DNA of 64,000 nucleotides, from assembly GCA_038820405.1 (NCBI GenBank), contig JAWAXL010000001.1, positions 1,208 to 65,207 of the forward strand, in the 5' to 3' direction. Both the position numbers and the translations under genes were made by a program. A model generated the notes under the pieces. The model was given only the letters and a program-made list of their open reading frames with translations, searched no databases and was not told the DNA's origin. The first letter of the stretch is position 1, and every line of letters starts with the position of its first letter. This DNA is from Candidatus Bathyarchaeia archaeon (GTDB taxonomy: Archaea; Thermoproteota; Bathyarchaeia; Bathyarchaeales; DTEX01). This document shows positions 1 through 64,000 of this stretch, piece after piece.

Positions 1-213
1 ACATGATTCAAGGATACCTAAACCTTGCCCACAATATTTTTCGGGAAAGTGTACTCCGATAAAGCCTAGCTGGGCAGCCTTCTTATGTAGATCTTCAGGC
101 CACTTATACTCTTGATCACACTTTCTTCCATATTCTGGTTTAAACTCTTTCTCAGCAAATTCACGCGCAGCCTTCTGAATTGCTTTCTGACTCTCAGTAA
201 ACTCAAAATACAA
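1..213 (-). CDS. acyl-CoA dehydrogenase, N-terminal 71 codons (rest of gene lies left of window)
   Basis: Minus-strand ORF open to the window edge and absent from the supplied track. TTG start at 213..211 follows GGAGGTG. Translation LYFEFTESQKAIQKAAREFAEKEFKPEYGRKCDQEYKWPEDLHKKAAQLGFIGVHFPEKYCGQGLGILESC looks like the conserved ACAD N-terminal helical domain. Confidence 0.6.
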   Translation of the reverse strand, partial: MYFEFTESQKAIQKAAREFAEKEFKPEYGRKCDQEYKWPEDLHKKAAQLGFIGVHFPEKYCGQGLGILESC

Positions 214-588
214 AGGGTAACACCTCCTTCAGATCTTCAAACAATACTTATTAGTTTCAAACTATTTATAATTTTAAAATTTTATATTTTGATCTTACGT
301 TTTAATGGAGCATAAGTTAAATATATTATATTGTGAAAAGAGACCGAGAAAAATATGCTTTAATGACTATCCCAGCTTAAATGGCTCAATTAAACAGGCG
401 GAATAAGGAAAAATAGAAAATTCTGGTGAATAAATAAGGCATTAGTTAAGCTGATGCTTTGGTATTAGAATAGAGGACGCTTACGAAGTAGGGAGGAAAG
501 ATGAATATCGCCACATGACCTAGATTACAAACACTAACAAGGACCAAAAACATAAGTCTTAAAGAAAAATCTTTATAGTTATTAGTTT

Positions 589-604
589 TATACTAATTAG
601 TATA
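589..604. promoter_or_regulatory. perfect 16-bp palindrome TATACTAATTAGTATA upstream of DUF35-thiolase pair
   Basis: Self-complementary by direct reading. It sits immediately 5' of a GGGGG SD-like run and the TTG613/GTG619 starts. It could be a TATA-like element and/or a dimeric regulator site. Confidence 0.35.
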
Positions 605-612
605 GGGGGTTA

Positions 613-1035
613 TTGAAAGTGAAAACTCAAGTACCCGTTGTTGAAGGTTTGTTTACTTGGCCATCAGATGACCCGAGGCTAATCGGGTCTAGATGCCCCG
701 TCTGCGGCTCATATCAATTTCCTAAATCAAAAGTTTGTAACAATCCAGACTGCGACCATTCCCAGCCAACTGAAGAAGTACTGCTTAGTAAAGAGGGAAC
801 CTTATATTCATTCACAATTCACTATTATGATCTGAGGGAGCCCTTACAGTATCATAAAGCTCCCTATGCTATAGGTGCGGTAGAGATTCCGGAGGGATTA
901 ATTATTATAGGGAGATTGACTGAGACTGATCCGGCGAAGCTTAAGATTGGAATGAAAATGAGATTTAAAGTAGATAAGCTCTATGAGGATGGAGATAAAG
1001 TTTATTTGACCTACTTTTTTGAGCCTGTTCCCTGA
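613..1035 (+). CDS. DUF35 family OB-fold/Zn-ribbon protein (thiolase partner, BbsA-like)
   Basis: 140-aa ORF with Zn ribbon CPVCGSYQFP..CNNPDC followed by an OB-like C-terminus. A 9-nt gap separates it from the thiolase-like gene. GTG619 is an alternative start with better SD spacing. Confidence 0.75.
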   Translation: MKVKTQVPVVEGLFTWPSDDPRLIGSRCPVCGSYQFPKSKVCNNPDCDHSQPTEEVLLSKEGTLYSFTIHYYDLREPLQYHKAPYAIGAVEIPEGLIIIGRLTETDPAKLKIGMKMRFKVDKLYEDGDKVYLTYFFEPVP

Positions 1036-1044
1036 GGTGGTAGT

Positions 1045-2268
1045 ATGACCCAAACAGCAATAATATCCGGGGCTCTATCTCCGTGGGACAGAGCCGGGAA
1101 TCCTAGACCAATGGCAGAAGATTTAGCTATAATTGCCATAGAAGCACTTAGAAAAGCTGGGATGAGACCCGCAGATATAGATGCAATTGTCTGCACCACT
1201 AGCGCTATACCATTTGACTCTCCATCCTATATCACTTTAAGCGCTCAGCTCATGGCTCAAAGACTAGCAGAAAAAATGGGATCTCATGGAGCTCAATGTT
1301 TCAACGTTAGCGGCGCATGCGCATCCGGTGCAATGGCCTTCACTATTGGCAATTATCTAATAAAATCCGGAAGTGCCAAAAATGTGCTAGTTGCAGGAAT
1401 CGATAACTCTCCACCAGGATTCTTCTTCCAATGCCCCTCTGTACTAGATACAGATTTGGCCTCATGCTACCCTCATAAAGTGATCGGAGCTACAAACCCG
1501 ACTTATTGGGCAATGTGGGCCCACAGACGCGCATATGAAATGGGAAAGTCCATAGAAGAAATTAAACACTTAATGGCACTTGTAAAACATTATCATAGCT
1601 TATATGGAGTTCTGAATCCATATGCAAGATTTAGAAGAGTATTTACTGTGGAAGAAGTGCTAGCTTCCCCAATTGTTTGTGATCCCCTTCACCTTTATAT
1701 GATCGGTGCTGTTAGTTCGGGGGCTGGAGCAATAATACTCACAGACTTAGAAAGTGCAAAGAAATACACAAATAAGCCCGTCGTGGTTGCAGCTTCGGCG
1801 GTAGGGGGACCAGTATATGGAGATTCAAAACTGCGATTGATATTTTTCGCATTCACTAAAAAACATCCTCCATTCACCGAGATGAAGATAACTGTACAAC
1901 GAGCATATAAAGAAGCTGGCATCACTCAGGAAGACGTTGAGATCATGGAGGTGCATGACACAAGTGTCTTTAATACGCTGTTATGGATTGACGTTACTAT
2001 GGATTGGGAAAGAGAAGAGACGGACAAACTAGTTAAAGATGGGCAAATCAAACATGACGGCAAACTCCCAGTTAACCTAAGTGGTGGAACAGCATCCTTT
2101 GGCGAATCAGTACAGAACCAAATATTAGTAGAGCTTTATGAAATATTCTTACAACTTAGAGGTGAAGCGGGAGAAAGACAAGCTAAAAAGAACCTTAAGA
2201 TAGGACTAGCTACCGCCTATGGATTGTTAGGATCCTATGGTGCTGTAGTGCTGGAAAAAGCATGGTAA
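1045..2268 (+). CDS. thiolase-fold protein, SCP-x / lipid-transfer-protein type acyl-CoA thiolase
   Basis: 407 aa. Nucleophile context NVSGACASGAMAF, and C-terminal VHDTSV and SGGTASFGES motifs typical of thiolase-like enzymes that pair with DUF35. Confidence 0.8.
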   Translation: MTQTAIISGALSPWDRAGNPRPMAEDLAIIAIEALRKAGMRPADIDAIVCTTSAIPFDSPSYITLSAQLMAQRLAEKMGSHGAQCFNVSGACASGAMAFTIGNYLIKSGSAKNVLVAGIDNSPPGFFFQCPSVLDTDLASCYPHKVIGATNPTYWAMWAHRRAYEMGKSIEEIKHLMALVKHYHSLYGVLNPYARFRRVFTVEEVLASPIVCDPLHLYMIGAVSSGAGAIILTDLESAKKYTNKPVVVAASAVGGPVYGDSKLRLIFFAFTKKHPPFTEMKITVQRAYKEAGITQEDVEIMEVHDTSVFNTLLWIDVTMDWEREETDKLVKDGQIKHDGKLPVNLSGGTASFGESVQNQILVELYEIFLQLRGEAGERQAKKNLKIGLATAYGLLGSYGAVVLEKAW

Positions 2269-2278
2269 AAATTAAACC

Positions 2279-2289
2279 TTTTATTTTTT
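2279..2289 (+). terminator. oligo-T tract after thiolase gene
   Basis: TTTTATTTTTT begins about 11 nt after the stop codon. Archaeal terminators are oligo-T runs. Confidence 0.35.
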
Positions 2290-2743
2290 AATTCTAATCA
2301 AAATTAGATAGGAATTTGTAGAGCAGCATCTTAGAAATAATTTGCCTTTCAAACAATTTTTCATAAACATTTATTAATTTTATAAAATGCTGATCCATAA
2401 ACATAAGGTCTACTGGCAAGTATATCCTGCGTATTAGCCACATTTGAAGTCTGTTTATAAATATTAATGTAAAATTTACATGTGATCTATTCAATTATCA
2501 TCAAACCTTTCATTCCCTTCATAATATTTGCTGTCTACTCCTCATGCGGAAGTGAATTTGACACCCTTACTGAATCTGCTGTTTACAGCAAGAGTTAACC
2601 CTTGTTGCTTAAATCTTTAAACTCTAATAAAGTTTCTTTATATGAGAAAATTGAAACATAATGAGTGTACGTTACATTAAGCTGATAAAGCATAGAATTT
2701 TTGCTAAGGAAATGTATTTTCTCCATAAGTTATATAAGTCAAA

Positions 2744-2771
2744 TCCTCCTAATATTATAATATTAGGAGGA
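2744..2771. promoter_or_regulatory. perfect 28-bp palindrome TCCTCCTAATATTATAATATTAGGAGGA overlapping the SD of the flavoprotein operon
   Basis: Verified base by base as self-complementary. It lies between a TATA-like GTTATATAAG (2729-2738) and ATG 2786. Its 3' arm is the only GGAGG ribosome-binding sequence for that ATG. Confidence 0.6.
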
Positions 2772-2785
2772 AAGGAGTAAGTTTT

Positions 2786-4171
2786 ATGAGTCTGAATTTG
2801 CCTGAAAAATGGGATTATGAGGCGGACATAGTAGTAATTGGTGCAGGAACTGCGGGATTACCTGCAGCGATAGAGGCAAGAAAACGTAACAACGAGGTCA
2901 TTATTCTAGAAAAAGCAAAAGAAGGCGAATGGAGGAGCAGCCTATCAGTAATAGTGGGACTGATAAACTTTGCAGGAACTAAATATCAAAAGGAAAAGGG
3001 AATTGTGGATTCGCCAGCCAAATATGCTGAAGATGGAGTTAAATATTGTGGAGGCGATCCTGCTTTTTGGAAGGTCTTCACAGACAACCATCTAGATACT
3101 TTAGAGTTTATTGAAAGAGAATTAGGATTAAAGCCAAGAGGCATCGGAGCCTGTCCAGGACATAGCGCGCCCAGAGGACACTACTTTCATGGACCTGAAG
3201 TTCTCAGAAGACTTGAAGAAAAAGCTAAAGAAGTAGGTATCAATATAATGTGGGGCACTCCTGCGAAGAGACTGTATAGAGACCCTGTCACTGGGAGAGT
3301 TATTGGGGTAATAGCTGAGAAAGAAGGAAAGCTTTTGAATATACGAGCACGAAAAGCAGTAATCATTTGTACAGGAGGATTCGGGCGAAACGATGAATTG
3401 ATTAAGGAGTATGGACCGGATTATCTTCTTAAGGCATTGAGGCTCATGCCACCAACTCATACGGGTGACGGACTCATAATGGCTATGAGCATAGGAGCAG
3501 CAACAAGAGATATAAAACATGCGCCTAAACCCTCATTACCAACATGTATACACAAGCATATCGATACCTTCGTATACTATTTTGGGGGCATATTGGTAAA
3601 TAAAGATGGAAAAAGATTTATCTCAGAAGATCTATGGTATGGCTTTCTCTCAGAGGCAGGTATTAATCAGCCCGGTGGTGTTTACTTCATAATATATGAC
3701 GATGCAATTAGGGAGAAAGTGAGAAAGGAATATCCTATGTTTCTTAGGCACTATGAGTATAAAGCAAACACTATTGAAGAATTAGCTAAGATGATGGAGA
3801 TAGATCCTAAGGGCCTTAAAGCCACTATTGAGAAATATAACAAAGACATAGAGACTGTAGGGTATGACACTGTCTTCAATAGGAGAACGCTTGATGGTGT
3901 TGTCGGGCCCTTAGTAAAAATAGAGAAACCACCATTCTATGGTATGAAGGCTACAGTCTCTATGACGTCTTTCAAGGGAGGTATAAGAATTAACACTAAA
4001 GGTCAAGTCTTAGATTGGAACAATAATCCCATACCAGGACTTTATGCTGCTGGCGAGTGCACAGGAGGCTTCTTCAGTGCCGGAAAGTATCTTGGAGGAA
4101 CCATGACTAGCATGTCAATGACAATGGGTCGCGTAGCTGCTATCTTTGCGTCCCAAGAGTCATGCAGGTGA
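2786..4171 (+). CDS. FAD-dependent oxidoreductase (FAD_binding_2; fumarate reductase / 3-ketosteroid dehydrogenase-like flavoprotein)
   Basis: 461 aa. N-terminal dinucleotide fold DIVVIGAGTAGLPAAIEA and C-terminal GLYAAGECTGG motif typical of soluble fumarate-reductase-like flavoproteins. Confidence 0.8.
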   Translation: MSLNLPEKWDYEADIVVIGAGTAGLPAAIEARKRNNEVIILEKAKEGEWRSSLSVIVGLINFAGTKYQKEKGIVDSPAKYAEDGVKYCGGDPAFWKVFTDNHLDTLEFIERELGLKPRGIGACPGHSAPRGHYFHGPEVLRRLEEKAKEVGINIMWGTPAKRLYRDPVTGRVIGVIAEKEGKLLNIRARKAVIICTGGFGRNDELIKEYGPDYLLKALRLMPPTHTGDGLIMAMSIGAATRDIKHAPKPSLPTCIHKHIDTFVYYFGGILVNKDGKRFISEDLWYGFLSEAGINQPGGVYFIIYDDAIREKVRKEYPMFLRHYEYKANTIEELAKMMEIDPKGLKATIEKYNKDIETVGYDTVFNRRTLDGVVGPLVKIEKPPFYGMKATVSMTSFKGGIRINTKGQVLDWNNNPIPGLYAAGECTGGFFSAGKYLGGTMTSMSMTMGRVAAIFASQESCR

Positions 4172-4175
4172 GAGA

Positions 4176-4406
4176 ATGCCAAAAATTGTAGTCTATAAAA
4201 CATGTACTGGATGCGGAGCATGCATAGAAAAGTGCGGCACAGCAAATCTTATCTTAGATAAGAAGACGAAGTTAATAAAACCTGATAAAGGCATTGTTTC
4301 CACTAGAGAATTTGATGATAGAATTGAATACGATGTTCCTGGTTGTGCGGCATGCAGGTACTGTGAGATATTCTGCCCGGTTGGGGCCATCGCGATAGAG
4401 ATTTAA
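4176..4406 (+). CDS. 2x[4Fe-4S] ferredoxin
   Basis: Two CxxCxxCxxxC(P) motifs (CTGCGACIEKC, CAACRYCEIFCP). ATG 4176 lies 5 nt after the flavoprotein stop. The track ORF starts earlier at 4146, inside the upstream gene. Confidence 0.75.
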   Translation: MPKIVVYKTCTGCGACIEKCGTANLILDKKTKLIKPDKGIVSTREFDDRIEYDVPGCAACRYCEIFCPVGAIAIEI

Positions 4407-4419
4407 GATGTAATTAGAG

Positions 4420-5658
4420 GTGGTGGAGATGGTCTATGGAAGGTCTCTCTCAGACATCGGCATGGCAGTAGACGTTGAGAGACTAAGGAGAGAGAGAATA
4501 GAAAAAGCTAAGAACTCTGCCAAAAAATTTAATCTAGAATGCCTACTTTGTTTCCGCCCAGAAAACATAAGGTATCTGACAATAGGTCCTCATTACGCCT
4601 TTTATCGTTACGTCTTCTTTCCAATAAAAGACCAACCCACTCTCTTCGATGCTGGAATGACTGAATGGGCCTATAGAATAAGCTTTAGATGGCTTAAAAC
4701 TAAACACTCAATACCAATGCCGGAAGGTCTTATATTTAACGAGCAAGCATATAATCGCCAAATTGAAAAATTCGTTCAGCAAATAAAAGCTGAGTTAAAA
4801 GAGTATAGTCTCTCCAAGGAACCAATAGGAATAGACGTGTATCACCCTGCGATAATCCGAGCGATGGAAAAGGAGGGTATAAATCTTTCGACGAATGGAG
4901 CTAAAGTGATGGTTGATGCTAGAAAAACAAAGACTAAAGATGAAATTGAATTGCTAAGAATTGCTCATAGTATTGTTGAGGGATGTTTTGAGGAAGCGAA
5001 AATGGTCATAAAGCCAGGTGTGACGGAAAGACAGGTGTGGGCTGCAATTGTGCGTAAAGCATTTGATTTAGGGGCTGAAGCGGTCTATGGAGGGTTAGTT
5101 TGCTCAGGCCCACATACATGGCCGAATGCGAATGTCATAACTGATAGGATAATAAGGCCGGGAGACATAGTGTTTATTGATATTTATGACTTATCCTATT
5201 TTGGGTATAGGACATGTTACTACCGTACATTTTGTTGCGGTAAGCCTACACAAAAGCAGGAAGAGGCATGGGCTAGGGTTAGAGACTGGTTGTGGGACTC
5301 TATAAAGATCATTAAGCCGGGAATTACTACTAAGGACATAGTTGAAAAGTGGCCTAAGGCTGAGGAATTTGGCTATCCTAGCGAGGAAGCATCTTGTCTT
5401 GCGCAATGGGGGCATGGTATTGGTTTAACTCTCTACGAGCCTCCTATGATCTCAAGAATATGGTCCTTAGACTATCCTGAAAAAATTGAGGAAGGAATGG
5501 TTATAGCTCTGGAAACGATAGGCCCAACTGGCGAAAAAACTCCAGAATATCCATATGGGCAAGGTGTTAGAATCGAGGAAGTTATTGCCATCACAGAATC
5601 TGGGTACGATCTACTAACTAGATGGCCAGTAGATAAAATTACTGCCTGCGAATTCTAA
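4420..5658 (+). CDS. M24-fold metallohydrolase (creatinase / Xaa-Pro dipeptidase-like)
   Basis: 412 aa. Pita-bread-fold ligand pattern is present (FIDIYD, GHGIGLTLYEPP, VIALETI, VRIEEV). ATG 4429 after GAGGTGG is the likelier start. Confidence 0.7.
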   Translation: MVEMVYGRSLSDIGMAVDVERLRRERIEKAKNSAKKFNLECLLCFRPENIRYLTIGPHYAFYRYVFFPIKDQPTLFDAGMTEWAYRISFRWLKTKHSIPMPEGLIFNEQAYNRQIEKFVQQIKAELKEYSLSKEPIGIDVYHPAIIRAMEKEGINLSTNGAKVMVDARKTKTKDEIELLRIAHSIVEGCFEEAKMVIKPGVTERQVWAAIVRKAFDLGAEAVYGGLVCSGPHTWPNANVITDRIIRPGDIVFIDIYDLSYFGYRTCYYRTFCCGKPTQKQEEAWARVRDWLWDSIKIIKPGITTKDIVEKWPKAEEFGYPSEEASCLAQWGHGIGLTLYEPPMISRIWSLDYPEKIEEGMVIALETIGPTGEKTPEYPYGQGVRIEEVIAITESGYDLLTRWPVDKITACEF

Positions 5659-5736
5659 AATGAAGTTTCAGTCTCCAATTTTTGGAGATAAATAAATAGG
5701 ACTCATGGAAATATTAAACATAGTGGAAAAATATAA

Positions 5737-7239
5737 GTGGTGGATATGATAGAAAAGACAGCCCTTATAACCATCTATAGTATTGTGATATTTGCAGCAA
5801 TATGCATTGGGTATGGTATTTATTTAGCGCGTAGACTGCGAGGTTCTTCTGACTTTCTGGCGGCGTCAAAGGCCTTACCGTGGTATGCTGTTGCTATGGG
5901 TGTTGCGCTCTCCCCTCTGGGCTCTGGGCATACTATAGGCATGTGGGAGACGGGTTATCTGGCAGGTTTAATGGCCGTTTGGTTCTCAATATGTTTTGGC
6001 GCCCTCTTTATGCCCTGGTGTTTCTATGGTTTAGGTTCTTGGATACGTAGGACGGGTGCCATCTCGATTCCAGAAACATTTCATTTGTTTTATGGACCGC
6101 TAGGACGTAAGCTGAGCATCTTACCAAACTGGGGATTCTCATTCTGCATAGCGGGTATTGAAATACTATGCATATCCTACGCTATATATGGGATAACAGG
6201 GCTACCACTAATTCCATGGTGCATTGTCATCTCCACCATACTCTCAATAATTTATGTCGAGTTCGCTGGACTCCGCCAATTAGGCTACTTAAACGTAATC
6301 TTCGCACTAATCATGTACATAGGAGCGTACCTAGGTCTTGCATGGCTAGGTGCATACGCGCTGCCATCCCAGCTAGGTATAACATGGGAGGGCATAACCC
6401 AAAGACTCACAGAAATGGGGCAAGCATTTAAACTAAACATGTTTGCCTCACCAGAAATCATATCGACAATAGCTATACCGATGGTGATATTTGCCCTATT
6501 TGGCTGTGGAAGTGTGCAAATGCCAATGCAAGCTGCCTTTGGTGCAAAGGATATAAAAGAAGTTAGAAAAGCATTACCCTCAGCGGCATTCGTAAACTCT
6601 CTCTCAACAATTCCCTGGGCGGCTATAGGGCTTATAACTGTTGTAACTGCGTTTGCAGCAGCTGGCCCCTCAATAGGACCTATCAACCTTATGGTAACCT
6701 TACTACCTGCGGAAATAGTTGCTGCGTTGCTAATATCCCTATTGGTCGCTAATATCTCCACATCGGCAGGACACATTCTAGCAACAACTATTGTTAGCAC
6801 TAACGATATCTATAAAGGATTCATTAATCCAAATGCGGATGAAAAGACGCAGCTAAGACTTTCTAGAATTCTAGTGATCATTTATAGTATTATCGGGGGC
6901 CTCATAGCCTACATGTTAGCGGCCGCCCAAGCCCTAATTATACCAAACTTGATGTGGACCTCTGCTCTGGCACTACCAGGATTCTTCCTAGCGCTTTATG
7001 GCTTTTGGTGGAAGAGGAGCAAAAAAGCTTTCACGCTTTCGTGGCTTATTATATGGATTGTTGTAACCGTATGGACCTTTATACCACGTAGCATACTCCT
7101 CCAATACGTGCCAGCATGGTTGGCGGAGCCACTTAACTTCTCAGCCATATTATCGTTCATAGTAGTCACCGCATTGACTGCAGCACTGCCCGGTGAGAAA
7201 GGATACTTCAAGAGTCAGGGGGTAGTAAAGAATGCTTGA
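5737..7239 (+). CDS. sodium:solute symporter (SSF) family transporter, paralog 1
   Basis: 500 aa and polytopic. After TM1 comes the SSF-typical basic loop RRLRGSSDFLAASKALPW. It is a paralog of 19021..20547 and 22243..23730. Confidence 0.7.
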   Translation: MVDMIEKTALITIYSIVIFAAICIGYGIYLARRLRGSSDFLAASKALPWYAVAMGVALSPLGSGHTIGMWETGYLAGLMAVWFSICFGALFMPWCFYGLGSWIRRTGAISIPETFHLFYGPLGRKLSILPNWGFSFCIAGIEILCISYAIYGITGLPLIPWCIVISTILSIIYVEFAGLRQLGYLNVIFALIMYIGAYLGLAWLGAYALPSQLGITWEGITQRLTEMGQAFKLNMFASPEIISTIAIPMVIFALFGCGSVQMPMQAAFGAKDIKEVRKALPSAAFVNSLSTIPWAAIGLITVVTAFAAAGPSIGPINLMVTLLPAEIVAALLISLLVANISTSAGHILATTIVSTNDIYKGFINPNADEKTQLRLSRILVIIYSIIGGLIAYMLAAAQALIIPNLMWTSALALPGFFLALYGFWWKRSKKAFTLSWLIIWIVVTVWTFIPRSILLQYVPAWLAEPLNFSAILSFIVVTALTAALPGEKGYFKSQGVVKNA

Positions 7240-7366
7240 TGCAATCTTATTCACGGCCGGATTCACCGCACTTATAACGCTGGTCGCAATCCTGATCACT
7301 GTTGGGCTTCATAGAGCATTAAGCAGGGAGAAGAGGGAGGGAGCGTCATGTCTCAAGAGTTCATAG
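7232..7366 (+). CDS. 44-aa single-TM micro-protein overlapping the symporter stop
   Basis: The ATG overlaps the SSF stop codon (AATGCTTGA). Product is MLDAILFTAGFTALITLVAILITVGLHRALSREKREG.., one TM plus a basic tail. It is the positional analog of 20554..20676 and 22120..22242. Not in the ORF track. Confidence 0.4.
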   Translation: MLDAILFTAGFTALITLVAILITVGLHRALSREKREGASCLKSS

Positions 7367-7458
7367 TGTATTGGGGTTATGCCCTAATTCTTGTGATAGG
7401 CTTCATCGCAGTCTATATTATCCTTACCATCTCCGAGAGACGGAAAAAGCGAAGTTGA
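7348..7458 (+). CDS. 36-aa single-TM micro-protein (E-[FW]..W family)
   Basis: MSQEFIVYWGYALILVIGFIAVYIILTISERRKKRS. It overlaps the preceding micro-ORF. It shares the N-terminal E-F/W-x3-W, TM and basic-tail layout with 20673..20795 and 23820..23936. Confidence 0.45.
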   Translation: MSQEFIVYWGYALILVIGFIAVYIILTISERRKKRS

Positions 7459-7682
7459 AAGTTTCCCGGAATAGACTTTGACTCAGCAACACCTGTTAAT
7501 ACTCACAGACATCTTTTTTTATCATATATATCAATTAGTTATCCATTTTTATATCCCGGTTCTTGGAGAAGTGTCAATTAGACAAGCAGTAAGTGTTCAA
7601 TATAGCGTGAAGTGTGTTAGACTACGCAAAAATTAAATAATTTTGCTGACAGTAAAGTTTGCAAAGCTTGAGTTTTAACTTT

Positions 7683-9608
7683 TTAAAGTATTTCTAGTGC
7701 GAGGTTAAAGGCTTCATGTATTGCATCCAAGGACTTTCTAGGCTTTACGCAATCTCCAACCATATAAACTTTTTCCCCAAACTCTTCTTTGAGTTTCTCA
7801 GCTAGAGTTTTGTTTGGTTTTGATCCTACGGCAAGAACTATACTATCAGCCTTAATGAACTCCTCTTTACCATCCCTTTCAACATACAATCCACCCTCCA
7901 CAATTCTCGTGACCTTTGCTTTCGTTAAAACCTTGACGTTATTCCTTCTAAGAAACATTATGTCGATCCATCTCGTTGTGATACCAACATCTTGAGCTAT
8001 TTTTTCAAGCATTTCAATGAGGGTTACCTTCTTCCCCCTCTCAACTAGGAATTCTGAGACCCAAACGCCAACGCCCCCACCACCAACAACAGCCACCTCA
8101 TCGCCCTTAACATTAATCTTTTCATCTAAAACATCCCAAGAAATAAGAACGTTCTCTCTATCTACTCCCTCTATGTTTGGAACAATTGGTTCTGCTCCTG
8201 TTGCAACGATGATTATATCAGGGTTATATTCCCTAGCGATGTCTACATCGGCTTCAGTATTAAGTCTAATGTCGACGCCAAGTTTTCTGAGCTGAGACTC
8301 GAAATAGTCAATTAATAGTTTAAATTCCTCATGTCCCGGAGGTTTAAGGGCAAGGTTTATTTGTCCTCCAAGCCTCCCGGTTTTCTCCAACAAAGTGACT
8401 TTATGACCTTTAACTCTAGCCATTAAAGCCGCTTCCATTCCAGCTGGCCCACCACCAATAACTAGAACATTTTTAGGTTTACTTGTCGGAGTGAACTTAA
8501 CTTCGCCCTCCCTGCCAACCGTGGGATTCACTAAACATGTAACATCTTTATCCATAAATATCCTGTCAAGGCAACCTTGATTGCATGCTATACACGGCCT
8601 GATATCCTCAATTCTACCTTCATATGCTTTTTTAGGAAATTCAGGGTCGGCTATTAGTGGTCTACATATGCGGATAAAATCAGCCTTTCCCTCTCGAAGA
8701 ATCTCTTCTGCAATTTCAGGCGTATTTACTCTTGTGCCAGCGATAACTGGTATACTTAAAATTTTCTTAATCTCATGTGATAAATATATGAACCCTGCCC
8801 GAGGAACATGGTAAGTTATTAAGGGTCTCGGAGATTCGTGCCAGCCCTCAAGTGTATCTATAGCATCCACGCCAGCCCTCTCCAAACATTTAGCAATAAC
8901 CTTTGTTTCTTCGACGGTGTTTCCACCTGGAATAAATTCATCAAGGGTGATCCTGCAAATTACTGGAAAATCCTTTCCAATCTCCTCTTTTATGAGCTCA
9001 ATAATTTCAAGCAGAAACCGCGTCCTATTCTCTATACTCCCACCATAATTATCCGTTCTCTTGTTTGTTAAAGGAGATAGAAATTCACTTATAAGATAGC
9101 CCCCAGCAGCCGAAATTTCTATCAGATCGAACCCGGCGTCCACTGCCCTTCTCGCGGCTTTAGCAAAATCAGCTTCCAGTATCTTAATTTCGTCGACACT
9201 TAATTCCCTTGGAGTCTCGCCTGTTAAACGCGAGGCTATTGGCGATGGAGCAACTGGTTGATCACCTATAATTGATGAGAGAGCATATCTACCAGCATGG
9301 AAAAGTTGTGCACCAACTTTTATGTCACCATAATTTTTGATGCTTCTCACCAATCTCCTCAAACCATCAATATATTTGTCATCATAAATTGCAATCATAC
9401 TATGTGAGATTATCCCAAGAGGGTGGACAGTGCATCCCCCTACAATTATTAGCCCTACCCCACCTTTGGCCCGTTCAACGTAAAAATTTATGAGTCTATC
9501 TGTCACAAAACCATTCTCCGCATAGCCAAGGTGTACTGCTGGCATAACAATTCTATTTCTAAGTTCAAGTTTTCCAATCTTACCTGGCTTAAAGAGGTTA
9601 TAAAACAA
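7683..9608 (-). CDS. enoate reductase / 2,4-dienoyl-CoA reductase family flavoenzyme (OYE TIM barrel + [4Fe-4S] + FAD/NAD(P) domain)
   Basis: 641 aa. OYE-like N-terminus (RIVMPAVHLGY, LFHAGR), Cys cluster CIACNQGCLD..C, and C-terminal GGGPAGMEAA and VVGGGGVG dinucleotide folds. TTG start follows GAGGGAAAGTGA. Confidence 0.85.
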   Translation of the reverse strand: MFYNLFKPGKIGKLELRNRIVMPAVHLGYAENGFVTDRLINFYVERAKGGVGLIIVGGCTVHPLGIISHSMIAIYDDKYIDGLRRLVRSIKNYGDIKVGAQLFHAGRYALSSIIGDQPVAPSPIASRLTGETPRELSVDEIKILEADFAKAARRAVDAGFDLIEISAAGGYLISEFLSPLTNKRTDNYGGSIENRTRFLLEIIELIKEEIGKDFPVICRITLDEFIPGGNTVEETKVIAKCLERAGVDAIDTLEGWHESPRPLITYHVPRAGFIYLSHEIKKILSIPVIAGTRVNTPEIAEEILREGKADFIRICRPLIADPEFPKKAYEGRIEDIRPCIACNQGCLDRIFMDKDVTCLVNPTVGREGEVKFTPTSKPKNVLVIGGGPAGMEAALMARVKGHKVTLLEKTGRLGGQINLALKPPGHEEFKLLIDYFESQLRKLGVDIRLNTEADVDIAREYNPDIIIVATGAEPIVPNIEGVDRENVLISWDVLDEKINVKGDEVAVVGGGGVGVWVSEFLVERGKKVTLIEMLEKIAQDVGITTRWIDIMFLRRNNVKVLTKAKVTRIVEGGLYVERDGKEEFIKADSIVLAVGSKPNKTLAEKLKEEFGEKVYMVGDCVKPRKSLDAIHEAFNLALEIL

Positions 9609-9791
9609 TCACTTTCCCTCGCAATCTAGTTAATTAGTAAAAAAAATCATCTTTAGCAAATTTAAAGTTTATCATCAGAAAATGATGGCAAATTTTATCA
9701 ATATATTTATTGAGTAAGATAGCGATAAAAGAATAGTTTTAGTGAAAATTATAAATAAATCTCTCTACAGTAGATTTTTTGGTGAAATGAA

Positions 9792-10961
9792 ATGAGTGTT
9801 GATGAATTAACTGAAGAACAAAAGTTAATTGTTCAATCCGCCAGGGAAATTATAAAAAAGTTTAATCCAGAGTACTGGAGAGAGAAAGATAGAAAGAAGG
9901 AGTGGCCGCGCGAATTTCATGAAGCTCTTACTGAGGCGGGGTTTTTCGGAATATTAATTCCTGAGAAATACGGAGGAAGCGGTTTTGGCCTTAAAGAATT
10001 AATTCTTGCCGTTGAAGAACTTACAAAAGGTGGAGCTGGTGCAGGAGCCTATGCGCAGCTTCTCTTGCCTGAAGTATTTGGTGGGGTAACTCTTGTTAAA
10101 CATGGTACCGAAGAGCAGAAGGAGAAATATTTGCCAAGGATCGTTAAAGGAGAAGTTGCCTGCTTAGCATTAACCGAGCCCGAGGCAGGGGTCAACACAT
10201 TTAAAATTAATACTATGGCTGTAAGGGATGGCAACGAATATGTGATAAACGGTAGAAAAATATGGATTTCAGGTGTCGACAAATCTAAACTAATGGTGCT
10301 CGTGGCAAGAACCTCTCCTTACGATCCGTCTAAAAAGACTCATGGATTAAGTATTTTTCTTGTAGATTTGCCAAATGATTCCATTGAGATAACCCCGATT
10401 GAAAAGCACGGATGGAACTGGGAAGAAGCATTTAATGTCTATATTAATGATCTTCGCGTTCCCAAAGAAAATTTACTTGGAGGAAAAGAGGGACAGGGTT
10501 GGTGGCAGATAGTAGATACGCTTAACCCTGAAAGAATTATGGTAGCTATTGCAGCATATGGCATAGGTGACCTGGCAATCCGCAAAGCCGTTGAATATGC
10601 AAACCGAAGGGTTGTCTTCGAAGCTCCCATTGGATCATATCAAGGTATTCAATTCCCCTTAGCCAAGGCAAAAGCTAACTTAGAAGCTTCTAAGTTACTT
10701 GTGTATAAGGCGGCAGATCTTTTTGATAAAGGTAAACCATGCTTCACTGAAGCATGTATGGCTGCTCTTACCGCTATTGAAGCTGGTATCGAGGCGGTTT
10801 TCTATTCTATGCAAGCTTTTGGAAGCTATAGCTATGCCCTCGAGTATGATGTTGAGAGGTGGTGGAGAGAGGTACTTCTATTCAGACTTGCGCCAATACC
10901 ATACAATATGCTACTAAATGAGATAGCTAGGTTCATTTTAGGAATGCCAAAGTCTTACTAG
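9792..10961 (+). CDS. acyl-CoA dehydrogenase
   Basis: 389 aa with GFFGILIPEKYGGSG and LTEPEAGVN motifs and the full ACAD three-domain length. The usual YEGT catalytic-Glu site reads APIP. Helix G reads NPER, suggesting an IVD/LCAD-like base position (inference). Confidence 0.88.
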   Translation: MSVDELTEEQKLIVQSAREIIKKFNPEYWREKDRKKEWPREFHEALTEAGFFGILIPEKYGGSGFGLKELILAVEELTKGGAGAGAYAQLLLPEVFGGVTLVKHGTEEQKEKYLPRIVKGEVACLALTEPEAGVNTFKINTMAVRDGNEYVINGRKIWISGVDKSKLMVLVARTSPYDPSKKTHGLSIFLVDLPNDSIEITPIEKHGWNWEEAFNVYINDLRVPKENLLGGKEGQGWWQIVDTLNPERIMVAIAAYGIGDLAIRKAVEYANRRVVFEAPIGSYQGIQFPLAKAKANLEASKLLVYKAADLFDKGKPCFTEACMAALTAIEAGIEAVFYSMQAFGSYSYALEYDVERWWREVLLFRLAPIPYNMLLNEIARFILGMPKSY

Positions 10962-11022
10962 ACTCTTTACTCCCTTATCCTCTCAAATTTTAAATTTAGT
11001 CTTACCTTTTTTAATCCATGGG

Positions 11023-13158
11023 GTGAAAATTATATTGAGCAAAAAGTATGGAGAAAGGGTGAAAGTATATAAAAGTACTTGTCGCATGTGTCACGGAGGA
11101 TGTGGAGTACTCGTTCACGTAAAAGATGGAAAGATTATAAAGATTGAGGGTGATCCAGAGTCTCCACTGAGCAGAGGCACGATGTGTGTTAAATGTCTAG
11201 CCTCCTTAGAGCATGTGTATAACCCGTATCGCATCAAGTACCCAATGAAGAGGATAGGGGAGAGAGGTGAAGGAAAGTGGCAGCGCATCTCATGGGACGA
11301 AGCCCTCAATAGCATAGCAAGCAAGCTTAAGGAAATTAGAGAAAAGTATGGACCTGAATCCATCGCTATTGGTCAAGGTACCGGTAGACACCATTACTTC
11401 TTTGTAGTTAGGTTCGCTAATGCGCTTGGAACCCCAAATTGGTGCGAACCAGGTTTAGCTCAATGCTTCCTGCCTAGAGTTACAGTGAGTTTAATCACCT
11501 ACGGAGACTTCTTTGTTTGTGACTATTATGGAGATATTTCTCCTAAATGCTTGTTAGTATGGGGTCATAACCCATTGGTAACGGGGCCTGATGGAGAGAT
11601 CGCTGTTTTAGTGCGTAGATGTCTTGGTAAGAATCCCAAGTTAATTGTTGTGGATCCTAGACGCACCGAGATGGCTGAAAAGGCAGATCTATGGTTACAG
11701 ATTAGACCAGGTACTGATTGTGCTTTAGCTTTGAGTATGCTGAACGTCATTATCAATGAGAATATTTATGATAAAGAATTCGTTGAGAAATGGACGGTTG
11801 GATTTGATAGATTATGTGAGCATGTTAAACAGTATACTCCTGAATGGGCAGAGAAAGTTACATGGATCCCTGCGGAAAAAATTAGGGAGGCGGCTAGAAT
11901 GTATGCTTTAACGAAGCCTGCATGCATTGAGTGGGGTGTTGCTCTCGAACATACGCCAAACTGCATTCAAACCCTTAGAGCCATCGCACTCCTACCAGCA
12001 GTAACTGGCAATATTGATATTCCCGGCGGGAATATTTTTGGGATGCATATTGTACGGCCTTTCCCTTTCCTTTATGATAAATTGCCAGCCGAAATGTGGG
12101 AAAAAAGATTAGGATCTGATAAATTTAAGCTTCTTTGCGGCCGGGAGGCAGTTCTCCCCTCGGCTCATGCCTCTACACTATTTAAGGCAATGCGTACAGG
12201 CAACCCCTATCCCATTAAAGCTTTTCTTGTTTTTGGTAATAATGCACTTGTAACATACGCCAATTCTAAAGAGGTGTATGAAGCATTAATGAACTTAGAG
12301 CTTTTAGTGGTTACGGACATCTATATGACACCGACAGCTGAAATTGCTGATTTTGTACTTCCCGCAGCCACGTGGCTTGAGGTTGACGAGATAGTGGCAT
12401 TTCCATACCTTGCAGAGAACGTCGTTCTCGTACAACAGAAAATAGTGGGAGTGGAAGAAGCCAAGCCAGATGAGTGGATACTAATTGAGCTGGCTAGAAG
12501 GTTAAATTTGCCACATGGCACTGAATCACTAGAGGAAGTTCTTAATTATCAATTAGAGCCTTTAGGCATTACTTTCGAGGAGCTTAAGAAGAGAGGTTAT
12601 GTGTCAGTCCCCATAAAATACAGGAAATATGAGGAGAAAGGATTTAACACCCCATCTGGTAAAGTTGAACTTTATTCAAGCATTCTAGAAAAGCTAGGGT
12701 ATGACCCCCTACCACATTACAAGGAGCCCCCAGAAAGTCCGGTTAGTACGCCAGAGCTTGCGAGAGAATACCCATTAATATTAATAACAGGAGGGAGGAC
12801 GCCATGCTTCTTCCACTCAGAGGGTCGTCAGATTCCGTCATTACGCAAACTTCATCCGGACCCCATTGTAGAGATTCACCCAGAAACGGCTAAAGAATTA
12901 GGTATTAAAGATGATGATTGGGTACTCATAGAGACACCAAGGGGAAGAATTAAACAGCGGGCTAAGCTCACAGACGGGATTCACCCAAAGGTGGTGCATG
13001 TTGAACATGGATGGTGGTTTCCGGAAAAACCAGCCCCAGACCATGGAGTTTGGGAGTCAAACGCAAATTTGCTAACAAATAATGGTCCACCCTACGATCC
13101 AGCTATGGGAACATATCAGCTGAGGGCATTATTATGCAGAATATCTAAACTTGGTTAA
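11023..13158 (+). CDS. molybdopterin (bis-MGD) oxidoreductase, DMSO-reductase superfamily, cytoplasmic
   Basis: 711 aa. N-terminal [4Fe-4S] motif CRMCHGGCG..x27..C, no twin-arginine signal, and a C-terminal molydopterin-dinucleotide-binding beta-barrel region (IHPETAKELGIKDDDWVLIETPRG). Confidence 0.85.
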   Translation: MKIILSKKYGERVKVYKSTCRMCHGGCGVLVHVKDGKIIKIEGDPESPLSRGTMCVKCLASLEHVYNPYRIKYPMKRIGERGEGKWQRISWDEALNSIASKLKEIREKYGPESIAIGQGTGRHHYFFVVRFANALGTPNWCEPGLAQCFLPRVTVSLITYGDFFVCDYYGDISPKCLLVWGHNPLVTGPDGEIAVLVRRCLGKNPKLIVVDPRRTEMAEKADLWLQIRPGTDCALALSMLNVIINENIYDKEFVEKWTVGFDRLCEHVKQYTPEWAEKVTWIPAEKIREAARMYALTKPACIEWGVALEHTPNCIQTLRAIALLPAVTGNIDIPGGNIFGMHIVRPFPFLYDKLPAEMWEKRLGSDKFKLLCGREAVLPSAHASTLFKAMRTGNPYPIKAFLVFGNNALVTYANSKEVYEALMNLELLVVTDIYMTPTAEIADFVLPAATWLEVDEIVAFPYLAENVVLVQQKIVGVEEAKPDEWILIELARRLNLPHGTESLEEVLNYQLEPLGITFEELKKRGYVSVPIKYRKYEEKGFNTPSGKVELYSSILEKLGYDPLPHYKEPPESPVSTPELAREYPLILITGGRTPCFFHSEGRQIPSLRKLHPDPIVEIHPETAKELGIKDDDWVLIETPRGRIKQRAKLTDGIHPKVVHVEHGWWFPEKPAPDHGVWESNANLLTNNGPPYDPAMGTYQLRALLCRISKLG

Positions 13159-13191
13159 AAACCGTAAAGGAGAAAGATCTCTGGCCCCTAA

Positions 13192-13210
13192 TTTTTTATT
13201 TTTTCATTTT
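13192..13210 (+). terminator. oligo-T terminator after molybdoenzyme gene
   Basis: TTTTTTATTTTTTCATTTT begins about 35 nt after the stop codon. Confidence 0.45.
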
Positions 13211-13469
13211 TAAAGCCAAGAATTTGCCAGTCTTACCTTATTAATCTTGGCAGCCCCCTAATTTAACTCTTAGAAAGTTTCATTCTCCAAAATTTATAGG
13301 AGATGCTCTTTTTCCTGGCTTATTTTCTTGGCTTAAAATGCCATTAGTGAGCAATAGAATTAATCATTTAAAGAGAATTGAAAGCCAAAAAAGACGAAAA
13401 ATGTTAATAACGACTTTGCGAAAGTCATATATACGGTAAAGTCTTCTACTAGATTTTTGGTGAAAGAAA

Positions 13470-14885
13470 ATGACTTGGCTTCCATTACCAAAAGCATGGG
13501 ATGAAGAGTTTGATATAATAGTTGTGGGTGCTGGTACTGCTGGCTTGCCTGCCGCTGCCATGGCTGCAAAGCAGAAAGTTAATGTCGTTGTGCTTGAACA
13601 AATGCCGTGTTGTGCTGGCAGTCCCAGCTATATAGGAGGATACTTAAACGCATGTGGGACGGAATACCAAAAGAAACTGGGAATCAATGACTCTAAGGAG
13701 TTAATGTATAAAGACTATATAGAAACTTGTAAGGGAGACCCTACATTATTAAAAATCTTCGTAGAAGATGCTCCTACAACAGTTGAAATTATTAAACAGT
13801 ATGGTGTAGAGCCCAGAGCTGTCCAAAGAATACCGGGAGCCTCCGTTCCTCGCGCACACATGTATGAGGGGGTTCAGATTTTAAGGGCTTTGGAGAGACT
13901 TGCAAAAGACTATAAAGTTGAAATTCGTTTCAAACATAAGTTTCTAGATCTTTACAGGGATCCTGAAAGTAAGAGAGTAGTGGGAGTTAAAGTAAGGCGA
14001 GGCCGTGGGGAGTATCTAAACTTCAGGGCTAAGAAAGCAGTTATTCTCGCATCTGGGGGATGGATCTCAAACCCCATGATGATGTGGGATCTTGGCAGTT
14101 ATGCCCATGCTAAAGAAGCTGTTGCACTAGCACGCGGGCACACAGGGGAGGGTGTGATGGCGGCTTTGCGCATTGGCGCCCACTTGAAGTGGGTAGGATG
14201 TGCTGTTAGGGGTTCAACAGGAATAGATGCTAACACGCTGCACCCACACGCCCTGACTTGGGGCCCCCTCACGTGGGCTGGCGGCATAATGGTGAATATT
14301 GAGGGAAGAAGATTCGTGGATGAGAGTGGCATCTTATTCCCAACATTAGGAGATGCTGTTTTCAGTCAACCGGGTCACATGGCCTTTTGTATCTATGATG
14401 CAAAACTTAGACCATCAATAGTTAAAGCGTTGCATGAAGCGGGTATTGAGATAGCATGGTATAAGGAGTATCAGGCGGATAGCCTAGATAAATTGGCTAG
14501 AGAAATTGGTGTACCAACAGACATATTTGTGAAGGAAGTTCAGGAGTATAATGAGGACGTCAAGAAATATGGATATGATAGGAGGTTTGGAAGAAACTTT
14601 ATTCCAGTTCTACAGTCGAAGCCTATTCCAATAGAGACGCCACCATTCTATGCTGTAAAGGGCATGTCAGCCCACACTTCATTAAAGAGCAGTCTGGAGC
14701 TTGATAGCGAGATGAGAATTGTAGACTTAAGAGGTGAGCCAATTCCAGGGCTATACGGAGCTGGAGAAGTTGCCTGTGGCGGGTTGTTCAGAGATGGCTG
14801 GTATCCTTGTGGCACAATGATGAATATGGGTCAAGTCTTCGGACGACGAGCAGGTACTATTGCAGCAACTAAGGAGCCGAGGTGA
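13470..14885 (+). CDS. FAD-dependent oxidoreductase (FAD_binding_2), paralog of 2786..4171
   Basis: 471 aa with DIIVVGAGTAGLPAAAMA and GLYGAGEVACGG motifs. It has the same architecture, and the same downstream ferredoxin, as the first pair. Confidence 0.8.
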   Translation: MTWLPLPKAWDEEFDIIVVGAGTAGLPAAAMAAKQKVNVVVLEQMPCCAGSPSYIGGYLNACGTEYQKKLGINDSKELMYKDYIETCKGDPTLLKIFVEDAPTTVEIIKQYGVEPRAVQRIPGASVPRAHMYEGVQILRALERLAKDYKVEIRFKHKFLDLYRDPESKRVVGVKVRRGRGEYLNFRAKKAVILASGGWISNPMMMWDLGSYAHAKEAVALARGHTGEGVMAALRIGAHLKWVGCAVRGSTGIDANTLHPHALTWGPLTWAGGIMVNIEGRRFVDESGILFPTLGDAVFSQPGHMAFCIYDAKLRPSIVKALHEAGIEIAWYKEYQADSLDKLAREIGVPTDIFVKEVQEYNEDVKKYGYDRRFGRNFIPVLQSKPIPIETPPFYAVKGMSAHTSLKSSLELDSEMRIVDLRGEPIPGLYGAGEVACGGLFRDGWYPCGTMMNMGQVFGRRAGTIAATKEPR

Positions 14886-14890
14886 TAAGA

Positions 14891-15079
14891 ATGCCCTATT
14901 TTATAGATAGAAATATTTGCATTGGATGCGGCGCATGCACTACAGTTTGTCCAACTGAGGCTATAGATTGGGTAGAAGTCGGACCGAATGATGTAAGGTG
15001 CGAGATTATACAACGGTTCTGTAACGAATGTGGTGTATGCGCCGAGTGGTGCGTGCGTAAAGCTATTAAAAAGGTATAA
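14891..15079 (+). CDS. 2x[4Fe-4S] ferredoxin, paralog of 4176..4406
   Basis: Motifs CIGCGACTTVCP and CNECGVCAEWC. ATG 14891 lies 6 nt after the flavoprotein stop. Confidence 0.75.
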   Translation: MPYFIDRNICIGCGACTTVCPTEAIDWVEVGPNDVRCEIIQRFCNECGVCAEWCVRKAIKKV

Positions 15080-15112
15080 AAACCATTTTCTCCTTTTTTA
15101 TTCTTTTTCTTT

Positions 15113-16342
15113 TTAATTATTTTCCTTTTGATATTTTCGTGTTGGTAAAAGTAGAAGTACTGACAGAAATGATGCTATCAGCGCAGTTAAAAACGATAAT
15201 TTAAATGTCTTGGTTATATCAGCCATCCACCCAGCTAATGGAGGCGAGATCATGCATCCTATGCCAAAGAAAACTATTAGTAAGCCTTGTACCGCTCCAA
15301 TATATTCTTCAGAGAAAATATCAGAGGCATATGCAGCATAAAGCGTTCCCAGGGCACCAAAACCTATCCCATAAATAATTGCTGATAAGGATACTGTAAT
15401 AAAGGCCAAGTTTAGGAAGTTGCTGGCCAAAATTATTCCAAGTAAGCCTAATATAGGAAATGACCCATCAATAATCATTGCTTTTATTCTTCCAATGATT
15501 TCAGAGAAGAATGACAAAATGATTACGCCGGGTACTGCTCCGATAGTGATCATGCTTACGACGGCGGCAGCATTTTCATAGGGTAGTAGGAGTTCCAGAA
15601 AACAATATGTGCTGAGAAAAGCAAGTAAAATTGCTACATAAAAACCGACAAACATGTATGATAAACCTAACATCCATAGTTTTATATCCTTAGCCATATT
15701 TAAGAGTGAAAATTTGTATTGGTTCCATCCTCTTACTATCTTTTTCTGCTCGTAACCCTCAGGATAGCTTTTCAATAGAAACCAGGTTAGGGGGACAAGT
15801 ATTAGACTGGCAAGGCCAAGAGTCTGCCATCCAAGCCTCCAGCTTCCAATTCTAACTAGCAGTGGCATAATGATGCCACTTAGGGCAAAGGTAGAGTGTG
15901 CCCCGGCAGCGGTTACTGCTACTGAAAATGCTCGCTTTTTACTAAACCATCTCTGAATCACTACGACTATGGGAACCCAAGCTGCCGCACAACCAATGCC
16001 AGTCAACATATATGATATTGTTGCTTCAAGTAATGTATTTGATAGGCTTAGGAGGAGGATACCGATGCCCGCTATCAATAAAAAGATGGAGATTATTTTT
16101 CTAGCATTATATCTATCTATGAGTACACCAAGTATCAGCGAGAAGATTGTATAGCCAAGGAAGTGGGATGTATATATTATGCCAGCCTCAAGCTTCGAAA
16201 TATTAAGTGAGAGTAGCATCTCAGGGAGCAAAATGCCATAACTATATCTAATTGCAAAGCTTACAAGAACAATAAAGAACCCTAAGACAAGAATGATTAT
16301 GCTCCTTTCAATTCGAGGAAAATTCATGAAGGGTCCCTCCAT
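15113..16342 (-). CDS. MFS transporter
   Basis: 409 aa with about 12 hydrophobic segments. MFS motif-A-like GVLIDRYNARKI lies between TM2 and TM3. Confidence 0.8.
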   Translation of the reverse strand: MEGPFMNFPRIERSIIILVLGFFIVLVSFAIRYSYGILLPEMLLSLNISKLEAGIIYTSHFLGYTIFSLILGVLIDRYNARKIISIFLLIAGIGILLLSLSNTLLEATISYMLTGIGCAAAWVPIVVVIQRWFSKKRAFSVAVTAAGAHSTFALSGIIMPLLVRIGSWRLGWQTLGLASLILVPLTWFLLKSYPEGYEQKKIVRGWNQYKFSLLNMAKDIKLWMLGLSYMFVGFYVAILLAFLSTYCFLELLLPYENAAAVVSMITIGAVPGVIILSFFSEIIGRIKAMIIDGSFPILGLLGIILASNFLNLAFITVSLSAIIYGIGFGALGTLYAAYASDIFSEEYIGAVQGLLIVFFGIGCMISPPLAGWMADITKTFKLSFLTALIASFLSVLLLLPTRKYQKENN

Positions 16343-16545
16343 TTATATAGATTTAATTAACAATTTAATTTCAGTTATATATGTTCATATCTGCAATAGG
16401 TGTATGCTCTGATTCTTTTAGTATTCTTAGTAAAAATACTTATAAATTTAAAGGTTGCAGGGACTTTTATTTACCAAATTTCTAAAAAGAAAAAGATATA
16501 AAATATCTGAACGGATCTACATTTTAATGTTGCTCAGATTATCTT

Positions 16546-17445
16546 ATGAGGGAGCTATCTATGATAATTGACTCTTGGGTATTAGGTTGCTGGACACCTG
16601 AGCTACGAAAAGCATATCTAGAGCACCCCCTAACGCGAAGGTTTATGAAGGTTTTTAGGCTAGAGGGAGAGGATCGAGTGCCATCTAAAACAGTTGAGCA
16701 AATGGTAGAGGAAATGGAGAACACTGGCATTGATAAAGCCGTATTAGTTGGGGACTCGCCATTTAAACCCGCAGTAAGCTATGGTCCATCGATTCCGCCT
16801 TCATTTGGAACCTATGAACAATGGAGTAAATTTGCAGATAAGTATCCGGATAAATTTGTTGTATGTGCTACACCCTCTAGACCTGGATACTGGGATGTTA
16901 GACAAACTGTGAGGGAGGTTGAGAGAGCAGTAAAAGATTTTCACGCTCAGGCAATAAATATTCCGTCTCCTGCTTGGAATTTACCATTTAATTCAAAATT
17001 ACTCTATCCTGTTTATTCTAAGTGTGTTGAACTAGGCATCTCGATATGGATTTGGGTAGGCATCCCTGGACCCTACTATCCAGTAAAAGTGGCACAAGTT
17101 ATTTTCTTGGATGAGATCGCGTTGGCCTTTCCAGAGTTGAAGATAGTTGCGCACCACATAGGAGACCCTTGGATCCAAATGGTAACCCATCTAGCAGGAA
17201 AATATGAGAACCTGTATATATGTACATGTGCCTGGTCACCTAGATGGTATCCAAGTGAACTAGTTAACTTTATGAAAACATCATGGTTTGGCACTAGGGG
17301 GAGTGAAAAAGTTCTTTTTGGAACGGCTTATCCGGTTTTACCATGGAAAAGAGCTGTTGAGGAAGCCTTAGCTTTACCTTTGGAGGACGAGGATAAAAGA
17401 AAGTTTTTGGGGGAAAATGCTTTAAAGTTATTTCATTGGGGATAA
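16546..17445 (+). CDS. amidohydrolase_2 (TIM-barrel metal-dependent hydrolase/decarboxylase) family, active-site motifs degenerate
   Basis: Family-like layout, but the expected HxH reads IIDSWVL, the mid-barrel His reads IWIWVG, and the final GxDxP reads FGTAYP. The likely start is ATG 16561, after GAGGGAG. Confidence 0.6.
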   Translation: MRELSMIIDSWVLGCWTPELRKAYLEHPLTRRFMKVFRLEGEDRVPSKTVEQMVEEMENTGIDKAVLVGDSPFKPAVSYGPSIPPSFGTYEQWSKFADKYPDKFVVCATPSRPGYWDVRQTVREVERAVKDFHAQAINIPSPAWNLPFNSKLLYPVYSKCVELGISIWIWVGIPGPYYPVKVAQVIFLDEIALAFPELKIVAHHIGDPWIQMVTHLAGKYENLYICTCAWSPRWYPSELVNFMKTSWFGTRGSEKVLFGTAYPVLPWKRAVEEALALPLEDEDKRKFLGENALKLFHWG

Positions 17446-18029
17446 TAAAACTCTTACAATTTTTTATCCACCCTTATCCTTAAATTTTATAAAATGAACT
17501 CGACTTACTCATTAAGTTCCTCATATAACTGAGAAATATTCAGTTACGTGAAGTGATTTAAGTGTCACATGTATTGCAGGGAAAATTTAAAGGTCTAGTA
17601 AATTTTGTTTGGAGAGGAGATTTTATTGTTAGTTAGGTTTTGGACAAAAATCTGAGATAGATAAAAAGTATTGATGCAAAGGCGGTCTTTAACGATGTGA
17701 CAGATAAATTACAAAGAAAGGAAAGAATATAGGCATTTAAACCATATTGTTTTTATAAATTATCAATTTAAACTGAACTTCTAGAAGAATACGAGCGCAC
17801 CTCGGCCCCTTAATATATAAGTCATCTTTTTAGCAAACACTAGAATATCGAATTTAATTCGTTTCAATTTGATGGAATTGCCAGCGAGCTTCTCTATTTT
17901 ATCCTTTTTTGAATCTAAATGAAAATTTAACTCAAATATCGTTGAAAATCAACTGGATCTCAATAAAGTGTCGCAAGTTTTATATAGGGATAAAAATAAA
18001 AGAAAAATGAATTGGGGTGAAATTGAAGG

Positions 18030-19013
18030 ATGGCAAAAGATGAGTTCTTTAAGATAGACGTGGAGGCTCACTTAGTAGGCGATATGGAGCCAATCTCATA
18101 CTTTCCAGGAGTTCAAATGTGGTGGCGCGCTGTTCACGGCATTACGCGGCCACTCTTCTTCCCATTAGAAACACCTTCTGAACTACTGAAAGTGAAACAT
18201 AAGCCTGAGGAGTTAATTGAAATCATGGACAAATATGAGGTTGATATGGCTTTTGTGCTTCCCGAGTCAATGATGGATACGACGGGCTACGCTACGCGCT
18301 GGGTAACAAATGGTTATGTAGCTGCTGCCTGCGCAAAATATCCAGAAAGATTCATTTTCTGCCCAAACGTAGGGCCAATTAAAAAGAGAGGAGTGAAGAA
18401 CGCTGTCTGGGAACTTGAATATTTAGTGAAAGAGAGGAATGCGAAGGTAGTCAAGCTTTATTCGCCAGAGGACATCTATCTGAACGACCCTGAAATTTAT
18501 CCATTCTATGAAAAATGTGTTGAACTAAAGATTCCAGTCTGCATTCATACAGGATTTTGCTGGGTCCCTCCAGGCAGAGCTAAATATTGCCATCCAGAAC
18601 AACTAGACGATGTGGCAACCGACTTTCCCGACCTAATAATAATTGCTTATCATGCAGGGTGGCCTTATCCAGATGTCTTAAATATGGTTGCGGCGACTCA
18701 CCCAAACGTATATATAGGGTTAAACTTAATAGTGCCTTGGGCTTTGGCTACACCCAGACGCTTTGCAATGATATTGGGTGAGGCTCTCCGCTGGGTTGGG
18801 CCTGACAGAATTGTGTGGGGGACTGACTTTGCTGGGTTGGAAGCGCAAGTCCTATATGCTGTTGAGGGACTTAAAAAATTCCAGATACCGAAGGATATGC
18901 AGGAAGAGTATGGTTACCCAGCTTTGACGGACGAGGATAAAAAGAAGATTTTCGGATTAAATCTGGCGAAAATACTCGGTATAAAGCCAGAGAGGAAGAT
19001 GGGAAAGAGGTGA
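18030..19013 (+). CDS. amidohydrolase_2 family metal-dependent hydrolase/decarboxylase
   Basis: 327 aa. Candidate ligand motifs are intact: KIDVEAHLV, VCIHTGF, AYHAGWP, WGTDFAG. A 7-nt gap separates it from the downstream symporter. Confidence 0.7.
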   Translation: MAKDEFFKIDVEAHLVGDMEPISYFPGVQMWWRAVHGITRPLFFPLETPSELLKVKHKPEELIEIMDKYEVDMAFVLPESMMDTTGYATRWVTNGYVAAACAKYPERFIFCPNVGPIKKRGVKNAVWELEYLVKERNAKVVKLYSPEDIYLNDPEIYPFYEKCVELKIPVCIHTGFCWVPPGRAKYCHPEQLDDVATDFPDLIIIAYHAGWPYPDVLNMVAATHPNVYIGLNLIVPWALATPRRFAMILGEALRWVGPDRIVWGTDFAGLEAQVLYAVEGLKKFQIPKDMQEEYGYPALTDEDKKKIFGLNLAKILGIKPERKMGKR

Positions 19014-19020
19014 AAAGAGA

Positions 19021-20547
19021 ATGATAATATGGGAGACCCTCATAGTTTTTCTAATATACTTTATTGTTAGCATGGTGGCTGTGGGGATATATACTCAGAG
19101 AAAATTCATTAAAAAGGGAATCGACTTTACAATAGCCAGCCGCACGTTGCCATGGTGGTTGATCGCCTCAGGCATCCTGCTAATACCATTCGGCATAGGC
19201 AACTCACTCTTAATAGCTGAGTCTTCATGGATATATGGTTCTTCCATACTTTGGTGGATGGTTGTGGGTTCAGCATTAACATGTGTAGTAGCTCTTATAG
19301 GTCCTGGAAGATGGTTCAGGCGAGTAGAAGCTGAAAGTTACCCGGATGCTCTTGCAAAGATATTTAAAGATGAACGCATGCGTATCATCGGAATTATGAC
19401 GAGCTACATGTGGGTTTTCGGCATCGCAACCTTAGAACTATTTGGATGCGCTGCCGCACTCTATGGACTTACTGGGCTCGATCTAACCTACTGTGTTCTC
19501 ATAGGCTTCCTCCTCTACTTCTTATACATCATATTTGGCGGAATGTTCCAGTATACTTATCTAAATATCTTGAACGTGATAGTCATCTATATTTGCATCG
19601 GCCTAACCTTCTTCGGCTTAAGTATGTGGATAGCGCCTATAGGCGGATGGGAGGGTGCGACCACACTCATCGCTGAGAAGATGGGTACATGGGCAACTAC
19701 CATGCTTCCACTTGAGAGACTAGGCGAAATGTTCTTAGCACTTTGGATCCCAATATTAGTCGCACATACAGCAGCAGTAGCATTTACAGGTCCTGTACCA
19801 CTAGTGACTCATGGAATGAAAAGTGAAAGGGAAGCTATTAAAGGATGGCCTATGGCGTTGCTTCTTAACGGGTATTGGGGCTGGCTATGGGTAATGCTTG
19901 GAATGCTAGCATTAGTTGTTCCTGCATCACTCTATGGGCCAATGGCTCCTGCCATTGAGGCGCTCAGGGCAGCTCCAGGAGTAACTGGAGCGGTGCCAGC
20001 TGCAATTATAACGGCGATTAGTACTGGAACAATTTCCTCTACAGCTGTCCTTATAGCGTTGATGGCGGCAACAATATCCACTGGCTCCGCCTGTGCCTTA
20101 TATATAGCCTCAAGCACCACAACTGACATTGTTAAGAGATATCTTAATCCAAATATTAGTGAGAGAAAGTTCATATGGCTCGTAAGGATTGTTGCTATAG
20201 GCATAATGGCCGCTGCCATTTGGGGAGCTCTGTTGCGTGGGTACCTACTTGGAGGATTCCTATGGATCTTCAGTTCAGCGATGCCAGTACTTATATATGT
20301 GCCATTAGCCTTCTTCTGGAGAAGAAACACTAATGCGGCTATAGCAACAACAATCATTAACTTCATTATTCTGTACATTTGGTTGATATTCTACCCAGCG
20401 TTGAGTCCTATGATGCCTTCTTGGATGCAGGCGCTTGGTTTCACCTATCCATCATTCATAGTCTCACTTATACTATACCCTGTACTAGCCTTGGCTCTCC
20501 CAGGAGGCAAGCCCGGATATCTAAAGGAGGAGAAACAGGAGGTGTAA
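19021..20547 (+). CDS. sodium:solute symporter (SSF) family transporter, paralog 2
   Basis: 508 aa and polytopic. About half its residues are identical by eye to 22243..23730 (for example ASRTLPWWL vs ASRTMPWWL, GNSLLIAESSWIYGS vs GNSLALSESSWIWGS). Confidence 0.75.
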   Translation: MIIWETLIVFLIYFIVSMVAVGIYTQRKFIKKGIDFTIASRTLPWWLIASGILLIPFGIGNSLLIAESSWIYGSSILWWMVVGSALTCVVALIGPGRWFRRVEAESYPDALAKIFKDERMRIIGIMTSYMWVFGIATLELFGCAAALYGLTGLDLTYCVLIGFLLYFLYIIFGGMFQYTYLNILNVIVIYICIGLTFFGLSMWIAPIGGWEGATTLIAEKMGTWATTMLPLERLGEMFLALWIPILVAHTAAVAFTGPVPLVTHGMKSEREAIKGWPMALLLNGYWGWLWVMLGMLALVVPASLYGPMAPAIEALRAAPGVTGAVPAAIITAISTGTISSTAVLIALMAATISTGSACALYIASSTTTDIVKRYLNPNISERKFIWLVRIVAIGIMAAAIWGALLRGYLLGGFLWIFSSAMPVLIYVPLAFFWRRNTNAAIATTIINFIILYIWLIFYPALSPMMPSWMQALGFTYPSFIVSLILYPVLALALPGGKPGYLKEEKQEV

Positions 20548-20553
20548 AATGAA

Positions 20554-20676
20554 ATGCCTGAGCTAATACTTCCATTACAACTATTCATTGAGCTAATGAT
20601 CCTTCTATGGGCAGTGAACATATGGTTTTATGTTGGATACAAGGTATGGAACAGATGGAGGGGAAAGAAGAAATGA
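20554..20676 (+). CDS. 40-aa single-TM micro-protein (VN[IM]WFY[IV]GY family)
   Basis: MPELILPLQLFIELMILLWAVNIWFYVGYKVWNRWRGKKK, starting 7 nt after the SSF stop. It is a clear homolog of 22120..22242. Not in the ORF track. Confidence 0.55.
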   Translation: MPELILPLQLFIELMILLWAVNIWFYVGYKVWNRWRGKKK

Positions 20677-20795
20677 TAGCGTGGGAATGGCTAATTGGAT
20701 GGGAAGGCTACCTGACATACGTATTCATAATCTCAACGATAATAGCCATCATAGCATATAAAAAGGGAAAAACTAGGCAATCTGGCGAGAAATAG
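20673..20795 (+). CDS. 40-aa single-TM micro-protein (MIAxEWLxxWEG family)
   Basis: MIAWEWLIGWEGYLTYVFIISTIIAIIAYKKGKTRQSGEK. ATGA overlap with the preceding micro-ORF. It is a homolog of 23820..23936. The track lists a longer 20607 start in the same frame. Confidence 0.55.
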   Translation: MIAWEWLIGWEGYLTYVFIISTIIAIIAYKKGKTRQSGEK

Positions 20796-21172
20796 GCCAT
20801 TAGTGAAATTCCAATTCACATATATCACATAAAAACCTCTTAAATTACCTCTCTTTTTTTAAAAATAAAAGAGTCAATTCTACTAATTTTGTTGATGGAT
20901 TTTTTAGGTCTCCATCCATTCATTTTATATCTACTTGACTTTTAGGGAAAGGTGCTGCGGGAGAAAGTGTACCTAACCTAATGGAGCCATGCAGACAAAT
21001 TAAACTACCTTTAAAGTGGAACTAATCTCATTTTAGCCCTTAAGAGGGTGCTGGGCGCCGTTCATCCGCATTTAGGCAAATTTGGCAAACCCCTATTTAA
21101 GATTTTACAGTAAATACTTAAAGCGGATTGTATTAAAATTACTTTTAACTAACTTCGCCAAAGGAAACTGTA

Positions 21173-22042
21173 ATGATTGGTGTAATCTTAGCTCTGATTA
21201 CAGCGTTCATCTATGGCTTATCTGTTGTTCTTATTCGAGAAAGAATTAGTGAATCAAATTATTTATCGGTTGCAGTAGTTCTCTCATTAATTGGCAACAT
21301 TATTCTTTGGCCCCTCACACTAACACTCATAAATCTAAGAAACGTTAATATTCAAAGCATTCCATTCTTCATCATAGCAGGGATATTTTCCCCTGGGATC
21401 GGTAGAATATTCTATTATAAAGGCATGGAAAAACTCGGTGTCTCTATAAATGCATCCATTTATGCGACTTACCCGCTGTTTAGTTCAATATTAGCAACAC
21501 TGTTGCTTGGAGAAATTGTAACGCCGAATGTCTGGCTTGGAATAATAGCAATAATGCTTGGGGTTATATTCATTGAGAGAAGCATCGCTAGACCCCCCAA
21601 TATTAAGACTAAACCTATTTCTAGGAAAGGCTTAATCTTCCCATTTCTTGCATCTATAATAATGGCTCTATCTTATCTCTCCAGAAAATATGGATTAAAT
21701 ATTTGTAGTGAACCCCTATTAGGTGTTACAATAGGGTATTCTTCAGCCCTACTTTCACAACTTCTAGTCTCAAGATTGCTTAGAATGCCGTTACTTCCAT
21801 CCTTTAAAGATATACACCTATTCTGGAGACCTGGCGTTCTCCTAATCTTAGGATGGACATCAGCTACCTATGCGTTAAATTATGAGAAAGTTTCTGTTAT
21901 AACTACCATTATACAAGTAGAGCCATTGTTCATCCTCTTTCTAACTTTTTTGAAGCTTAGAGAATTGGAGAGAATATCAACAAAGGTTGTCATAGGTACA
22001 ATTTTAATAGTTATAGGAGTCTCACTTGTCACGCTGAAATAA
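21173..22042 (+). CDS. EamA/DMT family permease
   Basis: 289 aa with 10 hydrophobic segments in two repeated halves, typical of drug/metabolite transporters. Confidence 0.8.
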   Translation: MIGVILALITAFIYGLSVVLIRERISESNYLSVAVVLSLIGNIILWPLTLTLINLRNVNIQSIPFFIIAGIFSPGIGRIFYYKGMEKLGVSINASIYATYPLFSSILATLLLGEIVTPNVWLGIIAIMLGVIFIERSIARPPNIKTKPISRKGLIFPFLASIIMALSYLSRKYGLNICSEPLLGVTIGYSSALLSQLLVSRLLRMPLLPSFKDIHLFWRPGVLLILGWTSATYALNYEKVSVITTIIQVEPLFILFLTFLKLRELERISTKVVIGTILIVIGVSLVTLK

Positions 22043-22119
22043 TCTTCTTTAAAGAAGAGACTTAAATTTCTGCACGCATAAAAAGGTTAAGGTGATATGG
22101 AAAAGTTAAGAGAATTGCT

Positions 22120-22242
22120 TTATTCGCTTTCCTTTTTAGGAGACTTCTTCCTTCTCTTATTTATTAAGTATCCAATGTAGAACCACATGTTTACTATTAT
22201 GAGTAGAGCAAGGAGTTCGAGTCCTATCCAGAGATGCCACAT
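22120..22242 (-). CDS. 40-aa single-TM micro-protein (VN[IM]WFY[IV]GY family)
   Basis: MWHLWIGLELLALLIIVNMWFYIGYLINKRRKKSPKKESE. Its ATG directly abuts the TAA stop of the symporter 22243..23730. Not in the ORF track. Confidence 0.55.
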   Translation of the reverse strand: MWHLWIGLELLALLIIVNMWFYIGYLINKRRKKSPKKESE

Positions 22243-23730
22243 TTACCTACCCCTCCTAGATATGAGGGTTAGTATTGGATATAGTATAACAGAAACTATG
22301 GATTGAGGATAGACGATTCCAAGCGGTGGGTGGAGCCAAACGGGCAGGGTAGCCATTATGGCTGGACCGAATAGCACCCACAATATAGATACAATCCATG
22401 CGATTATCACTGTGGTCGCCGCTGCCGTAGAGTTTCTCCTCCACCCGAGACCATACAGGGTTACGAGAAACACTGGTATCGAGAAGCTAAATATGTATAT
22501 GAAGCCCCCCATTAGAAATGGACGAATAACCGCTCCCAGCATACTAATTGCTAGTATGCAAAGTGTCAGTGCTCTTAATAGTCTTAGGAGTCCTTTATCA
22601 CTAATATTTGGTTTGATGAAGGGTTTAACTATGTCAACCGAGATCCATGTTGATCCAGTAATAGCGAGTATGCCGCCAGTGGATATTGTTGCCGCCATCA
22701 GCGCAATGAAAAATCCGGTGACAGCAGGAACGCCTGCAGAGACAAGACTAAACAGTGTGGCAGGTACAGCCCCTGCCGTACCTGCAGCTCTTAGCATAGA
22801 AATAAGTCCAGATAGTGGACCATAAAGGAAAAGAGGTACGCTGATGGCAATTAAACCGACCACGGTCCAACTATACCCCCAAAATCCGTTGAGAAGCAAT
22901 GCGGGCAACCAACCTTTCACAACTTCTTTTTCACTTCTAGCTCCTAGAACAGGCTGAGTACAAATAGGGACGACTGCACATGTATGCGCAAGTAATATAG
23001 GAATTACCAGACAAGCGAATAAGGGCGCAAGCATTTCAGGTGGGGCAATATGCAGACTCCAGGGCCCCATTGTTTCTTCAATATAACTAGAGACTCCCGC
23101 AATTCCACCCACCGGCCCAAGCCAAGAGTTAATTTGCCACATCCCTACGGCTAATCCAGCATATACAACAAATATGTTTATGAAATTCAGTATTGAATAT
23201 TGTAACATGCCACCAAGTATCACGTAAAGTGCGTACAAGCAAAATGCAATTATGACACAATATTCGATTGGAAGACCTAGTAGAGCGTAGAAAATACTGC
23301 TACAGGCGAACATTTCTAGGCTTGCTATAGCTATGGTAGTTACTGTGACCGCGGCTGATGAAAGAATCCTAAATCTGTCATCAAAAACCTTGCCTGCTGC
23401 TTCATGAGGTGTTTCAGCACCTAATCTTCTAGCCCATCTTCCATACCCAACGAATGCGGCTACTAATGTTAAGCCTGAACCTACTATCATCCACCATAAT
23501 ACGCCAGATCCCCATATCCATGATGACTCGGAGAGAGCTAGTGAGTTACCTACACCGAAAGGCAGGAGTATAGCTCCGAACATCACAAGCCACCACGGCA
23601 TTGTGCGCGATGCTACGGTGTAATCGATGCTTTTCCTAATATACTTCCTATTAACATAGATGCCTATTGCGGTCAATGAAATGAAGAAGTAAAGTAGTGT
23701 TGCTATCAGTGGAATAATAATTTCTTGCAT
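22243..23730 (-). CDS. sodium:solute symporter (SSF) family transporter, paralog 3
   Basis: 495 aa, a close paralog of 19021..20547 in inverted orientation. Confidence 0.75.
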   Translation of the reverse strand: MQEIIIPLIATLLYFFISLTAIGIYVNRKYIRKSIDYTVASRTMPWWLVMFGAILLPFGVGNSLALSESSWIWGSGVLWWMIVGSGLTLVAAFVGYGRWARRLGAETPHEAAGKVFDDRFRILSSAAVTVTTIAIASLEMFACSSIFYALLGLPIEYCVIIAFCLYALYVILGGMLQYSILNFINIFVVYAGLAVGMWQINSWLGPVGGIAGVSSYIEETMGPWSLHIAPPEMLAPLFACLVIPILLAHTCAVVPICTQPVLGARSEKEVVKGWLPALLLNGFWGYSWTVVGLIAISVPLFLYGPLSGLISMLRAAGTAGAVPATLFSLVSAGVPAVTGFFIALMAATISTGGILAITGSTWISVDIVKPFIKPNISDKGLLRLLRALTLCILAISMLGAVIRPFLMGGFIYIFSFSIPVFLVTLYGLGWRRNSTAAATTVIIAWIVSILWVLFGPAIMATLPVWLHPPLGIVYPQSIVSVILYPILTLISRRGR

Positions 23731-23819
23731 GTTGTGTATGTTTACTTGAAGATATATTTAACTTTTACGCTATAGTTAAAGCAAATTTTAAATATTGATA
23801 AGAAAAATATTTATTATTC

Positions 23820-23936
23820 ATGATAGCAACAGAATGGCTACTTGCTTGGGAAGGCATGTACACTTACATACTAATAATCATTGTGGCGGTAGGTCTTCTT
23901 TTTCTTAGAAAAAGAAAGCAACAAAAGCAGTTATAG
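23820..23936 (+). CDS. 38-aa single-TM micro-protein (MIAxEWLxxWEG family)
   Basis: MIATEWLLAWEGMYTYILIIIVAVGLLFLRKRKQQKQL. It is divergent from symporter paralog 3 and a homolog of 20673..20795. Not in the ORF track. Confidence 0.5.
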   Translation: MIATEWLLAWEGMYTYILIIIVAVGLLFLRKRKQQKQL

Positions 23937-24322
23937 GAAGAGGTTCTAAACTTTAGCTCTGAAAGCACTTGGGCATAGAAGGGTAAAAACACGTTAATTT
24001 ACACATACCTCAATGAATTTTGAGAATGATAAATGTTATTTGGTCTACATATTTTATATCCTCGTCAGTAATAAAAAAATCTACTAATTTCATTCCTACA
24101 ACCTCTGATAATTATTTTCCATTTCATCAATCAATTTTTTCATCTATTCTAAGACGCTTAACATTAAAACATTTTTAATTGAATAAAAAGGCTTGAAACT
24201 AATGCAAAAGAGACGAAAACTGAATTTGCTAAGTAGTTTGAGACAAAACGTGTCGCTAAGAAACAGTAGGCTTGCTATCAATATTATCTTCTAGGATGAA
24301 AAGGGAATTGAACTCGGAGAAC

Positions 24323-24418
24323 TGGTGCCGCGGGCCGGACTTGAACCGGCGACAGCCCGGTTTCAGGGATCATCCTTTTCTCTTCAGCCGGGTGCTCTCC
24401 CAACTGAGCTACCGCGGC
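24323..24418 (-). tRNA. tRNA-Phe(GAA) with 20-nt canonical-position intron, CCA encoded
   Basis: Hand-folded as GCCGCGG TA GCTC AGTTGGGA GAGC A CCCGG CTGAAG[AGAAAAGGATGATCCCTGAA]A CCGGG CTGTC GCCGG TTCAAGT CCGGC CCGCGGC A CCA. All stems are Watson-Crick. Confidence 0.9.
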
Positions 24419-24529
24419 CTATTCAAAAATAAGTATTTGGATAAGCCTTTTATAAAATTTTTGGATTTACTCTCAGAAAAATATTTTTGAGTATCTATCT
24501 TTTTGTATAGAAGCTGCTGAGGAGGGGCC

Positions 24530-25888
24530 TTGAGCGGGGTACTTACGGATAAACTTGGGTGGATTCTTGATTCCTCTTTGAGAATGCTTGAGAAGTATCC
24601 TTTATGTGATAATTGTTTGGGTAGACAGTTCGCTCTCCTTGGCTTTGGCATTGATAATTCTGAGAGGGGCAAATCAATAAAGATGTTACTTACAATGACT
24701 GCTCATGAAATGGTCCTCTCCACGGAGGAGGCTGCGAGTGAAATAGGAGTAAAGACTCTAAAAATCTTAGCGACGCGCGGCTCTTTTAGTGTAGCACGCA
24801 ACATACTCAACAAAATGAGGAGGAGAGTGGGTGAGGAGGAGAGATGCTTCTTATGTGAGGATTACCTTAAAAGTCTTAAACCTATAATTGATCGAGCTAT
24901 CGAGGAAGTTAAAGAGTATGAGTTCAATAATTTTCTCGTCGGCATTAAACTTCCAGTTGAAGTTGAAGAGCGTGAAGATGAATTTAAGGCTGAATTCGGC
25001 GTCCAGTATGGCGAGAGTCTTAAGAATGAGATGAGCAGAATTATTGGTAAAGAGATCTCGCAAAGACTTGGCAAGTCAGTTGATTACATGAAGCCTCAGA
25101 TCGTCATCCTCATAAACCCCTTTACAGAGGATATTGACTTACAAGTTAACTCACTTTTTATAGTTGGCAGATATAAGAAGCTTATTCGTGGCATACCACA
25201 GTCAAAGTGGATTTGTGTCAAGTGTGGTGGGAAGGGTTGCGCTAGGTGCAATTGGACTGGAAAAATGTATCCTGAGTCTGTTGAGGAGCTCATTGCTAAG
25301 CCCATACTTGAGGCGACACTTGGGGAAGGGACTGCCTTCCATGCGGCTGGGCGCGAGGATAGGGATGCCCTCATGCTTGGAGATGGTAGACCTTTTGTAA
25401 TAGAGATTAGGAGGCCTAAGAAGAGAAATATAGACTTAAAGAATCTAGAGAATACAATTAATGAGTATGCTAGGGGCAAAGTTGAGGTGCTAGACCTCAG
25501 GTTTGGAGATAAAGATGATGTAAGGAAACTTAAAAATATGGAGAGTGCCCAGAAAATTTATAGAGTTATTGTTAAATTCGATAAGGAGATAACTGATGAA
25601 GAAATAGCGAAATTAGAGAGAGAGCTAAACGGAGTAACAGTTTACCAACGTACTCCACATAGAGTACTGCACCGCCGGGCAGACCGCTTGAGAGAGAAAT
25701 ATATATATGAAGTGAAGATAAAGAGGTTATCAGCAGATAGTGTTGAAATGATAGTGAGATGCCAAGGAGGCTTATATGTGAAGGAACTGGTGACTGGGGA
25801 TGATGGAAGAACGGAGCCTAATGTCTCAAGCATAGTTAATGCTAAGGCAGAGCCTCTGGAATTAGATGTTCTGAGAGTTATATTTTAG
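24530..25888 (+). CDS. pus10: tRNA pseudouridine(54/55) synthase Pus10
   Basis: 452 aa. N-terminal Zn ribbon (CDNCLGRQF .. CFLCE), a second Cys cluster CVKCGGKGCARC, and a C-terminal pseudouridine synthase core (RTPHRVLHRRADRLR). Confidence 0.85.
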   Translation: MSGVLTDKLGWILDSSLRMLEKYPLCDNCLGRQFALLGFGIDNSERGKSIKMLLTMTAHEMVLSTEEAASEIGVKTLKILATRGSFSVARNILNKMRRRVGEEERCFLCEDYLKSLKPIIDRAIEEVKEYEFNNFLVGIKLPVEVEEREDEFKAEFGVQYGESLKNEMSRIIGKEISQRLGKSVDYMKPQIVILINPFTEDIDLQVNSLFIVGRYKKLIRGIPQSKWICVKCGGKGCARCNWTGKMYPESVEELIAKPILEATLGEGTAFHAAGREDRDALMLGDGRPFVIEIRRPKKRNIDLKNLENTINEYARGKVEVLDLRFGDKDDVRKLKNMESAQKIYRVIVKFDKEITDEEIAKLERELNGVTVYQRTPHRVLHRRADRLREKYIYEVKIKRLSADSVEMIVRCQGGLYVKELVTGDDGRTEPNVSSIVNAKAEPLELDVLRVIF

Positions 25889-25896
25889 GGGGAGTT

Positions 25897-26190
25897 ATGA
25901 TGCCCATATCACATGGATATCGTAGGAAAACCCGCGCCCTCATGAGTAAGAGTCCCAGAGATAAGGGTAAGAGTCCACTGAGTAGGTTATTATATGAATA
26001 TAGACCCGGAGACAAGATAGTTATTGACATAGACCCGAGTGTACATAAGGGCATGCCCCACCGTAGGTACCAAGGCAGAGTTGGCGTAATAATTGGTAAA
26101 AGGGGAAAGTCATATGAAATAGAGGTGAGTCAGGGAGACGTTACTAAAGTGATAATCGCGAGGCCTGAGCATTTAAAGCCACTCACATGA
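25897..26190 (+). CDS. rpl21e: 50S ribosomal protein L21e
   Basis: SHGYRRKTR..., GDKIVIDIDPSVHKGMPHRRYQGRVGVI is the L21e signature region. Confidence 0.9.
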   Translation: MMPISHGYRRKTRALMSKSPRDKGKSPLSRLLYEYRPGDKIVIDIDPSVHKGMPHRRYQGRVGVIIGKRGKSYEIEVSQGDVTKVIIARPEHLKPLT

Positions 26191-26212
26191 TGGGCAAACG
26201 TATGGTGAAACA

Positions 26213-26545
26213 ATGCCTAGAAGAATAATTAAGATGAGACCATTAACAATCCCAGAGGTTAAAGCAATCCTTGAATCTCTAGGTGAAGAGAATATGGATC
26301 AATTTCAGCGTAGAACTCTTGACTATGTAACAAAGATGTCATACTTGGATTCAGAGGGCGCAAAGAGACTCTTTGATGAATTAAAGATGGAGGGGATATT
26401 AGAGGACGAAGAAATTGTTCAAGTAGTGAACATTATGCCTAAAAGTATTGAAGAGCTAAGAACAATTCTGGCTGGGGGGCGAAGAATAATTGAAAGCCAA
26501 ACACTGGAAAAAATTTTAAGTATTTTAGATAAATATAGAAGATAG
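26213..26545 (+). CDS. rpo4: DNA-directed RNA polymerase subunit Rpo4/F
   Basis: 110 aa with Rpb4/RpoF-like helical sequence. It occupies the conserved archaeal position between L21e and DUF655/KsgA. Confidence 0.75.
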   Translation: MPRRIIKMRPLTIPEVKAILESLGEENMDQFQRRTLDYVTKMSYLDSEGAKRLFDELKMEGILEDEEIVQVVNIMPKSIEELRTILAGGRRIIESQTLEKILSILDKYRR

Positions 26546-26678
26546 ATAATTGTTGCAGAATAAAGGTTAGGGGTTTCTGAGGTTCGATTCGGTGGGGAAA
26601 GTGAGGAGTATAAAATTTGTCTCCCTTAGCAAAGCTTCTTAGGTCTAGGATTACATGTATGATAACTAAGTTATAGTT

Positions 26679-27296
26679 TTGCAGGAGAGGAAAACTCGTA
26701 TGGAGCGCAGGGAAAAGGGAGCACAACAAATTTATGAGGAGTACGCCTACATATTAGATTTTCTTCTATATGGAAGACCAAATTTAAGGTTAAAGCATAG
26801 GGGAGGAGCTATTGTCCAACTGATTGGTGAAAAATATTTTACTTTGCTTGAGGCGGTAGCAAAAGAGGGAATCGTATTAAAGCCTTCTGAAAGAGTTTAT
26901 ATTGGAAAGGACTACAGAAGAGAAATATTATATATAATTGGTAAGATCACCTATGAGGAGCTAACCGCAAACGCAAAATTGGAACTCGAGAACATAGTGG
27001 AAAAAATTATCTTAAGAAGAGAGGAATATTTTGTCGATTTTTTTAATTCTGCGAGACCAATAACTCCTAGAATGCACGCCCTTGAGCTTATTCCTGGTAT
27101 AGGAAAGAAGTATATGTGGAAGATTGTAGATGAGAGGGAGAAGAAGCCATTTGAGAGTTTTCAGGACTTGCAGAGACGTGTGAATATACCTAATCCAGCA
27201 AAACTCATAGCCAAGAGGGTTTTAGAGGAGCTCTCAACAGATAGTAAATATAAGCTTTTCACAAGACCTCAGAGCATAAGGATAAGTGAAACATAG
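26679..27296 (+). CDS. DUF655 family putative RNA-binding protein
   Basis: EEYAYILDFL.. N-terminus and C-terminal HhH-like LELIPGIGKK. It is the conserved neighbour of ksgA in archaea. ATG 26700 is the likelier start. Confidence 0.7.
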   Translation: MQERKTRMERREKGAQQIYEEYAYILDFLLYGRPNLRLKHRGGAIVQLIGEKYFTLLEAVAKEGIVLKPSERVYIGKDYRREILYIIGKITYEELTANAKLELENIVEKIILRREEYFVDFFNSARPITPRMHALELIPGIGKKYMWKIVDEREKKPFESFQDLQRRVNIPNPAKLIAKRVLEELSTDSKYKLFTRPQSIRISET

Positions 27297-28135
27297 TGGA
27301 TATTCTTAAAGAAGTGAAAGAAATATTAATGACATATAAAATACGGCCGAGAAGAAAACTCGGCCAAAATTTCTTAGTTAATGAGAAAATTCTTGACAAA
27401 CTGATTTCTTATGCTTCTGTCAATGAGGGCGATACTGTTTTGGAGGTTGGGGCTGGGCTTGGTTTCCTTACAGAACGCCTTGCAAAGATATCTAGGCAGG
27501 TAATAGCCGTAGAAATTGACCCAATTCTAGTTAGGACTCTTATACATCGCTTAAGTGGCTATAAGAATGTTATTGTATTAAGGGGTGATATATTGGAAAT
27601 GGAGAGGTTGCCTCCCTTTAATAAGGTTGTCTCCATCCCACCATACTCGATCTCATCACCATTAATCTTCTGGCTCTTGGGGAGAAGCTTTGATTGCGCC
27701 GTATTAACATTCCAAGAGGAGTTTGGAAAGCGTTTAGTAGCAAAGCCCGGCACAAGAGATTATGGGAGACTCACCGTTTCCGTCTATTATTATGCTGAGG
27801 TTGAGTTATTAGACTTCATCCCAAGAGAGAGTTTTTGGCCCATACCTAAGGTGAACTCAGTAATTATGCGTTTAAGACCCAGAAAACCACCCTTCTCCAT
27901 TAAAGATGAGAAAGCCTTCTTCAACTTCATTCGCGTAGTTTTCACACAAAAAAACAAGAAGCTCAAAAATGCTATTATAACATTTCTTAATAATGTTGGT
28001 ATACTAAAATACGCTTATCCTAATCTAATTGACTCCATACCCTTTCATAATAGGAGGGTCAAAGAGATGAGTCCGGAGGAACTCGCATTAGTATTCAATG
28101 ATTTAATTAGAGTACTGTATAAGATGAACTCTTAG
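27296..28135 (+). CDS. rsmA: 16S rRNA (adenine1518/1519-N6)-dimethyltransferase KsgA/Dim1
   Basis: LGQNFLVNEKILDKL and the SAM motif VLEVGAGLGFLT. The GTG start overlaps the DUF655 stop by 1 nt. Confidence 0.9.
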   Translation: MDILKEVKEILMTYKIRPRRKLGQNFLVNEKILDKLISYASVNEGDTVLEVGAGLGFLTERLAKISRQVIAVEIDPILVRTLIHRLSGYKNVIVLRGDILEMERLPPFNKVVSIPPYSISSPLIFWLLGRSFDCAVLTFQEEFGKRLVAKPGTRDYGRLTVSVYYYAEVELLDFIPRESFWPIPKVNSVIMRLRPRKPPFSIKDEKAFFNFIRVVFTQKNKKLKNAIITFLNNVGILKYAYPNLIDSIPFHNRRVKEMSPEELALVFNDLIRVLYKMNS

Positions 28136-28253
28136 TCTTAAGGCTCAAGACACATCAAATGTATAAGCATCCCATCAATAAAGTTTTATAAAAGATCATC
28201 TTTTTTGACATGAAACAAAAATTTATTCCAGCGGTAGGTGAATAATTGAGAAG

Positions 28254-29075
28254 ATGAAGTTGGATCCTCTTCAATTTACTGGTCCTTATATGGGGTTCAA
28301 ACTGGATTTTCATGAAAATTGGATTACTGCTTGTAAACCCGGTAAGCTTTATTGCACAGAGACTTCTTTTCGCCTCAATATCTTTACTGCCCGTCTTAGT
28401 ATGGGAGAGGAGAAATCTTCCTAGATATAAATGCACATGGTTTAAACTTATTCTGCTAAGTTTAATAGGTGCTGCGAGTACGGCTTCAACCCACATGGGC
28501 TTATTACATGAGACTGTGGGCCTAAGTTCATTATTAACATATACGCAACCCCTTCTTTGTCTTTTGTCTAGCCGCAATATTCCTTAAGGAGAAAATTAAT
28601 GTTATTAGGATATTGGGCGTGATCCTCAGCTTTCTAGGCACAGTTATATTATATATTGATAAGATTCTCATCTTCCTAATTTTAGGAGCTTTTATTTGGG
28701 CAGTCACGGTAGTTTATTACAAGATATTTCTAAGGGATATGAAACCAGTGATTGCAAACATTATTCAGTTTTTAGTAGGATCCGCTTTTCTTTTTTCCTA
28801 TAGCATTTGTATTAGATGGGATGATCTTTAGCAGCGATGGGCTCTATATATTCTCAGTTCTTTATGCATCCCTACTTGGCTCTGCCCTAGCCTTCACAAT
28901 ATGGTTTTCACTTATCAGGGAGGAGGAAATGATTGTTATTTCAACTTCAAGTCTCGTTGTTCCAGTTATAGCGGCTCTTCTAAGCTGGCTCTTCATGGGA
29001 GAACGAATTGGATACAATCTTCTTACAAGCATGGTTCTTATATTGTCTGGGCTTTATCTAGTGAATGTTGGATAA
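28254..29075 (+). pseudogene. EamA/DMT permease disrupted by three frameshifts
   Basis: An EamA-like sequence is readable only by switching frame three times. MK|WILFNLLVLIWGSNWIFMKIG.. switches near 28259. ..LLTYTQP|FFVFCLAAIFLKEKINVIRILG.. switches in a C4 run near 28549-28552. ..QFLVGSAFL|FFFPIAFVLDGMIFSS.. switches in a T6 run at 28791-28796. Confidence 0.65.
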
Positions 29076-29152
29076 AGTGAGCTGTACTAAGCTGGCCCTT
29101 GCGTAATATATTAAATATAGCTCCTAAACTATTTTTTTATGGGGCATTTAAG

Positions 29153-31276
29153 ATGCCAATTTCTTTTATCCGTAAAAGGGATGGCCGTATAGTTGAGTTT
29201 GATCCAACGAAGATCACTAATGCAATACATAAGGCTATTGTGGCTGTTAAGGGTGAGGATGGCGAATTGGCCGCTAAACTCTCAGCACAAGTCATCGCTA
29301 TATTAGAGGAGAGATTCAAGGATAGGATGCCAAGCGTTGAAGATGTACAAGATATTGTTGAGCGGGTTTTGATAAGGAATGGTTATGTTACAGTCGCCAA
29401 GGCATATATACTCTACAGGCACCATAGGACTGAACTTAGGGAGAAAAAGAAGCTCTTGGGTGTAACGGACGATCTAAAGCTATCGCTGAATTCAATAACG
29501 GTTCTGGAACGGAGGTACCTCCTAAAGGATGAAACTGGAAGGGTTATCGAGACACCATCACAAATGTTCCGTAGGGTTGCCAGAGCAATAGCTAAGGTTG
29601 ATCTCCTACACGATAAGGGTGCAGATATAGAGAGAGTTGAAGAGGAATTCTATAGGATTATGGCTAACTTAGAGTTCCTACCGAACTCACCGACACTAAT
29701 GAACGCTGGCACAGAGATAGGTCAGCTCTCAGCCTGCTTCGTCCTACCAATTGGAGATTCCATAGAAGAGATATTTGATGCGCTAAAGTACATGGCGTTG
29801 ATACATAAATCTGGTGGTGGAACGGGCTTCTCGTTCTCAAGGCTTAGACCAAAGGGGGATGTTGTTAAGTCCACTATGGGCGTTGCTAGTGGGCCTGTCT
29901 CATTTATGAAAATCTTTGATGCTGCAACTGAGGTTATTAAGCAGGGTGGTAGGCGCCGTGGTGCCAATATGGGTATACTTAGGGTCGATCACCCAGACAT
30001 AATTGAGTTTATCACGGCTAAGGAGAGGGAGGGCGAGCTAGCGAATTTTAACATATCCGTCGCCGTTACAGATGAGTTCATGGAGGCGGTTGAGAATGAT
30101 AGATATTATAGCCTAATTAATCCAAGGAGTGGAGCGATAGTTAGGCGATTAAGGGCTAGAGACGTTTTCGATCTTATGGCTACGGCGGCGTGGAAGACTG
30201 GTGACCCGGGACTGATATTTATAGATGAGATTAATCGGAGGAACCCAACGCCTCATGTCGGCATAATTGAGAGTACAAACCCATGTGGTGAAGTTCCACT
30301 ATTACCCTACGAGAGCTGCAATTTAGGCTCAATAAATTTGTCTAAAATGGTTAGGAACGGAGAAACTGATTGGGAGAAGCTTAGGCGGACTGTTAGAACG
30401 GCAATTCACTTCCTAGATAACGTTATAGATGCCAATAAATATCCTATACCGCAGGTTGAGACTGCCACGAAAGCTAATAGGAAGATAGGTTTAGGTGTTA
30501 TGGGCTGGACTGAGATGTTGATAAAGCTTGAAACACCCTATGACTCTGAGGAGGCTATCATGATGGCTGAGAAAGTCATGAGCTTCATATCAGAGGAGGC
30601 TAGGAAGATGTCTGTAGAGCTAGGGGAGATAAGAGGCTCATTCCCAAACTTTCCTGGGAGCATATGGGAGAAGATGGGCTATAAGGCCATGAGGAATGCA
30701 ACCGTGACGTCGATAGCCCCAACTGGAACAATAAGTATTATCGCTGGAACATCTAGTGGAATAGAGCCTTTATTTGCCATAGCCTTCGTAAGGAATGTCA
30801 TGGGGACGCATCTTTTTGAGGTTAACCCAGTCTTCGAGCAGAAAGCCAAAGAAAGAGGATTCTATAGCACAGACTTGATCTCAAAGGTTGCTAGGACTGG
30901 TTCAGTTCAGGGGTTAGATGAGGTCCCATCTGACGTGAAGAGATTGTTTAAGACCGCCCTTGAAATATCACCTGAATGGCATGTGCGGATGCAGGCAGCA
31001 TTCCAGAAGTATGTGGATAATGCCGTTGCGAAGACCGTTAATCTGCCCCCAGATGCAACTGTAGAGGATGTGAGGAGAATATTTATGATGGCTTGGAAGC
31101 TTAAATGTAAAGGTATAACGGTCTACAGGTATGGGAGTAAAGCCCAGCAGGTTCTCATAATTGGTGGTCTTACAACGCCAAGCACTCTTAAAACGACGCC
31201 ACATATCCCACCACCATACACTCAAGCACCAGAAGAATATGCTGGTGAGTGCCCAACTGGAGTATGCCTATACTAG
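29153..31276 (+). CDS. nrdJ: adenosylcobalamin-dependent ribonucleoside-triphosphate/diphosphate reductase (class II RNR) with N-terminal ATP-cone
   Basis: ATP-cone [23 protein letters not shown] core motifs [25 protein letters not shown] (thiyl Cys), GIEPLFA, and a C-terminal Cys pair. The track start 29099 is in frame upstream. Confidence 0.9.
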
Positions 31277-31517
31277 CAGAAAAATCATTTATTAAGCTCG
31301 ATGAGTCATATTATTGATGAAGTTATAGTCGCTTCATCCAAGATATACTTTGATGCTAGTCGCCAAAAGGAGATTGAGATTTAATTGCCCATTTATCGAA
31401 GAAGATTAAAATTAGGAATAGAATAAAGGTTTGAGATGCTGAAAGGTGAGTCAATCAATAATATAGAGCCGAGCCAATATTAAGAGTGGTTAACAGAGAT
31501 CTAGAACCATGTAAAAG

Positions 31518-32117
31518 ATGGAGGGGGAGGTAATTTTGAAGTATAAGGTTGGTAAGGGAGATGCGTTAATAATAATTGACGTTCAGGTAGACTTCTGTCC
31601 AGGAGGAGCATTACCAGTCCCAGACGGCGACAAAGTAGTTCCAGTCCTTAACGAGTACATTAGGAAATTTGAGGCTGCCAGCGCACTTATTGTCGCCACT
31701 AGGGATTGGCACCCGCCAAACCACATATCTTTTAGGGATCAAGGAGGACCCTGGCCACCCCACTGTATCCAGGGGACCAGGGGTGCTGAGTTTCATCCAG
31801 ATATAAGGCTTCCAAAAGGAACAATTATAATTTCTAAGGCTACTGATCCATTCAAGGAGGCGTACTCTGGGTTTGAGGGAACGGACTTAGCTACTAAGTT
31901 GAGGGGGGCTGGTATTAAGAGGGTCTTTGTAGGGGGTTTAGCCACGGAATACTGTGTCAAAAGTACTGTTTTGGACGCCATAAAATGTGGCTTCGAGACA
32001 TTCCTCTTGAAGGATGCCGTAAGGGGGATAGATGCAAATTCAGGGGATATAGAAAAGGCTATAAAAGAGATGCTTGAGGAGGGCGCTAAAGATATAACTC
32101 TAGTGGAAATAGAATAA
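31518..32117 (+). CDS. pncA: nicotinamidase/pyrazinamidase (isochorismatase family)
   Basis: Catalytic and metal motifs IIDVQVDF, DWHPPNHISF, SKATD and ATEYCV. Confidence 0.8.
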   Translation: MEGEVILKYKVGKGDALIIIDVQVDFCPGGALPVPDGDKVVPVLNEYIRKFEAASALIVATRDWHPPNHISFRDQGGPWPPHCIQGTRGAEFHPDIRLPKGTIIISKATDPFKEAYSGFEGTDLATKLRGAGIKRVFVGGLATEYCVKSTVLDAIKCGFETFLLKDAVRGIDANSGDIEKAIKEMLEEGAKDITLVEIE

Positions 32118-32461
32118 GATTCAAGAATTCATCTCTCTTGTTAATTGTGGAGATAAATAGATTTGTGAAATCCTGAAAAATAATCATGGTGTAGATGTCT
32201 CTCACATCTTTCTTTTAGAAATCAAAAGCGAAATCTCTAACCCTTACTCAATTTTTATGCAATATTTTAAACATTTTATCATATTAACGGAACCTATCCT
32301 CTCCCCGCTTCATATAACAGCTGAAAATCGTCTCTGAAAAATAAATAGCCAAAAAATTTCTCTTAGCATCTAAAGAGTTGGGAATTTGGTGAATAATTGT
32401 GAGAAAAGCGTTGGCTTATTGAGTTGCTTATGAAGATAGAGGAGAATTGTCTAGAAAGGGT

Positions 32462-32700
32462 TTAAGATCCAGAGGATTCGTTTGTAAGCTGCGTTATTCC
32501 GTGCTTCCTAGAGATCTCAAATGCGTTGACCAGATACTTCACCACGGATTTATGACTGATAAAGGTTTCTCTTCTACTAGATCTAAGAATTTTTATGCCA
32601 GATCTAGTGTTATCACGCCTTCTGGGATAATCTTTCTTCCCCCATTCATCCTCACGAATAAAATATTTGATCAAAGTTGAGGAGTCAATAACCCTCTTCT
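32462..32700 (-). pseudogene. PIN-domain (VapC-like) toxin remnant
   Basis: The minus-strand frame reads ..RVIDSSTLIKYFIREDEWGK...AFEISRKHGIT.., PIN-like at the N-terminus and mid-region. It has no usable start codon (TGA immediately upstream) and a non-PIN C-terminus. A tiny upstream MIKIGYSFKGCEAE* could be an antitoxin stub. Confidence 0.3.
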
Positions 32701-32994
32701 CTCATAGATTTCTCGGAGGAGCCTGCTTTACTCAGCTTCGCATCCTTTAAAAGAATATCCAATTTTAATCATCACCTTCCATGCTAACTCCCTTTAATAT
32801 TTTCTGATTAGCCCGCCTACATCCAAGCTACATTATTCTAAACAGCTTCTTGATTACTTCTCTAATCCTAGTACTGATCACAATACTCGTAAACGCAACT
32901 ACAATTATAACCGTTAATAAATCATAAACATTCCCGTTTACATAAAATAAAGAAAAAAAAGCTCTTGGAAGGAAAAAGATACCGGTTAAAATTT

Positions 32995-33072
32995 TGGTGG
33001 ACCGGGCGGGATTTGAACCCGCGACCTCCTGATTGCAAATCAGGCGTTCATACCAGGCTGAACTACCGGCCC
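32995..33072 (-). tRNA. tRNA-Ala(UGC), CCA encoded
   Basis: Hand-folded as GGGCCGG TA GTTC AGCCTGGTAT GAAC G CCTGA TTTGCAA TCAGG AGGTC GCGGG TTCAAAT CCCGC CCGGTCC A CCA. The G3:U70 alanine identity pair is present. Confidence 0.92.
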
Positions 33073-33262
33073 AACACTAAATATCCTCTGGGATACCTAA
33101 TCATTAAATTTGCTATATATTCCTTTCCTTCTCTAATAACTAATATTATTAGGCTTCAATCAGATATTGTTTACAATAGGTTGTGAGGTTAATCTTCTTT
33201 AGAAAATTTAAATATTGTTGTATATCTATTAATTCTATCTGAAGTCTTAATAAAGCGAGGAG

Positions 33263-33550
33263 ATGTTGAGGATGCATAAAGACCAGGTTATTGGTTCTAT
33301 AATCTTGATCGTCTCAGTTATAATTATAATAGTTTATATCTGGCTAGTCTTCTTCCCTCCATTGGCTGGGGTGGATTTATTCCTCCTTAAGCTCACTGGC
33401 GCCGTCGCTATCGCTGGAATATTCGCCATACTTGGCTGGATAGGGTATACATTTGCAACAACGCCACCTCCAAAGCCCATAGAAGAGATAGAAAAGGAAA
33501 TAGAGGGTGAGATTAAGAAGGCAGAGGGCCAGAAAGAAGAGCAAAAATAA
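33263..33550 (+). CDS. small 2-TM membrane protein with acidic/lysine-rich C-terminal tail
   Basis: 95 aa with two hydrophobic helices followed by PPPKPIEEIEKEIEGEIKKAEGQKEEQK. GAGGAG SD-like sequence lies upstream. No family recognised. Confidence 0.45.
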   Translation: MLRMHKDQVIGSIILIVSVIIIIVYIWLVFFPPLAGVDLFLLKLTGAVAIAGIFAILGWIGYTFATTPPPKPIEEIEKEIEGEIKKAEGQKEEQK

Positions 33551-33684
33551 TTTTCTCTATTTTTACTTAAACTATCTTTACCTTCCACTAATTATTTCAG
33601 GAGCAAGTGCACCAAAACTGGATTAAAAGTTTTGAGTTGAGATCTACAATTCTCAGTAACTTAAATGTAAAGGTTTTGCTAGTC

Positions 33685-33924
33685 CTACTCTATTGGAATT
33701 GGCTCCCATTCACCGCCCTTCCTTGGAAGTCTTATTCTAAGGTGTCCTTCCCTATACTCAACCTTAACATCTTCCTTCTTTAGATATCGTGGGATTCTCA
33801 GCGTCAAAATAATTTCATCAGCAGTTCTTTCTATATCGATTCAGTGGGGGAGCAGCCACTCAAGATCACCTATGCCAAAGCCAAAGGGACCTATACGAAT
33901 GAAATGACATGGCAATTTCCTCAC
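33685..33924 (-). pseudogene. Hsp20/alpha-crystallin-like remnant with in-frame TGA
   Basis: A GTG-started frame reads ..GFGIGDLEWLLPH*IDIERTADEIILTLRIPRYLKKEDVKVEYREGHLRIRLPRKG... This is ACD-like (P-x-x-D-I-x-E-T..lP...KEDv.V), but it carries a TGA at 33843..33841 and is far shorter than a full ACD. Confidence 0.3.
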
Positions 33925-34089
33925 CCCTAGATTATGCTCCCCACAAAATAAATTATTATTAAGGCACAATAAAAACTAATCTCTCACCCTACTTTTTTTT
34001 AATACTACACACAAAACACTTAAAAAGGTTAAAAGAGAAATGAAAAATGGGAAACTAGATGGTAGGAGAAAAAAATATAACAAGGGAAT

Positions 34090-35325
34090 TTAGGATTTTG
34101 CAAACCTCTTTGCAGCCTCTTCCAGAGCTACTACGCCTGGCAGTTTCCTGCCCATTAGGAATTCTATTAACGCTCCACCAGCCGTACTTATATAACTCAT
34201 TTTATCAGCTAGCCCTAAACTCTGAACTGCAGCTATGCTATGTCCACCACCGATTAGGGTGAAAGCTCTTGAGGAGGCCATAGCCTCGAAGAGCTCCTTA
34301 GTTCCTTTCCTAAACTCTTCCTTCTCAAACACTCCTGGTGGGCCGCTGAAGACAATCGACTTAGCCTTCATTATTAGGTCCTTATACCTTTCAATAGTCT
34401 TAGTTCCAATGTCATATATTGGATAATTTGTCGGAAGATCCTTTAAGGTTATTTCTCTTCTTTTACCCTCAATCTCAATAGCTAAATCTATGGGAGTCTC
34501 GATTCTGCCGGGATATTTATTTATTAATTCCTTTATTCCTGGAATGAGATCTAGCAACTTATTCTTCTCAAGCATCTCCATATTTGGCTTCCCAAGGTCA
34601 TAACCCTTAGCTACGAGGAATAAGTGGCCAGTTATTCCAGCTGTTAGAACATAATCGGCAATATTATTATCCAGTACATACTTTGATATTCTGAGCGAAT
34701 CGTCAGCCTTAGCCCCGCCAAGTATATAGAGACATGGCTTCTCCGGGTTCTCCATAACTTTGGCAAGAGCCTTCAGCTCTCTCTCCATAATCCTCCCAGC
34801 GGCGCTTGGAAGGACAACAGTAAAGCCAACTATTGAGGCGTGGCCCCTATGGGCTGCGGCAAAAGCATCGTTAACGAAGAGGTTTGCTAGTGGCGCAAGG
34901 TTCTTGACCATCTCGGACTTAGCGTGCTCCTCAGGAGGCGCATCCTTAGCCTCTTTTGGGAAGTTTCTAACGTTGTCTAGAACGAGTATCTCACCACTCT
35001 TGAGATCCCTTATAGCCCTCTGGGCTTTCTCTTCGAAGACATCATTCACATATTTGACTGGTTTACCCAGAATCTTACTCAGTATCTCAGCATGCTGTTG
35101 GAGTGGTATGAAGTCTGGATCACCCGGCCTTCCCTGATGGGCTAATATAACGACCTTAGCGCCCCTCTCCGATAGCTCCTTTATGGTGGTCTCACCATGA
35201 GCCCTAATCCTTGTATCATCAATTATCTTCTTTGTCTGCGGATCAACTGGTGAATTGAAATCAACCCTAACAAGAACAACCTTATCCTTAACATCAAAAT
35301 CATCTAAAGTTAAAAATTTTGGCAT
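34090..35325 (-). CDS. pgk: phosphoglycerate kinase
   Basis: 411 aa with VLVRVDFNSPV, ILAHQGRPG, NDAFAAAHR and ISTAGGALIEFL motifs. Confidence 0.92.
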   Translation of the reverse strand: MPKFLTLDDFDVKDKVVLVRVDFNSPVDPQTKKIIDDTRIRAHGETTIKELSERGAKVVILAHQGRPGDPDFIPLQQHAEILSKILGKPVKYVNDVFEEKAQRAIRDLKSGEILVLDNVRNFPKEAKDAPPEEHAKSEMVKNLAPLANLFVNDAFAAAHRGHASIVGFTVVLPSAAGRIMERELKALAKVMENPEKPCLYILGGAKADDSLRISKYVLDNNIADYVLTAGITGHLFLVAKGYDLGKPNMEMLEKNKLLDLIPGIKELINKYPGRIETPIDLAIEIEGKRREITLKDLPTNYPIYDIGTKTIERYKDLIMKAKSIVFSGPPGVFEKEEFRKGTKELFEAMASSRAFTLIGGGHSIAAVQSLGLADKMSYISTAGGALIEFLMGRKLPGVVALEEAAKRFAKS

Positions 35326-35394
35326 ATCTCCCCCTCCAATCCTAGATTTTATGTTAAGGAAAAATTAAAAGGATATTTATGTTTTGTTCGTTGA

Positions 35395-36456
<1,062 letters not shown>

Positions 36457-36516
36457 TTATTAATTTTTCTTAACATTGACGTTAAATGTTATGCTTAAAT
36501 TCCATGGTACTTGATC

Positions 36517-36906
36517 TCAAATATTTTTCACTTCCATACCTAAGCTTTCTAGGAGCTTGGCTATGAAGCGCCTATGACAATGTCTGATATTTCTCTCCCT
36601 GCACATGAATGCAACCACCCCTCTTTTGGCGATCTCAATTAGTGTATTAAGGCCATCTTTAAACTTCTGGGTCTCCATATATTTCTCATAGCCTTCCCTA
36701 ATAAAGCCGCCTAGACTCTCACCAAGAAAAATATACTTTATTCCATTTTCCTTCAAGGTTTTCTCTAAGTTTTCTCTGCTAAATTCTACATTGCTGCTTT
36801 TTGGAAAACGCCTCACGTCAACTACTACAGTAATATTGTTCTTCTTTAGAAGATTGATGAATTCGGTGATTGTTCTACCCCAATAACCTATACTATAGAT
36901 GACCAT
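36517..36906 (-). CDS. DUF488 family protein
   Basis: 129 aa. IYSIGYWGRTITEFINLLKKNNITVVVDVRRFPKS.. and C-terminal CRERNIRHCHRRFI are typical of DUF488. Confidence 0.65.
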   Translation of the reverse strand: MVIYSIGYWGRTITEFINLLKKNNITVVVDVRRFPKSSNVEFSRENLEKTLKENGIKYIFLGESLGGFIREGYEKYMETQKFKDGLNTLIEIAKRGVVAFMCRERNIRHCHRRFIAKLLESLGMEVKNI

Positions 36907-37016
36907 ATGAGCGCCTCGTTAAACATATTATCATAGAAGAATAAATAGAAAGGATTAAAGCGGAGTCTCATTTAATTCTTGATGTGCTGTAATAGTGGAT
37001 CTAGGGGGAATGTTAT

Positions 37017-37910
37017 TTGAGGGTTGTTGGTGGACCATCTTCCCTAGATTTAGCCAGAAGGATAAGTGAGCTCCTAAATGCCCCGCTAGTCGACGTTAGA
37101 ATGAAACGTTTCCCTGACGGAGAATTCTACTTTAAGTTTGAGGAGAACATTGCTGGAGAGCACATCATAGTTGTACAGAGTCTGGAGTCCCCGCAGGATA
37201 TACATTCCATGGAGTTATTTCTAATACTGCATACCATGAGGGATCTCGGTGCGGAGACAATCAGGGTCTTCATCCCATATCTCGCATACAGCCGTCAGGA
37301 TAGACGGTACCTTGAGGGCGAGTGCTTAAGCTCAGCTGTAATAGCTGAGACAATTGAGAATTTAGGTGCTGACGCCCTATATACTATTGACGTACATAAT
37401 GAAAGGGTTCTAAAAATGTATAAGATTCCAGTGTATAATTTAACTGCCTCCGGCGAGCTGGTAAGATATTTTACCGGAAAGGGACTGAGGGATCCAGTTA
37501 TTATAGCCCCTGATGATGAGGATATGGCTAAGAGGAGGGCTCAATATGCCGCTAGGATACTTAATGCCGATTGGGATGCCCTAAAGAAGAAAAGAGACCG
37601 CTATACGGGGGAAATAGTAACTTTCTCAAAGGAATTAAATGCCCGTGGCAGAGACATTATTATAATAGATGATATAGTGAGCACAGGTAAGACTGCGGCA
37701 AACGCCGCAAAGATACTTAAGGAGCAGGGTGCAAGAAGAATATTTCTTGGGGCATCACATCTCCTACTCATGGGGGATGCTGAGAAAATTATTATGGAGA
37801 GTGGAGTTGAAGAAATAGCTGGGACAGATAGTATTATAAATAAATATGCAAAGGTTTCTGTAGCCCCTATATTTGTAAGAGCCTTAAGTGGAGAAATAGA
37901 GCAATTATAG
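37017..37910 (+). CDS. prs: ribose-phosphate pyrophosphokinase
   Basis: FPDGE, YLAYSRQDRR, and the PRPP-binding loop IIIIDDIVSTGKT. Confidence 0.88.
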   Translation: MRVVGGPSSLDLARRISELLNAPLVDVRMKRFPDGEFYFKFEENIAGEHIIVVQSLESPQDIHSMELFLILHTMRDLGAETIRVFIPYLAYSRQDRRYLEGECLSSAVIAETIENLGADALYTIDVHNERVLKMYKIPVYNLTASGELVRYFTGKGLRDPVIIAPDDEDMAKRRAQYAARILNADWDALKKKRDRYTGEIVTFSKELNARGRDIIIIDDIVSTGKTAANAAKILKEQGARRIFLGASHLLLMGDAEKIIMESGVEEIAGTDSIINKYAKVSVAPIFVRALSGEIEQL

Positions 37911-37918
37911 CATTCGAC

Positions 37919-40900
37919 TTACTTGAGAAAGTCTGAGAGATTATACTGTCTAGCACCCTTCCCACTTTCAAACAGTGAATTTATCTCCTCCTTAATTAGA
38001 GATAGACGTTGGGCATAATACTCAAAAATACCATATTTTCTAACTAGGCGCCAAGCATCCTCCAAATATTTCTCAATAGTTCCCCTATGAACAGTTAGAG
38101 TCAGTTCGCCACCACATTCAGTGCAAACACCTTTAAGCGGCACGCGCCTAAATCGCCTATTGCACCTCTTACACCTAAAGCTTTGTGTTGCAAATGCCCT
38201 TAGATTTCCGGATATATCTCGAAGGAAGTGTGTGTTCAAAACAATCTCAGCTACAATGCGTGCATCAACGGCCTTAATCTTCTCTGCCAAGCCCAGCTGT
38301 GCATTTAGTTTATCAGTCATGCGCTTTAAAGTCTTATATACGCTTTCTCGGTTACAATTTTCAATGCTTGATGTTGGGACTGTAAACATTAGGCCTTTAA
38401 GGCGTAGCTCGGAATTAAGTCTATGCTTTACAGTATCAATAAGGTTCGATATGTCCCTAGCCTGAACTCTTTCAAAAGTTTTCCTATAGAACTCAAGGGG
38501 ATATCTACCTGCAACATCAAATTCATGTGCCTGTCTCTGAACCTCCTCTGGAACAACAGCGCGGATGATGAAGAGTGGTGTGTCCATTATCCCGCCTATC
38601 TGGTCTGGAATATACTCCTTAGAAAAGTTTAAGAGGGTATCTAAAGCCAGCACAATGCTATCCTCATCTCCATCACAGTCCCTACGTTTGGCTGAATGCC
38701 AGAAAGGATGTGCAAAACATACATTTAACCTGGTGAAGCCTATTATCCTGCCTAAAACCCCAGCGCATGTGTGCGGGGCTATCCCTATAATTATCTTGCC
38801 AATCAAATCTTGGGGTCTACTAACTCTATAATATGGTGGGAGCTCATATACTTTCTGAAGCAGTTCATCTATGAAGTTGGCAACGGCCACAAGATACTCA
38901 GCGCACTTCCATGGTATTATGACGTCCTGAACCTTAAGCTCACAGATCTGCTCTGGATCATTTAATGGATTACCTAAATAGTCATGAGTGTACCCTAGCT
39001 CCCGAAGTTTCTTAACCGAAATGCCTATTTCGGAGGGCTTAAAATGTGTTAGAGGTGCATTAGTCGTATCGAACCTTATTGTGCCATCTTTATAAACATA
39101 GAGGTTATACTTGGCTCTTAGAATACCTTTCTCAATTGGCTCTGGAATACGGAGTTTATTAGTTAGACCCTTAACTCCCTTAACCTCCTCAGGTCTAAAA
39201 CCAACTTTTTGGCAGGCTTCCTCAATTAAATCCTTAATGGATATTACCTGTGGGCAGAAGCTCCTTGTCTCAACATTGCATACAGGGCAAACATTTAGTG
39301 AGAGCTCTCTGCCACATTTTGGACAAATGAGTCTGAGATTTGTTTCCAAGCCGCATTCCGTACAGAGTCTTCTGAACGTTAGTTTTCGGCATTTTGAGCA
39401 AATTCTGCTGACTAGATCAACCCTAATGGTTCCCTTTTCATAAGCCTTCATTAGGTCTCTTCTGGCTCCACCGCTTAAACCAACTGGAAATAGAACGTGG
39501 ACTGGTGGCTTCATTTCACGCTCCTTAGCCTTTTCAGGCCGGCCAACCCTAGCGCCTATAAATGTTGGCGCCTTATCCTTAATGACGATTCCACTCAACG
39601 CCATTAGATTATCCAGGACTGACAAATCTTCAGAAATTATATGGTTCGAATTATATACCCCAAGAGAGAAGGCAAATGCGTGAGCATCGATCCCCTCAAT
39701 AACTATTTTATTATCATTAATTTTATGGGGAATGCATATCTCCTCAAGGGCTCCCTTCACGTTGAGATTAAGCGCTCCAGATACCTTGATTATAATATCC
39801 TCCTCATAAATTATGTCAGATGAGAGCAACCACTCTCTGATCATTTTAAGCTGTTTAACGTCAATATTAGACCAGAAGAAAGTGTATAAGGGGTGTAGTG
39901 GAATATTGAGCGCCTTACTCAATATTATAGCCTCCCGAACGCCCGGCTTATTATTAAATGGGTCTTCCATGAGAGCCCTTAGGAAAGAAGGGGAAAGACC
40001 AATCTTCGAGGCAGCCTCCTCAATGTTCCCATTGAACTCTTTCTTAATAGCTTCTCTAAGCTCCTCGGACCAAAACTCCTCAGTGTAGCTGGCTGGCAGA
40101 AGCTCCCTATTATTGTAAAGGAAGTCCCCAAAACTTATTAAAATATCTCCAAGAAAGAGGATCTTTTCAATATTTCTCTTCACAACCTCAATATTTTCAT
40201 AAGAAACTTTAACTACTGATCCGTCCCTCAGCTTAACGATCGGTGGTTCAATGTAATCCACTGGCATAACAATACCCGCTTTCCCAGGAGCTTCGATCTT
40301 AAGCTGCGTTCCACCAGCAAGAAAGTTCTGGAGGACTACCATTGTAAGCGGGTGAACCCCAAGCGCTGAGAGACCAGTATTTCTCGACCTACCATAGCGA
40401 AGTCTAAATCCACCCCTAGCCGAGGGGAAGCATAGTATAGGTCTTCCGGCGGGAACCTCCTCTATAAATCCAACTGAGGAAGCATTTGCCGCACCAGCCT
40501 TAATCTCCTTAAGCCAATCCCAGCCTTCAATCCCAAGATCCCTAACTACTGCTAGAACTTTAGCGGCTCTCCCAATAATCCCATCATTTACAACTCTAAG
40601 CGCTCCCCCTCTAACGCGGTTCGTCTCTATGCGTGGCAGATTCCTATATAACGTGACTTCAATCGGATCTGATGGAATTCCAGTAATCTCAACTGGAGTG
40701 TTCCTTAAAGCGAATCTAATCTGCTCATCAGAGACACTATATTGAAAGTTTCCAACCTCACGTTCATAGAGGCGAAGCTCCTCAATAAAACGCTCTATCT
40801 CCTCTTCAGTCGGCTTATACCTATCTAGGCGTAACAACTTACGGACAAAATCCGCGATTACTGGCGTGAGAGCTGCCTCTGTCCCCCCGGCTGATCGTAT

Positions 40901-41374
40901 TGGTCCGGCAAAATATACAGCCAGATATTTTGATCTATCAGCGTTCGTTTTTATCTTAATCTTAGCAATGCCCTCCGTATAAACAGCTACGGTTACGCCC
41001 TCAGTTAATATTGCGAGGGCCGCCCTAATTGCTAAATCTGCAGCCATCTCTATGTCCAAGTTGCCGAACTTTCCAAGAACGATCTCTTCAGCTATCTTAA
41101 AGGCAGCCCTCTCCTTCAATAATTCGGCTTTGGTTAACTTTTTTATTCTCCTCGCCAAGCCAGGCAATCCAATAAGGCTCTCGACTAGGCTGGCTAGGTC
41201 ACTTATTATATCTATTTCTGGATATGGTTTCGGATCAATCCCTTTAGCCCTAGCTTTTCTAGCAACATCATAGAGTTCTTCTAACGATCGAAACATCTCC
41301 ATAAAATACTTTTGGTATTCTCGGGCTACATTATTTGGAACTTCCATTAGATAATCCTCTGCTTTACTCGGCAT
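37919..41374 (-). CDS. dp2: DNA polymerase II (PolD) large subunit DP2
   Basis: 1151 aa. N-terminal YF..M...L..LY..A..ARAKGIDP pattern, multiple Zn-finger Cys clusters (CSKCRK..CTECG, CPKCG..CPVC, CKRCNRRF..CTECGG) and DGDEDS. Length is consistent with no intein. ATG 41347 is an alternative start. Confidence 0.95.
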   Translation of the reverse strand: MPSKAEDYLMEVPNNVAREYQKYFMEMFRSLEELYDVARKARAKGIDPKPYPEIDIISDLASLVESLIGLPGLARRIKKLTKAELLKERAAFKIAEEIVLGKFGNLDIEMAADLAIRAALAILTEGVTVAVYTEGIAKIKIKTNADRSKYLAVYFAGPIRSAGGTEAALTPVIADFVRKLLRLDRYKPTEEEIERFIEELRLYEREVGNFQYSVSDEQIRFALRNTPVEITGIPSDPIEVTLYRNLPRIETNRVRGGALRVVNDGIIGRAAKVLAVVRDLGIEGWDWLKEIKAGAANASSVGFIEEVPAGRPILCFPSARGGFRLRYGRSRNTGLSALGVHPLTMVVLQNFLAGGTQLKIEAPGKAGIVMPVDYIEPPIVKLRDGSVVKVSYENIEVVKRNIEKILFLGDILISFGDFLYNNRELLPASYTEEFWSEELREAIKKEFNGNIEEAASKIGLSPSFLRALMEDPFNNKPGVREAIILSKALNIPLHPLYTFFWSNIDVKQLKMIREWLLSSDIIYEEDIIIKVSGALNLNVKGALEEICIPHKINDNKIVIEGIDAHAFAFSLGVYNSNHIISEDLSVLDNLMALSGIVIKDKAPTFIGARVGRPEKAKEREMKPPVHVLFPVGLSGGARRDLMKAYEKGTIRVDLVSRICSKCRKLTFRRLCTECGLETNLRLICPKCGRELSLNVCPVCNVETRSFCPQVISIKDLIEEACQKVGFRPEEVKGVKGLTNKLRIPEPIEKGILRAKYNLYVYKDGTIRFDTTNAPLTHFKPSEIGISVKKLRELGYTHDYLGNPLNDPEQICELKVQDVIIPWKCAEYLVAVANFIDELLQKVYELPPYYRVSRPQDLIGKIIIGIAPHTCAGVLGRIIGFTRLNVCFAHPFWHSAKRRDCDGDEDSIVLALDTLLNFSKEYIPDQIGGIMDTPLFIIRAVVPEEVQRQAHEFDVAGRYPLEFYRKTFERVQARDISNLIDTVKHRLNSELRLKGLMFTVPTSSIENCNRESVYKTLKRMTDKLNAQLGLAEKIKAVDARIVAEIVLNTHFLRDISGNLRAFATQSFRCKRCNRRFRRVPLKGVCTECGGELTLTVHRGTIEKYLEDAWRLVRKYGIFEYYAQRLSLIKEEINSLFESGKGARQYNLSDFLK

Positions 41375-41675
41375 GAATCCTACAGAGAATAATTGTATTC
41401 CATTTTTCTATGGGATGACCCATAATCCTCTCATAAGTCCTCTTAGCGATCTCTTTTCTTTTCTCGACACATACTTTACATACATTATGTCTCATATCTG
41501 AGGGACCATCACATTGACCACAGTTTAGGAGTAAAGACTCGCCAAGCCCCCTAAGTGTAGTCCAAGCGTACTCACGCTCATCATACTCAGGCTCAAAGTC
41601 CGGCCAAATATCATATATATCTTCTTTACCTAGAACCTTCTTCAATGCCTCAAAATATCGCTCAAAGGAGGTCAA
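41364..41675 (-). CDS. small CxxC..CxxC Zn-ribbon protein, function unknown
   Basis: 103 aa containing NCGQCDG..x9..CKVC. A 4-nt overlap with the upstream GGGPS stop, and it overlaps or abuts the DP2 start. No family recognised. Confidence 0.5.
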   Translation of the reverse strand: MTSFERYFEALKKVLGKEDIYDIWPDFEPEYDEREYAWTTLRGLGESLLLNCGQCDGPSDMRHNVCKVCVEKRKEIAKRTYERIMGHPIEKWNTIILCRIHAE

Positions 41676-42460
41676 GGGCTGTCCACTCCTTTAAATTTAG
41701 TCTTCACCCCCTCTTTTATACCCATGATTACCTCATTAAGTTTGTTTCTAATATTCTCCATCTCCTCATCCTCAATTATTGTCCCGGTTACCACTATATC
41801 AGCGCCAGATTTCACAGCCTCTTTGGCCTGAAGACCATTTCTTATGCCTCCACCAACAATTAGCTTTATGGATATTGCATCCTTAACCATCCTAATCATA
41901 TGTGCAGGTACTGGGTGGCTAGCCCCTGATCCAGCCTCAAGATAAACAAATCTCATACCAAAGAATTCAGCGGCAAGTGCATGAGCAACGGCTAACCCAG
42001 GCTTATTATATGGAATTGGACAAGCTTTACCGATAACTCCTGTTGAGCCGCCCTCTCCAATAATTATATATCCAAGAGGAATTGTCTCTAAACCCAGTTT
42101 CTTGATTACAGGTGCGGCGAGAACTTGAGCTCCTGATATAAAGTATGGATCAGCTGAATTGAGAAGTGACATGAACCATATTGCATCAGCGTGCTCACTG
42201 ATAGCGGTTATGTTATTTGGAAATAATATGACTGGAACGCTCACATTCTCTTTAACATACTTAACAATCTTGTTAAACATCTCCTGGGATATTATTGTTG
42301 TTCCGCCAATCATTATTGCTGATGAACCTAGAGACTCGCTCTCACAAGATATTAAGGCTGCAGTTTCCGGAGTGACCTTCTCTGGATCGATAAGTGTTAT
42401 GTGGATTGCTCCCTCATTATTAATCCTATCCATCAAGTACCTCTCTACTTTACCAACCAT
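41672..42460 (-). CDS. geranylgeranylglyceryl phosphate synthase (PcrB/GGGPS family)
   Basis: 262 aa TIM-barrel with LIDPEK.., YLEAGSGA and LIVGGGIRNG..A..SGADIVVTG motifs. Confidence 0.88.
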   Translation of the reverse strand: MVGKVERYLMDRINNEGAIHITLIDPEKVTPETAALISCESESLGSSAIMIGGTTIISQEMFNKIVKYVKENVSVPVILFPNNITAISEHADAIWFMSLLNSADPYFISGAQVLAAPVIKKLGLETIPLGYIIIGEGGSTGVIGKACPIPYNKPGLAVAHALAAEFFGMRFVYLEAGSGASHPVPAHMIRMVKDAISIKLIVGGGIRNGLQAKEAVKSGADIVVTGTIIEDEEMENIRNKLNEVIMGIKEGVKTKFKGVDSP

Positions 42461-42479
42461 TATTCCATCCTCCTAACGA

Positions 42480-42722
42480 TTAAGTCCCATAAAATTCATC
42501 TATAAGTTGGCAGTACACGTCCACTTCTTTGAAATAAGGTTTTACCACCATTTCCTTGACGTAGCCACAATTCAGGTTACCGCAACGAACTGTCGCCTTC
42601 CTTTCATTATCCTCCTCAGTGATCTCAATCCTAATAGACTGTTGATTACATTTAGGACATAAGAAGACCTTGGGTATTCTCTTCTTTAGTACTTTTACTA
42701 CCTTTCTACGCTTCCTCCCCAT
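42480..42722 (-). CDS. elf1: transcription elongation factor Elf1 homolog (Zn ribbon)
   Basis: 80 aa. Basic N-terminus MGRKRRK.., then FLCPKCN..x17..CGNLNCG. This is the pattern of archaeal Elf1. Confidence 0.7.
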   Translation of the reverse strand: MGRKRRKVVKVLKKRIPKVFLCPKCNQQSIRIEITEEDNERKATVRCGNLNCGYVKEMVVKPYFKEVDVYCQLIDEFYGT

Positions 42723-42851
42723 TCCAGCATCACACCACTAGACAATTACATAGATAGCTACTTTTAGTTCTTAAAAATTTGGGGATGCTATGAAAAACTA
42801 AATATCTTTCTTTTCGTATACAAAGGTGTATCCAAAAGAGGGGAGAATATC

Positions 42852-43346
42852 TTGACAGAGCCCTCACTAAAAGAAGAAATACAAGTATGGTTAACAAGTC
42901 TCAATAAAGACCCAATTTTCAAAACGCTACTAAAAAACAGCAATTTAACTAAAATACAAGCAGAAACATTCTTAATAGACATTTTAGCAGAAAAAATAAC
43001 CAATAAAAAATTAGTTTATGAGGAGAAAGCAAAACTGAGGTCAATAAAATCTGGAGTGAGCCGCGGATCATTTAATAGAACACTAGCTCAGGCAAGAAGA
43101 AATATAATTAGATCCATTTACACAATAATATTGCTAGGTTACCTAGGAATACTAGATGACCCTCGCCTAGAACCCTATATCACAATAGCTAATAAAATCA
43201 AGGCCTATGCTGAAAAGTATAGGGAAATTTGGGAGATTAAAAGAATAGAGGAAGATCAAATAAAGGTGCTACAATCGCTTCAAAATGAGATAGAAAAAAG
43301 ATTGTTGTGCCTATCAAGGCCAAGTGTGCTCTCGGGAAAAATGTGA
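42852..43346 (+). CDS. putative HTH DNA-binding protein (Tfx/sigma-r4-like segment)
   Basis: 164 aa, with TTG start after AGGGGAG. LTKIQAETF.. and GVSRGSFNRTLAQARRNIIRSIYT resemble Tfx-type HTH. The helical C-terminus is not recognised. Confidence 0.4.
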   Translation: MTEPSLKEEIQVWLTSLNKDPIFKTLLKNSNLTKIQAETFLIDILAEKITNKKLVYEEKAKLRSIKSGVSRGSFNRTLAQARRNIIRSIYTIILLGYLGILDDPRLEPYITIANKIKAYAEKYREIWEIKRIEEDQIKVLQSLQNEIEKRLLCLSRPSVLSGKM

Positions 43347-43373
43347 CATCACTGTTACATCACGTGACATCAC
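43343..43373 (+). repeat. three tandem 10-11 bp GTGA-CA-TCAC sites
   Basis: GTGACATCAC t GTTACATCAC GTGACATCAC. The first copy overlaps the stop codon of 42852..43346. Each unit is an inverted half-site pair GTGA/TCAC. Confidence 0.7.
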
Positions 43374-43477
43374 GTTTAAACGATAGATCCATTGATGAGG
43401 GAACAATAATCCAAAACGTAAGGCATTTAAGCCTTAATTAACTGAAATATTGCTGTGATCACAAGTATGATTTGAAT

Positions 43478-43507
43478 GTGATGTGTGATGTGACAAGGTG
43501 ATATCAT
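43478..43507 (-). repeat. inverted set of GTGA-N2-TCAC-like sites over the SD/start of 43506..44171
   Basis: GTGATGT GTGATGTGAC aag GTGATATCAT, overlapping AAGGTGA and ATG 43506. A compressed GTGATCAC lies at 43455-43462. These are reverse-complement relatives of the 43343-43373 units. Confidence 0.6.
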
Positions 43508-44171
43508 GGATATTATATTGATGTTTATTTATGCGATTCTTTTCTCCATAACCTCAGCCTTTTTTCTCATCTATTTTAAGCGACTTAAAAGTATCAATCT
43601 TGAATATACGAGACTTAAAAGGGCATTTGAGGATATAATCTTCAGCTTTAATAAGGATCTCCAAAAGATAGAGGGGCAAATTCAGGAAATTTCAGGAAGA
43701 ATTAGTGCGGAGGGAGCAAGAGATGAAATGAGATCCTTATTTGACTATCTTAAAAGTAAATTGGATGAATTAATCGGATTTAAGGAAAGGGTCTCCGCCG
43801 AGATCGATAAACTATTGGCTAAATATAATGAGATTGAGAATAAAGTTGGGAATTTGAAAGTAATTGGAAATGAAAGAAAATTAAGATTCTATGATGATAG
43901 ATCGGAAGAATACCTCTTACCTAAATTAAAGGAGAATAAACCTCTTGCCCCCTTAACGGCTACTGAGTTAAGGGTTTTAGAGATCCTAGCAAGTGAAGGA
44001 GAGAAAACTGTTCCTGAAATAAAGGATAGAATTGGTCTCACAAGAGAGCATACAGCGCGGCTATTGAAGAGCTTATATGAAAGGGGATACGTGGAAAGGG
44101 TCTCTAATAGGATACCCTACGTATACCGTTTAGCTAGGGAAATGGATGAAATTATCAAGAAAAAGGAATAA
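43506..44171 (+). CDS. membrane-anchored coiled-coil protein with C-terminal winged-helix (MarR/TrmB-like) domain
   Basis: 221 aa. N-terminal TM IILMFIYAILFSITSAFFLIYF, a heptad-like middle, and C-terminal LTATELRVLEILASEGEKTVPEIKDRIGLTREHTARLLKSLYERGYVERV. Confidence 0.55.
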   Translation: MDIILMFIYAILFSITSAFFLIYFKRLKSINLEYTRLKRAFEDIIFSFNKDLQKIEGQIQEISGRISAEGARDEMRSLFDYLKSKLDELIGFKERVSAEIDKLLAKYNEIENKVGNLKVIGNERKLRFYDDRSEEYLLPKLKENKPLAPLTATELRVLEILASEGEKTVPEIKDRIGLTREHTARLLKSLYERGYVERVSNRIPYVYRLAREMDEIIKKKE

Positions 44172-44176
44172 CTCTT

Positions 44177-44587
44177 TTACAGAGACTTTATAATCTCTTT
44201 TAATTCCTGTGATGCTAACCTGAAGAAAACCTTACCTCCATTTTTAGTTTTAAGTAGCATGCCTCTCTTAGCAAGCCTAGAAAGGTATGTTGAGATAGCA
44301 CTTAAGCTGATTGGTTCATTAGTTTCCCTCTCATATACTTCTTGAACATCCTTTGCTGAGAACCATGTTACAGAAAAGCTTCTCTTGACAATAAGGAGAA
44401 TTTTATCCATCTTTGAAAGATCCCAAGAGTATTCGCTTGTTGGCTCTACAACAGGCATCCCACCGAGTAATTCAACAATATCGAATATTTTCTGAACCTT
44501 CTCCCTAGTAACCCTACCCTCAAAACCTATAACGTACTTGTTTCCAGACTCATCGTAAACCTCTACTTTCACCTTTCTAACAGGCAA
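44177..44587 (-). CDS. small protein with C-terminal winged-helix-like domain, adjacent to oriC
   Basis: 136 aa, TTG start after GGTGAAGG. The C-terminus ISLSAISTYLSRLAKRGMLLKTKNGGKVFFRLA is wHTH-like. The N-terminal domain is unrecognised. Confidence 0.45.
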   Translation of the reverse strand: MPVRKVKVEVYDESGNKYVIGFEGRVTREKVQKIFDIVELLGGMPVVEPTSEYSWDLSKMDKILLIVKRSFSVTWFSAKDVQEVYERETNEPISLSAISTYLSRLAKRGMLLKTKNGGKVFFRLASQELKEIIKSL

Positions 44588-44785
44588 CTAAACCTTCACC
44601 GCAATCTCCAGCAATTAAGAATTACACTTCACAAGTTATAAATTATTCGGTTAAATGCTATTCATAAAAAAAGAAAAAATAAAGTTATTTTCAGAATATA
44701 ACAAAAAATTTCAAAGATCTTAGTTAACAAAGTTAACATCAAAAGCGTTGATCCAAATGAAGAAAATAAAGAATTCCTTTTTCTT

Positions 44786-44812
44786 TTCCAGTGGAAACGG
44801 AGGGGTGAGTTC
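44786..44812 (+). repeat. ORB1 origin recognition box
   Basis: TTCCAGTGGAAACGGAGGGGTGAGTTC, a dyad plus GGGGT string resembling the archaeal ORB consensus. Confidence 0.8.
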
Positions 44813-44954
44813 TTAACAAAAAATTAAGTATAAAAAAATGTCTTAATTAAAAAATATGGAAGAAAACAGTTGTTTACATCTCCGGGTTAACAGATGTTCA
44901 CATAACAATTAACACGATTCTTCAGGATATCTTTGCGCTCTTAAGAATATCATC

Positions 44955-44984
44955 AGAGAGACCCCACCATTTCCATTGGAAAAT
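44955..44984 (-). repeat. ORB2 origin recognition box (inverted)
   Basis: The reverse complement reads ATTTTCCAATGGAAATGGTGGGGTCTCTCT, near-identical to ORB3. Confidence 0.8.
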
Positions 44985-45039
44985 AACTCTGCAGTTCCCC
45001 TCAATATGCTTGGAGGTAAAAATACATTTTTTGGCTTAT

Positions 45040-45180
45040 GTTAACTTTACTTATAAATTAAAATTTTTGAATTTGTTATACAAATTTTTGTATAAATGAT
45101 GTTAAATATTATTTTTTCTTCCAATAAATGGGAGACTGTTTTTCCAACATATAATGAAATATATCATAATCTTTAAAACT
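45040..45180. other. AT-rich duplex unwinding element with mini-ORB-like half sites
   Basis: TTATAAATTAAAATTTTTGAATTTGTTATACAAATTTTTGTATAAATGATGTTAAATATTATTTTTT, followed by TTCCAATAAATGGGAG (45119-45134) and TTTTCCAACAT (45140-45150). It lies between the inverted ORB2 and ORB3. Confidence 0.65.
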
Positions 45181-45181
45181 G

Positions 45182-45214
45182 TTTTCCAATGGAAATATAG
45201 GGGTGGGTCTCTCT
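45182..45214 (+). repeat. ORB3 origin recognition box
   Basis: TTTTCCAATGGAAATATAGGGGTGGGTCTCTCT. Confidence 0.8.
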
Positions 45215-45324
45215 TTCTTTAGGACTTTTTACTCTTTAATCTATTTTTTTATACGGGAGCCCTTAATTTTTAGCAAAACACTCCTTATTTTTGCTGACCG
45301 CTGAAGAGGGGTTAGCGAAAGAGT

Positions 45325-46560
45325 ATGAAGAAGACTGACATTCTAGATAATGTATTTGCTCATTTTCTTAAGGGCTCCAGAATATTTAGGAATAGAGAAG
45401 TTTTAAGACATGATTATGTTCCGGATTATCTTCCGCATAGAGAGGAAGAGATTCTTCGTTTGGGTGAGATTACCGCTCACACACTTAGGGGCTCGCCATG
45501 CTCTAACGTTTTTATTTATGGCAAAACTGGTACTGGAAAGACTGCTGTTACTAAATTCGTTTTAAATAAGATTGCCCAGAAGGCAAAGGAGATTAGATCT
45601 CCAGTTAGAGTATGCTTTGTAAACTGCCGTTTGGCTGGAACAGAATATAGAATCTTAGCATCTCTCTGTTCAAGCATTAATGAGAAGGTTCCCTTTACTG
45701 GGTTAGCTGTTGGGGAGCTTTTTGAGAGGTTCAGAAAAAGCCTTGAAAGTCAAGGAATAATTCTTCTTTCCGCATTGGATGAAATTGATGCGCTGGTTAA
45801 GATGCGCGGCGATACATTGTTATATGAGCTCACAAGAATAAATGAGAATTTGAGCAGAAGTAAGGTTTCAATTATAGGTATATCGAATGACCTAAAATTT
45901 AAGGAGTTTCTTGATCCAAGAGTTCTGAGTACACTAAGCGAGGAAGAGATGGTCTTTAAACCGTATACCGCTGAGGAGATTCAGGATATTTTAATGGAAA
46001 GGGCTAGGATGGCCTTTCATGATAATGTATTAGACGAGGGCGCCTTAAAGTTATGTGCAGCACTGGCTGCTGCCGAGCATGGTGATGCTAGAAGGGCTCT
46101 TGATCTCCTGAGAGTTGCTGGCGAGATAGCAGAGCGAAGAGGTGATAAAGAAATTTTAGAGGAACATATTCGTGAGGCTCAGAAGAGGATAGAGCATGAC
46201 AGGGTCTATGAGAGTATAAGGAGTTTGCCAACACACTCAAAAATAGTTCTTCTGAGCACCTATCTGCTCAGCAAATTTGATCCAGACCGATCAATGACTG
46301 GAGAAATTTATAATCTCTACTCAGAGATTTGTGATCAGCTTGGTATAGGAGCATTAACTCAGAGGAGGGTAAGTGAGCTAATAAATGAATTGGATGTTAT
46401 GGGGCTTTTAAACTCACGCATCGTGAGTCTTGGGAGGTATGGCCGAACAAAGAAGATAAGTCTAAGTATCCCGCGAAAAATCATCACGGAAGTTTTTTCT
46501 GAAGATGAAATATTGAAGAGCATGATGAATTATAAGCCTAGATTCCTGACCTCTAACTAG
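45325..46560 (+). CDS. cdc6: Orc1/Cdc6 replication initiator
   Basis: 411 aa. VPDYLPHREEE, Walker A YGKTGTGKT, Walker B LLSALDEID, sensor regions, and a C-terminal winged helix (RRVSELINELDVMGLL). Confidence 0.95.
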   Translation: MKKTDILDNVFAHFLKGSRIFRNREVLRHDYVPDYLPHREEEILRLGEITAHTLRGSPCSNVFIYGKTGTGKTAVTKFVLNKIAQKAKEIRSPVRVCFVNCRLAGTEYRILASLCSSINEKVPFTGLAVGELFERFRKSLESQGIILLSALDEIDALVKMRGDTLLYELTRINENLSRSKVSIIGISNDLKFKEFLDPRVLSTLSEEEMVFKPYTAEEIQDILMERARMAFHDNVLDEGALKLCAALAAAEHGDARRALDLLRVAGEIAERRGDKEILEEHIREAQKRIEHDRVYESIRSLPTHSKIVLLSTYLLSKFDPDRSMTGEIYNLYSEICDQLGIGALTQRRVSELINELDVMGLLNSRIVSLGRYGRTKKISLSIPRKIITEVFSEDEILKSMMNYKPRFLTSN

Positions 46561-46572
46561 CGTCTACTTTTA

Positions 46573-48099
46573 CTAAAGGGAAGTAAAGTTTATTGGGGTA
46601 ACCTCTAGAGTATTTAAGTTAATTATTGGTATTATGCCCGGGTTTGGTATATGTCCCATCTCCTTTTGATATTCTGTTTGTTCCTGAAATGCTCCCGAAT
46701 TGACTACGAGCACACCTCTGTAAATGCTATATTTCATTAAGTGTACGTGCCCTGCATGAAATATGTCTGGAACATGCTCTATGACTAAATGATCAATCTT
46801 TTCAGGGGCTATCATGGTTCTCATACCATAGGTTGGTGCTAAATGCCTACACTGTAAGAGAATCTTCATAGCTTCATCTGGCGATTGGAAGCTAATGTTC
46901 GGGATGGATGCTATAACATCATCTAGACTTCTTCCATGTGTTAGAAGAAAAGTTACATTATGTAGGCTTATAACTGATGGATCACCTAGCATATGAACGT
47001 TCCCCATCTTATAGAGGGGCTCGGCATAATCCTTAGGAATAGCTGGCTGAGGCAGGGCTCTCCTAGTTGCATCATGATTCCCGGGTATAATTATTATCTC
47101 AATATACTCGGGCACCTCCCTGAACAGATCTGCTGCAACATCATATTGTTTGTAAATATCTTTTATTTCAAGCTCCTCGTGTTGCTGTGGATATATTCCG
47201 ACACCATCAACGATATCTCCAGCCATAACTAAATACTTGACCCATCCAGCTATCTCCCTAAGGCGGTTATTACCAATCTCCCCCCTCAACCACGATAAAA
47301 ATTTCTTAAATACCTCTTTCATGAACATCTTGCTTCCAACATGTAGATCAGATAGTAGCGCCGCGTGAATTGGTATAAGGGCTCTCTTTGGTTTTCTCAT
47401 CGGCACTTCTGGCAATATTATATCCTTTACTATGAGGAAATTATCTTTCCCCTTTACAGCAATTATACAGAGAACTTGATCCAAAAGAATTTTTTGAGCT
47501 TTCGTATACACCTCACAGCTATCGGCTGGAACAAAAACTATTGCTTGATCCTCTAAATCTTCAACTTTGAAGAAGATTCCACGTTTTGTCTCACGTTTAT
47601 CCATAATTATGCAGATAATCTTTACATTGGAGTTTTCAGGGGCTTTCAAGGCATCTGCTATGGTGCCAGCATCCTTTATGTCTATTCGACTCTTCAATAT
47701 CTTGCTTATCTTTTTAAACCGGCTCCTAAAATATTCTACACAGTCATTGAGGGATCCCGTTGCACCGATCCTATTAGTCGGGTCACTTATAATCTTTATC
47801 TCGGGCTCAACTTCTTTTGCCCGGGGACTAAAAAATAATTTGCTAGTGATCCCATTAGTGGTTCCGGAAACCTCTAATAGACCATTTTTCTTAATCTTTT
47901 CCTCTATGATCTTTCGGGTTATAAACAGCGGTTTATTTGGGGATTTCTCCATTTCCTTAAGCATATGTTTAAGAAGAAAATCTAGGTTCTCTTGATTTGA
48001 TATAGCCTTTAAAAACTCAAATGCCTCCTTATCAACTTGATAACCAGCCTCGACGATTAAAGATATTGCCCTTTTAAGGTTTTCCTCACTCTCTGGCAT
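46573..48099 (-). CDS. dp1: DNA polymerase II (PolD) small subunit DP1
   Basis: 508 aa. OB region plus calcineurin-like phosphodiesterase motifs LSDLHVGS, AGDIVDG, PGNHD, GHVH. Confidence 0.93.
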   Translation of the reverse strand: MPESEENLKRAISLIVEAGYQVDKEAFEFLKAISNQENLDFLLKHMLKEMEKSPNKPLFITRKIIEEKIKKNGLLEVSGTTNGITSKLFFSPRAKEVEPEIKIISDPTNRIGATGSLNDCVEYFRSRFKKISKILKSRIDIKDAGTIADALKAPENSNVKIICIIMDKRETKRGIFFKVEDLEDQAIVFVPADSCEVYTKAQKILLDQVLCIIAVKGKDNFLIVKDIILPEVPMRKPKRALIPIHAALLSDLHVGSKMFMKEVFKKFLSWLRGEIGNNRLREIAGWVKYLVMAGDIVDGVGIYPQQHEELEIKDIYKQYDVAADLFREVPEYIEIIIIPGNHDATRRALPQPAIPKDYAEPLYKMGNVHMLGDPSVISLHNVTFLLTHGRSLDDVIASIPNISFQSPDEAMKILLQCRHLAPTYGMRTMIAPEKIDHLVIEHVPDIFHAGHVHLMKYSIYRGVLVVNSGAFQEQTEYQKEMGHIPNPGIIPIINLNTLEVTPINFTSL

Positions 48100-48260
48100 T
48101 ATCCCTCAACATTCTGAATTGAGTCTTCCTAAACAAATATTAGTTTATATTATGCTAAAATATTGAGATTTCATGACTGTTACAGGTGGTATTTAAATTT
48201 ATATTATACTATCTCCATAACATTATTTGTTAAGTTTTATCTGTTTAGAAGCGATGTAAA

Positions 48261-49244
48261 ATGTTAGAAGTTCGAAAAGTGCAAATGACAAAGAGTGGAA
48301 CTTTCTTTATCACTTTGCCTAAAGATTGGGCTATTCGCAATCGCATACATCGAGGCTCGGTTGTCGCAAGCTTGGTAACCCCCGATGATAAAATAATAAT
48401 TGATCCAAGGTATGCATCTGAACCTACGCCTCGAGCAACGGTGGTTAAAATTGGGCCAAATCTTAGTCGTGACGTTGTTGGTAGTTATCTCCTTGGATAC
48501 GATATCATTAAGATTGAGACAAAGGAGAGGATCACGCCTGAGCAAAGAGAAGCAATTAAACAGATACTGAGTCAGCTCATAGGCTTAGAGATAATTGAGG
48601 AAGATCAAAACAAAGTTGTTGTGCAATGTCTCTTGGAACCCTTAGCACTCTCTCCGGAGAAGATTTTACGTCGGGAGCACTTAATTGCGTTGAGCATGTG
48701 CAAGGACTCTGTTACAGCGCTACTTGAGAAAGATGTTTATCTAGCTAAGAATGTTATCGCTAGAGATAATGAGGTTGATAGACTCTATTTCTTACTAATC
48801 AGGATTTTAAGGACAATTATACAGAATCCGAGTCTCGGTGAGAAGTTCAATATTCGCCCAATAGACTGTTTGGACTATAGGTTAGTGGCTAGCTTCGTCG
48901 AGCTAGTGGCCGATCAGTCGTCACAAATAGCTAAGTATGTTGACAAGTTTGCAAACTTAAAATTATCTAATGAATTATTTAGAGTTTTAAGCGACCTTCA
49001 TAAAGTCATCCTTGAAACATATGACGATGCGGTTATATCTTTCCTCTCCCGTAATGTCCATATGGCAGTTTCCGTAAAAGAAAAGGAACCTAATATTAGA
49101 GAATTAATTAGTAGGGTTGAGTCACTAACAGTCACGTTATTTTTTGAGAGAGTGCAGGATCTAATTGTAGTTTTATCTCTAATTAATCGCATATATGATT
49201 ATAGCGCTGATATATCTGACCTAACGATCCCAAAGGAACTTTAG
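48261..49244 (+). CDS. PhoU-domain regulator with N-terminal AbrB/SpoVT-type domain
   Basis: N-terminal VRKVQMTKSGTFFITLPKDWA (swapped-hairpin type) followed by two PhoU-like helical repeats (NEVDRLYFLLIRIL..). Confidence 0.75.
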   Translation: MLEVRKVQMTKSGTFFITLPKDWAIRNRIHRGSVVASLVTPDDKIIIDPRYASEPTPRATVVKIGPNLSRDVVGSYLLGYDIIKIETKERITPEQREAIKQILSQLIGLEIIEEDQNKVVVQCLLEPLALSPEKILRREHLIALSMCKDSVTALLEKDVYLAKNVIARDNEVDRLYFLLIRILRTIIQNPSLGEKFNIRPIDCLDYRLVASFVELVADQSSQIAKYVDKFANLKLSNELFRVLSDLHKVILETYDDAVISFLSRNVHMAVSVKEKEPNIRELISRVESLTVTLFFERVQDLIVVLSLINRIYDYSADISDLTIPKEL

Positions 49245-49280
49245 CCGTAGGCGCACTCGCTATAGAGGTGCTGGCAAGAC

Positions 49281-49577
49281 CTAGAATATCTCTTTTTCTC
49301 CAATTTTTCTAAGAACTTTCCCTCTAACTTTTATTGCTGGAACTTCCTCATTCTCGGGGCCTTTCTCAATAGTTATCCTCTTTAGGGTCTCGCCGCAAAT
49401 GCCTTGTGGAAGTAGGCGTCTGGTTATACACATTGCGTAATTGCAGTTTATAGGGTTGCATGGTTCCTCAGTTAATCGGCACCATGGATTTTTCCCACGG
49501 AATACTAGAAAGCCCTTTCCGCACTTAAATTTACCACATTTAGAAGAGCACTTTCTTACCCCAAACAATACAGACAC
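49281..49577 (-). CDS. small cysteine-rich protein, function unknown
   Basis: 98 aa with 10 Cys in the first 60 residues (CSSKCGKFKCGKG..WCRLTEEPCNPINCNYAMC..ICG) and a lysine-rich tail. No family assigned confidently. Confidence 0.4.
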   Translation of the reverse strand: MSVLFGVRKCSSKCGKFKCGKGFLVFRGKNPWCRLTEEPCNPINCNYAMCITRRLLPQGICGETLKRITIEKGPENEEVPAIKVRGKVLRKIGEKEIF

Positions 49578-49719
49578 AACCCGAGAGGGGGAAAGCTTTC
49601 AATAGCATCATACGTTTCCTTCAATTTTTTTGGTTAAATATAATTGGTTAATAAACTTTTCTAAACGTTATGTCGAAGGGTATTAAGATAAACATGGTAA
49701 TGTGAAAAATGTTGACTTA

Positions 49720-50643
49720 TTAAAGACACTCTTTAACGATTAATTTAGCGAGTCTTACTTTATCTTCTAAGGTTCTCATTATAGTGTCAGTTAAGATAAC
49801 TCTTATTCCAAGACTCTCTATCTTTTCCTTTTCTCCCTTGTCTGCATAGTCTAAAACAAAGGTGTTTAAAAAATCCCTATATAAATATGCTGCCGAGTAT
49901 GCTGAGACTTCTAGCCCAAGCCCCCTCATAAGTTTGTCTGCAGGACCCTTTATTGGCGCTCCCGCCACTATTGGGCTTATCGCCACTTTAGAAGCCCTGC
50001 TGATTCTCAGGGCCTCCCTTAAACCCTTAATGGATAATATTGTGCCTATACTTACGATTGGATTACTTGGACAGATAATTATTAGTTTGCCGCCGAGTAT
50101 GGCTTCAATAACACCTTCAGCTGGTTTAGCGCTCTCAGCGCCTAGATACTTTACCCCAAGAACCTTATCCCTAGCACCCCTTTTAACAAGATATTCCTGG
50201 AAGTGCATTAATCCAGCATCAGTTTCGATCCAGGTCTCAAATCTATCGTCAGTCATCGGTATTATATTAGCCCTTACACCTAGGCTCTTACAGATTTCCT
50301 TTGTTGCTTGAGAAAGTTTTAGCCCCTTTTTTAGGAGGAGGGTTCTATGGATATGTGTTGCAAGGTCTCTGTCGCCTAAATTGAACCATATCTCGTAACC
50401 ATATCTCCGCAACATCTCTAGGCAATGGAAAGTATCGTTTTTTATACCCCAACCCTTCTCCTCATCAACTATGCCAGCTAGGGTGTAGGTTATTATGTCT
50501 AGGTCTGGTGAAATGTGCAGTCCATAGAGCTCTATGTCATCTCCTGTATTAACGATCACTGTTAACTTTTCCTCAGGGATCACCCTAACAAGCCCTGAGA
50601 GAAATTTTGCTGCGCCCACACCGCCAGCCAAAGCTGTTATCAT
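49720..50643 (-). CDS. cofD: 2-phospho-L-lactate (or EPPG) transferase CofD, F420 biosynthesis
   Basis: MITALAGGVGAAKFL..VIVNTGDD..HISPDLD is the CofD N-terminal signature. ATG 50643 follows GGGGAG and overlaps the upstream gene's TGA (ATGA). The track start 50658 is a TTG. Confidence 0.88.
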   Translation of the reverse strand: MITALAGGVGAAKFLSGLVRVIPEEKLTVIVNTGDDIELYGLHISPDLDIITYTLAGIVDEEKGWGIKNDTFHCLEMLRRYGYEIWFNLGDRDLATHIHRTLLLKKGLKLSQATKEICKSLGVRANIIPMTDDRFETWIETDAGLMHFQEYLVKRGARDKVLGVKYLGAESAKPAEGVIEAILGGKLIIICPSNPIVSIGTILSIKGLREALRISRASKVAISPIVAGAPIKGPADKLMRGLGLEVSAYSAAYLYRDFLNTFVLDYADKGEKEKIESLGIRVILTDTIMRTLEDKVRLAKLIVKECL

Positions 50644-51326
50644 AGACTGACTCCCCAATAATCTTTAAAGGCTATTTCTTTAAGTGGTTTTCTGGATGGC
50701 GGCTCGGGGTTCTCGGCTGGATAACCGACTGTTATTAGGGCTTGTGGCTCAATATCACGGGGCATCTTTAAAGTTTTCCTGACGGTTTCTTGACAGAATA
50801 GTGGTGCGCAGAACCAGCATGCGCCTAGCCCCTCGGCGTGAGCGACTAAAAGAATGTTCTGTATTGCGGCGGCTAGGCTCTGCGTCGCCATTAAATGCTC
50901 AAATCTCTGCCTCCTCCTATCAGGATACCTATGCATCTCCCTCATGGTTATCGCTGCCACTATCAGGATCGGTGCCTCTGAAAAGCGCCTAATGGAGTCC
51001 TCAGTCAGTCTTTTTGTCTCCTCTTGGGGGTGACCATCCCTCTCAAGATCTCTCAGCCAATCTGAGGCCATTGCCTCGGCAAGTTTTTTCTTAACGCTTG
51101 GATCAAATATTACTATGAAGCGCCATGGCTGGGCATTGTGGGCGGATGGAGCCCACCTCGCGGCATCAATTATTCTAAGGATGGCATCTTTCGGGATACC
51201 CCTTGGTAAATAGGATCTGATACTCCTTCTGCCCTCAATAATATCTCTCAAGAATGATGGCATGTTTTCACCATTTAATATGGGAATTGAGTGCTGAGAT
51301 AAATTTGTAATAAATTGATTACTCAT
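50640..51326 (-). CDS. nitroreductase-family flavoprotein (FbiB C-terminal-domain-like?)
   Basis: RRSIRSYLPRGIPKDAILRIIDAARWAPSAHNAQPWRFIVI is the classic nitroreductase fold N-terminus. Translationally coupled to cofD. ATG 51263 is a possible alternative start. Confidence 0.8.
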   Translation of the reverse strand: MSNQFITNLSQHSIPILNGENMPSFLRDIIEGRRSIRSYLPRGIPKDAILRIIDAARWAPSAHNAQPWRFIVIFDPSVKKKLAEAMASDWLRDLERDGHPQEETKRLTEDSIRRFSEAPILIVAAITMREMHRYPDRRRQRFEHLMATQSLAAAIQNILLVAHAEGLGACWFCAPLFCQETVRKTLKMPRDIEPQALITVGYPAENPEPPSRKPLKEIAFKDYWGVSL

Positions 51327-51383
51327 TTTTAAGTAGTTACTCTTAAATATCTAATTAGAAAATTAGAGGAAGGGTGATTAAAT

Positions 51384-51971
51384 ATGAGGACAAAGATGGT
51401 AGCATTTGTATTGATGATGGGTGCGCTTGGAAACGTGCTCTTCGCTATCACGTATTATGTGGGGCAGATAGCTCCAGGGGTTGCCATAGACTTCTCTTTA
51501 CTACCAGCTTATATAGCAGGTCTCTATGGGGGACCATTAATAGGCTTTATATCAGGCTTGCTAGTAGGTATTCTCCCCGGAATAATGTTTGGTCCGATGG
51601 GTATGTGCGGCTGGCTTGGTCTCATCGGCTTACCCATCGGAAAGAGTTTAACAGGCTTGACAGCTGGAATCCTATCAAGGGGCTTACATCTAAGAGAAAA
51701 CAAGAAGTCCTCTCTCCTCGCAATTCCAGCTGCACTTTTGGCCTACGTTCCAGAGGGAGTATTTACATATGCTTTCTTCAAATGGCTACTGCCTCTCTTG
51801 ATTGGAAGTGGAGGAGAAGTGATTTTCATTTATTATATATTACCGAAGGCTCTCGCGGAGATCGTTGTGATTAGCTTCTTCGTGGCTGCGTTACTTGGGA
51901 ATAAGGGCTTCAACGAGTTCTTAGGGGCTTTTATGGGCTCAGAGGATCTGAGAATCTCCCAAAGAGAATAA
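51384..51971 (+). CDS. polytopic membrane protein, ECF-transporter S-component-like
   Basis: 195 aa with 5-6 TM and a Gly-rich helix pattern reminiscent of ECF substrate-capture subunits. The assignment is weak. Confidence 0.4.
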   Translation: MRTKMVAFVLMMGALGNVLFAITYYVGQIAPGVAIDFSLLPAYIAGLYGGPLIGFISGLLVGILPGIMFGPMGMCGWLGLIGLPIGKSLTGLTAGILSRGLHLRENKKSSLLAIPAALLAYVPEGVFTYAFFKWLLPLLIGSGGEVIFIYYILPKALAEIVVISFFVAALLGNKGFNEFLGAFMGSEDLRISQRE

Positions 51972-52877
51972 CTTCCTAATTTTTTGTAACCACTCTGTTA
52001 TCTGCTTATCTAGTGGTTTTGTCTTCCGCCGCCGCATCCTAGGTTTAAGTGGGTATCCACCCACCGCTTTATAGGCTGCCTCCGCAAGCTTGTCAGCTTC
52101 CCCCTCCTTGAATTCGCGCCACATTGGATCATGCCTAAAATCTTGGGGATCAATCCACTTTGGGGTGAATTTATTGAGATCCTCCGGCTTCATGCAGATG
52201 CATACTATATTTAATTCTCTATGGAGGCTTAGTGGGCATGTGAAGATCCTTGCTGGGTCCATCTTGTTCTCCACTTTTATTTCGCCCTTTATGCAGAGTT
52301 CGATGAGGTTTTGGGTTAGCTTTGTGTTCACATATTCGACTATTGCGTATGCTATGTCTAGTGGGCTGTATTTTTCGAGTAGGTTTTCTGAGATGCTCCT
52401 CTCATTTATGTGTATGTGGCAGCCGTTTCCAGACCACTTGACATATATGGACTCCTTGATCCCCCAACCTCTTAAAAATCCTAGAATTTTTCCAGCAATT
52501 TGGATGGTGTCCCTCCATCTTAGGAGGCTGCTGTCGATGTCCCATGTGGGTGTGCAATAAATTATGTTCTCTTGGTTGTAGGGATCTAGCTGATCCTCGA
52601 TCCTCTTATAGATGTTGGCGGTGGCGTAAATGGATCTCATCGTCATACGACCACTTAACACCTTTAGATCCTCGGCATCCGCCATTTTTATCGGCTTGCC
52701 AGAAATATATCTCCTTAGAACTAGTTTTCCTGTGGGGCTTAGGCAGTGTACTGCAGCCCACCTTCCCCTACAGAAATCAATTATCTCCTTCTGGACGTCG
52801 CTGCGTGAGTAGTGCTCATGTATAATGCTCGTGAAATTTGTCTTGGCCATAGAATCCACTACCAGCTTATCCTTCAC
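51939..52877 (-). CDS. archaeo-eukaryotic primase (AEP) superfamily protein, PriS-like
   Basis: AEP catalytic motifs in order: motif I TPTWDIDSS (DxD), motif II KWSGNGCHIHI (sGxGxH), motif III KMDPARIFTCPLSLH. 312 aa with no Zn-knuckle insert. Confidence 0.55.
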   Translation of the reverse strand: MKDKLVVDSMAKTNFTSIIHEHYSRSDVQKEIIDFCRGRWAAVHCLSPTGKLVLRRYISGKPIKMADAEDLKVLSGRMTMRSIYATANIYKRIEDQLDPYNQENIIYCTPTWDIDSSLLRWRDTIQIAGKILGFLRGWGIKESIYVKWSGNGCHIHINERSISENLLEKYSPLDIAYAIVEYVNTKLTQNLIELCIKGEIKVENKMDPARIFTCPLSLHRELNIVCICMKPEDLNKFTPKWIDPQDFRHDPMWREFKEGEADKLAEAAYKAVGGYPLKPRMRRRKTKPLDKQITEWLQKIRKLFSLGDSQIL

Positions 52878-52945
52878 CTATCTGAGAGAACTTTGCATTT
52901 TCTAATATCTACGGCAATATTCCAGTAGTATGTGGTTCCATTAAA

Positions 52946-53701
52946 TTATAGGTGCTTTTTGAACCACTCTATTGCTAGGCCCACTGCCCTATTTAGGTGC
53001 TCAGGATTTGTGAGGGCGTGGTCTGCGCCATCTATTATCTCGATTCTCTTTGGCTCGCGTGCAGCCTCATAGAGCCTCAGCGCATGATCCAACGGAACTA
53101 TTTGGTCTGAGTTCCCATGTATGATTAGGATGGGGGGTGCCTTCTTCACAGTCTCAAGCAGGTTGTATTTCCACAGATCACTATAGAATTTTTCTCTCAA
53201 TCTTTTTCCTGAAGGGAGTATATAATATATTTCCCCGCCACATATGAGTTTAGTCTCACCTAGGCTTGGGATCATGTAGGGCGTCGAGATCGTGACGAGG
53301 GCTCTCACCCCCTCCTCTTGGGCTGCTATGGCAACCATCCCGCCGAAACTCGAGCCTATAACGCCGATCCTCTGGGCATCGATTTTTCCGCTATTTCTTA
53401 GGAGTTGGAGGGCGGCTCTATAATCCTCAATCCTGCCTGTTAGGGTTGTGTCCTCAAACTGACCATCGCTCCTCTCGGATCCCCCGCCGCACCCCCTGAA
53501 GTTGAATCTTAGGCATGCGTAGCCCTCGCTGAGGAGCCTCGAGACTATAGTTAACCACTTGCTGGAATCTTTATGACCCTCTAATCCATGTAGGGTGACT
53601 ATGCATGGCGCCCTAATATATGGTAAATGTAGGTTCCCGAGAATTTTCTGGCCGTCCACATAAAATTCGATAGGGTGGTGATCCATGAAGGAATCCCCCA
53701 T
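52946..53701 (-). CDS. alpha/beta hydrolase (dienelactone hydrolase / S9-like)
   Basis: Nucleophile elbow GSSFGG, HGLEGH oxyanion region, and C-terminal HGNSD..GADH. Confidence 0.8.
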   Translation of the reverse strand: MGDSFMDHHPIEFYVDGQKILGNLHLPYIRAPCIVTLHGLEGHKDSSKWLTIVSRLLSEGYACLRFNFRGCGGGSERSDGQFEDTTLTGRIEDYRAALQLLRNSGKIDAQRIGVIGSSFGGMVAIAAQEEGVRALVTISTPYMIPSLGETKLICGGEIYYILPSGKRLREKFYSDLWKYNLLETVKKAPPILIIHGNSDQIVPLDHALRLYEAAREPKRIEIIDGADHALTNPEHLNRAVGLAIEWFKKHL

Positions 53702-54176
53702 TGATAATATTGTTTAGGTGGGTCTTAGATATGGTTAAGGTTTTCGTAAGTGTCGGCATTAACCTCCCAGCATATTTTGTGGCCCCCCTCAACCTGCCAA
53801 GCCAATCCCTAGCCCTAGAAACCATCGATATCAGCCTTAAACAATTATTTTGCCTAAACAGGATTTAAGATTGCCACACCACATCTTCAGAGTTCAGATT
53901 ATGTTTTCATTCACAATATCTTATTTTTGGCTAGTTCCTCAAGTTTACCGTTACATTTAAATATAACTACTATAGATCATTAATGTGTATTTGAAATATA
54001 TACTGGAAATGTATTAAAATTGAGGCATAAAACTGAATTGTTTAGGACATTTGTGGCAACACTTCTGGCTTTAGCACTCATAATATCATTGTCAGCTGGC
54101 TTAATCGGATCTGCTGGGCTAAATGGAAACCTCAAATCAACCGAAAAAATATGAAAGGGAGGTAAAGAGTGTGAAT

Positions 54177-55865
54177 ATGAAGTATGGTAGGATGTTTGTA
54201 TTGCTGTTGGCTGTAATATTAATGCTCTCAACGCTACTTATAGCGGTTCCAGTAGCAAGAGGTGAAGGAGATACTGTAGCCCAAGCTGCAGCGGAGGCTA
54301 AGGAAGTAGCTGAGTGTGATGGGGAAGACCCAATACACATATACTATCAGGGAAACAAGATTTCAAATCCGCCAGAACCAATTGTTTGGACGGGGCCATG
54401 CACAGCAGAATCATTTACATTTACCGTTGTGGTTCAGTGGGATAGTTTGCCTGATCCGAAGAAAGTTAATTGGTGCTCTGTTCAGATGGTTGAGAAATCA
54501 AGCTTTGGAATAACTTTTGTTCCATCCAGCACTACATTATATAACCCATCGCCCAACAGCATAACAGTGGAGGTGACGGTCCCCGTTGCAGGCCTGCTCC
54601 CAGGAACCTATGAAGCAAATATATACACAGACGTTACTGATCAAGGCCCTGAGAAAACGCCTAAGGTTGCTGGAACAAACGGATACTTCCAGTTCGTGAA
54701 AGAATCATGTGTTCCTCCAGCAAAATACTATTTGGTTGTTCAAACAGACCCTTCTGGCATTGTGGAGATTCCAGGTTCAGGCACCTATGAGAATTGTACT
54801 TATGTTGAGTTGACAGCGCCCGAGTTTGTTCCAAGCGAGGAAGGCGAAAATGGGTTCCGCTACAGGTTTGATTATTGGGATGTTGACGGCAAGGTTGTTG
54901 AGGGCAACCCAATAACAGTACACATGGACGCCAACCACGTGGCAACAGCCCACTACACCCCCGAATATTACCTAACCGTTATCTCGCCATATGGCACAGT
55001 GGGCGGTGCAGGCTGGTATTCAAATGGATCAACAGCGTATGCAACGCTTGATACGGGCATGGTTGATCATGGAAATGGAACAAGAAGGGTCTTCACGCAT
55101 TGGAGCGAAGATGCGTCTGGAACAAACTACGCCCAAAGCAACCCAATAACAATGAATGAATCAAAGACAGCAATAGCAAACTGGAAGACACAGTATAGGC
55201 TCTTTGTCAGCATATCGCCAGATAATCTGGGGATAGGTAATATAACAATAAGCCCAACTGGCGATGATCCGGCAGGGACGGAAACTGGACAAGCTACTAG
55301 TATTGACAGTTGCACATGGGTTAATTTGACGGCTCCAAATAAAATCTATGTTTCAGCATATCAATATTATCCGTTTTCACAATGGACTATTGACTCAGAG
55401 ACAAACAGCTCATTGAGCATAATGGTTCACATGGACTCCCCCAAGAATATTACAGCTGAATACGGACTATTAGCAGCCGAGACATATACCATAACCTTTA
55501 AAGTTAATGGCGTCGGCAAAGACTATACTGGCATAATTCTAACAGTACAAACTAAAATTAATGGAGAAATACATAACTATGCTTATACTTTAGCTAATAT
55601 CAGCTCAGCAGTATTTGATCTACCAGTCGGCGCAAACGTAACCTTCACCTGGTATTCTCCGCTCCCAGTGGTCTCTGGAACGACTGGGAGAATCACAAAA
55701 CAATATGTTTGGTATAAAACGACTGGACTATCACAAGGGCGGAGCGGCACGATAACTGTTACATCGTCTGGCGAGATAATTGGATACTATATGAAGATGA
55801 AGCCGCCGCCTCCGCCAGCTGGCGTCGGGGGATGCAAAACATTAACCAACCGATCCAGAAGATAG
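54177..55865 (+). CDS. secreted repeat protein with divergent InlB-B-repeat-like beta domains
   Basis: Signal/anchor MKYGRMFVLLLAVILMLSTLLIAVPVARGEG. Repeated ~80-aa units have the pattern Y.L.V...P.G.V.G.G.Y..G..v.L.A....G..F..W......S..I.M.....A.Y. Proline run near the C-terminus. In-frame GTG 54171 or ATG 54123 are alternative starts. Confidence 0.6.
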   Translation: MKYGRMFVLLLAVILMLSTLLIAVPVARGEGDTVAQAAAEAKEVAECDGEDPIHIYYQGNKISNPPEPIVWTGPCTAESFTFTVVVQWDSLPDPKKVNWCSVQMVEKSSFGITFVPSSTTLYNPSPNSITVEVTVPVAGLLPGTYEANIYTDVTDQGPEKTPKVAGTNGYFQFVKESCVPPAKYYLVVQTDPSGIVEIPGSGTYENCTYVELTAPEFVPSEEGENGFRYRFDYWDVDGKVVEGNPITVHMDANHVATAHYTPEYYLTVISPYGTVGGAGWYSNGSTAYATLDTGMVDHGNGTRRVFTHWSEDASGTNYAQSNPITMNESKTAIANWKTQYRLFVSISPDNLGIGNITISPTGDDPAGTETGQATSIDSCTWVNLTAPNKIYVSAYQYYPFSQWTIDSETNSSLSIMVHMDSPKNITAEYGLLAAETYTITFKVNGVGKDYTGIILTVQTKINGEIHNYAYTLANISSAVFDLPVGANVTFTWYSPLPVVSGTTGRITKQYVWYKTTGLSQGRSGTITVTSSGEIIGYYMKMKPPPPPAGVGGCKTLTNRSRR

Positions 55866-56091
55866 AAAGAGGAAAAATAAACCACTAATCCACCCTATTT
55901 TTCTCTTAAGCTCCATTCTAGCCGAAGCTGAAGGTAAACTACAAACAATTAAATCTTTTATATTTCTGACTCCAAAATTATCTCGTGGTCTCCCTTGGCT
56001 AGGGTTGGAAGCGCTAGGCTACTAACATATAAGCATATTGGGAGAGTATATAGCCTAGAAATCCTCAGGAAAATTTTAGAGGAGTCAGAAG

Positions 56092-56532
56092 TTGCCCATA
56101 AGGGTAAGGGCGAAGATTAAGAGCCTAAAGGGATTGAGGGTCGGAAGCAGCATCGAAACCAGCACACTCCTAAATACCGGGTATACTGGAGCCTCACCTG
56201 AGATAATCGTGCCAATTAGATTAGCTGAGAAGCTAGGCTTATGGCCGCCGCCAAACGGAGCAATAGAATCCACATATGATACCGCTGGAGGCCCAGCAAG
56301 GTTCTATATCATTAGAGAGGCGGCAATACTACAGGTAATCGGAGAGGACTCAGTCTTAAAAGAACTCGTGGTAGACATAGTTATCTCACCAATGGAGAGG
56401 GAAGTACTACTAAGTGACTACGTGATAGGCGAGCTGGAAATAATCATACTAAACGCATACAAAGGCACATGGAAATTCCAAACTGACCCACAAGAAAAGA
56501 TAAGATGCAGCGAAAAACCAGAACTCTGGTAA
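56092..56532 (+). CDS. retropepsin-like (clan AA) fold protein with Asn in place of catalytic Asp
   Basis: 146 aa, TTG start after GAGGAG. ETSTLLNTGYTGASPEIIVPIRLAEKLGL parallels the hhhDTGa...lp...a..LGL motif of small archaeal/bacterial clan AA proteases, but reads NTG. Confidence 0.35.
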   Translation: MPIRVRAKIKSLKGLRVGSSIETSTLLNTGYTGASPEIIVPIRLAEKLGLWPPPNGAIESTYDTAGGPARFYIIREAAILQVIGEDSVLKELVVDIVISPMEREVLLSDYVIGELEIIILNAYKGTWKFQTDPQEKIRCSEKPELW

Positions 56533-56566
56533 AAAAAGGAAAAGAGCAGATTTGGATAAGACTTCT

Positions 56567-57682
56567 TTAGCCTAACACTCTACGCTGGAGGATCAGCCTA
56601 AATCTTCGAAAAGCCCTGTGCGCAGCGAAACCAAAAAGCACACATGAGACCACTAATATAGGCCACAGATTAGCCAGCGTTAAGCCATCCGAATCGAGTG
56701 CATAAGCCGAGTCAACAATGAATCCACCAACAGGCCTAGGCGGAAGAACCCAAATATACGCTGTAACACTAATTTTCTCATCAGGTTTTAGAGTTGTTGG
56801 CCCCCAGTAATATGCTACGGCACTATCAAGATTAGTGTCAGCAATCTGCCGGCTTGGGTTGATAGTGTAACACCAGCTGTTATTGTAAAGCCCTGACGGA
56901 CCCCACGCTCCAAAAATGAAATTGTCTGGTCGGCTTGGGCTGAGCATTGAAGGCTCTGTGATCGAGCCGCAGACTATTAGTGTTGGATCCGCTGGGTTGT
57001 CCGTTGCCTCCCAATACTTAAAATTTGGCTGAGACCATATATGCTCAGAGTTAAGCCAACCTGATGTTGGATTAACAGCCCTAAGCCATGAGCCATCATT
57101 CCACGCAACCTTAAGATCCCAGAGATAGCGAATACCAACATTATAGAAATACGTGTTATTAGTATTCCTGACGGTCATCGTTATCCTAACATAAGTATCC
57201 ATCCAATTTGAGCCCAAAACCTCAATATCCTGAGTTACATTAAGCCCCTCAGGTGTACTCCACCGAATAACCATCCTTGTCTGGGTTAATTCAATTTGTG
57301 GGCTAACGTTATCTAGAATGCATAGGGAGAAGCCCGTGCAAGAATTTATATTGACTGTATCGCTCTCAGTTATATAATCCTTCTTAACCCCTATAGTTTC
57401 ATTGAGTATGTGAACAGTGTTATATGATGTCCAGGCATCGCCATCAACACCAAACTGTAGAACATCCTGATCTGGAACTGGATGATATGGCCCAGTACAA
57501 ATAGTATATGTTCCAACGCCATCATAACCAGTTTCATTCTCAATGTAGACTGTTAGTATACCATTACTTATGGAGACCTCAGACCCACCTCCATCACCAG
57601 CATAAACCAGAGCTGGGACAAGTGAAAAGACAGCTAATAGAAGGAATATTGATAGAAGAGCCTTAAAATCAATTTGCCCCAT
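56567..57682 (-). CDS. surface protein with N-terminal signal peptide and C-terminal TM anchor, many N-glycosylation sequons
   Basis: Signal LLSIFLLLAVFSLVPALVYAGDGGG. C-terminal LWPILVVSCVLFGFAAHRAFRRFR. At least 8 N-x-S/T sequons. No family recognised. Confidence 0.55.
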   Translation of the reverse strand: MGQIDFKALLSIFLLLAVFSLVPALVYAGDGGGSEVSISNGILTVYIENETGYDGVGTYTICTGPYHPVPDQDVLQFGVDGDAWTSYNTVHILNETIGVKKDYITESDTVNINSCTGFSLCILDNVSPQIELTQTRMVIRWSTPEGLNVTQDIEVLGSNWMDTYVRITMTVRNTNNTYFYNVGIRYLWDLKVAWNDGSWLRAVNPTSGWLNSEHIWSQPNFKYWEATDNPADPTLIVCGSITEPSMLSPSRPDNFIFGAWGPSGLYNNSWCYTINPSRQIADTNLDSAVAYYWGPTTLKPDEKISVTAYIWVLPPRPVGGFIVDSAYALDSDGLTLANLWPILVVSCVLFGFAAHRAFRRFRLILQRRVLG

Positions 57683-57775
57683 ATAAACAACACCTATCTA
57701 GCTCAAACAGACTAATATTCTATTATCTAAGGGCATTAAGACTTTTCATAAGCTACTCGCCTTAGGCACCCCTCT

Positions 57776-58585
57776 TTACGGATTCTCCCCCTCCCTCCTC
57801 TCAGCGGCCCTCTGGATCCTCTCCATGACATGCTTTGGCAGGGCTATATCCTCCCTCCGCATCTCCACCGGTCCGAGTATGGTCAGCCCCCTGCCCGGGA
57901 GAATCATTATCTCATGTAATTGTAGGCTGTGGTTTGTCTGCCTCATCTTCTCAATTAAGATATAGCGCCTTAGGACACCATCCCTAACAAACCTCCTAAA
58001 CCTTATTATTCCATCGGCTATGTGCTCGACGCCCCAGCCGAATGCCTCAGATGTTGTTATAGCGTACTGCGATGTCGCCATAATAGTGAAGTCCCACTTT
58101 GAGAGAACCTTCTTCACGAAGTATGAGTATCTCCTAGCCATAGCGGGCTTATCTAGCCAGAACGCTGATAAAGAATCTATTACTAGGCGTGCCCTACCAT
58201 AGCCTAAAGCCTTCTTAGCCTCGATAACCTTATTCACGAGCTCCTCAACATCTAGGCTCTGGAGAGACCACTCATCCTGACGCCCCATCAAAGCATCAAT
58301 TATCACAATCCTCTTTTGAGAGATTCCTGTTGAAAAGTCGAAGCCGAACTGGGCTGCCTGTGTAATGATTGACTCCCTACTCTCCTCCGTAGTAACATAT
58401 ATGCACTTATCCCCCTCATTAACGCCCTGGGCAACAAAATGTATACATAATATTGTTTTTCCGGTTCCAGGTTCACCAGTAATGGCTACCATAAAACCCT
58501 TAGGTATACCGCCCTCAAGCATAGCATCTAAGTCTGGAACGCCAGTTGACAAACGCTCAATATGCATTAATTCTCCAGCCCTCAA
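57776..58585 (-). CDS. single-domain KaiC/RecA-superfamily ATPase
   Basis: STGVPDLDAMLEGGIP, Walker A GEPGTGKT, Walker B RLVIDSLSAF. 269 aa. Confidence 0.85.
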   Translation of the reverse strand: MRAGELMHIERLSTGVPDLDAMLEGGIPKGFMVAITGEPGTGKTILCIHFVAQGVNEGDKCIYVTTEESRESIITQAAQFGFDFSTGISQKRIVIIDALMGRQDEWSLQSLDVEELVNKVIEAKKALGYGRARLVIDSLSAFWLDKPAMARRYSYFVKKVLSKWDFTIMATSQYAITTSEAFGWGVEHIADGIIRFRRFVRDGVLRRYILIEKMRQTNHSLQLHEIMILPGRGLTILGPVEMRREDIALPKHVMERIQRAAERREGENP

Positions 58586-58606
58586 AAATAGTCTATATAA
58601 ACAAAA

Positions 58607-59230
58607 TTAATAATTGTAGTGCTGAAATAATCCGGGCTTTATATTCAAATATACTAGTGGCCCCCTCTCCCTAGATAATCTTATGATTCTTGAGCTAACT
58701 GCATTATAGATGCTTAGCGGGTCTAAGGCTACGACGCTATCTTTATCGGTTCTTTGTAGGCGTCTTGCTATCTCCTCAATTACAAGGTTATCGGCTATGA
58801 ACTCCGTCATGCAGATCTCGACGTGCTCCACGAGCTTCTTAATAACCATGCTCCTCAACTCATCCCTCCACTCCATCTCCTGCAGAATCCTCCTAGCCCT
58901 CTTAACCCTCTCAACATGATCCCTCGGCTCCTCAAACTTCGTTAAAAGTATTCTGACGCGCTCCTTCCACTTCCTAAGCCACATACTAGCCCAAAAGCTC
59001 AACGAGGTTTTGAAGTTATTCGGGTTCTCCCTAAGTATATCCTCAACCTTCCTATAAATCTCTCTGGAGTCATCGATACCCATCTTAACCCTCAGCCATG
59101 TCTCTAAATCTTTCGAGGAATAGGCAACCATCTGATAGTCCGTGGTATATGGTTTAAACTGAGGAATGAAGGACTCAAACTCCTTAGCCAGAAGCGAGAA
59201 TAATCTGCTCCGAATGTTCACAGCACTCAT
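58607..59230 (-). CDS. helical hypothetical protein co-transcribed with KaiC-like ATPase
   Basis: 207-aa ORF, 21 nt upstream of the KaiC-like gene on the same strand. No motif recognised. Confidence 0.45.
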   Translation of the reverse strand: MSAVNIRSRLFSLLAKEFESFIPQFKPYTTDYQMVAYSSKDLETWLRVKMGIDDSREIYRKVEDILRENPNNFKTSLSFWASMWLRKWKERVRILLTKFEEPRDHVERVKRARRILQEMEWRDELRSMVIKKLVEHVEICMTEFIADNLVIEEIARRLQRTDKDSVVALDPLSIYNAVSSRIIRLSRERGPLVYLNIKPGLFQHYNY

Positions 59231-59311
59231 TCAGGTACACTCACACATTATTCTTTATACTCCAAAACATAGATTTAAAAGTTGCTCGAAGCAGTCTCGT
59301 AGAGTCCCTGT

Positions 59312-60226
59312 TTAACGGAGGTTACTGGGTAAATCGGTTAGTCTTGGAAATCCGTCCCTAGCTCCCATCTTTGTTAAGCATCTTGAGGCTACAAAGTTTC
59401 CTAGGATACCACAATCTCTTAGGCTTTTCCCCCTAAGAAGCCCATAAATAAATCCGGCGCAGAAAGCATCCCCTGCCCCAGTCGTATCAACAACCTCGGT
59501 CTTAAATGGCTCGATTAAATGGCTCTCTGATCCATCTGTAACATAGCAGCCTCTCTCCCCTAGCTTCACGGCAATAATTTTTACGCCCTCTCTTAAGATA
59601 ACTTTAACACCCCTCTCATAATTTTCCTCACCTGTTAAGAGTCGTAGCTCCTCCTCATTCGGTAGAAACACATAACTCCTCCTAATTATTGGCTTGAGGG
59701 CATCCAGTCCCCTCCGAGCATGTATTATTCCAGGATCAAATGTCACCTTAACACCCTTGGGAAGAACCTCTAGAAGCCTCCTCTGCGCCTCAAAGGGGGA
59801 TGAGCCGGCGAATGAAGTTAAATGTAGAATTCTAACACCTCTAACATAATCAACATTAATCTCATTAAACTCTAATGTATTGTTTACCCCTGGATCTAAA
59901 TATAATGCTCTATTACCCGTTTGATCAACGAAGCCTATAACTGCCCCGCTCTTACCCATCTTAGAGATTATTATCCCACTGACATCCACACCCTCATCTA
60001 TAAAGGATTTAATTAGGAGTCTCCCCTCCCTATCGTCCGCAACCTTACCAATATAGCCAACCCTAACGCCAAGCCTCGCCAAACCCACAGCAGTATTGGC
60101 AGCCGACCCGCCCGGCGACTCCCTGAAATCAAGTATTATGCTCTCCTCATCGGCTCCAGCCAACTTATCAACCCTATAGAGCTTATCCATGTTCAGGGCT
60201 CCAAAACAGACAACTTCTAGGCTCAT
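59312..60226 (-). CDS. PfkB-family sugar/nucleoside kinase
   Basis: N-terminal [15 protein letters not shown] and C-terminal [18 protein letters not shown] signatures. The ATG overlaps the Ftr-like stop (4 nt). Confidence 0.85.
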
Positions 60227-61155
60227 GAAAGTGTCTCCCTTAAATATATTTTATATTTGCCAAGCCTACCACCGTAATTTCCAGCGGAGATTCTCACAAC
60301 GCCCTTGACTGAGGAGGCGGCTTCTATCCCAGCCCTCATAGCCTCCTTAACTGAGTCTAATGTAAGTCCATTTATCACTATTTCTGGGATGTACCGTACG
60401 CCCTCAGGAACTTTTGATTCAAGACCGAGCTTACTCTTTAGTGAGGGGCAGTAGGGATGGTTTGTTGTCGGGCCTATATGTGGGAATCTTGTCTCCGGCT
60501 TCGAGCCTGCTGAGCATATATCAAATGGAGTAATAACTCCATGAACTTGGCTTATAGCCCTTAAAGCTTTTTTCCCAGCCTTAAGCACAGCTCTCTTCGT
60601 TCGGCACATATACCAGAAATTCCCGCCCATAACACCCCGCCCATAGCCTAAATAACGCTCAATCTTAAAGTCCGGAACCATTATTGGAACTATTATTATT
60701 TCTCGGCCATATAGGTTCTCAGTCCACTCGTATCCGTCACCACAGTGCCCAATAAATTCCATTGTATCAACCTTACCTATTGGGTTTGGGCATGAATTGA
60801 AGACTGCTGTGAAGGGCTTAACAAGAATATCTTGCCTAACCCTATAAGAGAACTCCCTGTAGAATCTTCTCACAACATCATCAAGAGGCTTTCTCTCATC
60901 TATTCCACTCCAGAACTGTAGTATGACGCCGGGCCGCCCATCAGGGGTCTCTGCTCTAGGAACCCACCGCTCTATACCACCCTCTATACGGCCTATCACC
61001 GTAGAGGGTGTGGCGGTAGCATCCTCAGCAGCTTTCCTGAGAGTCCACATGTCATCAGCAGTGACGAGTATCCTAAAATATAGGCCATCAAAAGCCTCGG
61101 CATAAATATCCTCAATTAGAACGCTCAAACCTGTCACCGAAAAATAAAGCATCAA
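60223..61155 (-). CDS. formylmethanofuran:tetrahydromethanopterin formyltransferase (Ftr) family protein
   Basis: [52 protein letters not shown] and [17 protein letters not shown] align along the whole length with canonical Ftr, as I recall it from Methanopyrus. Confidence 0.85.
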
Positions 61156-61362
61156 TAAAAATTATATAATGAATGGCTAACGCTCTGCTCTACTGGATAT
61201 TATTTCTTTTTCTCCTCTTCTTCCTTCTTTTCCTTACCCTTCTTCCGCTTTGATATGCAGCAGCTTGGCAAAACCATCACCTAAAATATCTTCAGAGCTG
61301 AAGGTGTTATTTTAATATTTTCTGTCTAAAAACTTTGATGTTTAAGTACTGATGGCAGCATA

Positions 61363-62439
61363 TTAGCCTAGAGATCCTATAGTCTCCCCTCTAACCGTCT
61401 TCCTAAAGGCTGTACTCTCATGTATTAGGCGCTCCATGTTTTCTGGGGTTATTCTCTCAACCCATGGGGCCTTATCGGGGTAGAGCTTTTTAAGGCGCTC
61501 CAATAGACTGGGGTCACAATATCCCTCTAGGGAGGATATATCCCATTCCTCAGATAAGCTGAGCACATGCTCCTTACCATACCTCCTAAACTGCTCAGCT
61601 AATACAGCTAAAATAATAGCATCATGCGACATGATTGCTACCTCAGCCTCTCTAATGGCATATTGGTTTCCATTAAATGAGATTGTTAATCCACCGCCAC
61701 CCCTAACCAGCCTAAATGGTTCCACATCAGTTATGCTATCGCCAACATAGATGACTGATGATAGCCTACCATGTAATAACGAGACTATCTCCTCAACAGC
61801 CCTAGCCTTCTCATATCCACCAATAGGATTCACTTCTATAAGCGCTCTACCTATCTTCATATTTATTATTTCTTCCCAGAAAATTTTATCAAGACGCCTA
61901 ATAATCTCCTGCGTTTTTACTGGAAGATCCTCAAACGACTTTGCCCTTGTAGGGATCTCTATCATCGACATATTAACTATCTCTTCCTTTAGAGCTTTTA
62001 TTCTCTCCACCTCATCCTTAGGCACCTCAAACCTATCTATATTTATTCTCGTGCAATAGACATTCTTCCTCGGGAAATCTATGGCCTTGCAGAGGGTGTC
62101 TATATAAGGCTCATAGCTTGTGCTTATAATAAAGGCTGGCATAATTGAACGAATGTAACGTAGCGTCTCAGCGGCTCCCGGTATCAATAGTAGCGTCTCT
62201 GAGGAGAAGTATCTTATGAGATCATTTGTCGCACCATAGGCCCTCAGAAACGGAATTATTAGCTTAAGTGTATCTCCAGCCTTATATCCAGGTCTCTTAA
62301 TAATATCTGCTAGAACATCATCATACCTACTTATTATGGTAAAGAGCCTATTGCCATCGGGTATAAACCAGCTCGTGAGTTCGAATGCATTATCATTTTT
62401 TGAGACTGGTCCCTCACAGTCAGTTATGTATATTGCCAT
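61363..62439 (-). CDS. HAD-superfamily phosphatase-like protein (EhaR-like)
   Basis: N-terminal IYITDCEGPVSKNDNAFE (HAD motif I variant D-x-E) and late YVGDSITD (motif IV). From memory it resembles proteins annotated as energy-converting hydrogenase A subunit R. Confidence 0.55.
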   Translation of the reverse strand: MAIYITDCEGPVSKNDNAFELTSWFIPDGNRLFTIISRYDDVLADIIKRPGYKAGDTLKLIIPFLRAYGATNDLIRYFSSETLLLIPGAAETLRYIRSIMPAFIISTSYEPYIDTLCKAIDFPRKNVYCTRINIDRFEVPKDEVERIKALKEEIVNMSMIEIPTRAKSFEDLPVKTQEIIRRLDKIFWEEIINMKIGRALIEVNPIGGYEKARAVEEIVSLLHGRLSSVIYVGDSITDVEPFRLVRGGGGLTISFNGNQYAIREAEVAIMSHDAIILAVLAEQFRRYGKEHVLSLSEEWDISSLEGYCDPSLLERLKKLYPDKAPWVERITPENMERLIHESTAFRKTVRGETIGSLG

Positions 62440-63860
62440 TGAATTCCCTTCCTCAAAGCCTCCATGTGCTTTATGCTGCGCCCAATGTGCTCTTTTGAGG
62501 CTATGTCATTTCTATACCATAGTGCTCCACCCTTAATAGCCCTTATGCCCTCCATCGCTATCTCTCGAGCACTTTGTATGTCATCGGCTATTCCCAGTAC
62601 TGCAACAGCCCTAGAAGACAACGCGTAGCTCTTACCATCCTCACGGAGCTCCATGGAGCCAGGATAAATCCTGATATTATCACCATACTTCTCTGAGAGC
62701 TTCTCAGCATTCTCTAGGATAACTGGTGTTCCTATTTCGTCCCTCTTAACCAAGTGTGGGGAGAATTTTATGTATTCGCCGTATGTTGGTGGAACCTTAT
62801 AGACAACCACCGCAGCCCTACTCTCGACATTTATATGGGTCAGCGTCCCCTCAATCATTCTAAAGCAGATGTCAACAAAGTCATCCTTCAAGAGGGCTAA
62901 TATAGGTATTATCTCCGGATCTCCAGGCCTACTATTATTCTCCAGTATCATTGGTCCCCTACCAGTATGTATGAAGGCCTCATAGAAAGGCATTCCACGC
63001 AGATTTGGATTTGATCCATCGCCCTTAAGTCTCTCAAAGATCCTCTCAATAATTTTCTTCTCCTTCTCCCAGTCCTCAGTCCTCATGAAGGGTAAGATAT
63101 ACCACCTATCCTTATATGTCCCCATCCCACCAGTATTCGGCCCCCTGTCCCCTTCAAAGGCCCTCTTATAATCCCTTGTCTCAGGAAGGGGGACAATGTG
63201 CTTTCCATCGCAGAATGCTTGGAAGCTCGACTCCTCACCCTCAATCTTCTCCTCAACTACAACTGGACCTACCTTAAAGTTCGCTAGGAAGTGTTCTAGG
63301 AGTTCCTCGCGAGTGTTAAAGTGGTCTCCCCAGACGCCAACGCCCTTACCAGCAGCCGGGGCATCTGGCTTAACAGCCACCTTATTGTCGAGTTCGTCAA
63401 GCCACTTATATAGGTTCCTCTTAACATCCTCTATACTGCTATAATCCTTAGGGTCAAACACTTTAAACTTCGGGTTAACCTCGGGGGCAACCTCTTGGAA
63501 GAGGATCCTCTGTAGAACCTTGCTCCTCTCAAGAGCATATTCCCTTGTAGGACATATCATTGGTATGCCAAGCCTGCCCTCAATTAAGTCCCTTATTCCC
63601 TCAATTATTGGTTTTTCAGGACCAACTATACCGAAGTCTATCTCATCCTTACGTTTTTCTGCAAATTTATATATGGCATTAACGTTAAGATCGGGTATTA
63701 CAACATGATCCTCAGCTCTACGGACATTAAAGGGGTTCCTCTGTCTATCAGCAATATATAAATCAACCTTATATTTACCGCTTCTTGCAAAGGCGTCAAC
63801 CATGGCAGCCTCCCTAGAACCATAAGAAATAACAAGAATTCCAACCCGCTCCATAAACAC
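62424..63860 (-). CDS. purD: phosphoribosylamine-glycine ligase (PurD) family ATP-grasp enzyme
   Basis: VISYGSREAAM, AAGKGV, EEKIEGEESSFQAF, GPNTGGMGTY, ENNSRPGDPE. At 478 aa it is somewhat longer than typical PurD. A 16-nt overlap with the downstream HAD gene. Confidence 0.8.
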   Translation of the reverse strand: MFMERVGILVISYGSREAAMVDAFARSGKYKVDLYIADRQRNPFNVRRAEDHVVIPDLNVNAIYKFAEKRKDEIDFGIVGPEKPIIEGIRDLIEGRLGIPMICPTREYALERSKVLQRILFQEVAPEVNPKFKVFDPKDYSSIEDVKRNLYKWLDELDNKVAVKPDAPAAGKGVGVWGDHFNTREELLEHFLANFKVGPVVVEEKIEGEESSFQAFCDGKHIVPLPETRDYKRAFEGDRGPNTGGMGTYKDRWYILPFMRTEDWEKEKKIIERIFERLKGDGSNPNLRGMPFYEAFIHTGRGPMILENNSRPGDPEIIPILALLKDDFVDICFRMIEGTLTHINVESRAAVVVYKVPPTYGEYIKFSPHLVKRDEIGTPVILENAEKLSEKYGDNIRIYPGSMELREDGKSYALSSRAVAVLGIADDIQSAREIAMEGIRAIKGGALWYRNDIASKEHIGRSIKHMEALRKGIQWQYT

Positions 63861-63961
63861 TCGCCAAAATAAGCTAAGTATCGTCCCCCTATTAGAAAAT
63901 TCCTAAGTTGAGTAATTTTTTTAACGTAGTTAATTATAAAAAGAGTGCTAGGAGAAAAGTT

Positions 63962-64000
63962 ATGAATAATCCACCTGCGATAATTGGTATTGGTAGGACC
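63962..64000 (+). CDS. start of an unidentified gene running off the right edge
   Basis: ATG 63962 lies 7 nt after AGGAG. MNNPPAIIGIGRT.. Only 13 codons are visible. Confidence 0.25.
   Translation, partial: MNNPPAIIGIGRT

What the first reader, a model, noticed from the sequence alone, without database searches (positions are those of the whole stretch)
49720..51326. cofD translationally coupled (ATGA) to a stand-alone nitroreductase-fold protein
The nitroreductase gene's TGA overlaps the cofD ATG. In actinobacteria the nitroreductase-like C-terminal domain of FbiB reduces dehydro-F420-0, which is made when CofD uses the PEP-derived EPPG. A free-standing homolog coupled to cofD in an archaeon could indicate the PEP/dehydro-F420 route rather than the classical archaeal 2-phospho-L-lactate route. 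It could alternatively be simply an F420- or FMN-dependent reductase.
Basis: inference. Interest (0 to 1): 0.45.

Follow-up and report, generated by a model that had tools for sequence, protein, structure and literature searches.

The report
Stand-alone dehydro-F420 reductase coupled to cofD
In this Bathyarchaeia genome a small flavin enzyme closely related to the known dehydro-F420 reductases overlaps the F420 gene cofD by four bases, which suggests the archaeon builds coenzyme F420 from phosphoenolpyruvate; this kind of enzyme and its occurrence in archaea are already published.

Summary
On the minus strand a nitroreductase-fold gene (50640-51263, or 51326 from the first ATG) ends in a TGA that overlaps the ATG of cofD (49720-50643) as ATGA. 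A GGGGAG Shine-Dalgarno-like motif lies 7 nt upstream of that ATG.

The nitroreductase (NTR) is closest to the FbiB C-terminal domain by sequence and by predicted fold. It is not close to BluB, NfsA or NfsB. It is 46% identical to the stand-alone NTR in the Thermomicrobium roseum cofD-cofC cluster.

The NTR-cofD adjacency recurs in 12 of 30 archaeal and 35 of 50 bacterial species-representative loci, often with the same 4-base overlap. Homologs also occur fused to CofC, CofD or CofE.

The best explanation is an FbiE-type, FMN-dependent dehydro-F420-0 reductase made together with CofD, implying a PEP-derived route. This is a new member of a known kind: Braga 2020 and the 2021 Grinter and Greening review already note archaeal FbiE homologs.

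Caveats:
- There is no biochemistry.
- The score is below the TIGR03553 cutoff.
- A related Bathyarchaeia NTR group is not linked to cofD.
- CofB is unidentified, so it cannot be tested.
- No other F420 biosynthesis gene lies in the window.

The parts
50640..51263 (-). Stand-alone nitroreductase-fold gene, FbiE-like (predicted FMN-dependent dehydro-F420-0 reductase). It is 207 aa from Met22. The longest ORF starts at 51326 (228 aa).
   Evidence: PF00881 at 129 bits. TIGR03553 at 142.5 bits and NF009810 at 153 bits, both best hits but below cutoff. 4xom at 1e-27. P0001 is 100% identical and 207 aa. AF2 pLDDT 97, with top Foldseek hits to FbiB C-terminal domain at TM 0.86-0.90. 46% identity to the T. 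roseum cluster NTR.
49720..50643 (-). cofD (FO phospho-lactyl/enolpyruvyl transferase), 307 aa
   Evidence: TIGR01819 at 347.2 bits against a cutoff of 257.45. PF01933 at 181.7 bits. PDB hits: M. mazei CofD 3c3d at 258 bits and M. smegmatis FbiA 6uvx at 208 bits.
50640..50643 (-). ATGA: the cofD start codon overlaps the NTR stop codon (translational coupling)
   Evidence: Read directly from the sequence. The same -4 junction is seen in L001, L003, L004, L006, L008, L010, L021, L051 and L053.
50651..50656 (-). Shine-Dalgarno-like GGGGAG, 7 nt upstream of the cofD ATG and inside the NTR coding sequence
   Evidence: Sequence. Its function is inferred.
51268..51272 (-). Shine-Dalgarno-like GGTGA upstream of the probable NTR start (ATG 51263)
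   Evidence: Sequence. Homolog lengths of about 207 aa. Function inferred.
51341..51350 (-). AT-rich TATA-box-like element (ATATTTAAGA) upstream of the operon. Tentative.
   Evidence: Sequence only. The 120-nt intergenic region is shared with the divergent gene at 51384. Not tested.

Best explanation
The two genes form a bicistronic operon of coenzyme F420 tail biosynthesis in a Bathyarchaeia archaeon.

CofD transfers the activated three-carbon unit from the CofC product onto the deazaflavin FO. If that unit comes from phosphoenolpyruvate (EPPG), the product is dehydro-F420-0. The upstream protein is a homodimeric, FMN-binding nitroreductase-fold enzyme of the FbiB-C-terminal/FbiE type. It would use FMNH2 to deliver a hydride to the enolpyruvyl methylene group and give F420-0, which a separate single-domain CofE then glutamylates.

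The ATGA overlap plus an internal Shine-Dalgarno motif would couple translation of the reductase and the transferase, so the unstable dehydro intermediate meets its reductase.

- **Shown:** gene identities, the overlap, the fold, the closest relatives, conserved synteny and the fusions.
- **Inferred:** the substrate (dehydro-F420-0), the reductant (FMNH2) and PEP as the physiological precursor.
For: **Family.** The best NCBIfam models are FbiB and the FbiB C-terminal domain (153 and 142.5 bits), against BluB 90.9 and NfsA 44. The best PDB sequence hit is 4xom. The best structural hits are 4xoq/4xoo/4xom, at TM 0.86-0.90.

**Validated-type relative.** The query is 46% identical over 173 aa to the NTR of the T. 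roseum megaplasmid cluster cofD-cofC-DMT-NTR. That is the organism in which stand-alone NTRs were shown to reduce DF420 (Braga 2020, as cited).

**Shared motifs.** The family motifs RRSxR, AP(S/A)xH, YPDxxRxxxE(H/R)xM and GLGxCW are shared with Mtb FbiB-C and T. roseum. M372 of the Mtb methylene pocket is conserved as M125. The C. difficile NTR 3gfa lacks YPD.

**Synteny.** Among 80 GTDB species-representative loci, the NTR lies directly upstream of cofD on the same strand in 12 of 30 archaeal and 35 of 50 bacterial loci. Three more archaeal loci have the pair divergent, 79-111 bp apart. Chloroflexota carry cofE-NTR-cofD-cofC(-LLHT). Close relatives add cofC (L006, L008, L010) or cofE plus FrhB-like plus LLHT (L012, L019, L020, L001).

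**Rosetta-stone fusions.** Homologs are fused as CofC-NTR (P0125, 49% identity), NTR-CofD (P0128, 46%) and CofE-NTR (P0148 and others).

**Other context.** CofE in relatives is single-domain at 252 aa, so it does not supply the reductase function. Ftr in the window (60223-61155) fits an organism that uses H4MPT and F420.
Against: - There is no enzymology for any archaeal member.
- The score is below the curated TIGR03553 cutoff (142.5 against 249.55).
- Two of the three Mtb residues named for dehydro-F420-0 docking are not conserved: P289 becomes Ala and R337 becomes Asp. The T. roseum enzyme has Gly at R337 and shares the query's SxRR two residues on.
- A Bathyarchaeia group of 50-60% identical NTRs (L005, L009, L011, L013-16, L018, L022-27, L031) has no cofD within 10 kb. 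Thirteen of these 15 loci carry the NTR in an LsrF-like aldolase / Tdh-like dehydrogenase / NTR operon, so family membership alone does not guarantee linkage to cofD.
- Cognate CofC/CofD pairs from the archaea tested so far prefer 2-PL.
- No cofC, cofE, cofG or cofH lies in the 64-kb window.
- The window's CofD is closer to M. mazei CofD than to FbiA, which is expected from phylogeny and is not diagnostic.
Confidence: 0.72

Rival explanations
1. The archaeon makes F420 mainly from 2-phospho-L-lactate, like methanogens. The NTR is a proofreading or repair reductase that rescues the dehydro-F420-0 formed when promiscuous CofC/CofD occasionally use PEP.
For: Archaeal CofC/CofD pairs tested so far prefer 2-PL, but M. 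jannaschii CofD shows relaxed specificity toward EPPG. The window's CofD is closer to M. mazei CofD (258 bits) than to FbiA (208 bits).
Against: Tight translational coupling, and fusions with CofC, CofD and CofE across phyla, suggest an obligatory pathway step rather than occasional repair. No source of 2-PL (CofB) is known. The enzyme chemistry would be identical, so this differs only in flux.
Confidence: 0.13
2. The NTR works with CofD but on a different substrate or in a different role. It might reduce EPPG to LPPG before transfer, act on FO or another flavin-like molecule, or serve as an F420/FMN-binding accessory needed for tail elongation.
For: P289 and R337 of the Mtb docking model are not conserved. 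The FbiB C-terminal domain was first reported only as needed for tail elongation. PNPOx(FDOR-like)-NTR fusions exist (P0141, P0156).
Against: The nearest relatives with assigned function (Mtb FbiB-C, and the NTR of the T. roseum F420 cluster) act on dehydro-F420-0. T. roseum also lacks R337.
Confidence: 0.1
3. It is a generic oxygen-insensitive nitroreductase or a BluB-type enzyme, and its position next to cofD is incidental.
For: The nitroreductase superfamily is large and promiscuous. A related Bathyarchaeia group is not next to cofD. NCBI annotates it only as 'nitroreductase family protein'.
Against: BluB scores 90.9 against a cutoff of 150, NfsA 44 against 223, and NfsB 29 against 227. BluB and 3gfa fall outside the ingroup in the tree. 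Adjacency occurs in 47 of 80 loci from unrelated phyla, and domain fusions exist. No cobalamin genes are nearby.
Confidence: 0.03

Closest known systems
FbiE / stand-alone NTR dehydro-F420 reductase of Thermomicrobia (Braga et al. 2020, AEM; named FbiE in Grinter and Greening 2021, PMC8498797)
   Same: Single-domain NTR protein of about 200 aa, encoded with cofD (and cofC in T. roseum). The query is 46% identical to the T. roseum cluster NTR WP_012643075 and shares the same SxRR, YPDxxR and CAPLFC motifs.
   Different: The host is archaeal (Bathyarchaeia). The gene order is NTR directly upstream of cofD with a 4-base overlap, whereas T. roseum has cofD-cofC-DMT-NTR. No cofC or cofE lies nearby in this window. 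Ala replaces the Pro at Mtb P289. I could not read Braga 2020, so I could not confirm that WP_012643075 is the exact protein assayed.
C-terminal domain of FbiB (Mycobacterium tuberculosis Rv3262; PDB 4XOM/4XOO/4XOQ; TIGR03553)
   Same: Same fold (TM 0.86-0.90) and the best sequence match in the PDB (1e-27). Shares the FMN-type RRSxR motif, M372 and the YPDxxRxxxEH motif.
   Different: The query is free-standing rather than fused to CofE. Identity is 32%. The score is below the curated cutoff. P289 and R337 are not conserved.
BluB (5,6-dimethylbenzimidazole synthase)
   Same: Nitroreductase-superfamily fold, and the second-best NCBIfam family (90.9 bits).
   Different: The score is below the cutoff of 150. 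The structural match is poorer (TM 0.74-0.78, rmsd 3.9). BluB is the outgroup in the tree. There is no cobalamin gene context.
Hypothetical 'CofX' of Bashiri et al. 2019
   Same: A separate dehydro-F420-0 reductase predicted for archaea and some bacteria. This gene fits that description for Bathyarchaeia.
   Different: Bashiri et al. searched only around archaeal cofE and found nothing convincing. Here the gene is linked to cofD. It does not explain methanogens: no Euryarchaeota appeared among the best 80 loci.

Membership tests
FbiE / FbiB-C-terminal-type dehydro-F420-0 reductase (NTR superfamily) | Nitroreductase fold with an FMN-binding N-terminal RRSxR motif | tested here: met
   PF00881 at 129 bits. 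R12, R13, S14 and R16 are conserved. AF2 pLDDT 97.1.
FbiE / FbiB-C-terminal-type dehydro-F420-0 reductase (NTR superfamily) | Closer to FbiB-C than to any other characterised NTR subfamily, by sequence and by structure | tested here: met
   NCBIfam ranking. 4xom is the top PDB hit by phmmer. 4xoq/4xoo/4xom are the top Foldseek hits at TM 0.86-0.90. BluB and 3gfa fall outside the ingroup.
FbiE / FbiB-C-terminal-type dehydro-F420-0 reductase (NTR superfamily) | Score above the curated TIGR03553 (FbiB C-terminal domain) cutoff | tested here: not met
   142.5 bits against a cutoff of 249.55. By its description, the model covers the C-terminal domain of the FbiB fusion protein.
FbiE / FbiB-C-terminal-type dehydro-F420-0 reductase (NTR superfamily) | Genetic linkage or fusion with F420 tail-biosynthesis genes (cofC, cofD, cofE) | tested here: met
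   ATGA overlap with cofD. Conserved adjacency in 47 of 80 loci, plus 3 divergent. CofC, CofD and CofE fusions.
FbiE / FbiB-C-terminal-type dehydro-F420-0 reductase (NTR superfamily) | Residues of the Mtb dehydro-F420-0 docking model (P289, R337, M372) | tested here: inconclusive
   M372 is conserved as Met. P289 becomes Ala and R337 becomes Asp. The T. roseum NTR has Gly at R337 and the same downstream RR as the query. The F420-contact residues from Bashiri 2016 could not be read.
FbiE / FbiB-C-terminal-type dehydro-F420-0 reductase (NTR superfamily) | FMNH2-dependent reduction of dehydro-F420-0 to F420-0 | not testable with these tools
   This requires an enzyme assay.
CofD (TIGR01819, LPPG/EPPG:FO transferase) | Full-length match above the equivalog cutoff | tested here: met
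   347.2 bits against 257.45, covering residues 2-303 of 307.
CofD (TIGR01819, LPPG/EPPG:FO transferase) | Preference for EPPG over LPPG | not testable with these tools
   No diagnostic residues are given in the papers read. Similarity to 3c3d (258 bits) exceeds that to 6uvx (208 bits), which is phylogenetic only.
BluB | Score above the TIGR02476 cutoff, with cobalamin gene context | tested here: not met
   90.9 bits against 150. No cob genes in the window.
NfsA/NfsB oxygen-insensitive nitroreductases | Score above the NF008033 / NF008275 cutoffs | tested here: not met
   44.3 against 223, and 29.1 against 227.

The most novel reading that the evidence does not exclude
The FbiE-like reductase and CofD form a dedicated two-enzyme module. 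They are translationally coupled here and physically fused in some bacteria, and they would hand the labile dehydro-F420-0 directly from transferase to reductase. The presence of this module in Bathyarchaeia, Nitrososphaerota-labelled, Brockarchaeota and Asgard genomes would mean that the PEP route is the native F420 pathway of non-euryarchaeal archaea. The module would then be the missing 'CofX', and the 2-phospho-L-lactate route would be a speciality of methanogen-type Euryarchaeota.
Probability: 0.4. Interest if true: 0.5.

Novelty: new member of a known kind. Interest (0 to 1): 0.35.

Why it matters
F420 biosynthesis in archaea is still unsettled. The kinase that would make 2-phospho-L-lactate has never been found, and a 2022 study re-established 2-PL as the likely archaeal precursor on the basis of a few euryarchaeal and uncultured enzymes.

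A cofD-coupled FbiE-type reductase in Bathyarchaeia and other TACK and Asgard genomes gives concrete candidate genes. With them one can test whether a large part of the archaeal domain instead uses the PEP/dehydro-F420 route. The natural NTR-CofD and CofC-NTR fusions could also be useful parts for heterologous F420 production.

The idea itself is already in the literature, so the gain is incremental.

Tried and rejected
**Papers and look-ups that failed**
- Braga 2020 (PMC7267189) and Bashiri 2016 (JBC) are not held. I could not confirm which T. roseum protein was assayed, nor obtain the full list of F420-contact residues.
- The look-up of encoding contigs with the window's purD, its thiolase-like gene and P0001 found no record. 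The 13.8 kb of the source contig outside the window, and the rest of the MAG, could not be searched for cofC, cofE, cofG or cofH.

**Tests that are not possible or not informative**
- Typing CofC or CofD for PEP against 2-PL by sequence was rejected. [quoted passage not shown]
- The CofB presence/absence test was rejected because the enzyme is unidentified.

**Leads that weakened**
- The ECF-S-like membrane gene next to the operon could have been a linked FO or flavin transporter. It is present only in the window, L004 and L010, and absent from the 83%-identical syntenic relatives L085 and L086.

**Phylogeny**
- In the first NJ tree (unbootstrapped) the query fell in a cofD-linked clade with a separate sister clade. 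With bootstrapping, only shallow groups are supported. The core of the unlinked group gets 100 and the L012/L019/L020 group gets 100. Deep nodes get under 50, so orthology against paralogy of the unlinked group is unresolved. The first bootstrap attempt timed out.
- The BluB and NfsA/NfsB readings were rejected on scores, structure and context.

Full report
**1. Observation.** The region 49720-51326 holds two minus-strand genes.

The upstream ORF runs from the ATG at 51326 to the TGA at 50642-50640. The identical database protein P0001 and nearly all of the homologs listed are 200-215 aa and begin at Met22. The likely start is therefore the ATG at 51263, which is preceded by GGTGA.

The downstream gene aligns to CofD models and orthologs from the ATG at 50643-50641, not from the TTG at 50658 that the ORF lister reports. 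The minus strand reads ...ttGGGGAGtcagtctATGAtaaca.... The stop and start codons thus overlap as ATGA, and a Shine-Dalgarno-like GGGGAG lies 7 nt upstream of the cofD start.

**2. Identity of the parts.** cofD is certain: TIGR01819 scores 347 bits against a cutoff of 257.

The upstream protein is a nitroreductase-superfamily member (PF00881, 129 bits). Its scores against the relevant reference sets are:

| Comparison | FbiB / FbiB C-terminal domain | Other families |
|---|---|---|
| NCBIfam | full FbiB model 153 bits, matching only its C-terminal part (positions 255-440); TIGR03553 142.5 bits | BluB 90.9; NfsA 44; NfsB 29 |
| PDB by sequence | 4xom, 1e-27 | 3gfa, 5e-21; BluB 2isj, 4e-14 |
| Foldseek on the AlphaFold model | 4xoq/4xoo/4xom, TM 0.86-0.90, rmsd 2.1-2.3 A | 3gfa, TM 0.77 (rmsd 4.5); BluB, TM 0.78 (rmsd 3.9) |

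The AlphaFold model was built from a 30-sequence alignment and is very confident (pLDDT 97.1, pTM 0.91). The protein scores below the curated TIGR03553 cutoff of 249.55. By its description that model covers the C-terminal domain of the FbiB fusion protein.

**3. Organism and window context.** P0001 is annotated as coming from a Candidatus Bathyarchaeia MAG.

The window carries housekeeping and replication genes: Cdc6/Orc1, PolD DP1 and DP2, PhoU, GAPDH, PGK, RNR and purD. It also carries Ftr, the formylmethanofuran:H4MPT formyltransferase. It contains no cofC, cofE, cofG or cofH.

Relatives at 83% identity are fully syntenic around the pair.

**4. Comparative evidence.**

*Close homologs.* Homologs at 60% identity in two metagenomic or MAG contigs show the same NTR-cofD pair with the same 4-base overlap. 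F420-related neighbours (FrhB-like, luciferase-like) sit beside them.

*Species-representative scan.* A profile scan of one genome per GTDB species returned 80 loci. tblastn with CofD, CofC and CofE gave these counts:

| Domain | Loci | NTR directly upstream of cofD, same strand | Other arrangement near cofD |
|---|---|---|---|
| Archaea | 30 | 12 | 3 divergent, 79-111 bp apart |
| Bacteria | 50 | 35 | 4 with cofD within 5 kb |

The 12 archaeal loci come from Bathyarchaeia, Thermoproteota, Promethearchaeota, Hermodarchaeota, Helarchaeota, Brockarchaeota, Calditenuaceae and Nitrososphaerota. The bacterial loci are mostly Chloroflexota with a cofE-NTR-cofD-cofC operon, often followed by a luciferase-like gene.

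*Fusions.* An exhaustive search of 1.84 billion cluster representatives found 118 relatives at E <= 1e-30. Among them are natural fusions: CofC-NTR (P0125), NTR-CofD (P0128), several CofE-NTR proteins of the FbiB type, and PNPOx-NTR.

Conserved adjacency in unrelated phyla, together with fusion to each of the three tail-biosynthesis enzymes, is strong evidence that this NTR family works in F420 tail biosynthesis.

**5. Link to the characterised enzymes.** The T. roseum megaplasmid encodes cofD-cofC-DMT transporter-NTR. The query is 46% identical to that NTR, against 32% to Mtb FbiB-C. According to the papers I could read, stand-alone NTRs of T. roseum and related Thermomicrobia reduce dehydro-F420, and the enzyme was named FbiE. 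I could not read Braga 2020 itself.

Bashiri 2019 names three residues in its docking model: P289 and M372 form the methylene pocket, and R337 bonds the carboxylate. The query compares as follows:
- M372 is conserved as Met.
- P289 is Ala.
- R337 is Asp. T. roseum has Gly at that position, and both proteins share an SxRR motif just after it.

The YPDxxRxxxE(H/R)xM and GLGxCW motifs are shared by the query, T. roseum and Mtb FbiB-C. YPD is absent from the C. difficile NTR 3gfa.

**6. Mechanism proposed.** CofC activates PEP to EPPG. CofD transfers the enolpyruvyl phosphate to FO, giving dehydro-F420-0. The FMN-bound NTR dimer reduces the methylene group with FMNH2 to give the (S)-lactyl group of F420-0. 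A single-domain CofE (252 aa in relatives) then adds glutamates.

Translational coupling would keep the reductase and the transferase co-produced. The source of FMNH2 is unknown. The PNPOx(FDOR-like)-NTR fusions and the neighbouring FrhB-like genes hint at F420H2 or ferredoxin-linked supply, but that is speculation.

**7. Caveats.**
- Fifteen of the 30 archaeal loci have no cofD within 10 kb: 14 Bathyarchaeia-type loci and one from Nezhaarchaeales. With L026, which is labelled Limnocylindrales (a bacterial order), the 14 form the unlinked group analysed.
- In 13 of those 15 loci the NTR instead follows an LsrF-like DhnA-family aldolase (NF006081, 366 bits) and a Tdh-like Zn-dehydrogenase at 25-45 bp spacing (408 bp in one locus, overlapping in another).
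- The core of that group has 100% bootstrap support. Deeper nodes, including monophyly of the cofD-linked Bathyarchaeia sequences, are unsupported. I cannot say whether the unlinked genes are paralogs with another function or relocated orthologs.
- CofC and CofD specificity cannot be read from sequence.
- CofB is unidentified.
- Tested cognate archaeal CofC/CofD pairs prefer 2-PL.

**8. Comparison with what is known, and novelty.** Bashiri 2019 searched only around archaeal cofE. They found no convincing NTR apart from the Lokiarchaeum FbiB-like fusion, and postulated a separate 'CofX'.

[quoted passage not shown] JGI already labels many close homologs 'F420 biosynthesis protein FbiB-like protein'.

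This locus is therefore a new, well-supported member of a known kind. The details I did not find in the papers I could read are the tight NTR-cofD coupling in Bathyarchaeia and the NTR-CofD and CofC-NTR fusions.

**9. Verdict.** It is of modest interest because it is already anticipated in the literature. The value lies in providing concrete archaeal genes to test the PEP route outside Euryarchaeota.

Noticed in passing
window 51384-51971 (+): A 195-aa multi-pass membrane protein with weak ECF-transporter S-component similarity (PF12822 at 25.5 bits, below cutoff). It is transcribed divergently from the NTR-cofD operon. Homologs lie directly upstream of the NTR in L004 (same strand) and L010 (divergent), but are absent from the 83%-identical syntenic relatives L085 and L086. 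A link to FO or flavin uptake is possible but weak.
   Followed up: partly
window 51939-52877 (-): A 312-aa ORF with no Pfam, NCBIfam or PDB sequence hit. It carries DIDSS and SGNGCHIH motifs that resemble the catalytic motifs of archaeo-eukaryotic primases (my reading of the sequence, not verified). Its counterpart is the gene directly upstream of the NTR in L085 and L086. Its 3' end overlaps the end of the ECF-like ORF by 33 bases.
   Followed up: partly
window 49281-49577 (-): A Cys-rich 98-aa ORF with no family hit lies downstream of cofD. Homologs (56-61% identity) lie next to the NTR-cofD pair in L007 and L008, and small ORFs occupy the same position in L085 and L086.
   Followed up: partly
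L009, L011, L013-L016, L018, L022-L024, L026, L027, L031 (about 8000-10600 in most): A well-supported group of Bathyarchaeia NTRs, about 50% identical to the query, sits in a conserved LsrF-like aldolase (NF006081, 366 bits) / Tdh-like Zn-dehydrogenase / NTR operon with a cupin on the opposite strand. No cofD lies within 10 kb. The function of this operon is unexplained.
   Followed up: partly
P0125, P0128, P0141, P0156: Domain fusions of the FbiE-like NTR other than the classical CofE-NTR (FbiB): CofC-NTR, NTR-CofD and PNPOx(FDOR-like)-NTR. The last may hint at the electron donor.
   Followed up: partly
L001 7895-11649; L003 1601-2659; L019 and L020 downstream of the NTR: FrhB/FpoF-like F420-binding iron-sulfur flavoproteins (NF006807, 266 bits) and luciferase-like F420-dependent oxidoreductases lie beside NTR-cofD in several Bathyarchaeia relatives. 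A luciferase-like gene also follows cofC in many Chloroflexota operons.
   Followed up: partly
L026 (DATHCJ010000005.1): The contig is labelled Candidatus Limnocylindrales (Chloroflexota), but its NTR and flanking genes group with the Bathyarchaeia unlinked clade. This may be a misbinned contig or a lateral transfer.
   Followed up: no
window 59312-61155 (-): Ftr (formylmethanofuran:H4MPT formyltransferase, 60223-61155) overlaps a PfkB-family kinase gene (59312-60226) by 4 bases. The pair is conserved in L085 and L086. This indicates H4MPT-dependent C1 metabolism in this lineage.
   Followed up: no
window 37919-48099: A cluster of replication genes: PolD large subunit DP2 (37919-41374), Orc1/Cdc6 (45325-46560) and PolD small subunit DP1 (46573-48099). 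The F420 gene pair may therefore lie near a replication origin.
   Followed up: no

Follow-up and report, generated by a model that had tools for sequence, protein, structure and literature searches.

The four co-directional minus-strand genes at 59312–63860 of the window (the whole 64,000-nucleotide stretch of DNA analysed here) form one part of a supercluster of purine genes that is conserved in related genomes. On comparative evidence, we consider it reasonably likely that PurD, together with a trio comprising an Ftr-like protein, a HAD-superfamily protein and a PfkB kinase, forms the step-2/step-3 segment of the Bathyarchaeia de novo purine pathway, converting its substrate through glycinamide ribonucleotide (GAR) to formyl-GAR (FGAR). 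For one step of purine synthesis, several archaeal groups have no enzyme identified to date, and the trio supplies the strongest candidates for it yet. The ORF list bears out the first-pass annotation as to both the gene order (Table 1) and the tight packing: purD (stop 62424) overlaps the HAD gene (start 62439) by 16 nt, and the Ftr-like gene (stop 60223) overlaps the PfkB gene (start 60226) by 4 nt, so that the latter two are translationally coupled. The string consists of two tight pairs 207–234 nt apart, and the gap at 61156–61362 is probably the promoter region of the ftr2-pfkB pair; in relatives, inserted genes can part the two pairs (loci L004, L036, L047, L065 and L084). The true start of purD is probably ATG 63854. 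For the Ftr-like gene, whose homologues are 301–305 residues long, translation probably begins not at TTG 61155 but at TTG 61128 or GTG 61137. Likewise, Pfam scans of 36 of the window's larger ORFs agree with the earlier statement that hydrogenase genes and fwd, mch, mtd and mer are all absent from it, with the caveat that a generic molybdopterin oxidoreductase is encoded at 11023–13158.

Table 1. Features of the purD–pfkB gene string in the window.
Feature	Position	Strand	Description
purD	62424..63860	(-)	478 aa; GARS_N/A/C domains
EhaR-type HAD-superfamily gene	61363..62439	(-)	358 aa; weak HAD matches
Gap between two gene pairs	61156..61362	(-)	TATA-like box TTATATAA at 61162-61169, read directly
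Ftr-like gene (Ftr2-like type)	60223..61155	(-)	310 aa; FTR + FTR_C
PfkB (ribokinase-fold) kinase gene	59312..60226	(-)	304 aa; PfkB 204 bits

The neighbourhood was compared across 80 related loci from GTDB species representatives (79 of them titled Bathyarchaeia or Bathyarchaeota), each viewed over 10 kb on either side, with neighbours identified by BLAST using pur/module queries or by precomputed Pfam matches. The four-gene string recurs across these loci, most commonly in the order purF-purD-ehaR-ftr2-pfkB, convergent with purQ-purL-purS-purM(-purP). The purD gene lies immediately upstream of the HAD gene in all 71 testable loci, the Ftr-like gene comes after the HAD gene in 66 of 74, and PfkB comes next in 57 of 68; the 4-nt overlap between the last two genes was found again in 55 of 61 loci. 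Further, purF directly precedes purD in 48 of 63 loci, and PurQ/L is linked in 38 of 54. Such conservation is far beyond chance. Since steps 1, 2, 4 and 5 of the pathway are present, and ehaR, ftr2 and pfkB lie between purD (step 2) and purLQS (step 4), the trio occupies the slot of step 3, the conversion of GAR to FGAR. No PurN-like or PurT-like sequence was detected by tblastn in the window or the related loci, and we infer that the trio would fill the GAR-transformylase step where neither gene is linked.

The first gene had been described as PurD-like, and its place in the PurD family stands, with alignment over the full length to solved PurD structures (2YW2, 144 bits, residues 8–456) and 252.5 bits against the purD model TIGR00877 (cut-off 288). 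Rather than a paralogue, this is the cluster's genuine PurD, adjoining purF in relatives. The Ftr-like protein scores 345 bits against NF002554, above the cut-off of 297, and 232 bits against TIGR03119, below the cut-off of 292.6. It is 35–44% identical to characterised Ftr proteins, which share 59–68% among themselves, a divergence as large as that of bacterial FhcD. Alignment of the Ftr-like proteins with Ftr/FhcD leaves 28 invariant columns, including the equivalent of the catalytic Glu245, and reveals 16 class-specific substitutions at positions invariant in Ftr/FhcD, among them the loss of P201-G202. Identity is at least 77% among the best 120 homologues. The protein is a candidate for the formyl-transferring enzyme of the GAR-to-FGAR step.

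The HAD protein gives weak HAD matches alone in Pfam and NCBIfam. It is homologous to AF1437 (PDB 1Y8A), both by sequence (E 2e-31) and by fold (TM 0.81–0.92), and its motif I has the unusual form D-x-E-G-P. The C-terminal tail, VRGxxxGxLG, is conserved; D7, E9, S106–S108, K211, G233-D234 and D238 are invariant, and the protein is predicted to be a phosphatase or phosphotransferase. The PfkB protein scores below the cut-off of every NCBIfam equivalog. The ribokinase model gives the best match (158.6 against 299.65 bits), ribose-1-phosphate kinases are the second and fourth matches (144 and 124 bits), and the rfaE kinase model matches weakly (57.5 bits). Among solved structures, those of ribokinases and adenosine kinase resemble it most. 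N12-x-D14, G39-G40...N44, E193 and D247-x-TGAGD253 are kept in 101 module-associated PfkB orthologues, and the window protein shares 37–49% identity with the PfkB of other module versions, among them the PurN-like one and that of Archaeoglobus sp. We predict that it phosphorylates a ribofuranosyl compound at the 5' position.

Other lineages, in which the formyltransferase has undergone non-orthologous displacement, show which parts of the module belong together. In metagenomic loci retrieved by a search that started from a PurN-like subfamily, EhaR adjoins the PurN-like gene in 45 of 56, and the complete trio of PurN-like, EhaR and PfkB is present in 30 of 38 metagenomic loci. EhaR is even fused to a PurN-like domain (P0298) and to a PurT-like ATP-grasp domain (P0311, P0335). 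In locus L129 the order is purF-purD-purNlike-ehaR-pfkB-folD, with purH facing, and its PurD and EhaR are 58% and 50% identical to those of the window; the trio is linked to purL and purF in L105 and L108, and is kept outside pur operons in L089. One version of the module sits on a bacterial-type contig with RuvAB. Because the HAD protein and PfkB persist where a PurN-like or PurT-like protein replaces the Ftr-like one, the unit is formyltransferase plus HAD protein plus kinase, and the latter two are its constant core, not accessories; the pair also occurs with no adjoining formyltransferase in L093, where the two genes overlap by 4 nt, and in L094, where they are adjacent. The PurN-like proteins retain the N-x-H...D residues, and score 26–61 bits against a cut-off of 150 for the canonical model, while the PurT-like domains score 33 bits against 339, a divergence that suggests an altered acceptor. 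Considering also the constant presence of HAD protein and PfkB, the true formyl acceptor may differ from plain GAR. The simple rationale that a weak formyl donor needs an ATP pull does not account for the pair, which is found in the tetrahydrofolate version as well.

The first-pass statement that homologues of the trio are known as EhaR/S/T proved correct (Kaster et al.): JGI names the HAD homologues 'energy-converting hydrogenase A subunit R' on the basis of KEGG, and in Methanothermobacter the Ftr-like EhaS and ribokinase-like EhaT are co-transcribed with the eha hydrogenase genes (PMC3087415). PurN and PurT are both absent from Archaeoglobi, Methanobacteriales and M. kandleri (Brown 2011, PMC3261824) and from ANME-1 (Chadwick 2022, PMC9012536). 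The latter study also describes an uncharacterised Ftr2 clade in ANME-1, ANME-2a/b, Archaeoglobales, M. kandleri and M. marburgensis (PMC9012536), and we assume that the window protein belongs to the same clade as this Ftr2 and Methanothermobacter EhaS. Lineages with Ftr2 or EhaR/S/T largely match those reported to be without PurN and PurT; the anti-correlation of Ftr2 with PurN is imperfect because ANME-2a/b carry both. In the PurT-containing M. maripaludis the end of the eha operon is occupied by unrelated genes. Purine C8 of M. stadtmanae derives from acetate C2 whether formate is present or not, a pattern consistent with a C1 donor bound to a carrier but not with free formate. No paper in the literature searched assigns the trio to GAR formylation.

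The first-pass proposal of GAR synthesis followed by formylation through an Ftr homologue, in place of PurN/PurT, is thus upheld in part: the position in the pur supercluster, the PurN-like and PurT-like swaps and the phyletic match speak for it, but the HAD protein and PfkB are to be taken as the core, and the acceptor is perhaps not plain GAR. In the scheme we favour, PurD would make GAR, and the Ftr-like protein, HAD protein and PfkB would act as one functional module supplying FGAR to PurL. The Ftr-like protein would be the formyltransferase, with N5-formyl-H4MPT or formyl-methanofuran as the donor we infer; the glycinamide amine, in place of methanofuran, would attack the formyl group, by analogy with the reverse Ftr/FhcD reaction, and the conserved Glu would steady the oxyanion. 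In its natural reaction, Ftr/FhcD moves the formyl group of formyl-H4MPT onto a primary amine, at +4.4 kJ/mol (PMC6926001). N10-formyl-H4MPT was considered non-functional as a formyl donor by Brown et al. (PMC3261824). The module would require both the HAD protein and PfkB, which would act on the ribose phosphate of its substrate and product. As a conjecture that we hold only tentatively, they may run a phosphate cycle, in which GAR would lose its phosphate to give glycinamide riboside, the riboside would be formylated, and phosphorylation of the formyl riboside, which would consume one ATP, would yield FGAR; a mirror scheme, in which an extra phosphate would be carried for a time, is equally possible.

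Could the Ftr-like protein instead be, or in addition be, an ordinary formylmethanofuran:H4MPT formyltransferase of the H4MPT Wood-Ljungdahl pathway, with PfkB a ribokinase feeding PRPP, the HAD protein a generic phosphatase, and adjacency to purD a matter of loose C1/ribose co-regulation? The NF002554 score above cut-off, the annotation of homologues as Ftr by NCBI, the retained Glu245, ribokinase as the top NCBIfam match of PfkB and a level of conservation expected for a core enzyme are all in keeping with it. We nevertheless regard it as unlikely, since the protein is distant from characterised Ftr and altered at 16 otherwise invariant positions, has none of fwd, mch, mtd and mer as a neighbour in the window, lies beside pur genes in the 80 loci (BLAST with pur/module queries), is coupled to PfkB by the recurrent 4-nt overlap, and yields its place to PurN-like or PurT-like proteins while HAD protein and PfkB stay; PfkB, in turn, widely misses all ribokinase-type equivalog cut-offs.

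A second alternative is that the HAD protein and PfkB are a ribose salvage unit feeding PRPP/PurF (for example, ribose-1-phosphate to ribose-1,5-bisphosphate to ribose-5-phosphate, bypassing phosphopentomutase), leaving the formyltransferase to formylate GAR alone; a common service to purine synthesis would then be all that brings the three genes together. Fusion of the HAD protein to PurN-like and PurT-like formyltransferases, a HAD gene that in most loci borders directly on the formyltransferase gene or overlaps it, the Ftr2-PfkB coupling, a trio maintained outside pur operons in L089, and the departure of all the pair's formyltransferases from canonical GAR transformylases make this improbable, even though PfkB and the kinase of L089 match ribose-1-phosphate kinases, the pair stands alone in L093 and L094, and a phosphate-relocating kinase with a HAD phosphatase has a precedent in the ADP-heptose pathway. 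Far less credible still is a role of the trio in the tailoring or recycling of methanofuran or methanopterin as a C1 cofactor, the alternative of the first-pass annotation, or as soluble Eha hydrogenase subunits. Tetrahydrofolate-type modules exist (PurN-like, with folD and purH in L129), one of them lies on the RuvAB-carrying bacterial-type contig, where tailoring of methanofuran or methanopterin makes little sense, the steady neighbours are purF, purD and purL, the identified neighbours in related loci being pur rather than hydrogenase genes, and no hydrogenase gene came up among the window ORFs scanned with Pfam. These weigh against the co-transcription with eha in Methanothermobacter (PMC3087415), the KEGG-derived name of the HAD protein and an Ftr fold that implies a methanofuran- or H4MPT-type ligand.

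Among known systems, the last three eha genes of Methanothermobacter, EhaR/S/T, encode the same types of protein (HAD-like, Ftr-like and ribokinase-like), and their lettering suggests the same order; they differ from the trio of the window, which has no hydrogenase and follows purD (and purF in relatives), and EhaS and EhaT are likened to it by description. Ftr (EC 2.3.1.101; PDB 1FTR, 1M5H, 1M5S) and bacterial FhcD (6S6Y) have a two-lobe fold in common with the full length of the Ftr-like protein, and the proposed chemistry is alike, with the N5 of a pterin and a primary amine as the two partners of formyl transfer, which is the natural reverse reaction of Ftr. Unlike Ftr, the window protein adjoins purine genes rather than fwd, mch and mtd, and its proposed amine is glycinamide riboside or ribotide, not methanofuran. 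PurN (10-formyl-THF GAR transformylase) and PurT (formate/ATP) perform the same step as that proposed here, and their divergent relatives fill the slot of the Ftr-like protein beside, or fused to, the same HAD protein and kinase; the Ftr-like protein is non-homologous to both, and would take its formyl group from a methanopterin or methanofuran carrier. It comes with two extra enzymes, which are dispensable to canonical PurN and PurT. AF1437 of Archaeoglobus fulgidus, a structural genomics target, belongs to the same HAD subfamily, with the D-x-E-G-P motif and RG...LG tail; it is shorter (308 against 358 aa), and its neighbours are Asn-synthase-like and FMN-reductase genes, not purD, Ftr or PfkB. 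In ADP-heptose synthesis, the PfkB-family kinase HldE/HldA and the HAD phosphatase GmhB act sequentially on one sugar phosphate. The likeness of this pair to that of the window is one of analogy and not orthology, and the substrate expected for the latter is a ribofuranosyl compound of purine synthesis.

Profile searches and the open reading frame (ORF) listing bear out the first-pass annotation's description of four co-directional minus-strand genes, encoding a PurD-like ligase, an EhaR-like HAD protein, an Ftr homologue and a PfkB kinase, and the ORF coordinates and the sequence itself confirm that the claimed overlaps, 16 nt between the PurD and HAD genes and 4 nt between the Ftr-like and PfkB genes, are real. 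The string is made of two tight pairs, PurD-HAD and Ftr-PfkB, separated by a gap of 207-234 nt in which a TATA-like box (TTATATAA, minus strand, 61162-61169) is located. Because homologues of the Ftr-like protein are 301-305 residues long, and given the position of this box, the gene probably starts at TTG 61128 or GTG 61137 and not at the listed TTG 61155, and its transcript is probably leaderless or carries a short leader. The PurD gene probably starts at ATG 63854, not at GTG 63860. The gap also contains a small ORF (61200-61277, minus strand) for a 25-residue Lys/Glu-rich peptide, MVLPSCCISKRKKGKEKKEEEEKKK, which may be a chance ORF.

Features of the window considered in this analysis
Feature	Position	Strand	Properties
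Molybdopterin oxidoreductase with Fe4S4 domain	11023-13158	+	711 aa
PRPP synthetase	37017-37910	+	
CofD (2-phospho-L-lactate transferase, F420 biosynthesis)	49720-50658	-	
207-aa protein, then KaiC-type ATPase	57776-59230	-	directly downstream of PfkB; 207-aa protein without family match; ATPase TIGR03881, 375 bits
PfkB kinase	59312-60226	-	304 aa; 204 bits (PF00294)
Ftr-family protein, full length	60223-61155	-	310 aa; FTR + FTR_C
HAD-superfamily protein	61363-62439	-	358 aa; weak profile scores
PurD-type GAR synthetase	62424-63860	-	478 aa; GARS_N/A/C

Pfam scans of 36 of the larger ORFs of the window agree with the earlier statement that fwd, mch, mtd, mer and hydrogenase genes are absent from it. 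They identified housekeeping genes, including those for PRPP synthetase, ribonucleotide reductase, CofD, DNA polymerase D, GAPDH and PGK and, since PRPP synthetase and CofD are both encoded, the organism makes PRPP conventionally and probably uses F420. The sole gene that could conceivably be formate-dehydrogenase-like or FwdB-like is that of the molybdopterin oxidoreductase, the neighbours of which encode an acyl-CoA dehydrogenase, an FAD-binding oxidoreductase and an amidohydrolase.

The ligase had been described only as PurD-like. Its classification as an ATP-grasp amine-carboxylate ligase stands, while the reservation can be dropped: the GARS N, A (ATP-grasp) and C domains align end to end with solved PurD structures (144 bits with 2YW2 over query residues 8-456, with the GPNTGGMG and N-x-R-x-GDPE motifs aligned). 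The protein is 40-50 residues longer than a typical PurD and, at 252.5 bits against a cut-off of 288, is 35 bits short of equivalog TIGR00877. Despite this we file it as PurD, based on the synteny with purF found in relatives, and no other feature points away from this assignment.

To survey these relatives, an alignment of HAD proteins was scanned against one genome per GTDB species. A first alignment of very diverse HADs had no stretch conserved enough for the scan, and a closer set, A2, was used. We took the best 80 loci returned, of which 79 are titled Bathyarchaeia or Bathyarchaeota (one only 'Thermoproteota') and one Thorarchaeota, a set that leaves out Methanobacteriales, Methanopyrus and ANME-1. 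Their HAD proteins are 51-79% identical to that of the window, and their ORFs were annotated by BLAST with pur and module proteins as queries; all denominators are loci with sufficient sequence. PurD lies directly upstream of the HAD gene in 71/71 loci, with PurF upstream of PurD in 48/63; downstream of HAD follow the Ftr-like gene (66/74) and PfkB (57/68), the last two with the 4-nt overlap in 55 of 61 loci, and purQ/purL are found within 10 kb in 38/54. The string is thus conserved across these archaeal genomes, nearly all of them Bathyarchaeia.

The arrangement is best seen on a 2.2-Mb Bathyarchaeial contig (L004), where purF-purD-HAD, two inserted genes and Ftr-PfkB are followed on the opposite strand by purQ, purL, purS, purM, an FMN reductase gene and purP. 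The neighbours identified by BLAST in the 80 loci are purF, purD, purQ, purL, purS, purM and purP, and neither the window nor any of these loci yielded a sequence resembling PurN or PurT. The cluster therefore encodes purine steps 1, 2, 4 and 5, arranged around three genes to which no pathway role is assigned, and step 3 (GAR to FGAR) alone is missing. We conclude that the four genes of the window are one piece of a purine supercluster that is conserved. The window's HAD protein is 100% identical to an NCBI entry, and the context of its locus was read through an 81%-identical relative. In the window's lineage (L001-L003, L008-L013) the linkage to purF and purQLSM has been lost, and the 207-aa and KaiC-like genes lie downstream of PfkB, a position occupied by purQ-purL in most other Bathyarchaeia; L031 has the 207-aa gene only, further downstream. 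Eight Bathyarchaeial species (L016-L019, L026, L037, L041, L058) have purD-HAD without Ftr-PfkB next to it, despite available downstream sequence; presumably, Ftr-PfkB sits elsewhere in these genomes or another solution is used. An FMN-reductase/flavodoxin-like gene recurs near the module (L004, 19403-19831, between purM and purP; L017; L150; L091, 10936-11598), and in Archaeoglobus fulgidus it directly follows the gene for the HAD homologue AF1437. It may be a further module component or a coincidence.

A search for the HAD family over 1.84 billion representative proteins gave 645 clusters, among them fusions to formyltransferases of two unrelated families; for the divergent representatives, cluster membership yielded hardly any taxonomy. 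In P0298, from a bacterial-type contig with RuvAB, a PurN-like Formyl_trans_N domain is fused to HAD. In P0311 and P0335 the partner is a divergent PurT-like ATP-grasp domain, with PurT as the top match in both NCBIfam and PDB and a motif, NEISYRPDDAGFVTLISH, corresponding to EVSPRPHDTGMVT of PurT; the contigs of these two are about 4 kb long and their context is uninformative. Unfused neighbours give a similar picture: a PurN-like gene overlaps HAD on an archaeal contig (L088), PfkB, PurN-like and HAD genes adjoin on a bacterial-type contig (L089), and HAD-PfkB pairs are found in L093, with a 4-nt overlap, and in an Archaeoglobus sp. MAG (L094). In L090 the PurN-like gene beside HAD (8317-9330) is degenerate; the N-x-H catalytic residues are lost (LLFRPALP), a long Asp/Glu-rich C-terminal tail is present, and the product may be a non-catalytic partner. 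The other PurN-like partners keep the N-x-H...D residues of PurN.

In the reverse test, metagenome contigs were scanned with the PurN-like subfamily. Of 56 testable loci, 45 have HAD next to the PurN-like gene, and 30 of 38 contain all three genes, PfkB included; the order is PurN-like-HAD-PfkB in 23 loci and PfkB-PurN-like-HAD in 17. Some of these trios lie among purine genes, as in L105 (purQ-purL-purF-pfkB-purNlike-HAD), L108 (purL-purF-pfkB-purNlike-HAD) and L129 (purF-purD-purNlike-HAD-pfkB-folD, facing purH). With PurD 58% and HAD 50% identical to those of the window, L129 is the same cluster, in which a tetrahydrofolate-type formyltransferase, together with FolD, the maker of its donor, replaces the Ftr-type enzyme. 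The purine genes of L129 are flanked (1077-3008 and 8918-11556) by CdhD (the CODH/ACS delta subunit), CooC-like, folD and purH genes, and the module is therefore linked there to a folate-type Wood-Ljungdahl context. Rfam searches of 14 PurN-like loci and of window 56000-64000 detected no riboswitch (ZTP, purine or other) ahead of the module. The kinases of the different module versions are orthologous, with 37-49% identity to the window PfkB. Cumulatively, HAD and PfkB form a constant core, whereas the formyltransferase is interchangeable.

Within this core, the HAD protein has motifs I-IV invariant in A2 (D7-x-E9, S106-T107-S108, K211 and G233-D234-x-x-x-D238). It retains the Asp nucleophile, Ser/Thr, Lys and GDxxxD, and Glu replaces the +2 Asp of the DxD motif, giving D-x-E-G-P. 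The only close structural match of its AlphaFold model (pLDDT 96.8) is the functionally uncharacterised AF1437 (1Y8A), followed by HAD-IB phosphoserine phosphatases (SerB), ThrH, MtnX and 5'-nucleotidase III. A role as phosphoserine phosphatase in serine/glycine supply was rejected, as only the general HAD-IB fold is common, at 10-13% identity. The C-terminal tail VRGxxxGxLG-COOH (window 61363-61395) is retained right up to its final residue by almost every member of the family, AF1437 and the fusions P0298, P0311 and P0335 among them, and is absent in L088; such conservation points to a free C-terminus that reaches into an active site or serves in docking to a partner. The idea that its terminal glycine is a carrier-protein-like acceptor for the PurD ligase was discarded, the amino group of this glycine being blocked. 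AF1437 itself is not beside Ftr or PfkB in A. fulgidus, and that cultured genome gives no synteny support. A role as subunit of the Eha [NiFe] hydrogenase is not supported either, as hydrogenase genes are absent among the Pfam-scanned ORFs of the window. The HAD neighbours identified in the fetched loci are pur genes, PfkB or formyltransferases, and the name EhaR reflects only an operon position in Methanothermobacter.

The kinase has the PfkB fold with N-x-D, GG...N, NxxE and DTxGAGD motifs, kept in 101 module-associated PfkBs as N12-x-D14, G39-G40...N44, E193 and D247-x-TGAGD253, which correspond in alignment to the motifs for ribose binding and catalysis in ribokinase structures. It stays far below the cut-off of every substrate-specific equivalog (best scores: ribokinase, 158.6 vs 299.65; ribose-1-phosphate kinase, 144.5 vs 330; IolC, 138 vs 300). 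In the light of ribokinase and adenosine kinase, this pattern is what a kinase for the 5' position of a ribofuranosyl compound would show, and judged by its motifs the window PfkB resembles a riboside 5'-kinase. An intermediate role of formyl phosphate was set aside, since PfkB kinases phosphorylate hydroxyl groups.

The first-pass annotation had placed homologues of the HAD, Ftr-like and PfkB genes at the end of eha operons in methanogens, and this holds: EhaS and EhaT of Methanothermobacter are annotated as formyltransferase and ribokinase and are co-transcribed with ehaA-R (Kaster et al. 2011, PMC3087415). Neither purN nor purT was found in two Archaeoglobi, M. kandleri and four 'Methanomicrobiales' (Brown et al. 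2011, PMC3261824); the last, named as M. thermautotrophicus, M. stadtmanae, M. smithii and M. ruminantium, belong to Methanobacteriales despite the wording of that paper. M. thermautotrophicus is nonetheless a purine prototroph, and in M. stadtmanae acetate C2 is the source of purine C8 even with formate present (PMC3261824). ANME-1, ANME-2a/b, Archaeoglobales, M. kandleri and M. marburgensis have Ftr homologues of an uncharacterised clade, 'Ftr2' (Chadwick et al. 2022, PMC9012536). The step-3 enzyme was explicitly reported missing in several cultured archaea as early as 2011 (PMC3261824) and in ANME-1 in 2022 (PMC9012536), and neither paper connects the missing purN/purT with Ftr2. In M. maripaludis, which has PurT, the genes at the end of the eha operon are unrelated ones (MMP1466, a CBS-domain protein, and the lineage-specific MMP1467); ANME-2a/b carry Ftr2 and PurN together. 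Full-text searches retrieved no publication on glycinamide riboside kinases and none in which EhaR/S/T or Ftr2 is given a function; a pangenomic study of pseudomurein that mentions PurT has no bearing on the question.

The whole interpretation rests on comparative genomics and these published phyletic observations. In the best-supported reading, PurD and the trio would carry out purine steps 2 and 3, and the formyl group would be transferred by the Ftr-like protein. The original proposal of GAR synthesis followed by formylation by the Ftr homologue is much strengthened by synteny and displacement and extended to a three-enzyme module in which the formyltransferase is exchangeable, but it is not proven. 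The glycinamide amine would stand in place of the comparable primary amine of methanofuran, chemistry that would be natural because Ftr/FhcD already transfers the formyl group of N5-formyl-H4MPT to this amine (+4.4 kJ/mol; PMC6926001). As to the other two proteins, HAD and kinase persist whatever the type of formyl donor (H4MPT, tetrahydrofolate or formate), HAD is fused to two unrelated kinds of formyltransferase, the formyltransferases accompanying the pair all diverge from canonical GAR transformylases, and PfkB resembles a riboside kinase. From these observations we propose, with low confidence, a phosphate cycle on ribose: HAD would take the 5'-phosphate off GAR, the formyltransferase would act on glycinamide riboside, and the kinase would put the phosphate back with ATP, making the step irreversible. 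The data would agree just as well with the mirror scheme, in which an extra phosphate is added transiently. The main rival on the role of the pair is that HAD and PfkB serve ribose salvage and the formyltransferase works alone. The rationale of an ATP pull for a weak formyl donor is weakened by L129, in which the same pair accompanies a tetrahydrofolate version and folD.

The Ftr-like protein of the window could be an ordinary Ftr, in addition to or in place of the proposed role. FTR and FTR_C domains cover its full length (PF01913, 142.7 bits; PF02741, 193.8 bits), residues 12-307 align with 1M5H, 1M5S and 1FTR, and Glu245 (M. kandleri numbering), equivalent to the glutamate that stabilises the oxyanion in Ftr/FhcD (PMC6926001), does not vary among 69 Bathyarchaeial sequences, three Ftr proteins and FhcD, so that the protein looks catalytically competent, as do HAD and PfkB. 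It passes the cut-off of subfamily NF002554 (345 vs 297) and falls below that of equivalog TIGR03119 (fhcD; 232.3 vs 292.6 bits), and its place in the string is the one taken by PurN-like genes elsewhere. Returning to the reading as a purine module, its fullest form would be a third, hitherto unrecognised way of performing step 3, in which an ATP-consuming complement of formyltransferase, HAD phosphatase or phosphotransferase and riboside 5'-kinase acts on dephosphorylated or otherwise re-phosphorylated glycinamide riboside, the formyltransferase slot being filled by an Ftr-type (H4MPT/methanofuran), PurN-type (tetrahydrofolate) or PurT-type (formate) enzyme; we regard this as a tentative and somewhat unlikely proposal.

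Purine synthesis cannot proceed without GAR formylation, and EhaR/S/T have lacked an assigned function ever since the first description of the eha operon; genome comparison joins both puzzles and provides three candidate genes. If the three-enzyme route is true, the GAR transformylase missing from Archaeoglobi, Methanobacteriales, Methanopyrus, ANME-1 and Bathyarchaeia would be identified, and EhaR/S/T would move from 'hydrogenase subunits' to purine enzymes. Their co-transcription with Eha, the anaplerotic supplier of formyl-methanofuran, would then be explained, because purine synthesis would drain formyl-methanofuran, and the anaplerotic role would gain a biochemical reason. Eha is said, in work by Lie et al. 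from 2012, to replenish formyl-methanofuran withdrawn for biosynthesis. Methanopterin- or methanofuran-bound formyl groups would have a route into biosynthesis, and the obligatory HAD and kinase pair hints at new chemistry at step 3. Many 'Ftr' calls behind the inferred Wood-Ljungdahl pathway of Bathyarchaeia would be purine enzymes, a warning against the automatic Wood-Ljungdahl reading of Ftr homologues in these and other uncultured archaea.

Compared with known systems, the Ftr-like protein is 35-44% identical to three characterised archaeal Ftr proteins, whereas these are 59-68% identical to one another, and it differs from Ftr/FhcD at 16 otherwise invariant positions, including a two-residue deletion. 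None of the H4MPT C1-pathway company of Ftr (fwd, mch, mtd, mer) is present among the 36 Pfam-scanned ORFs. From PurN and PurT it differs in fold, having the FTR fold only, with Formyl_trans_N and PurT ATP-grasp folds absent. Its likeness to these enzymes would be one of function, not homology, and, supported by the displacement observed between versions of the cluster, it is a candidate GAR transformylase by functional analogy.
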